Source of the DNA: an uncultured Balneolaceae bacterium
Lineage (GTDB): Bacteria > Bacteroidota > Rhodothermia > Balneolales > Balneolaceae
Direction: 5' to 3'
Assembly: GCA_938091655.1 (NCBI GenBank)
Contig: CALKOA010000023.1
Span: 10,662-42,661 of the forward strand
DNA length: 32,000 nucleotides
The position numbers were made by a program, and so were the translations under genes. The notes below the pieces were generated by a model that was not told the DNA's origin, ran no database searches, and worked only from the letters and a program-made list of their open reading frames with translations. This document shows positions 1 through 32,000 of this stretch, in pieces. Numbering within the stretch: position 1 is the stretch's first letter; each line of letters starts with the position of its first letter.

Positions 1-841
1 TACCTTTGTGGACACGCTTATTTTCCCCTTTGATGATGCGAGTTTAAGTACATCAGCGGCTCAAAATTCACGCTTAAATCGTAGCAATGGGACCAATTAC
101 GAAAAAGTGAAAATCACAGGTCTCAGCATATTAGCGGATAATACCTTGTATGTCACGAGAACGGGTCCATTCAATGAGACTACTCAAGTTGCGGCGCCAG
201 ATAATACAGTCTTAGAATTTCATCGAATAGTAGAAAACGGCATTAAAACAGATAAGATGCGTAACGTGCGTCAAATCAGAAGTCTTAGCCCAAATGTACC
301 CTCTTTAAGAAGTGCTATAGGCCTGAGTGGAATTGCTACCTTTGTAGCCCCACCACAGAGAGATACCTATACCGATAATCGAAGCTTTTTGATTACCCAA
401 TCACAAGCCAACGTAGATATACCGTTTCGAGTTTTATGGATTGATGTAGTAGAGACGGTTGATGGATTGATTTATCAACAAAATTCACAACTACTTTCCC
501 AGGATACCTCACAAGCCAGTGGTTTTCTGTATGAACCTAATAAATTCATGCGCCCTCAGGACGTGGCATTTGGAGGAGATGATGATGCCTTTATTTTTGT
601 AGTAGATAGTGAGACTCACCGATTATACCAATTTCAGTCTAATGGTCAAGAAGGTGTTCCCCCACCAGCAGGAGCGGAAGATCAAACTCGCCAGATTTTG
701 GTGTCTTTTGGTGAGTTAGGGGCAGGTCCTAAACAGTTTAACATGCCTAGTGGCGTGGCATATTTTCGCCGAGTAGTGTATGTAGCCGACAAAGGGAATA
801 ATCGTATAGCTCGGTATAAATTAACCTCTGATTTCGAATAA
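1..841 (+). CDS. NHL-repeat beta-propeller protein, C-terminal fragment (5' end outside window)
   Basis: Reading frame is open from the window edge (track ORF 8..841). NHL-like repeats FIFVVDSETHRLYQF and GVAYFRRVVYVADKGNNRIARYKL. Stop TAA at 839-841. Confidence 0.5.
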   Translation, partial: TFVDTLIFPFDDASLSTSAAQNSRLNRSNGTNYEKVKITGLSILADNTLYVTRTGPFNETTQVAAPDNTVLEFHRIVENGIKTDKMRNVRQIRSLSPNVPSLRSAIGLSGIATFVAPPQRDTYTDNRSFLITQSQANVDIPFRVLWIDVVETVDGLIYQQNSQLLSQDTSQASGFLYEPNKFMRPQDVAFGGDDDAFIFVVDSETHRLYQFQSNGQEGVPPPAGAEDQTRQILVSFGELGAGPKQFNMPSGVAYFRRVVYVADKGNNRIARYKLTSDFE

Positions 842-845
842 AACT

Positions 846-2138
846 ATGCGAGACAGGCCTATATATGAATCCGGGGAGTATATATTTTCGGTTGGTATGT
901 ATCTCTTGATTTCGCTTCTTTTGGTGAATTGCTCAACCCAAAGTTCTGGCGACCTCTCGACTCAAGAATTAGTAGAGGCACGCAGTAAAGTTTTACTTAT
1001 TTCATTTGATGGTTTCCGGGCAGATTACTTAAGCTCAGAACAGTCCCCATTTCTGCAAGAATTATCTAGAAATGGAGCTCGCTCAGAAGGGCTCATTCCT
1101 GTATTTCCGTCCAAAACATTTCCTAATCACTACGCTATTGCGGTGGGATTATACCCGGAAAATAACGGGATTATTGGAAACTCGATGGTAGATTCTGTCA
1201 TGGGTAAAAGCTACAGTTTGGGCGATCGAGAGCAGGTAGAAAATCCAAACTGGTACCAAGGAGAGCCTATCTGGAATACGGCTGAAAAACAAGGTGTACG
1301 CGCTGGAACTATGTTTTGGGTAGGTTCAGAGGCCCCTATACAAGATATACGCCCAACCCACTGGAAAAGCTATGATGGCACAGTGCCCGATAGTGCTCGT
1401 ATCGATACGGTCCTAGCTTGGTTGGGTTCGGATTCATCATCTGAAGTCGATTTTGCTACGGTGTACTTTAGTTTTCTGGATAGTCAAGGACATCGCTACG
1501 GTACGGATGCTCCCCAAACCAAAAAAGCATTACAGCGGGTTGATGCACTCATGAGCTATCTCATGCAGCAATTAGCCTCAAAAGGCTTAGATCAAGAGAC
1601 TAATATTGTATTGGTTTCAGATCATGGCATGCATAATGTTTCTAGAGAGCGGGTGGTAACTTTAGATAGCTTTATTGACATCGACCGTGTGCGTTGGATT
1701 AGTGGGTCTCCCTCAGTGACCCTGAATATAGAACCTTCATATCGCATGCAGGCGTACCAAGAACTACGAAAAGCTCAAGAAAATGGAGCTCCTTTTAATG
1801 TATATTTAAAACAAGATATACCAGAGCGTTTCCGCTATAAGAATCATGATCGAACGCCAGATTTATTGCTATTGGCTAACTTGGGGTACACCATTACCAC
1901 CACAGACCGCTTAGACTCTCGGCCCAATTTTCAATCGGGTGGAGCGCACGGCTATGATCCTACCCATCCAGAAATGCATGCCGTATTTATGGCTATAGGA
2001 CCAGATATTGTTCCTGGCAGTACGCTTCCTCCTTTTGAAGTAGTACATGTGTACGAATTACTGGCCCATCTGCTAGGTATAGCACCCGCTCCTAATGACG
2101 GTAGCCTCGAAACGTTTGAGGGAATTCTTTACGATTAA
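846..2138 (+). CDS. Ectonucleotide pyrophosphatase/phosphodiesterase (NPP, alkaline-phosphatase superfamily), exported
   Basis: Motifs LLISFDGFRADY, PSKTFPNHYAIAVGLYPENNGI, VSDHGM and GAHGYDP are typical of type I phosphodiesterase/nucleotide pyrophosphatase. Hydrophobic N-terminus LLISLLLVNCS suggests a signal or lipoprotein peptide. Alternative ATG at 897. Only 4 nt after the upstream stop. Confidence 0.85.
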   Translation: MRDRPIYESGEYIFSVGMYLLISLLLVNCSTQSSGDLSTQELVEARSKVLLISFDGFRADYLSSEQSPFLQELSRNGARSEGLIPVFPSKTFPNHYAIAVGLYPENNGIIGNSMVDSVMGKSYSLGDREQVENPNWYQGEPIWNTAEKQGVRAGTMFWVGSEAPIQDIRPTHWKSYDGTVPDSARIDTVLAWLGSDSSSEVDFATVYFSFLDSQGHRYGTDAPQTKKALQRVDALMSYLMQQLASKGLDQETNIVLVSDHGMHNVSRERVVTLDSFIDIDRVRWISGSPSVTLNIEPSYRMQAYQELRKAQENGAPFNVYLKQDIPERFRYKNHDRTPDLLLLANLGYTITTTDRLDSRPNFQSGGAHGYDPTHPEMHAVFMAIGPDIVPGSTLPPFEVVHVYELLAHLLGIAPAPNDGSLETFEGILYD

Positions 2139-2273
2139 ATAAAGTTATTTTGTTGTGTAACAGAATGTTGTGTGCTTTGATACTGCATATTCGCTATAAT
2201 TTGGATTGCATCTAATCAAATTCGGGCGCATATTTTATTTTAATTCAAGAATAACTCACTCTATTTTCACGCT

Positions 2274-2609
2274 ATGCCTTACGTTGTTACAGAACCATGT
2301 ATTAAATGTAAATACACCAACTGCGCGGCAGTTTGCCCGGTTGATGCTTTTCGAGAAGGACCTAATTTTTTGGTCATAGATCCTAATGAGTGCATTGACT
2401 GTGATGCATGTGTATCCGAATGCCCTGTTGAGGCTATTTATCCCGATGATGAGGTGCCTGAAAAATGGGAACACTTTATTGACTTGAACGAACGCCTTGC
2501 CGAAGCGTGGGAAGACAATGTTATCAACGAAACCAAGGATGCATTGCCTGAAGCAGATGAATGGGCAAGTAAAGAGGGCAAAGAAGATCAACTTCAAGAA
2601 GAGTGGTAA
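2274..2609 (+). CDS. fdxA: 7Fe (3Fe-4S + 4Fe-4S) ferredoxin, Azotobacter FdxA type
   Basis: [52 protein letters not shown] matches the FdxA Cys pattern and flanking residues almost position for position. Confidence 0.9.
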
Positions 2610-2654
2610 CGCTACTGTGTAGGGTAGTTTTATATACATCACCCTGCTAAATCC

Positions 2655-3491
2655 ATGTTAGCACTCGCTCCGTTTTTTGCAAAAGAACGTCCATCCATTA
2701 TGGGAGTACTCAATGCTACTCCTGATTCCTTTAGTGACGGAGGACAGTTCAATCTGGTTAGTGCCGCTCTTCATCGTATTGACGAAATGATTGCCCAAGG
2801 CGCTTCGATCATTGATATAGGTGGAGAATCTACCCGACCATACGCCCCTGCTGTTGCAGAATCAGAAGAAATTCGCAGGGTTATTCCCATTTTACAAAAC
2901 GCAGTACCCCGCTTTTCCGATCAAGTCCTTTTTTCCATTGATACCACTAAATACGGGGTAGCAGAGCAGGCCTTAGATGCAGGTGCGCTCATTATAAATG
3001 ATGTCAGTGGACTTCAAAAATCCCCAGCAATGGCAGGCTTAGCTGCATCGTTCAATGCGGCATATATTCTAATGCACGCCCAAGGAAGCCCCCAGAACAT
3101 GCAAGATAATCCGAGTTATACGCATGCCGTCACAGATATCGTTGATTTTTTAGTACAGCAAAGCGTGTTTTTGCAGCGGGAAGGAGTAGAACACATTATT
3201 GTGGATCCAGGCATAGGCTTTGGAAAAAGTCTGGATCACAATTTGCAGATTATTGCAGGGCTTGACAAAGTGGTAGAAATTGGCTTTCCTGTATTGTTAG
3301 GCGCCTCTCGGAAATCTATGTTTGGTCAGCTGTTAGACGATCGTGAAGTGGAAGGACGATTGGCAGGAACACTAGCGGCACATTATCATGGATTAATGCA
3401 GGGAGTGCGTATATTGCGTGTGCATGATGTGCAAGAAGCTAGCGATAGTGTACGGGTGTTTGAAGCTTTACAGGCGGCTAAACAACCATAA
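2655..3491 (+). CDS. folP: Dihydropteroate synthase
   Basis: GVLNATPDSFSDGG, IIDIGGESTRP, INDVSG, DPGIGFGK and LLGASRKS motifs; 278 aa, typical length. Confidence 0.95.
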   Translation: MLALAPFFAKERPSIMGVLNATPDSFSDGGQFNLVSAALHRIDEMIAQGASIIDIGGESTRPYAPAVAESEEIRRVIPILQNAVPRFSDQVLFSIDTTKYGVAEQALDAGALIINDVSGLQKSPAMAGLAASFNAAYILMHAQGSPQNMQDNPSYTHAVTDIVDFLVQQSVFLQREGVEHIIVDPGIGFGKSLDHNLQIIAGLDKVVEIGFPVLLGASRKSMFGQLLDDREVEGRLAGTLAAHYHGLMQGVRILRVHDVQEASDSVRVFEALQAAKQP

Positions 3492-3591
3492 TAGAATTTT
3501 AGCTTTTGTATAGATACTTTTAGGTCACATATTAGTTGGCTCGGTGAATCTATGACACACGCTATTATAAAACGTAAATTACCCTTTTGAA

Positions 3592-4386
3592 TTGAATCCT
3601 CTAGGCTTTCTCGATTTTGGATTATTGGATTTTTTAGAGACACTAATTATTGCAGGAGCTTTAGTTGGTGTCTACCGTTGGATCCGTGGGACCTACGCCA
3701 TTCGCGCGGGTGTGGGTATTTTATTTCTTCTGCTTATCAATTTTATTATTCGATTATTTGGATTCACTACGATCGATTTTATTTTAAGCGCCATTCTTGA
3801 TGTAGGTATTTTAGCTGTATTTATCATATTTCAACCAGAAATAAGAGGGCTTTTATACCGAATAGGTCAGAATCCTTCTATTCGATTATTTGGTGGTAAG
3901 TCTAGCACGGAGCAGGTTATTGATGAAGTTATAAATGCGGTTAAGCATATGTCAACTGAGTATATCGGTGCTCTTATTGTTTTTGCTCCCCCTTCTGGTG
4001 CCTTGAATTATGACAATACAGGGACGCAACTCGATTCGGTGGTAAAACAAAAATTATTGGTGAGTATTTTTAGAAAAGAATCCCCTTTGCACGATGGCGC
4101 CGTTATTATTCGTAATAACCGGATTACTGCAGCAGGTTGTTTCCTATCTTTGTCGGAAAATCCTAATTTAAGTAAATCTCTAGGTACTCGTCACCGAGCA
4201 GCAATTGGTATGTCCGAAAATAATAATATGTTTGTTATTGTGGTTTCAGAAGAAACCGGCCGTATATCGGTAGCTCAAAACGGTAATTTAAACAGTGGAC
4301 TTAGTATTCAGCGCCTTCGTAAAGAAATGGAGAGTAGTTTTTCTTTGACTAAGTTTAAAGAAGAAATAGCCTTTTCAGCTCCGTAA
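3592..4386 (+). CDS. cdaA: Diadenylate cyclase (c-di-AMP synthase), membrane-anchored CdaA type
   Basis: Three N-terminal TM segments followed by a DAC domain: HDGAVIIRNNRITAAGCFLSLS, LGTRHRAAIGMSE, VIVVSEETGRISVA. TTG start at 3592. The folP-cdaA pairing is common in Bacteroidota. Confidence 0.9.
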   Translation: MNPLGFLDFGLLDFLETLIIAGALVGVYRWIRGTYAIRAGVGILFLLLINFIIRLFGFTTIDFILSAILDVGILAVFIIFQPEIRGLLYRIGQNPSIRLFGGKSSTEQVIDEVINAVKHMSTEYIGALIVFAPPSGALNYDNTGTQLDSVVKQKLLVSIFRKESPLHDGAVIIRNNRITAAGCFLSLSENPNLSKSLGTRHRAAIGMSENNNMFVIVVSEETGRISVAQNGNLNSGLSIQRLRKEMESSFSLTKFKEEIAFSAP

Positions 4387-4438
4387 ACGGAAATGAATCT
4401 GAAATAATTTGGGCTTAGTAAGCGATGAACGCTGTTCT

Positions 4439-5782
4439 TTACCCAGAGTTGCGTTCTAAGAAATGAGTATTTCCCTGTACTCTATATAGACTTCGAGCGG
4501 TCTTAACGGTGCCTTTTCCATAGTGATTATTGATACGATCAATGGCTTGATAACGCTGAGTGTGTTCGGCTTCATCCCGAAAAAATAGATTCATTTGGCT
4601 GGTTTTATCCATGTCTTGAGTGCTTATCATTAGACTACGAATGGCCATTTTTCGTTGGCAAAAAGAGTAAATGAGCTCAGTTAATTCTCTCATGCATGCG
4701 TCATACACATATTTGGTTATGTGAGTAAAACTAGGGGTTACAAAGCGGAAGCCTATGCTAGGATAGTCATTTTTATCAAAACCAATATGCCCCCCAAAAC
4801 TACTCGAACGTATGCCATAGGCCCGCATTCGGTAGCAGATCATTTCGATTCCAATGGCTAGTTCACCTTTGATAGCTTCTGGGTCAGTACTTCCTTCGGA
4901 AAAGGTATGCCCATAACTGACGCCCCATTTAGGGGAATATTCATGATTTTCTTCGAGTATTCGGCCTTGATCTTGGCCGGTTATCGTTTCAAAAAGCATA
5001 CGCCCAAAATGGGGTCCAAATAGACGCACAAAGGTGTTGGGCTCATTGTGTTTTACTACATCTCGTATGCGCTCATATCCTTCTGCTAGGAGATGCTCAT
5101 AACGCCTTCGCCCTACCCCCCATACTTCGTTGAGTGGTAATGGGTGTATATACATTCGTTCATCTTCATTACTTAGAATAAGAGAAATACCGCGGGGCTT
5201 ATCTAAGCCACTGGCTAGCTTAGCATAGGTTTTGGATCGAGCAATTCCAATAGATCCAAACAGTCCGGTCGTTTCCACGATATCGCGTTGTAGTTGCTGG
5301 GCAAACGTTCGAATTTGAGGTTCTTCTTTGCCCAAAAGAAAACTTGCGTCCATAAAATATTCATCCATTGAGTAGCGCTCTATTTGGTGTGAATAGCGAT
5401 TCATGATATGATGTACTTGCGTTGATATAGCGGTATAGCTAGCGTAGTCTACCTGAAGCATGCATACGTAGGGGCATCGTTTGTAAGCCTCATAGGCACT
5501 CATTCCTGTTTTAATCCCCATCGAACGCGCTTCATAAGAAGAAGTGGCCACAATGCCTTTAACAGTTCCATTTTCTTTTCTCCACCCACCCACTATGAGG
5601 GGGATTCCGTACATATTCTTTCGGAGTTGTTCTACCTGCGCGTAAAAACAGGCAAAGTCGAAATGCAAATATAAGCGGTCCTTTCGGTGTCGATGTTGGT
5701 GTTCTGGGTAAACCGTGTTGTAGAGGGTAATACGATGTACGTCTTGTTCGGCTTGATATGAATAGTCATTTTTTTTCGGCAT
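4439..5782 (-). CDS. Y-family (DinB/UmuC-like) translesion DNA polymerase
   Basis: HFDFACFYAQVE, ATSSYEARSMGIKTGM and YSMDEYFMD retain the catalytic Asp / Asp-Glu positions of the impB/mucB/samB family. C-terminal NLFF....AIDRINNHYGKGTV. About 37 aa of N-terminal extension. Confidence 0.85.
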   Translation of the reverse strand: MPKKNDYSYQAEQDVHRITLYNTVYPEHQHRHRKDRLYLHFDFACFYAQVEQLRKNMYGIPLIVGGWRKENGTVKGIVATSSYEARSMGIKTGMSAYEAYKRCPYVCMLQVDYASYTAISTQVHHIMNRYSHQIERYSMDEYFMDASFLLGKEEPQIRTFAQQLQRDIVETTGLFGSIGIARSKTYAKLASGLDKPRGISLILSNEDERMYIHPLPLNEVWGVGRRRYEHLLAEGYERIRDVVKHNEPNTFVRLFGPHFGRMLFETITGQDQGRILEENHEYSPKWGVSYGHTFSEGSTDPEAIKGELAIGIEMICYRMRAYGIRSSSFGGHIGFDKNDYPSIGFRFVTPSFTHITKYVYDACMRELTELIYSFCQRKMAIRSLMISTQDMDKTSQMNLFFRDEAEHTQRYQAIDRINNHYGKGTVKTARSLYRVQGNTHFLERNSG

Positions 5783-5826
5783 AAATTACTCCGCTATTGA
5801 TATGTACAATATATGTGTGTAATTTA
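5782..5826. promoter_or_regulatory. Candidate shared operator in the 46-bp divergent intergenic region
   Basis: Perfect 8-bp inverted repeat TAAATTAC (5782-5789) / GTAATTTA (5819-5826) brackets the whole gap, with a near-central TGTACA palindrome (5803-5808). No match to a LexA box that I can name. Confidence 0.2.
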
Positions 5827-5828
5827 AA

Positions 5829-6491
5829 ATGACCAAACAAATATTGGTCATGAACAACTTTCCCCTTGTCGAAATGCTCGCTTTTTTTCCCCGCTATTCA
5901 GAGGTGCACACTTTTGATTGGAGGCGCCGCTATGTGCGGCAGGTACGTCATATTAGATCCTGCCATACTAAGACGCTAGGAGGGGTGCAATATTCATTTT
6001 TTAGCATTGTTACTCAGCAGGGAGAGGCCATGGATGTACGTTTTAATCACGACGAATTATTTTGGGATGTAGTAGCGCTGCCTGGATCCGAGTTAGCTAT
6101 ACATAGCGAAGATGGCTCGCATTTTGTTATTGACCGAATACTGGTGCATCAACAGCGGCATAAGCATCAGCCTTCTCTTGCGCATCGTATGCGTCCTATC
6201 CGTTTTGAATGGCTTCCTCATGCCCAATGCGCGAGGCAGAGCCCTATTGAACATGCCAAGGTAGACCGCATGCATCCGTATCGTTTTTTAAAAGGAAAAA
6301 ATAGCTCTTATCAGGTTCATAGGATAGAAACGCGTCATCTAGAAGATGTTATGGTCACCCGGCATTTCCATTATGTTGTTGAGGATACCGAGCGGAGGTT
6401 CTATCATGTAGTATACATATTGGATCAGGGAGATTGGCGGTTTATACAAGAAGTAGATGAACAGTTCTTATTTCATCGGTCTAGTCCCTGA
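5829..6491 (+). CDS. Hypothetical His/Arg-rich protein, no domain recognised
   Basis: 220-aa ORF fills the gap between two minus-strand genes. Only a 60-aa antisense ORF competes with it. GC is clearly higher than in the surroundings. Divergent from the Y-family polymerase gene. Confidence 0.5.
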   Translation: MTKQILVMNNFPLVEMLAFFPRYSEVHTFDWRRRYVRQVRHIRSCHTKTLGGVQYSFFSIVTQQGEAMDVRFNHDELFWDVVALPGSELAIHSEDGSHFVIDRILVHQQRHKHQPSLAHRMRPIRFEWLPHAQCARQSPIEHAKVDRMHPYRFLKGKNSSYQVHRIETRHLEDVMVTRHFHYVVEDTERRFYHVVYILDQGDWRFIQEVDEQFLFHRSSP

Positions 6492-6511
6492 AAAAGGGCT
6501 AAATAGTATGA

Positions 6512-7228
6512 TTAGAATAATCGTAATTCGGGTTCGATAAGATGAGGCCCGTTGTTACGTACGTTGCCAACAGCAGGAGGAACAATATGGCTTTTAAGTC
6601 CATCGTCGGGATAGGGGGCCAATAGGTAGTTCAAATCTTCTATACCCAATTGTGGATTTAACCAATGAGTCCATTCAGATGAATGCAAAAAAACAGGCAT
6701 ACGGTCATGAATGTCTTGCATGGTTGCATTGGGTCGAGTGGTCAAAATAGAAAACGAGTAAAGAGAGTCCAATGGGCTTAAGGGAGAATAAAACCCCGCT
6801 GCAAAAAGAATAGAGTTATTGACCGCTTGTATATAGTGAGGAGTTTTATTCCCTTTTGTGCCGGACCATTCAAAAAAACCGTTCATTGGGATAAGGCATC
6901 GCTGAGTAGATACGGATCGCCACATGGGTTTTTCGACTATCTGTTCGGACCGCGTGTTAATGGGTAGTAAGGGGCGGCTTTCTACTTTCGGTTTCCACCC
7001 CATGAATCCCCAATGCATTGGTATCCTTATTAACTGGGGAGTATCGGTAGCGGGTTGAAGGATGACCGGTACGATATGGCTAGGCGCTATATTATAAGAA
7101 GGTAGTGTATGAGCGGTATTCTGCAGATGCTGTTTTCCAAAAATCCCATCATTTTCGTTTGGTACCGAAGATCCAATCAGTGTATCTATGGTAGTCAGAT
7201 CACTAAAAAGAGTGTATCGTCCGCACAT
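6512..7228 (-). CDS. SOS-response-associated peptidase (SRAP / YedK / HMCES family), abasic-site processing protein
   Basis: N-terminal MCGRYTL with the catalytic Cys2. Also NIAPS, MNGFFEW and HDRMP motifs characteristic of SRAP. Confidence 0.9.
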   Translation of the reverse strand: MCGRYTLFSDLTTIDTLIGSSVPNENDGIFGKQHLQNTAHTLPSYNIAPSHIVPVILQPATDTPQLIRIPMHWGFMGWKPKVESRPLLPINTRSEQIVEKPMWRSVSTQRCLIPMNGFFEWSGTKGNKTPHYIQAVNNSILFAAGFYSPLSPLDSLYSFSILTTRPNATMQDIHDRMPVFLHSSEWTHWLNPQLGIEDLNYLLAPYPDDGLKSHIVPPAVGNVRNNGPHLIEPELRLF

Positions 7229-7245
7229 TAGATAAAAGAGACTAT

Positions 7246-7908
7246 CTAATAGTAAATGCGAAGTACTATCCGTCTATTTTTTGCACGGTTTTCTATAATA
7301 TCTTGCCCAAATTCGTCAGTATGGGGTGCATTAGGTAAGGGTTGTGTCTCTGCATATCCTGATGCTTTGAGATTAGAGGCTTTGTAACCTTGACTGACAA
7401 GAAATTTAACTACCTCAGAGGCTCTTGCTACAGAAAGTTCCCAGTTAGAAGGAAACCTTAATGTATTAATAGGAACATTATCCGTATGCCCTTCGATATC
7501 TACTTTAAAATTGTAAAATGATAATCCATTTAGAGCATCAGATACTTTAGTAATGATACCCTCACCTGAGGGTAATAATTCGGCACCACCTGAGATATAA
7601 AGTGAACTACTATTAAATGTCATGACAATTTCTTTGGTAGTCAAATCAATGTTAACTAAGCCTTGTTCACGTTCGATAGTTAAAACAGAATCAAGATCAG
7701 CTTTAATTTCTGCTAACGGAGTTTTCTGTATTTCTGTGCCCGTTACTTCTGATCGCATTCCTTCTTTCATTTGATCCCATAGAGCTTGATCAGGGGTACT
7801 TGAAGCAATTAGAATAGCAAAAAAAGCTAGCAGTAATGTAATCATATCACTGTAAGTAAGAAGATATTCAAGATCTTCCTCTGCTTCTTCTATTTCATTG
7901 GCGCTCAT
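7246..7908 (-). CDS. MotB-family stator subunit with OmpA-like peptidoglycan-binding domain
   Basis: TM motif YSDMITLLLAFFAIL (Asp21, equivalent to E. coli MotB Asp32). C-terminal OmpA-like GHTDNVPI...SNWELSVARASEVVKFL...NRRIVLRI. Confidence 0.85.
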   Translation of the reverse strand: MSANEIEEAEEDLEYLLTYSDMITLLLAFFAILIASSTPDQALWDQMKEGMRSEVTGTEIQKTPLAEIKADLDSVLTIEREQGLVNIDLTTKEIVMTFNSSSLYISGGAELLPSGEGIITKVSDALNGLSFYNFKVDIEGHTDNVPINTLRFPSNWELSVARASEVVKFLVSQGYKASNLKASGYAETQPLPNAPHTDEFGQDIIENRAKNRRIVLRIYY

Positions 7909-7944
7909 AACAAACTTATTTAAATTGTTGTGTTATCAGAATAG

Positions 7945-8766
7945 TTAATCATCCTTACCTTTACTTTTTCCATCTTTCTTTTTGAAGTCTCGCTGTAAAA
8001 AAGTACTAAGTTTGTCCTGAATAAAAAATGCAGTTTTCTTTTCATTGATTAGAATGATTCCTTCAAGCATAAAAGTCTCTCTAAATCGATTTATAGAGGC
8101 TGAATTTTTTATTTTTTCAGCAACAGGATAAAAAATAAATCGGGAGAGTATAATACCATATAGTGTAGTCATCAAAGCAGCTGCAAGTCCAGGTCCCATG
8201 CTACTGGGATCGTCCAAATTACCAAGCATATCAATTAGCCCAAATAATGTCCCGAACATACCAAATGCAGGTGCCGCTCCACCCATCGCGCGAAGGACAT
8301 CAACAACAACCATTTGTCTAAAATAGGCTTCTTGGATGTGGTTAGTTCCGAATTGACGAATATCATCACTTGAATAATTGGTACTTAATAGAGAAAAAAG
8401 ATAACCTTCTAGATATCCAGTACGCTCTTCCTCTAATTTATCTAGTGCATTTACTCTATCTTTTCTTATCTCATCGTTCCACTCAACGATTGCTTCAAAA
8501 TCTTTTTGCAGAGATTTTTTATTTGCACCTGCTTGACTAAAAAAGTATCTCACTCCAGCTAAAGCCTTATTTACATACCTAGACTGGAAGGTAATGTAAG
8601 AGGCCATAAGTACACCCCCGATCACAATAACTAAACTAGGTATATTAAAAAATTGATTGCCTAAATCTTTAGTAAATTCGGTAACTTTAATTGTTTCAAT
8701 TACACCAAAAATTATCAGTGATAAGCTGATAACTGTACCGATCATTGAGCCAAATGAAAATTTCAT
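7945..8766 (-). CDS. MotA/PomA-family ion-channel stator subunit
   Basis: Four predicted TMs with a ~95-aa loop between TM2 and TM3 (MotA topology, not the 3-TM ExbB/TolQ topology). GGAAPAFGMFGTLFGLI and LYGIILSRFIFYPVAEKI carry the two conserved prolines. Confidence 0.85.
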   Translation of the reverse strand: MKFSFGSMIGTVISLSLIIFGVIETIKVTEFTKDLGNQFFNIPSLVIVIGGVLMASYITFQSRYVNKALAGVRYFFSQAGANKKSLQKDFEAIVEWNDEIRKDRVNALDKLEEERTGYLEGYLFSLLSTNYSSDDIRQFGTNHIQEAYFRQMVVVDVLRAMGGAAPAFGMFGTLFGLIDMLGNLDDPSSMGPGLAAALMTTLYGIILSRFIFYPVAEKIKNSASINRFRETFMLEGIILINEKKTAFFIQDKLSTFLQRDFKKKDGKSKGKDD

Positions 8767-8769
8767 TTA

Positions 8770-9384
8770 TTACTGTCCTCTGCGTATTTCTTGGATTAAA
8801 GTTTCTAACTCAGGAATGCTAGGTATAGGAATATTTGGATCCATTTGCACTGCTCGATTCCAATTGGCACGTGCTGCTGTGATATTTTCTAACATAAAAA
8901 AAATAGTTCCTTTAAGCGCGTAAGCGTCAGCTGTTTCTTGTATTTCGAGAGTTTTATCAATAAAATCTAATGATTGTCGATATTCCCCTAAATAAAACAA
9001 ATCTTGAGCTTTTCGATAGTTAGTAAGTAACATTTGTATATCTTTAGCTCTGCTCTGGACAATACTAGAATCAATTACTACAATAGAATCTTTATCCGCT
9101 GGTCGCATACCTCTTAAATCTAAATAAAACTGTTCTTTAGATGGATCTAGTTTAATTTGAATATTTGAACTCTCATTTAAATAATTGACGGTAATTACTT
9201 CATTTAGAGGACTAGCATCGCTTGTATTTACGGTATTGCGTTGAGTGTTGGTATTTACCGTACGTCGACTAGTATCTTCCAATCGTGAAGAAGTATTACT
9301 TTGAACTGGCTCAGTGGTCGCGCAGCTCAACGTAAATATAATTATGTAAGCTACCAAAAGTGCTGTGAGCGTAGTCTTAGTCAT
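8770..9384 (-). CDS. TPR-repeat lipoprotein
   Basis: MTKTTLTALLVAYIIIFTLSC signal with Cys when started at ATG 9384; the track start 9417 would overlap the upstream gene by 20 nt. C-terminal TPR-like YLGEYRQSLDFIDKTLEIQETADAYALKGTIFFMLENITAARANWNRAVQMDP. Stop lies 3 nt before the motA-like start. Confidence 0.6.
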   Translation of the reverse strand: MTKTTLTALLVAYIIIFTLSCATTEPVQSNTSSRLEDTSRRTVNTNTQRNTVNTSDASPLNEVITVNYLNESSNIQIKLDPSKEQFYLDLRGMRPADKDSIVVIDSSIVQSRAKDIQMLLTNYRKAQDLFYLGEYRQSLDFIDKTLEIQETADAYALKGTIFFMLENITAARANWNRAVQMDPNIPIPSIPELETLIQEIRRGQ

Positions 9385-9397
9385 AAGTACAATATGT

Positions 9398-10561
9398 TTA
9401 AAATCGTAGGACTGCATGGAATCCGAATCCAGTTTGTTTATAAGTTATACGGTCTTTGTTTGGTAATTTAATAGTTTCACCAGCTAGCATTAGATTCCCA
9501 AATACCGAAAGCCCAATATTTTTACTCAGATTAAATTGCACTCCAGGTTCTAACATAAACATTTCACCATCTTTGTTACCAAGAGGTAATTGCATATTTA
9601 GTTTGGAGTAGAATACTACTCGATATTCATCTATATCAGGATTCTTTTCTGATAAGGCTTGGTAATAAACTAAACCCAAATCAAACAGTGACATATCGAA
9701 TAGAGTTAGATCTCTATTTTGAGATCTAATAATATGATAACCTGCTGTAAAACCAATATAAGAACTATTCTCTAAATCTAAAGGCTGTCTGTAAGAAAAC
9801 GTTAAACTGAAATCTGTGAGAGCTTGTCGTAATAATGTATCGGCTTGATGTGAAAATGTAGTTGATGTGGAATCAGTGCCTGCGCCAGTACTATCATTAC
9901 TTGATGTTGTAGTCGAGTATTGATTCCTATACCAGCTATCGGAGGATCTAGTTGTAATTCCAAAACTGACCAATTTTTGTGAACCTTGATTCAATGTAGG
10001 TAAAACTATAGGTGGGTTTGATATAAATGAGTTACTCCAAACTACTTCCCGTGATTGCGGATTCATAACACGAATTCCAATGACAAGTCCTTCTGGTTCT
10101 CTCCTTTGCAAACTTAATTCTACTAAACCTTGTACACCATATTTATAAGAAATCTCTTCTAACATTTCAGGTGATACATCTGCTAAGGACCTTCCTTGCA
10201 TATTTAAGATTTGTAGTGTTGAATCGTTTCCTATAATCTTGAGTTTGTCATTTGGTTCTAGTTCTGGTGGTGATAATACGGTAAGTCCAGCATATTGGCG
10301 CATTGAATATTCGATCTCAGCCCGTAAATATTCTACTTCTTCATTTGTAAACCTTAGAGCGGAATAATTTATTTTATAGATCGCTATACGACGAACATTA
10401 ACGGGAAAGTCAGCCAGATTTGGATGTAACTGTTCTTGGATTTTTTCAATCATATATGGGTCACCTTGCTCATGGGTGTAAATCTGAGCAGAGACATAAA
10501 CTGTATTAAATAATCCTACAAAAGTTAGAACCAATAGTAGATTGAATAATCTTTTCATCAT
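9398..10561 (-). CDS. Exported protein: N-terminal alpha/beta domain, Ser/Thr-rich linker, C-terminal beta-rich domain (predicted outer-membrane protein)
   Basis: Signal peptide MMKRLFNLLLVLTFVGLFNTVYVSAQ. Linker TTTSSNDSTGAGTDSTSTTF. Alternating-hydrophobic strands, with C-terminal GFGFHAVLRF ending in Phe like an OMP beta-signal. Its ATG abuts the stop of the upstream gene. Confidence 0.5.
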   Translation of the reverse strand: MMKRLFNLLLVLTFVGLFNTVYVSAQIYTHEQGDPYMIEKIQEQLHPNLADFPVNVRRIAIYKINYSALRFTNEEVEYLRAEIEYSMRQYAGLTVLSPPELEPNDKLKIIGNDSTLQILNMQGRSLADVSPEMLEEISYKYGVQGLVELSLQRREPEGLVIGIRVMNPQSREVVWSNSFISNPPIVLPTLNQGSQKLVSFGITTRSSDSWYRNQYSTTTSSNDSTGAGTDSTSTTFSHQADTLLRQALTDFSLTFSYRQPLDLENSSYIGFTAGYHIIRSQNRDLTLFDMSLFDLGLVYYQALSEKNPDIDEYRVVFYSKLNMQLPLGNKDGEMFMLEPGVQFNLSKNIGLSVFGNLMLAGETIKLPNKDRITYKQTGFGFHAVLRF

Positions 10562-12490
10562 CTATGCTTCTGTTTTCATTTTACGACGTACTGCGTAAAG
10601 TATGGTTTTTTGAGCATCCTCTACTTCTGAATTAGTAGCCTCAGAAGGCATTTCCATTTCACTTAAAATAAGCTGCTGATCTCGTTTAGTACGAGACTTA
10701 AGTACTTTTTCTCTGACAGCAGCTGGAGCAGTGCGTAAAGCTAAAATAAGTGTTTCAGAAGGTATTTCGTCAAGTGCTGATTTTATTAATTCAATTTTTA
10801 CTTTTGGTAAATCATCAAATCCGATAAAATATTTTTTGATTTTTTTTGCTAATTCTAAATCTTGTTCTGCAATTGAAGCAACATATGCATCTTGTTCAGA
10901 AAGTGGCATAGTTTCAATTGTATTTAGTATAGTTTCTACACCATCTGCCGCAACATATTTCATGTCAGAGATAGCTAAAGCTTTTGTAGAAAAATGAGAG
11001 GCAACTTTTTTATAAACAGAGATAGGTATATTGTTAATTTTTCCCATTTTAAGGAGAACAGATATACGTTTGTCTTCATCCATTTTTTGTAAAACAATAC
11101 CAGCTCTCTCGCCAGCAACTTGAGCTAATAAAATAGAAACCATTTCATTAGATTCGTCTTTCATAAGGTGCAGAATTTGTTGATCTGTTAATTGATCAAC
11201 AAAATCAAACATACTAGTTTCTTTGTCTTCTGACTCTTTTGGGCTTTTGTATGTTGTAATACTACTGCGGAGGTTCTCAGTCTCATTTATTCTTTCTTCG
11301 AGGGAAAGGCTACCAGAATTATCAATACCATAACTAAGCATTTCATAAATATTGGAACTCATATGAGGTTTCAAAATATTGATCAGTTTCTCATCTACAC
11401 TAATAAGACTTTTTACGACTTTAGATGTACCCTGTTCTTCATCATTCGCAATCCATTCGCTAAACATGCTTGAGACAATTTTTGGCTTACTAATACACAT
11501 ATTTGCAATGAATGTTTTGTCTCCTTCAAATTTTGCCATTTCTTTAACAGTAGGACCTTTGCGCGAATATTCTTCATTTACTTCATTAACAATTGATTGT
11601 GGAATATTTAAAGTAGTTTTAGCTTTTCCTTTATCTTGTACAACCTCTTCATCATTTTTGGTCTTTGGCTTTCTTGAAACAGCAAATATTAAAACCATAA
11701 TGCATAAAATTGCTAGTGCGAGAATAATGTATAATAGGTGCTCTGGGTTGTTCCAGTCAATTCCTAAAAATAGTTTCTGTTCTCTTTCTTCTATTATGGT
11801 TTTGAAAACAGTATCAGGCAAAAGAGGTGAAATATCATTAACTAAATTCTCTTCTTTATCTTCGTTAGGCTGTTCTTGGATGTTATTGACGATATTGGTA
11901 CTGTCTAGCAATATCGCAGGGCTAGGTGCGGAAGGCTTTTTAATATCTTGTTCGAAAGCACGACTATTTCGTGGAAATACTTTTTTACTAACCGAGACGA
12001 TATCACCCCGAAATTCATCTGCATTGGCAATTAACGAGGCGGCTTCTTCTACGAAATCAACATCTTCGTCACTATACGAGGTATCTACGAGTACCTTAAT
12101 ATTAAGTCTTGTAAGTTGAAAACGTGCATCAAATCCAGACGCTTTTATACTGTCTTGTCCAGTAGGCCTGTTTGATTGAAGATTAGGTGGTATAAAAGGG
12201 AGTCCAGGCAGGTTTTCAATTTTAATATCTTCTTGTGGTTGTACGACTTGGTAGCCTTTAGGGACTAAAATACGCTCTAATGTGGCCTTAACATCTACAA
12301 TAAATGTTCCCTCTCGGTAGTAATCTGATAGTGCGTTATCTAAAACAACTTCATAGTATCGTTCGTATTTAGCCGCTTCTTCCTGCACATCTGCGGACGA
12401 ATTCTGTCCAGGCACTATTTGCCCGGTTACAATCATACTCTGAAGCGCAATAATGCCCGTAAGAGCAAGAATTTTAAGGTTTCCTGCCAT
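10562..12490 (-). CDS. Membrane protein with FliF-like periplasmic ring-building segment fused to FliG middle + C-terminal-like cytoplasmic domains
   Basis: Hydrophobic N-terminus (aa 6-22), ~230-aa periplasmic region, TM at aa 251-271. aa 124-172 (LTRLNIKVLVD...EFRGDIVSVSKKVF) resembles the end of the FliF ring-building region. aa 427-642 run parallel to FliG: FDFV..., ADGVETILN, DLELAKKIKKYFIGFDDL, ALRTAPAAVREKVLK...EVEDAQKTILYAVRR. Confidence 0.65.
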   Translation of the reverse strand: MAGNLKILALTGIIALQSMIVTGQIVPGQNSSADVQEEAAKYERYYEVVLDNALSDYYREGTFIVDVKATLERILVPKGYQVVQPQEDIKIENLPGLPFIPPNLQSNRPTGQDSIKASGFDARFQLTRLNIKVLVDTSYSDEDVDFVEEAASLIANADEFRGDIVSVSKKVFPRNSRAFEQDIKKPSAPSPAILLDSTNIVNNIQEQPNEDKEENLVNDISPLLPDTVFKTIIEEREQKLFLGIDWNNPEHLLYIILALAILCIMVLIFAVSRKPKTKNDEEVVQDKGKAKTTLNIPQSIVNEVNEEYSRKGPTVKEMAKFEGDKTFIANMCISKPKIVSSMFSEWIANDEEQGTSKVVKSLISVDEKLINILKPHMSSNIYEMLSYGIDNSGSLSLEERINETENLRSSITTYKSPKESEDKETSMFDFVDQLTDQQILHLMKDESNEMVSILLAQVAGERAGIVLQKMDEDKRISVLLKMGKINNIPISVYKKVASHFSTKALAISDMKYVAADGVETILNTIETMPLSEQDAYVASIAEQDLELAKKIKKYFIGFDDLPKVKIELIKSALDEIPSETLILALRTAPAAVREKVLKSRTKRDQQLILSEMEMPSEATNSEVEDAQKTILYAVRRKMKTEA

Positions 12491-12751
12491 GATTTAACCC
12501 CCGTAGAAGGTATTTTATTTAAGCCTAAACGTAGATGATGTTTACTACTTCGTTAAGTATGCGAAAATTTTTTGAGTTTTCCACATTTTGGTGCAAAATA
12601 AGTAGAATATTAATCTAATGATAATAATCTTGAAAATTATTGGTAATTAGATGTTTAGGATAAATTAAGTTTCTTGTAGTGTAATATTATAAAAAATTAT
12701 CCACACTTCGAACTACGTAAAAACACTTAAGTTGTACTTGTGCTGAATTGC

Positions 12752-13186
12752 TCATGACTTGGAAGAGAAGGCTAGCGCATAGATTTTCATTTGTTTAACC
12801 ATAGAAGCCAGGCCATTAGCTCTGGTTGGTGAGAGATGCTCATTCATTCCAATTTCAGTGATAAATGTAGGCTCTGTTTTTAAAATAGCGGTAGGGGTTT
12901 GATGGCTATACAAGCGTACCATTAATGCCACAAGTCCTTTAGTGATAGCGGCGTCACTGTCTGCCTCGAATACAACCCGCCCTTCATTGAGTTCAGCATG
13001 CAACCAAACTTGGCTTTGACAGCCTTTAACAATATTGCTATCTATTTTTTTTGAGCTATCGAGCGGGGGAAGTTTAGATCCAAGTTTAATGATATGCTTG
13101 TAGCGTTCAGTCCAATCTTCGAAAAGATTAAATTCTCTGACAATTCTATTTTGTGTCTCTTCAATACCTGTTGCGGGCTGCGACAT
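12752..13186 (-). CDS. sufE: Cysteine desulfuration (sulfur acceptor) protein SufE
   Basis: VKGCQSQVWL...ADSDAAITKGLVAL...HLSPTRANGL aligns closely with E. coli SufE, including the acceptor Cys. Confidence 0.9.
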   Translation of the reverse strand: MSQPATGIEETQNRIVREFNLFEDWTERYKHIIKLGSKLPPLDSSKKIDSNIVKGCQSQVWLHAELNEGRVVFEADSDAAITKGLVALMVRLYSHQTPTAILKTEPTFITEIGMNEHLSPTRANGLASMVKQMKIYALAFSSKS

Positions 13187-13194
13187 AGCGACGC

Positions 13195-14073
13195 TTAAAT
13201 TTCTTTTAACTCTAGCTTACCGACTGACTTTACAGTAGAAATTTTGTTGCTGGTATCGTCTTTTATGGGACTGAATGACTGATAAATTGTTTGGTATTCG
13301 TCAGAACCGGGTACTTTATATCGAAATAACTCAGAGACTGTTTTACCTTCAAACGCACTGCTTAGTGCTTGCTCTATCATGGCAATATCATCTGGATGTA
13401 TAACACTCTCCAATCCTTTTTCAAAAACATCGTCTGAGCTGAATCCAGTGACTTCTTCGAAAGCTTCATTGATGTATTTGCAATTGAACCCTGATTCATC
13501 CTTCGAAAACTTGAGTATGAATTCTTCTCTTTGTTTTAGTAATGATCCAAAATCGGTATTGAAAATAGCCTTAGCGCTTTCTTTTTTCTCTGTAACATCT
13601 CGTTGATACGACACCCAATGAGTAACCTCACCCTGTGCATTCATTAAGGGATGTATATCCCACTGGTTAATAAACTCTGAGCCATCTTTACGGTAGTTGA
13701 TGGTGTGACCAAAGAATGCCTGACCTTCGATTAATCGTCTTTTGAGACGTTCCAAAATAGCACGGTCAGTTTTCGCACCTTGAAGAATTCGTGGTGTTTT
13801 GCCAAGTACTTCTTGTTTTGTATATCCAGTCATTCTGGTAAAACCGTCGTTCACATAAACAATTCTTGGCCCAGGTTTTTCCAAGCTAAGTTCGGTGATT
13901 ATAATAGAGTCATAATCATTCCGAATTGCGCTTTCAAGCAAGTCTAACTGGTGTTTTAGTATTGCAATTTGATCAGCTTGTGACTGAAAAGCACCTTCTA
14001 GCCTTGCTTGGGCATCGGCGTCTTTGGCAAAATTCTTGATGTCGTTTATTTCAAATGGTTTGTCGTGCTTCAT
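13195..14073 (-). CDS. Stand-alone tandem PAS protein; first PAS is LOV-like but lacks the adduct-forming Cys
   Basis: N-terminal coiled-coil-like segment. PAS-1 IVYVNDGFTRMTGYTKQEVLGKTPRILQGAKTD...INYRKDGSEFIN...SYQRDVT. Second PAS at aa ~185-285. No output domain. Ends 8 nt before sufE. Confidence 0.8.
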   Translation of the reverse strand: MKHDKPFEINDIKNFAKDADAQARLEGAFQSQADQIAILKHQLDLLESAIRNDYDSIIITELSLEKPGPRIVYVNDGFTRMTGYTKQEVLGKTPRILQGAKTDRAILERLKRRLIEGQAFFGHTINYRKDGSEFINQWDIHPLMNAQGEVTHWVSYQRDVTEKKESAKAIFNTDFGSLLKQREEFILKFSKDESGFNCKYINEAFEEVTGFSSDDVFEKGLESVIHPDDIAMIEQALSSAFEGKTVSELFRYKVPGSDEYQTIYQSFSPIKDDTSNKISTVKSVGKLELKEI

Positions 14074-14209
14074 AGGGCCATTTTGGTCTCGAGGAGTTTT
14101 TCACACTATAGGTCAGCAACTAAACGACGAATAGTGGTTAATCATTCCACAACTTTAAATAAATAAAAGAAGTGCTTAATTTGAGCTTTTCTTAAAACAA
14201 TTGCAGGAT

Positions 14210-14237
14210 AAAAAAAGGGGGACTATTGCCCCCCTTT
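14210..14237 (-). terminator. Rho-independent terminator (minus strand)
   Basis: Minus strand reads AAAGGGGG-GCAATAGT-CCCCCTTTTTTTATCC: a GC stem of 5 bp (8 bp with A:U extension) followed by a U7 tract. It lies ~290 nt downstream of the meaB stop. Confidence 0.6.
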
Positions 14238-14526
14238 CCTCACTCACTCATCGAAGTAGCAGCTTTGCTTTAGCTTAGCTGCACGCTCTTTAAAATTTAT
14301 TTAAACCTACACGATTATGTGAACTCATACAGATTAAATCATAGCCCGAACACTGTGGTATCATGTGCACATTGCTAACGGACATAGTGGCTTATCACAT
14401 AACTTAGTTTTGAATAAATATAATACTGTAAGCGCTTTTTTGCTAGTATAAAGTATGTTTTTGAGTAATTTTTTTTCAGGTCACCAAAAGCTTTTTAAAA
14501 CAGGCTAAAACCTTAAAATGATGGGT

Positions 14527-15540
14527 TTAATCCTTACTAAATAGTGACTGCGTGAATTCTTGAGCTGCTTCTACCACACTTTTTTTACCGGATTGAATCT
14601 CTATTACGAGCGCGTTTCGAACAGAGCTAGTGTGCCTAGCTTCCTGCAAATAGTGAAGCCAATAGTACTCACATAATTTTTGAAACCACTGTTCTTGTTG
14701 GAGTTTTCTTTTGTGCTCGAAGAATCCCTCTACTATAGCTTGTTCCAGAAATTTAGTTATGGCGTGCCAACTTTCAGTGATCCCAATGTCTTGGGTCGAA
14801 CTGACCCCTAAAGTCGGTACTTGGTAGTTTTTAAGGGAATGATTGATTAGTTGGGAAGTAGATCGTAACGATTGTAGTGTTTGTTGAGCTAATGATTTTG
14901 TCATTCCGTCCATTTTATTCACCAATAAAACATCTGCAAATTCCAATACTCCTCGTTTAATCCCTTGTAATTCATCTCCACTTCCAGGTTGGTTAAGCAA
15001 AACAAAACAGTCCACCATATTTGCTACAGCACCTTCACTTTGCCCAATTCCGACCGTTTCTACGAGAATAATGGAATAACCAGCTAGTTCACATAAGCTC
15101 ATGATGGATTGAGTAGCGTGGGTAACTCCACCGAGAACTTGTTGAGAAGGTGAAGGGCGTATGAAGGCATTTGGCTGGGTGCTCAACCGATCCATCCTAG
15201 TTTTATCACCTAGAATAGAACCGCCAGATAGTTGGCTGCTGGGATCAACAGCTAACACACATACTCGATGTCCTAGCGAGAGTAGGTGCATCCCTAAGGA
15301 TTCTATGTAACTACTTTTTCCTACCCCAGGAGGGCCAGATATTCCTATTCTTATCGTTGGCGCATGTTCGGTAGCATTGAGCCGTACCAAGCTTTCTTTA
15401 AGTAGGTTTCCAGCCCTATGCTGATCTTCTGCTCTAGTACTTTCAAGCAGTGTAATTGCCCGAGAAAGACTTCTTATTTGCCCATTTTTAATGGAATTTA
15501 TCCATTCCGAAATGGAAGTATGATCGCTGGGTTCCTTCAT
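14527..15540 (-). CDS. meaB: Methylmalonyl-CoA mutase-associated G-protein chaperone MeaB/ArgK
   Basis: P-loop GISGPPGVGKSS, VETVGIGQSE and LVNKMD motifs. Start is 3 nt after the mutase stop. Confidence 0.9.
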   Translation of the reverse strand: MKEPSDHTSISEWINSIKNGQIRSLSRAITLLESTRAEDQHRAGNLLKESLVRLNATEHAPTIRIGISGPPGVGKSSYIESLGMHLLSLGHRVCVLAVDPSSQLSGGSILGDKTRMDRLSTQPNAFIRPSPSQQVLGGVTHATQSIMSLCELAGYSIILVETVGIGQSEGAVANMVDCFVLLNQPGSGDELQGIKRGVLEFADVLLVNKMDGMTKSLAQQTLQSLRSTSQLINHSLKNYQVPTLGVSSTQDIGITESWHAITKFLEQAIVEGFFEHKRKLQQEQWFQKLCEYYWLHYLQEARHTSSVRNALVIEIQSGKKSVVEAAQEFTQSLFSKD

Positions 15541-15543
15541 ATA

Positions 15544-17625
15544 CTAATTCGAGGCTATTCGATCTTCTAACGCTGCAAGTATAGATTTTGCTGCTTCGGT
15601 TATGGGTGTTCCTGGGCCAAAAATGGCAGTTACTCCGTCTGCTTTTAATTGAGCGTAATCCTGTTCCGGTATCACACCGCCTGCCACTATGATCATATCG
15701 TCGATACCTTGCTTCGTAAGGCCCTCGATTAGTGCTGGTATCAATGCTTTATGTCCACCGGCTAAACTTGATACCCCTACCACATGCACATCATTTTCGA
15801 TGGCCTGTTTTACTACTTCATCCGGCGTGGAGAAAAGACTACCCATATCCACATCAAATCCTAAATCTGCAAATGCGGTGGCAATGACTTTTGCTCCTCT
15901 ATCATGCCCATCTTGTCCCATTTTAACAATAAGCATGCGAGGTTGGCGTCCGAGTGACCGTGCTAATGTTCGTACCTGTTCTTTTAATTGCTCAAAAGCT
16001 GGATCTTTTTCATACACTTTGCTATATACTCCCTTTATTGTAGAATGATGTGCATTATGTCGCCCCCAAACGTGTTCTAGCGCTTCAGAAATTTCACCAA
16101 TGGTAGCTCGTGCCCGAGCGGCTTCAATAGCGACGGATAAAATATTTTGCTGGGATGATTTTGCAGCTTCTACAAGAGCGGCTAAACGTGTTTCTACAAG
16201 TTCATTATCTCTATTCTGTTTAAGAAGAGTGAGGCGTTTTTCTTGGGACTGCCGGACTTTTGAGTGATCTATGTCACGAACATCCATGGGTGTTAGGTCA
16301 AGGCTCTTATATTTATTAACCCCCACAATAGTTTCAATTCCTTTGTCTATACGAGCTTGGCGTATGGCTGCGGAGGCTTCAATTTTCCTTTGGGGAAAGC
16401 CCTGTTCAATAGCTCGTGTCATTCCACCCATGGCCCTGATTTCTGCAATAAGTTCTTTGGCTTTGGTATACAGATCATGAGTGAGTGATTCCATGGCATA
16501 GGAGCCAGCAAAAGGGTCTATGATGTGAGTTAGATCGGTTTCTTCTTGTAATATAAGCTGGGTATTACGGGCAATCCGAGCGGCTGTTTCTGTAGGCAGG
16601 GAGAGCGCTTCGTCGTAACTATTGGTATGAAGAGATTGAGTCCCACCAAAAATAGCAGCGATAGCTTCGACCGTAGTTCGTACGATGTTATTTAAGGGGT
16701 CTTGTGCTGTTAATGACCAACCAGATGTTTGGCAATGGGTGCGTAACATTGTGGATTTGGGATTTTTTGGCTCAAATAAATCCTGCATTAGTTCCGCCCA
16801 CAATTCTCTCGCAGCGCGTAGTTTGGCAATCTCTGTGAGCATATTCATTCCAATACCAAAAAAGAAGGAAAGCCGAGGAGCAAACTCGTCTACATCAAGA
16901 CCTCGATCAACAGCTGTTCCAACATATTCTAGTCCATTTGCAATAGTGAAAGCTAATTCTAGCACTTCATTCGCACCTGCTTCTTGCATATGGTAGCCTG
17001 AAATAGAAATCGTATTGAATTTAGGCATATACTGGCGTGTATAGTCAATAATATCGGAGACCAAACGCATAGACGGGGTAGGGGGATATATATAGGTATT
17101 GCGAACCATGAATTCTTTTAGAATATCATTTTGAATGGTTCCACTGAGTTGATCTTGGGAAACGCCTTGTTCCTCAGCTGCTACAATATATGCCGCCATA
17201 ATGGGGATTACAGCACCGTTCATCGTCATTGATACGGACATTTTATCTAGCGGAATCCCATTGAACAGTTGTTTCATATCTTCCACTGAATCAATAGCTA
17301 CACCAGCTTTTCCTACATCACCCACTACCCTTGGATGATCTGAATCATAACCTCTATGTGTGGCTAAATCAAAAGCTACACTCAGGCCTTTTTGTCCATT
17401 TTCAAGTGCATTCCGGTAGAAAGCATTGGACTCTTCAGCGGTTGAAAATCCAGCATACTGCCGAATAGTCCAAGGCCTACCAGTATACATGCTACTGTAT
17501 GGTCCCATGCGATAGGGAAATTCGCCTGGATTTTGTGGGTTAATACGTCTTTTAATGAGGTCATCAGGCGTATATAAAGCCTTTTTTTGGAGTTGTTCGG
17601 CATCTTGGGACAGAAATTCACTCAT
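15544..17625 (-). CDS. scpA: Methylmalonyl-CoA mutase, single-chain form with C-terminal B12-binding domain
   Basis: [33 protein letters not shown] and RIARNTQ, plus the B12-binding [24 protein letters not shown]...GVSSLAGGH. Confidence 0.95.
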
Positions 17626-17684
17626 CGAATACGAATTAAGAGGTTTTGATGGGTAGAATGTGCAATAAACTAAGAAGTAGCCTT

Positions 17685-20600
17685 TTATGCTACATCTTCC
17701 ATTCGAACTCCTACCAATCGACTAACACCGGTTTCAGGCATCGTGACACCATACATCATCTCTGCCTTACTCATGGTTTTTTTATTGTGCGTAATAATGA
17801 TGAACTGAGTGTCATTTGAAAACTCTTTTATCATTTTAGCAAATCGTTCGATATTTGCATCATCTAAAGGAGCATCAACCTCATCCAATACACAAAAAGG
17901 TGAGGGTTTTACTAAATAGATAGCAAATAGTAATGCGATGGCGGTGAGTGTTTTTTCCCCTCCTGAAAGTTGGGAAATACCCGAGGGTCGCTTTCCCCTA
18001 GGTTGAGCTTTAATTTCAATACGAGCTTCTAGTGGATCTTCGGCATCTTGCTCTATAATCAAATCACAAAAGTCGTCAGCAAAGAACAATGTTTTAAACA
18101 CACGTTGAAAATTATTTCGAACTTCTTCAAAGGTTAAGTTAAAGCGCTCAGTGGCCGTGGAATTGATTTCATCGATGGTTTCAAGAAGTTGAATTTCGGC
18201 TTTCGTTAAATCTTCAATTTGTTCTTCATAGAAGTTTAATCGTTTGCTTTCCTCTTCATATTCTTCAATGGCAAGCGGGTTAACTTCTCCCAGGCTGTTC
18301 ACTTTTTGTTTGAGCCATGTAATTCGCTGTTTCATTTCCTCTGTACTTTTATCCTCAGGCAAAGGGTCACTTTCAAGCTGCTTAATGAGTAACCCGTAAT
18401 TTTCCCATACATGGTCGCGAAGGCTTTCACTTTGTAAATCCATTTTTTCCTTGGCCATATGTAAATGATGAACTAGTTCAATGTTCACTTCTTTTTGACG
18501 TCGTATTTCTTTGAGCTGCTTTTCTATTTCGTTAATGCTCCCCCGTACTATTGCAGCAGCTTCTTGTGTTTTAGATAAAGCCTGATCGGCCTCTTCTTTT
18601 TGGATAGTCGATTGCGCTAGTTTTTCTTTCCAGCTAGTTACTTGTTCGGTGTTTAAATTGATTTGCTGACTTGCCTTACCAATGCGTTCCTCACGATGCT
18701 CTATGCGTTGTTCAACTCCATTTATACTAATCTGAGCACGTTGGATTTCACGTTCATGATTCTCAATCTTATTGGTAATATCCTGATGTTTAAGTTGGGC
18801 ATCGTTATACCGGCTTTGTGCACCTGAACGCTGTTCTTCTAATGATTCTAATAAACTTTTTTGTTGTTCAAGTTTATGGTTATAGCCTTCAATATTTTGT
18901 TCGATTTCTTTTTGGGAGGGTGCTATGTTAGCAAGTTCTTGTTGGGCATTTCCCTCATTGGATTGAAGAGAGTTTTTTCGGTTAACCCGGTCGGTAATAT
19001 TCTTTTGGTAAACTTGTACCTTTGAACTCATAGAGTGTTTTTGCTGCTCTAATGTGCGAATCTGTTGTTCGAGATCTTTTAGTGCTTTATTGAGTACGGG
19101 TAAATCAATCTGTGCGCTTTTGTTTTCAATCTGTTCTAGATAGTCGGTGAGCTTCTGGAGCTCTTTTTGAATGTTAAGCTGCTGTTTCTCTAAACGCTCA
19201 ATCTTAGTTTTTAGGCTTACCCGCATACCTGCGTGGCTACTCTTACTGCCAGATGTATAAAAAGAGTGTCCACTACGAACATCTCCTTGTAAATTCACCG
19301 AGCTCCATTCTTTCTTTAGCTCTGTTTTATTCATATGCTCGACGTCCTCAAATACAAGAACATTACCCAATAAGAGTTGCTTTAGGGCAGAGTACTTTGC
19401 TTTACAATCCACATGATGAAACAAGCTACCATCAGCAACATCATAGGTAGCGGCAAGCTGTTGTAGAGGAATAAACGTAGCCAAGCCTTTTTTGTGTTCT
19501 TTTAACAATTTAGCAGCCGCAAGTGCTTCTTCCATTGTATCCACGACTAAATAATTTAGCATAGGACCAAGTGCCGACTCCAAAGCAACAGCATACGTCT
19601 CATCGGTTGAAAAAACATCACTGACGGTCGTCATGCTTTTAAAATTAAATCGCTGCTCTTCTAATAGATATTGGACACTCGATGGAAAAGCCTCATTTGA
19701 AGCAGCTAAATCTTGAAGAAGTTGCGACTCTGACTCGGCTGATGCTAAATCACTGCTAAGACTGCGAATCTGATCCTTCGTCTCGTTCTGAGTATGAGCG
19801 AATTGTTCTTTTTTTGAACGAGCCTCTTCTAACGACTTTTCCTGTTGGCTTCGATCGCTGAATATTCTTTCTAGCTGTTCATCTACCTTACGTTGTTGCT
19901 CAGTAATGGTAGAAATTTCATTATTCAAGTTAGAAATCTCAGACTCAATGCGTTCTAGATCACCTTCGGTATTTTCGAGTTTGGACTCAATTTTAATTCG
20001 TTTGGATTGAAGCTGAGTCAATTCATTTTTAGCTGCACTAATCTGAACTTCAAGCTCATATATTTCGTGGCGAACTTTGCTGTATTGCTGTTGGGTTTGA
20101 GTGTAAATGACTCTTGAATCTTCTAAACTTTTCTCAGATCGTGCTTGTTCTGTAGCAAATTCCACTAGTTTTTCCTGACTGTGTGTTCGAACTTGCTGTA
20201 ATTCTGCTAAATCCTTACTACCCTGTTCGATATCCCTTTTATATTCACTTAGAACTTTTTCTTCGCTTTCAATTTTTTGCTGGGCAATACGAATTTGGGT
20301 GGTAGCTTCTTGAACAGCTTCTGCTAGGGATTGTACTCTGCGTTGAGCTTCGGACTGTGCTCGTTCTTTTTCCACGAGGGCTTTTCGGGCCTGCTCATCT
20401 TCGGCTTCAAGTGTATTTAGTTTTTGCTGGAGCTGTGTTTTTTCAAGCTCTGCGGAGTTCACGCGTTCAATTAGTGGATTTAGCTCTTGTTGAATCCGCT
20501 CGTACTCATGCAAGCTAAGCGCTTTATCAAGTTTTTCTAGTTCTTCTTTATATCCTTTTGACTTAATCGCTTTCTCTGCTTGGATTTCTAGGCTTCGTGT

Positions 20601-21203
20601 TTTCTTGCGTAATTCAATTAATAAATCATCGATGCGTTGAAGATCTTTACGTGTTTCCTCAAGTTTTCTAAGGCTTCTTTTTCGCTGATCCTTATACCTC
20701 GTGACACCGGCAGCCTCCTCAAAAAGTTTCCGTCGATCGTTGTTTTTATCATTTAAAATTTCCTCTACCATCTTAAGCTCAATCACCGAATACGCATCCG
20801 AACCCATGCCCGTATCCATGAACAATTCCATGATGTCTTTTAATCGGCATGAAGTTCCATTTATAAGGTATTCTGAATCTCCAGATCGGTATAAACGACG
20901 AGTGATGGTGAGCTCTGAATATTCAATGGGTAAAATACCTTTATCATTTACAAAAGTTAGAGACACCTCAGCCATCCCTAGAGCTTTTTTTTTGGCTGTA
21001 CCATTAAAAATCACATTACTCATTGCCGAAGATCGTAATAACGAAGGTCGCTGTTCTCCCAGAACCCACCTTAAGGCATCTACAATGTTAGATTTGCCAC
21101 ACCCATTTGGCCCGACAATAGAAGTAATTCCACTATCAAAGCTCACTTTTGTTTTATGAGCAAAACTTTTAAATCCTTGTAATTCGAGTTCAGATATGTA
21201 CAA
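17685..21203 (-). CDS. smc: Chromosome segregation/condensation protein SMC
   Basis: Walker [22 protein letters not shown], long coiled coils, a hinge region, the C-terminal signature [16 protein letters not shown] and Walker [13 protein letters not shown]. Confidence 0.97.
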
Positions 21204-21248
21204 CGTTTACGGGGCTTAGGCTTTTAGCTTACTTGGAAGCCAAGAAAT

Positions 21249-21818
21249 TTAGACGGTCATTATTTCCGATTCTTTTTGCTGCAATAGTTGATCTACGTTA
21301 CTAGTGTGCCCATTGGTCACTTTTTGAACCTCTGCTTCTGCCTCAAATTTAGAATCTTCGGGTAAGGAATGGAGTTCGACTGCTTTTTTCACCGCGTCAT
21401 TGGCATCTCGGCGTGCATTACGAATGCTAATACGTGCTTGTTCAGATTTATCCTTAGCCACCTTGACTAATTCTTTGCGTCGCTCCTCGGTTAAAATAGG
21501 CAGAGGTATACGAATCAAATCACCATCATTCATTGGGTTGAGTCCCAAACCTGAGGACATAATCCCTTTTTCTATATCTGTTATAATACTTTTATCATAG
21601 GGTTGTACTAAAAGTAGACGTGGCTCAGGAGCTGAAATATTCGCTAATTGCTGAAGGGGGGTTTGGGCACCATAGTATTCTACTTGAATACCTTGAATTA
21701 AAGCGGGGTTTGCCTTGCCGGCACGAATATGCGAAAATTCTTTTTTTAAATACTGAACCGCATCGTCCATTTTCATTTCTGCTTCATCTACTATTTCTTG
21801 CAGTTCGTCCGCAATCAT
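21249..21818 (-). CDS. frr: Ribosome recycling factor
   Basis: Full-length match to the RRF pattern (IRAGKANPALI..., IRIPLPILTEERRKELVK..., IRNARRDAND). Confidence 0.97.
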   Translation of the reverse strand: MIADELQEIVDEAEMKMDDAVQYLKKEFSHIRAGKANPALIQGIQVEYYGAQTPLQQLANISAPEPRLLLVQPYDKSIITDIEKGIMSSGLGLNPMNDGDLIRIPLPILTEERRKELVKVAKDKSEQARISIRNARRDANDAVKKAVELHSLPEDSKFEAEAEVQKVTNGHTSNVDQLLQQKESEIMTV

Positions 21819-21962
21819 AATGTTCTCCTACCAAGTTTTTGTTCAACTGAGTTATAATAGTATCGCCTTCCCTACACATCTCCCTACGGGTTGATGTATG
21901 CCAAATACCACCTTCGAAAATACTAAATGTGTAGTATAAATCTTAATAATTTGTGGGGCAGT

Positions 21963-22682
21963 TTATTCCCAAATGACCGTGGTACCGTCATTACTTCCTT
22001 CGCAGACGATCTTTTTAAGTGTACCCTCTTTATTCATATTAAAGACGATGATCGGGGTTTCGTTTTCACGGCATAGAGTAAATGCTGTGAGGTCCATTAC
22101 GGATAAGCGTCTTTTTAGGACTTCATCGCCAGTAATAGTATCAAATTTAACCGCATCGGGAGTGGTTTCTGGGTCTGCGTCGTAAATTCCATCGACCCGA
22201 GTGCCTTTGAGTATTACATCGGCTTCTACCTCAATAGCTCGAAGGGCTCCAGCGGTATCGGTAGTAAAATAGGGGTTACCGGTTCCGGCACCAAAGATAA
22301 TGACTCGTCCTTTTTCTAGATGTCTGACAGCTCTTCGGCGTATAAATGGCTCCGCAATAGCCTCCATTCGAATAGCACTCATTAGTCGAGTCATTATTCC
22401 ACTACGTTCTAGTGCATCTTGGAGTGCCATCGCATTAATCATCGTGGCTAACATTCCCATATAATCACCTTGAACACGATCCATGCCTTCGGTAGCTCCT
22501 TTCACTCCTCGAAATATATTCCCACCACCAATTACAATACAGATTTCTATGCCTTGCTCGTGGATAGATTTGATTTCTTTTGCGTACTGATGAAGAATAT
22601 TCCCATCGATACCATGTCCCTGTTCTCCCAGTAAAGCTTCGCCACTGAGCTTCAAAAGTATGCGTTTGTATGTATTTGCCAC
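21963..22682 (-). CDS. pyrH: UMP kinase
   Basis: [41 protein letters not shown]. Start moved to GTG 22682. The track start (22727) is a TTG inside the stem of the tsf terminator. Confidence 0.93.
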
Positions 22683-22702
22683 GCTATTTGGATTTATAGG
22701 AT

Positions 22703-22733
22703 AAAAAAAAGCTGACTTGAAAATCAAGTCAGC
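22703..22733 (-). terminator. Rho-independent terminator downstream of tsf
   Basis: Minus strand reads GCTGACTTGA-TTT-TCAAGTCAGC-TTTTTTTT: a perfect 10-bp stem, 3-nt loop and U8 tract, beginning 20 nt after the tsf stop. Confidence 0.75.
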
Positions 22734-22753
22734 CTAATGTACTGAAATTTTAA

Positions 22754-23587
22754 TTAAGCGTCTTCGCCTAATTGAATTCGATGGAAGGACACAACAAGAG
22801 GTGCGTTGTTATCCTCTAAGTATTTTTTAACAGACAAGCTGTTATCTTTCACAAATTTTTGATCCAGAAGAACTCGCTCTTCATAAAAGCGACGTAGCTT
22901 ACCTTTTGCAGCTTTTTCCGCTATTTCTTCTGGTTTGCCTTCATTGATAAGAAGTTCTTTGGCTATTTCCAATTCTTTCTCTACAACCGAGGCGTCAACT
23001 TCAGCTTCAGTAACGGCAATTGGCTTCATAGCTGCAACTTGCATCGCCACATCTTTGCCGATTTCTGGGTCGATAGAAGGTCCGTCGAATTCGACAAGTA
23101 CGCCCAATTGATTACCTGGGTGAATGTAACTAACCATGGCGCCATCGGTTTGTGCAAGTATGGTAGTACTGATTTGGATTTTCTCTCCAATCTTGCCCGT
23201 CATGTCTTGAAGATGATCGGCTATACTGCGACCGTCAATTTCAATAGTTAACAATGCCTCAACAGACGCTGTGTTGTTGTCATAAGCTGCATTTAAGAAG
23301 ACATCAGCTTGTGCTTGAAAATCTTCATTCCGGGCTACGAAATCGGTTTCACAGTTGATCTCAATAGCCACTGCTTTTTTGGCATCATCACTAATTCGTG
23401 TGAGAATTAACCCTTCTTTGGCTTCACGATCGGCTCGCTTATCAGCTACTTTTTGGCCTTTTTTTCTAAGAATCTCAACAGCACTGTCAAAATCACCTTC
23501 GGCTTCTGCCAAGGCTTTTTTACAGTCCATCATGCCTGCTCCGGTCATGTCTCTTAGCTTCTTTACATCTGCGGCAGAAATGCTCAT
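22754..23587 (-). CDS. tsf: Translation elongation factor Ts
   Basis: N-terminal UBA-like VKKLRDMTGAGMMDCKKALAEAEGDFDSAVEILRKKG and a conserved core; located downstream of rpsB. Confidence 0.97.
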   Translation of the reverse strand: MSISAADVKKLRDMTGAGMMDCKKALAEAEGDFDSAVEILRKKGQKVADKRADREAKEGLILTRISDDAKKAVAIEINCETDFVARNEDFQAQADVFLNAAYDNNTASVEALLTIEIDGRSIADHLQDMTGKIGEKIQISTTILAQTDGAMVSYIHPGNQLGVLVEFDGPSIDPEIGKDVAMQVAAMKPIAVTEAEVDASVVEKELEIAKELLINEGKPEEIAEKAAKGKLRRFYEERVLLDQKFVKDNSLSVKKYLEDNNAPLVVSFHRIQLGEDA

Positions 23588-23632
23588 TTGTATGTCTCCA
23601 AGATTGAAAGTTTGGTAATTTAAATAGGTGAA

Positions 23633-24565
23633 TTATGCTTTTTCTTCTGAAGCGCTGTCTTCGGTAGTCGCTTCATCTGAGGTATTTTCCTGTGTAGAGG
23701 TAGCTGCGTTTTCTGCCTTCTCAACAGGTGCGTCTTGAGGTTCTAAGGTCTCAAGATTGCTGGTATCTTTTTTCTTGCGGCGAGAACGCAATTTGGTTTT
23801 AGGTTCTAGATCCTCGTCAGAATCTACTTTGGCATCCATGGCTAGTTCTTCCATATATGCCTCTTCTTCGTATGCTTCACGTTCAGCTGCTCCTTCGATA
23901 ATGGCGTCAGCTACCTGAGAGGTTACTAGCTGAATAGTTCGTGCAGAATCGTCATTACACGGCACAATGTAATCAGGAACATCAGGGTCGCTATTGGTGT
24001 CTACCATCGCAATGATAGGAATGTGCAGTTTAATGGCTTCGCTTACTGCTAAATGCTCTTTCTGAATATCTACGACAAAAATAGCACCTGGTAGGCGATT
24101 CATGTTGGCAATACCACCGAGTGTATTTTCAAGTTTTTCTTGCTCACGTGAAAGCATAAGGCGCTCTTTTTTGGTGAGCTCGTCAAAGGTGCCGTCTGTT
24201 TTCATACGCTCGATTTCTTCCATACGAGAAATGCTTTTTCTAACGGTAGCAAAATTGGTTAACATACCACCTAACCAACGGTGTGTTACATAAGGCATTC
24301 CAGCTCGAACCGCTTCGTTACGAATAATTTCGGTCGACTGTTTTTTAGTACCTACAAATAAAATTGTCTTTCCAGCACGGGATAATTTCTGGATTTCGTC
24401 GATAGCTTCTTGAAGATAATTTTGTGTCTTCTTTAAGTCGATGATATGGATCCCGTTGCGTTGCATAAAGATGAATTCTTTCATCTTCGGGTTCCATCGA
24501 CGGGTTAAGTGACCAAAGTGGGCACCTGATTGAAGTAGTTCCTGAATGGAGGCTGCTTTAGGCAT
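23633..24565 (-). CDS. rpsB: 30S ribosomal protein S2 with ~75-aa acidic low-complexity C-terminal tail
   Basis: [46 protein letters not shown]. The tail is rich in E/D/S/T/A. Confidence 0.97.
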
Positions 24566-24592
24566 GGTATAATTGTGTTAGGTTATTCCTCT

Positions 24593-24681
24593 GTGTGGAT
24601 CAACTCTTTAAACCTATTAACAGGGTTGAATTGCTAAAAAAACAACTCTAACTGTTAACACCTAGTTAAAGATCACCACAC
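24593..24681 (-). promoter_or_regulatory. Structured element in the rpsB 5' leader (candidate ribosomal-protein leader)
   Basis: Nested inverted repeats. Outer pair GTGTGGATC (24593-24601) with GATCACCACAC (24671-24681). TTTAA (24607-24611) with TTAAA (24666-24670). Inner hairpin TTAACAG/CTGTTAA (24617-24623 / 24652-24658) plus GTTG/CAAC (24625-24628 / 24643-24646). Lies 28-116 nt upstream of the rpsB ATG. Confidence 0.3.
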
Positions 24682-24773
24682 ATGTGTTTTTGTGTGTCGA
24701 GCCGAGCTCTAATCGCAAAAAATCAACCAGTACAAAATAGAATTTATACAAGCTGATCTTTGTTATGTTCTTG

Positions 24774-25160
24774 TTATCGTTTACTGAATTGGAAACGTTT
24801 ACGCGCCTTTGGCTGTCCGTATTTCTTACGCTCCACCATACGACTGTCGCGTGTTAGAAGTCCATGCTCTTTTAGACGTGAGTGCATACCTTCTTGTTCC
24901 CCATCGATGGCACGTGCAAGTGCATGCTGTATAGCACCAGCTTGTCCTGCCTTTCCACCACCTCGTACGGTAACTTTGATGTCGAATTGTCCATCCATTT
25001 CAGTAATGTGCATCGGTGAAAGAGCGATATTACGCATAGCTTTTACCGGTAGATATTCTTCGATGGGTACGTTGTTAACGATAAATACACCTGTTCCTGG
25101 CTTTATGTATAAGCGAGCAGTAGAGGTTTTTCTTCGTCCTAGATAATTTGCTTGGGCCAT
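24774..25160 (-). CDS. rpsI: 30S ribosomal protein S9
   Basis: GRRKTSTARL...GGGKAGQAGAIQHALARA...LTRDSRMVERKKYGQPKARKRFQFSKR. Confidence 0.97.
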   Translation of the reverse strand: MAQANYLGRRKTSTARLYIKPGTGVFIVNNVPIEEYLPVKAMRNIALSPMHITEMDGQFDIKVTVRGGGKAGQAGAIQHALARAIDGEQEGMHSRLKEHGLLTRDSRMVERKKYGQPKARKRFQFSKR

Positions 25161-25166
25161 GATAGT

Positions 25167-25610
25167 TTAGAGCTCTACAATTTCAGGATTCTGTGCAGTA
25201 TGCTGATGAACAGGACCGGCATACACACGTAGATTTTTTAAAATTTTTCTTCCCAATTTGTTTTTTGGTAACATGCCTTTGACAGCCATAGTAACCAATG
25301 ATGTTGGGTCTTTTGCCATTTTTGCTTCGGCACTTGTAAATCGCTCACCACCTGGATAAAAAGTGTGGTGGAAGTACATCTTGTCCGTCATTTTTTTGCC
25401 GGTCAATTTTACTTTTTCAGCATTAATTACAATAACGTTATCACCTGTATCCATATGAGGAGTAAAGGTAGGTTTGTTTTTGCCACGTAAAATTGACGCA
25501 ACTACACTACTCAATCGTCCTAATGGTTGGTCTTCGGCATCCACTAAAACCCAGTTCTTGTCGATATCACTGGCTTTGGCTGAGTATGTTTTGAAACTTA
25601 AAGTATCCAC
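25167..25610 (-). CDS. rplM: 50S ribosomal protein L13
   Basis: W.LVDAEDQPLGRLSS..., NKPTFTPH.DTGD.VIVINA, GMLPKNKLGR. Start moved to GTG 25610, giving (M)DTLSFKT, the usual L13 N-terminus. The track start 25679 is a TTG adding 23 non-conserved residues. Confidence 0.93.
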   Translation of the reverse strand: MDTLSFKTYSAKASDIDKNWVLVDAEDQPLGRLSSVVASILRGKNKPTFTPHMDTGDNVIVINAEKVKLTGKKMTDKMYFHHTFYPGGERFTSAEAKMAKDPTSLVTMAVKGMLPKNKLGRKILKNLRVYAGPVHQHTAQNPEIVEL

Positions 25611-25838
25611 AGTATTTGTGTTTAATTGCTTTTTTGGAAAGACGTAAAAATTACGGGAAAAAAAACTACTTATCAACAATTATAATTACAAAGCTGTATG
25701 AAAGATGTTTTTCTTTGAAAGCATGACATATTCAAATGGAATCAGCAACATAATTTATCATTTTATGGCCTATTGCATTAGTATACTCCGTCATTACTTA
25801 TCAAACAGTCGAGTCTTTTCTAACCAAAAAAAGTTTGC

Positions 25839-28538
25839 ATGGTCAGTTTTCGAAGTCAAAGTCATATAAAGTGGAGTTTATTGCCGATTCTAAGCGCAAC
25901 GGCATTATTTTCACTTAGCTCGTTTGGGAGTGGGATAGCAGTAGCTCAAAGCTTGGTGTCTGAACAGCCGTATGACACAGCGCACATGCTCAGCAATGTT
26001 GCTGTCCAAACTCATAGTGTACAACAGAATTTACCTTTCGAGCTTAGCCCCGAGCAAGGTTTTTACGCTGATTCGGTCGAATTGAGATTGCTGAATAAGC
26101 AACCAGGGTGGGATTATTATTTTAATGTGCAGGGGAAAAAACCAGTTGATTGGGTGTTCCCAGAAGATGGAATTACATTAAAGGCTTCGAATGCAATTCG
26201 AATATTAGCCATTCAGCCCGAAACACAAGATACGGTGGAAGGATTTTATACTTATTTACTCAATCAAAACCCTAGCTTACCGGTTTTATCTCTCATTTTT
26301 GAACCTGGTGATTTTTTTTCGGGGGACCGAGGTATTTATGTGAAAGGCTCAAACGGAATACCAGGTTATTGTAGAAGTTCTCCTCATAATTGGAATCAAG
26401 ATTGGGAGCGCCCCATACAGATGACCCTTTTTGAGCAAGATGGGAGTGCTTCAGCTGTTCCTATGTTTTCGGTGGCGGCGGGGGTAAAAATTGGAGGTGG
26501 GTGTACTCGACTTTACGATCAGAAATCATTGGATATTTACTTTCGATCGGATTATGGACTCTCCCGGTTGAACTATCCACTATTCCCAGATAAGTCAATT
26601 ACCGAGTTCAATCGCTTATCTCTTCGAAACGGCGGGCAAGACTGGTATCGCGCAATGATTCGAAATGCATTTTCTCAAGAGTTAGTACGGGGTAGGATGG
26701 ATCTTGGGTATCAATCATACAAGCATGTAGCCGTCTATTTCAATGGGCAATATTGGGGAATTCATATGCTTCGAGAAAAGCAAAACGAAGATTTTATAGA
26801 ATCCAATTATGGGATAGATGCCGATGCTATTGATTTACTCTCAGGTAATGCATCGGTGGGGGAGGGTTCTGCGGCGCATTACGAACAGATGCTAGAATAT
26901 GTGAACGAAAATGGGTTGGAAGATTCGGTGCATTATGCATGGATTCAAGAACGCATGGATGTAGAACAATACATGGAGTACCTCATTGTTGAAATATTCT
27001 TAGCAAATGGGGATTGGCCGGCCAACAATATAAAGTATTGGAGGGCGCAGTCGGATACGGGCAAGTGGCGTTGGATTCTGTATGATGCGGATATGACTAT
27101 GGATAGTCATTCACGTGGCCGTTTAGAAACAAATATGTTTGAGAAATTGCATATGCTCACCGAAACTAATTACGAGCACCCAACATGGTCCACGCTACTA
27201 ATACGGAAATTATTAGAAAATTCTACCTTTAGAGCTTCATTTTTACAACGCTATAGCGTGCATTTACAACTTAGTTTTAATCCAAGCAGATCACTGGCTT
27301 TAATGGACAGTATTGCTGGGTTAATAGCGGATGAAGTGCCGGATCATATGCGACGTTGGTCTAAATCGATGCGTCTAGGTAATGATATGAATTGGGAAAA
27401 ACATCTCGATGTAATGCGCGATTTTTTGAGCCAGCGACCCGACAAAGAAAGGGAGCACATTCAGAGTTTTTTCGGGACAGGGGATATCCATCGTCTTGGC
27501 ACAAGTGTAAATCGTGCCAAATCCGGAATGATTCTGGTTGAAGGGGCTCGAAGTGATACCGCTGAATACGTGCCAATATACCATGATATACCCGCTCAAC
27601 TACGGGCTATTCCTGCTGCTGGATACCGTTTTGTGCGCTGGGAAGGTCTTAGTCATTCCAACAGCCCTGACATTCAAGTTACACTTGACAAAAATAGTGA
27701 GATTCAGGCCATATTCGAGCCTATTACAACCACACAAACCAGCGAGGTAGTCATTAATGAGATTCATTACAACGCCTCATCTACTCAAGATTCTGATGAT
27801 TGGGTCGAATTACATAATCCGAATGATTATGCAGTCGATATGAGTTACTGGTTTTTTTCCGACTCAGATGATGCACATCGATACTATTTTGCTCAAGGAA
27901 GTTTATTAGCAGAGGGTGGTTTTCGAGTATTAGTTCGGAAACCTGAGGATTTTGCTGCTATTTATCCCACCGTCAGCGTTGCAGAAGGTCCAATTGGATT
28001 TGGATTTGCTGGTTCTGGGGAGTTACTGCGACTATTTAATGCACAGGGACAATTGGTAGATTCGGTGCGATATGACGATGAGTCTCCTTGGCCTACAGCT
28101 GCAGATGGGCAAGGAGCCAGTTTAGCCTTAGTTAATCCATTACTAGATAATGCTGAAGCTCGTTTTTGGAGTGCATCTTCAAATGGAGGAACTCCCGGGG
28201 AACCAAATTTGGACGTGCTAGTGGCCAATGAATTGAACGAGAATCCCCAATATAAAATAGACCAACCATATCAAACTCAACTAGGCAACAATTACCCGAA
28301 CCCATTTAATCCTACCACAATAATTCCCTTTAGTCTGGAAAAGGCTTCAAAGGTGAGACTAACCGTCTATGATATGCTAGGCCGTACTGTACGGGTAATC
28401 ATAGATGAATACCGTTCAGCAGGGACACATGAAGTCCGTTTCAGTGCCGGTTTGGATGGGCTATCAAGTGGCTTATATATGTATAGTTTAGAGTTTGATG
28501 GTGAGCGAATAACAAAAACAATGCTACTTTTAAAATAA
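25839..28538 (+). CDS. Secreted CotH-kinase-family protein with lamin-tail domain (LTD) and T9SS C-terminal sorting domain
   Basis: Signal peptide. CotH-like core (YFNGQYWGIHMLREKQNEDF, LANGDWPANNIKYWR, WRWILYDAD). LTD VVINEIHYNAS...DDWVELHNPNDYAVDMSYWFFSD...GELLRLFN. T9SS tail NYPNPFNPTTIIPFSL...GLYMYSLEFDGERITKTMLLLK. Confidence 0.8.
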   Translation: MVSFRSQSHIKWSLLPILSATALFSLSSFGSGIAVAQSLVSEQPYDTAHMLSNVAVQTHSVQQNLPFELSPEQGFYADSVELRLLNKQPGWDYYFNVQGKKPVDWVFPEDGITLKASNAIRILAIQPETQDTVEGFYTYLLNQNPSLPVLSLIFEPGDFFSGDRGIYVKGSNGIPGYCRSSPHNWNQDWERPIQMTLFEQDGSASAVPMFSVAAGVKIGGGCTRLYDQKSLDIYFRSDYGLSRLNYPLFPDKSITEFNRLSLRNGGQDWYRAMIRNAFSQELVRGRMDLGYQSYKHVAVYFNGQYWGIHMLREKQNEDFIESNYGIDADAIDLLSGNASVGEGSAAHYEQMLEYVNENGLEDSVHYAWIQERMDVEQYMEYLIVEIFLANGDWPANNIKYWRAQSDTGKWRWILYDADMTMDSHSRGRLETNMFEKLHMLTETNYEHPTWSTLLIRKLLENSTFRASFLQRYSVHLQLSFNPSRSLALMDSIAGLIADEVPDHMRRWSKSMRLGNDMNWEKHLDVMRDFLSQRPDKEREHIQSFFGTGDIHRLGTSVNRAKSGMILVEGARSDTAEYVPIYHDIPAQLRAIPAAGYRFVRWEGLSHSNSPDIQVTLDKNSEIQAIFEPITTTQTSEVVINEIHYNASSTQDSDDWVELHNPNDYAVDMSYWFFSDSDDAHRYYFAQGSLLAEGGFRVLVRKPEDFAAIYPTVSVAEGPIGFGFAGSGELLRLFNAQGQLVDSVRYDDESPWPTAADGQGASLALVNPLLDNAEARFWSASSNGGTPGEPNLDVLVANELNENPQYKIDQPYQTQLGNNYPNPFNPTTIIPFSLEKASKVRLTVYDMLGRTVRVIIDEYRSAGTHEVRFSAGLDGLSSGLYMYSLEFDGERITKTMLLLK

Positions 28539-28695
28539 GCCACACTAAAAGGTAGGTTGGACTTCCCCAAATAGGGAAAAAATTCGTACATTTATAATCT
28601 GTAAAGGGTTAGCATGGGCTTGAATGAAGGCGGATGCTAGCCTCATACTATTTTATCATTACATACATTCAACACTTTCACAAAAAGACTCCTAA

Positions 28696-31401
28696 ATGAG
28701 CGATTTTAAGAACACAAGAGTAGCATTTGAAACAGGAAATGGCACAGCACACATGTTTAGTTTGTCCAAACTAAATGAGATGGGCTATGAGGGAGTTGAT
28801 AGGCTGCCTTTTTCAATAAAAATATTATTGGAAGCGGTACTACGTGAGTATGATGATTATCTGGTCACAGCAAAAGACATTGAAACACTGGCCAATTATG
28901 CGCCGGAAAATCCACAGGGAGAGATACCATTTAAGCCTTCCAGAGTGGTGCTTCAAGACTTCACAGGGGTCCCTGCAGTAGTTGATTTAGCCGCTCTTCG
29001 CTCAGCTATGAAGCGCATGGGTGGAAACCCTGAAGCCATAAACCCCCAAGTCCCTGTTGATTTAGTTATTGATCACTCGGTTCAGGTAGATATGTTTGGG
29101 CAAGAATTTGCGTTCATGCACAATGTCGAAAAAGAAATGGAGCGCAACCGAGAGCGATATGAGTTTTTAAAATGGGGTCAACAGGCTTTCGATAATTTTC
29201 GGGTGGTACCTCCTGGACGAGGAATTGTACACCAAGTGAACCTTGAATATTTAGCGAGAGGAATATTTACAAGAACAGAGGAGGATGGGTCCATTACTGC
29301 CTATCCAGATACCTTGGTTGGAACGGATTCACATACTACCATGATTAACGGTCTTGGAATTTTAGGATGGGGCGTTGGTGGCATTGAAGCGGAAGCAGCA
29401 ATGCTAGGACAACCTATTAGCATGTTAGTTCCAGAGGTAGTAGGGATGAAATTAACAGGGAAGCTTAGAGAGGGCGTTACGGCAACTGATTTAACGCTTA
29501 CTGTTACTCAAATGCTTCGTAAGCATGGTGTAGTAGGAAAATTTGTCGAGTTTTATGGGGAGGGAATTAGCAATATGAGTTTGCCCGACCGGGCGACCAT
29601 AGCCAATATGGCACCGGAATATGGAGCCACCATGGGATTCTTCCCTATTGATCATGAATCCTTACGGTATATGCGGCGCACTGGACGATCGGAAGAACTA
29701 GTGCAACTGGTTGAGCACTATACCAAAGCCCAAGGTTTATTCCGTACTGATAACACACCAGATCCTCACTTTACCAGCACACTTGAGTTGGACTTAAGTA
29801 CGGTTGAAACTTCGCTTGCAGGACCAAAATTACCACATGACAGAATAACATTAGGTAATATGAAGCGCACTTTTGAGGCGGCTTTAACGAGCGATAATCC
29901 CACGATGGGCTTTGCTCTAGCTCAAGATCAGTTAGCCAACAAAGCGATGTACCGCAATGGCCAAGATATTGAAATGAGACATGGTGATGTAGTGATTGCT
30001 GCGATAACTAGTTGTACTAACACCTCCAACCCAAGTGTTATGTTGGGAGCAGGTATTGTCGCCAAGAAAGCTGTTGAAAAAGGTTTGAAAGTGCCAGCAT
30101 ATGTAAAAACTTCATTGGCACCTGGTTCTCGTGTCGTGACAGAATATTTGAATGAAGCTGGATTAACTGAATACTTGGATACCCTTGGCTTTAATCTAGT
30201 AGGCTACGGTTGTACTACCTGTATTGGGAATTCAGGGCCACTTCCGGCCCCCGTAGAAAAGGCAGTCAAGGAAGGAGATTTGATTGTAGCAGGAGTGCTA
30301 TCTGGAAACCGAAACTTCGAAGGGCGTATTCATCCCTATGTGAAGGCCAATTTCTTAGCTTCCCCACCCTTAGTGGTGGCTTATGCATTAGCAGGAACCG
30401 TTGATATAAACCTGGCAACCGAGCCGCTAGGTAAGGACAAAGACGGAAATGAGGTGTATCTAAAAGAACTATGGCCAACCACAGATGAAATTGCAGCTGA
30501 GCTTGATAATGCCATACGACCAGATTTGTTTAATAAAATGTATGAGGATGTATTTGAATCACCAACCTGGGAAGAAATCCCAGTGAGTGGCGGGGAACTC
30601 TTTGACTGGAAGGATTCATCTACCTATATACAAGAACCTCCTTTTTTCATGAATATGTCCGAAGAATATCACCCCATACAGCCAATAAAGGGAGCTCGTG
30701 CGCTGGTTAAGGTAGGTGATTCAATTACCACTGATCATATTTCTCCAGCCGGAAATATTAAAGAAGATGCACCTGCAGGTTTGTTTTTAAAGCAAAACGG
30801 GGTACAAAGCGTTGATTTTAATTCGTACGGATCGCGTAGAGGGAATGATCGAATTATGACCCGAGGCACATTTGCCAATGTTAGGTTCAAAAATCAACTA
30901 GCGCCAGGAACTGAAGGTGGATTTACTACCTATTTCCCTGAAAATGAAGTGACCAGTATTTTTGAAGCTTCTGTAAAATATAAAGCTTCAAATACCCCAC
31001 TTGTGGCCTTGGCCGGTAAGCAGTATGGCACGGGATCCTCTCGTGATTGGGCTGCAAAAGGTACCAACTTGCTAGGTGTTAAAGTAGTTATTGCAGAATC
31101 CTATGAGCGTATTCACCGTTCTAATCTGGTACAAATGGGAGTACTTCCACTACAATATAAAGAGGGAGTAACTGCCGATAGTTTAGGGCTAGATGGTACC
31201 GAGCATTTTGATGTTGCAGTGGATGATTCAGTACAAGCACGACAAGAAATTCAGGTTGTTGCCACCAAAACGGATGGAACGGTTATTGAATTTACCACCG
31301 ACTGCCGCATAGATACTCCAGTGGAGGTAGATTACTACCGCAATGGGGGTATTTTACACACGGTACTGTTGGATTACGTACAAAAAAACCAAGCTAATTA
31401 A
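28696..31401 (+). CDS. acnA: Aconitate hydratase A
   Basis: 901 aa. [56 protein letters not shown] and [13 protein letters not shown] motifs of AcnA/IRP-type aconitase. Confidence 0.97.
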
Positions 31402-31448
31402 AGATAGCAGACGTGACAAAGCGTCAACCACTTACCTTGGTTTTAGGC

Positions 31449-32000
31449 CTATTTGGTTGGCAAATTACTCATTGTGAACCGTTCGGCTAGTTTCCTCGAA
31501 CTCACAGGTATGTATAGTAGAATTTGGATAAAAAGCTGTTTAAGCCATTGAAGCTTGGATTTTCGCCCCATTTTCATGTTCCAGTGTGCACGACGAGCTA
31601 CTTCAGTTACAACCGCGTCGAAATTAGTCGAATACGAAGTGAGTGGTAATGGATGTTCCGAGGGCTTATACAATACACCTTTGTCATTGAGTTTTTTGAC
31701 ATCTTTGGCTAGTTGCCATGCTCCCAACCATCCTAAATTCATTCCCTGTCCGCCTATAGGGCTAACAACATGGGCGGCATCGCCCACCAGGAATAAACGA
31801 TTTTTCTGTCTCCAGGCTGCTCTGTGGTGTTGTACACCAAAGCTACTAATCATTGAGCAATAATTTGCATTGGGTCTTTCCCCAACCCGCTCATAAATAG
31901 CTTCACTAAGCCACTTCGGTTGTGGCTTTGAATGGTAGTGCTCGGTTTTAATTACCCATCGTCTTTTTTGATCAGCGATGGGAAAGGATTCCACCAATCC
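31449..32000 (-). CDS. FAD-dependent monooxygenase, C-terminal part (5' end outside window)
   Basis: LFLVGDAAHVVSPIGGQGMNLGWLGAWQLA is the conserved FAD-binding (FAD_binding_3 / UbiH-like) motif. The frame runs to the window edge. Confidence 0.6.
   Translation of the reverse strand, partial: GLVESFPIADQKRRWVIKTEHYHSKPQPKWLSEAIYERVGERPNANYCSMISSFGVQHHRAAWRQKNRLFLVGDAAHVVSPIGGQGMNLGWLGAWQLAKDVKKLNDKGVLYKPSEHPLPLTSYSTNFDAVVTEVARRAHWNMKMGRKSKLQWLKQLFIQILLYIPVSSRKLAERFTMSNLPTK

What the first reader, a model, noticed from the sequence alone, without database searches (positions are those of the whole stretch)
7246..12490. Orphan rotor-stator-like operon (FliF/FliG-fusion + predicted OMP + TPR lipoprotein + MotA + MotB) with no other flagellar genes in the window
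Five co-oriented minus-strand genes run from 12490 to 7246 and look like one expression unit. The gaps are 0 nt (the TAG of gene 1 abuts the ATG of gene 2 at 10561/10562), 13 nt (or a 20-nt overlap, depending on start choice), 3 nt and 36 nt. A 261-bp AT-rich non-coding region precedes them. Products as I read them: (1) a two-TM inner-membrane protein with a FliF-like ring-building segment in the periplasm and FliG middle + C-terminal-like domains in the cytoplasm; (2) a signal-peptide protein ending in a beta-rich domain with a C-terminal Phe; (3) a TPR lipoprotein; (4) a 4-TM MotA/PomA-type subunit; (5) a MotB-type subunit with an OmpA-like peptidoglycan anchor. That gives a rotor-like element, its stator and predicted outer-membrane partners, so every envelope layer is represented. 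None of the export-gate, rod, hook, FliM/FliN or filament genes that normally surround fliF/fliG/motAB are present. The flanks are sufE and an SRAP gene. In canonical flagella FliF and FliG are separate polypeptides. I know of no characterised system with this gene set. It could be a minimal ion-driven rotary or force-transducing machine acting on the outer membrane or cell surface.
Basis: partly seen in the sequence, partly recalled or inferred. Interest (0 to 1): 0.9.

Follow-up and report, generated by a model that had tools for sequence, protein, structure and literature searches.

The report
Flagellum-less FliF–FliG rotor with MotAB stator
A conserved five-gene operon encodes a natural fusion of the two flagellar rotor proteins (FliF ring domain plus FliG) next to a flagellar-type MotA/MotB ion motor, an outer-membrane protein and a TPR lipoprotein, with no other flagellar genes nearby, so it looks like a stand-alone rotary motor of unknown output and bears on how the flagellar motor arose.

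Summary
Gene 1 has a signal-like segment, a periplasmic domain, one strong TM helix, and FliG middle and C-terminal domains above Pfam cut-offs. The periplasmic domain's AlphaFold model (pLDDT 87) matches only FliF MS-ring RBM3/beta-collar structures in its top 18 PDB hits. Genes 4 and 5 are a PomA/PomB-type flagellar stator with every channel residue conserved. Gene 3 is a TPR lipoprotein. Gene 2 is a secreted protein with weak beta-barrel signals.

The cassette is syntenic in 26 of 26 complete Balneolaceae loci. It also occurs in cultured, non-motile Gracilimonas tropica, in an Elusimicrobiota MAG and in four unnamed contigs. A variant occurs in a Bacteroidales MAG and one other contig. At least 123 clusters (50% identity) share the fusion architecture. 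dN/dS is 0.01-0.26.

The FliM-binding EHPQR motif is lost and no FliM/N, export gate, rod or hook gene lies within 10 kb in any locus. I found no published description. The closest precedents are the chlamydial FliF–FliG fusion and engineered fusions.

Best reading: an autonomous, unidirectional rotor–stator machine with unknown output. The host's genome-wide flagellar inventory could not be checked.

The parts
12491..12751 (-). 261-nt AT-rich 5' non-coding region upstream of gene 1 (presumed promoter region)
   Evidence: Sequence read. No Rfam match at E<=1. The sigma-70 scan is at chance level. The promoter role is inferred, not shown.
10562..12490 (-). Gene 1: FliF(RBM3/collar)-TM-FliG fusion protein, 642 aa
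   Evidence: ORF. Pfam FliG_M and FliG_C above cut-off. PDB FliG matches. Identical protein P0001 on a 2.39-Mb Balneolaceae contig. dN/dS 0.02-0.12.
12419..12490 (-). Gene 1 residues 1-24: signal-peptide-like or first hydrophobic segment
   Evidence: KD 1.71 over residues 5-23. Orthologues end it with AYA-Q, AHA-Q or AQA-Q. Cleavage was not tested.
11966..12418 (-). Gene 1 residues 25-175: periplasmic ring-building domain resembling FliF RBM3 plus beta-collar, with an invariant LPGLP loop (residues 94-98)
   Evidence: AF2 model has pLDDT 87 and strand order alpha-beta-[insert]-beta-alpha-beta. The Foldseek top 18 PDB hits are all FliF MS-ring. The domain is present in 123 of 124 full-length family representatives.
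11678..11734 (-). Gene 1 residues 253-271: transmembrane helix, preceded by the conserved LGIDWNNP motif
   Evidence: KD 3.22. L242, G243, I244, D245, W246, N247 and P249 are invariant in A1.
11231..11518 (-). Gene 1 residues ~325-420: conserved cytoplasmic region, possibly FliG_N-like
   Evidence: The phmmer alignment to full-length FliG 3hjl spans query 332-637 and FliG 19-319. Precomputed PF14842 appears on many relatives. The family profile's best stretch covers only the M and C domains, so this is inconclusive.
10967..11182 (-). Gene 1 residues 437-508: FliG middle domain, with the EHPQ motif replaced by ESNE
   Evidence: PF14841 at 33.6 bits against a cut-off of 25. The motif columns read E-S-D/N-E across 33 cassettes.
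10574..10876 (-). Gene 1 residues 539-639: FliG C-terminal domain with the torque helix (K595, R603, E611)
   Evidence: PF01706 at 69.3 bits against a cut-off of 23.3. R603 is kept in 33/33 cassettes, K595 in 32/33 and E611 in 31/33.
9398..10561 (-). Gene 2: secreted 387-aa protein with a conserved periplasmic N-domain (residues ~30-190), a variable Ser/Thr/Gly linker and a beta-rich C-domain ending in an invariant Phe (putative outer-membrane protein)
   Evidence: ORF. Alignment A5 of 14 orthologues has F387 invariant. Only weak Pfam hints exist: OMP_b-brl at 0.05-0.12, and FlgO at 0.0094 in one member. No PDB hit by profile. dN/dS 0.04-0.15.
8770..9417 (-). Gene 3: TPR lipoprotein, 215 aa (alternative start at 9384)
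   Evidence: TPR_1 at 4.7e-8 and TPR_2 at 1.8e-6. Hydrophobic leader ending FTLSC. Its C-terminal TPR module matches the C-terminus of the ~1000-aa protein in the variant clusters at E~1e-8.
7945..8766 (-). Gene 4: MotA/PomA-type stator A subunit, 273 aa
   Evidence: PF01618 at 3e-19. Best NCBIfam matches are MotP at 7.6e-39 and PomA at 7.8e-36, against TolQ at 1.7e-3. Best PDB match is PomA 8brd at 2.5e-28, against TolQ at 8e-3. Channel Pro and Thr residues are conserved in 32-33 of 33 cassettes.
7246..7908 (-). Gene 5: MotB/PomB-type stator B subunit, 220 aa, with TM Asp21, plug and OmpA-like peptidoglycan-binding domain
   Evidence: MotB_plug at 3.9e-11 and OmpA at 8.3e-13. PDB MotB and PomB matches. 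D21 is kept in 33/33 cassettes.

Best explanation
The operon encodes a self-contained, non-flagellar rotor–stator machine built from flagellar-motor parts.

Gene 1 is a natural fusion that is colinear with the C-terminal half of FliF (RBM3/beta-collar ring domain, then the membrane helix) followed by FliG. It is predicted [inferred] to oligomerise through the RBM3-like domain into a ring in the inner membrane. That ring would carry a crown of FliG C-domains on its cytoplasmic face.

Genes 4 and 5 form a PomAB-like 5:2 ion channel anchored to peptidoglycan. Ion flow (H+ or Na+) turns the MotA pentamer, which pushes on the conserved torque helix of the FliG domain and so drives the ring [inferred by homology].

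The FliM-binding motif is gone and no FliM or FliN gene is present, so the motor should be unidirectional and free of chemotactic control.

The TPR lipoprotein (gene 3) and the secreted beta-rich protein (gene 2) most likely form the periplasmic and outer-membrane partner. This could be a stator scaffold or bushing of the kind MotX/PflA/PflB and FlgO/FlgP provide in complex flagellar motors. Alternatively it is the element that receives the mechanical output through the invariant LPGLP tip of the collar [speculative].

The output is not a flagellum. What is moved at the envelope or cell surface is unknown.
For: Shown:
- FliG_M and FliG_C score above Pfam cut-offs. Gene 1 hits PDB FliG at 1.8e-16, and the family profile hits at 3.5e-42.
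- The periplasmic domain model has pLDDT 87. Its top 18 Foldseek PDB hits are all FliF RBM3/collar rings, followed further down by SpoIIIAG and PrgK.
- The MotA is 25 orders of magnitude closer to PomA/MotP than to TolQ/ExbB.
- Across 33 cassettes, MotB Asp, both MotA prolines and two of the three pore threonines are kept in all 33; the third threonine is kept in 32. FliG R603 is kept in 33/33, K595 in 32/33 and E611 in 31/33. The MotA R88-equivalent is basic in 31/33.
- All five genes have dN/dS of 0.01-0.26, as low as or lower than the flanking housekeeping genes.
- Gene order is invariant in 26/26 complete Balneolaceae loci and in 6 distant loci with unrelated flanks.
- 123 of 124 full-length representatives at 50% identity keep the RBM3-like domain, and 120 have an internal TM helix.
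- The cassette is present in non-motile G. tropica, which lacks flagellar-assembly KOs (PMC4642740; PMC9909488).
- No other flagellar Pfam family lies within ±10 kb in any annotated locus.

From the literature: engineered FliF–FliG fusions form rings in membranes (10.1101/2023.02.06.527414).
Against: - No experiment or multimer model shows a ring or rotation.
- The FliF similarity is structural only, with TM-scores of 0.44-0.57 and high rmsd; no FliF sequence hit was found.
- The MotA residue equivalent to PomA E96 / MotA E98 is not conserved (D in 7/33, S in 12/33). The FliG D288 and R297 equivalents are Ser and Pro. So only part of the canonical charge interface is kept.
- The roles of genes 2 and 3 are guesses. 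FlgO similarity is below threshold and seen in one member only.
- The host genome's flagellar inventory was not obtainable. One Balneola species is reported as flagellated (PMC5167729), and Aliifodinibius genomes carry many flagellar genes.
- The cassette seems patchy among cultured Balneolaceae: only G. tropica appeared among named type strains.
Confidence: 0.6

Rival explanations
1. A non-rotary trans-envelope force transducer analogous to Tol-Pal or Ton. In this reading the gene 1 protein, as a monomer or small oligomer, plays the part of TolA/TonB. It is engaged through its cytoplasmic FliG domain rather than through its TM helix, and it transmits stator-derived force to the outer-membrane protein and TPR lipoprotein. 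The purpose would be envelope integrity, division or surface transport.
For: The gene set parallels tolQ-tolR-tolA-tolB-pal-cpoB: a 5:2 motor, a bitopic inner-membrane protein, outer-membrane components and a TPR protein. The 5:2 motors are known to power many outer-membrane processes, and tol-pal loci are reported as not identifiable in Bacteroidetes (PMC12204202). Gene 1 carries a long, variable acidic linker between the periplasmic domain and the TM helix.
Against: The periplasmic domain matches a fold known for building 30-34-mer rings (FliF RBM3/collar, SpoIIIAG), not TolA/TonB. The stator is of the flagellar type, not the TolQ/ExbB type. The FliG torque-helix charges and the MFXF-like hinge (FIGF) are kept, which fits tangential pushing on a ring. 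The cassette appears patchy among cultured Balneolaceae, which is unexpected for a housekeeping envelope system.
Confidence: 0.2
2. An accessory or alternative rotor–stator set that works within a canonical flagellum encoded elsewhere in the host genome.
For: Balneola vulgaris is listed as flagellated (PMC5167729). Aliifodinibius genomes carry flgA/B/C, fliG, fliI, fliS and motAB. The host's genome-wide inventory could not be made. Many bacteria carry second stator sets.
Against: The cassette occurs in non-motile G. tropica, which is reported to have no flagellar-assembly KOs (PMC4642740; PMC9909488), and a variant occurs in a Bacteroidales MAG. Gene 1 lacks RBM1/RBM2 (no YscJ_FliF Pfam hit) and the FliM-binding EHPQR motif, so it could neither house an export gate in the usual way nor bind a C-ring. 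No flagellar gene lies within 10 kb in any of 11 annotated contexts.
Confidence: 0.08
3. A decaying remnant of an ancestral flagellar regulon with no present function.
For: Authors of a Balneolaceae comparative study read scattered flagellar KOs as a 'broken pathway' left from a motile ancestor (PMC9909488).
Against: All five genes have dN/dS of 0.01-0.26. ORFs are intact and gene order is invariant over sequence divergence down to 22-27% identity and across lineages labelled Balneolaceae, Bacteroidales and Elusimicrobiota. Catalytic and channel residues are kept in 32-33 of 33 cassettes. The fusion architecture is itself a conserved innovation.
Confidence: 0.02
4. A Zorya-like MotAB-based anti-phage defence system.
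For: Gene 5 matches ZorB models in PADLOC at 1.5e-17, which reflects generic MotB homology.
Against: There is no ZorA, ZorC, ZorD or ZorE match for any of the other four proteins. MotA lacks the long ZorA tail at 273 aa. The cassette sits in a stable chromosomal context next to housekeeping genes and is vertically conserved in Balneolaceae, not in defence islands.
Confidence: 0.02

Closest known systems
Bacterial flagellar motor core: MS-ring (FliF), FliG ring and MotAB/PomAB stator units
   Same: Gene 1 has a FliF RBM3/beta-collar-like periplasmic domain, a TM helix, and FliG middle and C-terminal domains with a torque helix. The stator is a PomA/PomB-type 5:2 unit with plug, TM Asp and a peptidoglycan-binding domain. 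The order of domains along gene 1 equals FliF C-terminal half followed by FliG.
   Different: FliF and FliG are one polypeptide. RBM1 and RBM2 are absent. The EHPQR FliM-binding motif is lost. No FliM/N, export gate, ATPase, rod, hook, P/L-ring or filament genes are nearby. The partners are an uncharacterised secreted beta-rich protein and a TPR lipoprotein. It occurs in a non-motile species.
Chlamydiaceae FliF–FliG fusion protein (Bergeron 2016, PMC4768692)
   Same: It is a natural fusion of a shortened FliF (ring-building motifs plus TM helix) to a FliG-like cytoplasmic domain, found in bacteria without flagella.
   Different: The chlamydial protein is ~330 aa. It is described as keeping RBM2 plus one unassigned RBM and only a FliG middle-domain homologue. 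It has no FliG_C torque domain and no adjacent MotAB, and it is thought to work with the injectisome. The protein here is 642 aa, has an RBM3/collar-like domain and FliG M and C domains, and is always followed by motAB. The two were not compared directly here.
Engineered or spontaneous FliF–FliG fusions of Salmonella and Vibrio (PDB 8z4d/8z4g; 10.1101/2023.02.06.527414)
   Same: FliF is covalently linked to FliG. These fusions assemble into MS-ring-like rings in membranes. Chain 8z4d_1 is among both the sequence hits and the fold hits.
   Different: They are laboratory constructs of full-length FliF (RBM1-3, two TM helices) inside a complete flagellar system, not a natural minimal protein in a five-gene operon.
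Periplasmic scaffolds of high-torque flagellar motors (MotX/MotY T-ring, FlgO/FlgP/FlgT H-ring, PflA/PflB TPR proteins)
   Same: TPR or Sel1-type and outer-membrane-associated proteins are encoded to act with PomAB-type stators. One gene 2 orthologue gives a sub-threshold FlgO hit at 0.0094.
   Different: No significant similarity to any of these proteins was found. The resemblance is one of role only and is unproven.
Other 5:2 ion-driven motors acting on the outer membrane (TolQRA-Pal, ExbBD-TonB, GldLM/PorLM, AglRQS, ZorAB)
   Same: In each, an inner-membrane 5:2 motor is coupled to a protein that spans the periplasm and to outer-membrane partners.
   Different: In those systems the transducer binds the motor through TM helices or is the B subunit itself. 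Here the coupling element is a FliG domain on the cytoplasmic side, as in flagella. MotA here is far closer to PomA than to TolQ.

Membership tests
FliG (flagellar rotor/switch protein) | FliG C-terminal domain with torque helix (PF01706) | tested here: met
   69.3 bits against a cut-off of 23.3, residues 539-639. Aligns to Salmonella FliG 103-318. R281, K264 and D289 equivalents are conserved in 31-33 of 33 cassettes.
FliG (flagellar rotor/switch protein) | FliG middle domain (PF14841) | tested here: met
   33.6 bits against a cut-off of 25, residues 437-508.
FliG (flagellar rotor/switch protein) | EHPQR motif that binds FliM | tested here: not met
   EHPQ aligns to ESNE in the window protein and to E-S-D/N-E across 33 cassettes. 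No fliM or fliN gene is near.
FliG (flagellar rotor/switch protein) | FliG N-terminal domain that binds the FliF C-terminal peptide | tested here: inconclusive
   PF14842 scores 20.3 bits, below the cut-off of 25, and maps onto the M region. The 3hjl alignment extends to FliG residue 19. The family profile's best stretch covers M and C only.
FliG (flagellar rotor/switch protein) | Equivalog-level score and a free cytoplasmic protein of ~330 aa | tested here: not met
   TIGR00207 scores 90.5 bits against a cut-off of 226.7. The protein is 642 aa with a periplasmic domain and a TM helix.
FliF (MS-ring protein) | RBM3 plus beta-collar fold | tested here: met
   The template-free AF2 model has pLDDT 87. 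Foldseek top 18 PDB hits are all FliF RBM3/S-ring, at E 3.5e-7 to 1.6e-5, probability 1.00 and TM-score 0.44-0.57.
FliF (MS-ring protein) | SctJ-like RBM1/RBM2 region (Pfam YscJ_FliF) | tested here: not met
   No YscJ_FliF hit in Pfam or NCBIfam at E<=0.1. The periplasmic region holds only one ~150-aa domain.
FliF (MS-ring protein) | Sequence-level homology to FliF | tested here: not met
   Neither the single sequence nor the family profile matches any FliF chain in the PDB through its periplasmic region. The fusion construct 8z4d_1 is hit only through its FliG part.
FliF (MS-ring protein) | Assembly into a ~33-34-mer ring | not testable with these tools
   No multimer prediction or experiment was available.
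MotA/PomA flagellar stator A subunit | MotA_ExbB channel domain, four TM helices, large TM2-TM3 cytoplasmic loop, conserved pore Pro and Thr | tested here: met
   PF01618 at 3e-19. Aligns over 221 residues to PomA 8brd at 2.5e-28. P166, T173, T201 and P214 are kept in 33/33 cassettes and T200 in 32/33.
MotA/PomA flagellar stator A subunit | Charged pair that contacts FliG (E. coli R90/E98; PomA R88/E96) | tested here: inconclusive
   The R88 equivalent is R or K in 31/33 cassettes. The E96 equivalent is Asp in the window protein but variable in the family (D 7, S 12, others 14).
MotA/PomA flagellar stator A subunit | NCBIfam equivalog cut-off for MotP, PomA or MotA | tested here: not met
   The best score is 133.3 bits against a cut-off of 394 for MotP. 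This is a divergent branch of the flagellar-type stators.
MotB/PomB stator B subunit | N-terminal TM helix with the ion-binding Asp, plug helix and OmpA-like peptidoglycan-binding domain | tested here: met
   MotB_plug at 42.8 bits and OmpA at 49 bits, both above cut-off. D21 is kept in 33/33 cassettes. PDB MotB and PomB hits reach 1.5e-18.
Tol-Pal / Ton systems | TolQ/ExbB-type A subunit, and TolA/TonB, TolB and Pal components | tested here: not met
   TolQ scores 1.7e-3 and ExbB 0.013, against 1e-36 to 1e-39 for PomA/MotP. No TolA, TonB, TolB or Pal family hit was found in genes 1-3.
Zorya anti-phage system | ZorA with a long tail plus ZorC/ZorD (or ZorE) | tested here: not met
   PADLOC matches only ZorB models, for gene 5. 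Nothing matches genes 1-4.
Flagellar H-ring protein FlgO | PF17680 match in gene 2 | tested here: inconclusive
   16.2 bits against a cut-off of 22.6 in the Elusimicrobiota orthologue only. None in the window protein or the other 12 orthologues of A5, nor in two further distant orthologues (L038, L039).
Outer-membrane beta-barrel protein | Signal peptide, beta-barrel domain and C-terminal aromatic residue | tested here: inconclusive
   Signal-like leader present. F387 is invariant in 14/14 orthologues. OMP_b-brl hits are only 0.05-0.12.
Chlamydial FliF–FliG fusion | ~330-aa protein with RBM2-like region and FliG_M-like tail | not tested
   Known only from PMC4768692. No chlamydial sequence was compared here. 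The domain content as published differs.

The most novel reading that the evidence does not exclude
The cassette is a previously unrecognised class of bacterial rotary nanomachine. It would be a minimal MS-ring/FliG rotor turned by PomAB-type stators, working without any type III export apparatus or axial filament, and delivering torque to an outer-membrane or surface structure.

In the variant clusters that structure might be a DUF4402 / PapD-like / ~1000-aa-protein fibre system.

The machine could either descend from, or represent a surviving relative of, the rotor–stator module that existed before it was joined to the flagellar export apparatus.
Probability: 0.35. Interest if true: 0.95.

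Novelty: new variant of a known kind. Interest (0 to 1): 0.85.

Why it matters
If the machine works as inferred, the torque-generating module of the flagellum (rotor ring plus stator) can exist and be selected for on its own, without secretion apparatus, rod, hook or filament. [quoted passage not shown] It also bears on scenarios for the modular origin of the flagellum.

It would add a new member to the growing list of 5:2 ion-driven motors that energise the outer membrane. It would be the first to use a FliG interface outside flagella.

It is experimentally approachable, because the cassette is present in a cultured type strain, Gracilimonas tropica DSM 19535.

There is also a practical consequence. 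Genome surveys that infer motility from motA/motB/fliG hits will mis-score these organisms. One example is the Trichodesmium-microbiome study that includes the Balneolaceae lineage HXMU1420-13, which carries this cassette.

Tried and rejected
- The first structure job, on residues 1-250 with 20 close homologues, gave pLDDT 43 and was discarded. It was repeated on residues 25-200 with 74 diverse family members.
- The profile search with the wider alignment A3 in the search for homologous proteins returned essentially the same close relatives. It did not widen the taxonomy beyond adding G. tropica.
- The genome-contig scan depends on two exact peptide patterns, so it found only close Balneolaceae. 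It missed G. tropica and the distant members.
- I tried to learn the organisms behind distant representatives through cluster look-ups. Most have no name.
- I tried to find the cassette in Balneola vulgaris or other type strains using the G. tropica protein as query. None was visible among the 120 listed hits, which is not conclusive.
- Gene 2 gave nothing significant by Pfam, NCBIfam or PDB profile.
- The variant-cluster proteins (DUF4402 and the 279-aa protein) gave no PDB sequence hits. The chaperone–usher idea rests on a single PapD_N hit at 0.013 and is only a lead.
- A riboswitch in the 5' region was rejected: no Rfam hit at E<=1.
- Sigma-70 promoter and intrinsic-terminator scans were at chance level.
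- Zorya membership was rejected.
- Five literature searches for a prior description found none, and DUF4402 is mentioned in no held paper. The library lacks most subscription-journal papers.
- The flagellar inventory of the host genome could not be made with the tools allowed.

Full report
**1. Observation**

The ORF list shows five co-oriented minus-strand ORFs at 12490-10562 (642 aa), 10561-9398 (387 aa), 9417-8770 (215 aa), 8766-7945 (273 aa) and 7908-7246 (220 aa).
- Genes 1 and 2 are 0 nt apart.
- Genes 2 and 3 overlap by 20 nt, or are 13 nt apart with the Met12 start of gene 3.
- Genes 3 and 4 are 3 nt apart.
- Genes 4 and 5 are 36 nt apart.

A 261-nt AT-rich non-coding stretch precedes gene 1. 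GC drops to 0.33-0.37 across the cassette. The flanks are SufE and a PAS-PAS protein upstream and an SRAP peptidase downstream.

The remainder of the 32-kb window is housekeeping. It includes ribosomal proteins S2, S9 and L13, EF-Ts, UMP kinase, RRF, SMC, methylmalonyl-CoA mutase/MeaB, aconitase, CdaA, DHPS, a Y-family polymerase and a T9SS-sorted CotH protein. It contains no other flagellar family.

Consensus promoter and terminator scans are at chance level and no Rfam family matches the 5' region. Co-transcription is therefore inferred from spacing and synteny, not shown.

The window is 99.2% identical to a 2.39-Mb contig of assembly GCA_038144155.1. Related sequences carry Balneolaceae / 'Balneola sp.' labels.

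**2. What the five proteins are**

*Gene 1, cytoplasmic half.* Pfam finds FliG_M (residues 437-508, 33.6 bits against a cut-off of 25) and FliG_C (539-639, 69.3 bits against 23.3). phmmer against the PDB aligns residues 424-640 to Salmonella FliG 103-318 at 1.8e-16. A profile of 52 family members hits FliG crystal structures at 3.5e-42.

*Gene 1, topology.* Hydropathy shows a weak N-terminal hydrophobic segment and one strong TM helix at 253-271. Residues 25-250 are therefore periplasmic and the FliG part is cytoplasmic.

*Gene 1, periplasmic domain.* It has no sequence-detectable relatives outside the family. A first AlphaFold run with a shallow alignment failed at pLDDT 43. A second run, on residues 25-200 with 74 diverse family members and no templates, gave pLDDT 87. 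The model reads alpha, long beta, a 30-residue insert, long beta, alpha, beta. That is the ring-building-motif topology with an extended hairpin.

In Foldseek against the PDB, the top 18 hits are all FliF MS-ring RBM3/beta-collar chains from Salmonella and Vibrio. They score E 3.5e-7 to 1.6e-5, probability 1.00 and TM-score 0.44-0.57. The next hits are OsmC/Ohr at 1e-3. PrgK and SpoIIIAG, the other known ring builders, follow further down.

Gene 1 is therefore colinear with the C-terminal half of FliF (RBM3/collar, then the TM helix) followed by FliG. It is a natural FliF–FliG fusion that lacks RBM1 and RBM2.

*Gene 4.* It is a flagellar-type stator A subunit. The best NCBIfam models are MotP (7.6e-39) and PomA (7.8e-36), against TolQ at 1.7e-3. 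The best PDB chains are PomA 8brd (2.5e-28) and other flagellar MotA chains, against TolQ at 8e-3.

*Gene 5.* It has the MotB plug, the TM aspartate and an OmpA-like peptidoglycan-binding domain.

*Gene 3.* It is a TPR protein with a lipoprotein-like leader.

*Gene 2.* It has a signal-like leader, a strongly conserved ~160-residue N-domain, a variable Ser/Thr/Gly linker and a beta-rich C-domain ending in an invariant Phe. Only sub-threshold hints exist: OMP_b-brl at 0.05-0.12, and FlgO at 0.0094 in one orthologue. A PDB profile search found nothing. Its outer-membrane location is plausible but weakly supported.

**3. Conservation and distribution**

A scan of one genome per GTDB species returned 28 Balneolaceae-type loci. 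tblastn shows all five genes, in the same order, in all 26 loci that are not cut by a contig end, while the flanks differ.

The exhaustive profile search of 1.84 billion cluster representatives gave 126 hits below 1e-30. Of the 124 listed representatives of at least 550 aa, 123 carry the RBM3-like domain and 120 an internal TM helix. The two 331-aa hits I checked are fragments on ~1.3-kb contigs.

Eight distant members were examined in their contigs:
- The same five-gene order is found in cultured Gracilimonas tropica DSM 19535 (46% identity), in an Elusimicrobiota MAG (27%) and in four unnamed contigs.
- A Bacteroidales MAG and one other contig carry a variant. In it the fusion gene and motAB are preceded by DUF4402 proteins, a 279-281-aa protein with a faint PapD_N hit, and a ~1000-aa protein. 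The C-terminal 75 residues of that large protein match the TPR module of gene 3 at E~1e-8.

Pairwise dN/dS is 0.01-0.26 for all five genes, as low as or lower than for the neighbouring sufE and SRAP genes.

Functional residues across 33 cassettes:
- MotB Asp21 is kept in 33/33.
- MotA P166, T173, T201 and P214 are kept in 33/33, and T200 in 32/33.
- In the FliG part, R603 (R281 equivalent) is kept in 33/33, K595 (K264) in 32/33 and E611 (D289) in 31/33.
- The MotA residue equivalent to PomA R88 is basic in 31/33.
- The E96/E98 equivalent is not conserved.
- FliG D288 and R297 are replaced by Ser and Pro.
- The FliM-binding EHPQ motif reads E-S-D/N-E.

**4. Is the host flagellated?**

The indirect evidence is as follows:
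- No flagellar family lies within ±10 kb in any of the 11 annotated contexts.
- G. tropica is described as non-motile (PMC4642740). It is listed among Balneolaceae type strains without flagellar-assembly KOs (PMC9909488).
- A variant sits in a contig labelled Bacteroidales. From my own knowledge, that order has no flagellated members.

On the other side:
- Balneola vulgaris is scored as flagellated (PMC5167729).
- Aliifodinibius genomes contain many flagellar genes.
- Neither was shown to carry the cassette. Among named type strains only G. tropica appeared.

**5. Mechanism**

*Shown:* homology of the parts, their topology, the conserved residues, gene linkage and purifying selection.

*Inferred by homology:* the RBM3/collar-like domain oligomerises into a ring, as it does in FliF (33-34-mers) and SpoIIIAG. 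Engineered FliF–FliG fusions do form rings in membranes (10.1101/2023.02.06.527414). The ring presents FliG C-domains to peptidoglycan-anchored PomAB-like 5:2 units. Ion flow through MotA Thr/Pro and MotB Asp21 rotates the MotA pentamer, which pushes the torque helix (R603/E611) and turns the ring. Without the EHPQR motif or FliM/N the motor should be unidirectional.

*Speculative:* the TPR lipoprotein and gene 2 protein form a stator scaffold, bushing or output element contacting the invariant LPGLP loop at the collar tip. This would parallel MotX/PflA/PflB and FlgO/FlgP in complex flagellar motors. The ion could be Na+, because the host is marine and the PomA Thr158/185/186 equivalents are kept. 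This was not tested.

The output of the machine is unknown.

**6. Rivals**

- A Tol-Pal-like linear force transducer (confidence 0.2) fits the gene set: a motor, a bitopic inner-membrane protein, an outer-membrane protein and a TPR protein. It also fits the reported lack of recognisable tol-pal loci in Bacteroidetes (PMC12204202). It does not fit the ring-building fold, the flagellar-type stator or the retained torque helix.
- An accessory of a canonical flagellum (0.08) is disfavoured by G. tropica, the Bacteroidales variant, and the missing RBM1/2 and FliM motif.
- A decaying relic (0.02) is contradicted by the selection and conservation data.
- A Zorya-like defence system (0.02) fails: only the generic MotB/ZorB similarity is found.

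**7. Comparison with what is known**

It works like the torque-generating core of the flagellar motor. It is not a member of the FliG or FliF equivalog families:
- TIGR00207 scores 90.5 against a cut-off of 226.7.
- There is no YscJ_FliF hit.
- The EHPQR motif is lost.
- The two proteins are fused.

The MotA and MotB are divergent members of the flagellar-type stator group (TGI4-like in the terms of PMC12505986).

The nearest published precedent for the fusion is the ~330-aa chlamydial FliF–FliG protein (PMC4768692). That protein has different domains and no MotAB partner.

Five full-text searches found no description of this cassette. Databases name gene 1 'FliG C-terminal domain-containing protein', 'flagellar motor switch protein FliG' or 'hypothetical protein'. 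[quoted passage not shown] The library lacks most subscription journals, so a prior report cannot be excluded.

**8. Verdict**

The finding is a conserved and apparently uncharacterised stand-alone FliF/FliG–MotAB module. It is widespread: at least 123 clusters at 50% identity, carrying Balneolaceae, Bacteroidales and Elusimicrobiota labels.

I rate it a new variant of a known kind (an ion-driven rotor–stator motor). I give a 0.35 chance that it is a categorically new rotary machine with a non-flagellar output. Interest is 0.85.

Noticed in passing
window 25839-28538 (+): An 899-aa protein with a CotH kinase domain, a lamin-tail domain and a Por_Secre_tail (type IX secretion C-terminal sorting domain). 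The host therefore probably has a T9SS. Por_Secre_tail proteins also neighbour the cassette in L039 and L040.
   Followed up: partly
L037 4645-9403 and L040 3420-9966: In the variant clusters (a Bacteroidales MAG and one other contig), the fusion gene and motAB are preceded by three kinds of protein. These are DUF4402 proteins, a 279-281-aa protein with a faint PapD_N hit (0.013), and a 966-996-aa protein whose C-terminal ~75 residues match the gene 3 TPR module (E~1e-8). A possible link to a secreted fibre system is unproven. There were no PDB hits, and DUF4402 appears in no held paper.
   Followed up: partly
L003/L020-L023, L025, L028-L030, ~15080-18035 (+): A conserved ~975-aa protein with no Pfam hit lies directly after motB in one Balneolaceae subclade. 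It is absent from the window and is not homologous to the large protein of the variant clusters.
   Followed up: partly
window 17685-21203 (-): The SMC gene is a single 1172-aa ORF in the window. In the 99.2%-identical assembly GCA_038144155.1 it is called as three ORFs (78, 521 and 599 aa). The 21.9-kb alignment has 4 gap openings, so indel errors or strain differences are likely.
   Followed up: partly
window 5829-6491 (+): A 220-aa His/Arg-rich ORF between the Y-family polymerase and the SRAP gene has no Pfam match. It is also called as a gene in the related assembly.
   Followed up: no
window 12752-14073 (-) and the Balneolaceae loci: A SufE gene and a double-PAS protein lie upstream of the cassette in most Balneolaceae loci, at distances from 0.3 to about 8 kb. 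This probably reflects general synteny rather than a functional link.
   Followed up: no
literature (PMC5167729 against PMC9909488): Balneola vulgaris is listed as motile by flagella, yet a BlastKOALA comparison reports no flagellar-assembly genes for the genus Balneola. I could not determine whether B. vulgaris carries the cassette.
   Followed up: partly
L003/L021 (Balneolaceae HXMU1420-13) and preprint 10.64898/2026.08.28.744692: A metagenome study infers motility of MAG groups from MotA/MotB and flagellar genes. One of its enriched groups, HXMU1420-13, carries this cassette, so such inferences can be misled.
   Followed up: no
L041 10000-10783 (+): In one distant member the cassette's motA is split into 142-aa and 137-aa ORFs, either a frameshift or an assembly error. 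The same contig also has an unrelated ExbB-like pair with DUF3450 upstream.
   Followed up: no
window 10800-10830 region of gene 1 (residues 553-561): The FliG MFXF hinge motif aligns to F-I-G-F, with F555, G557 and F558 invariant in the Balneolaceae alignment A1. This suggests that the flexible linkage of the torque subdomain is retained.
   Followed up: no
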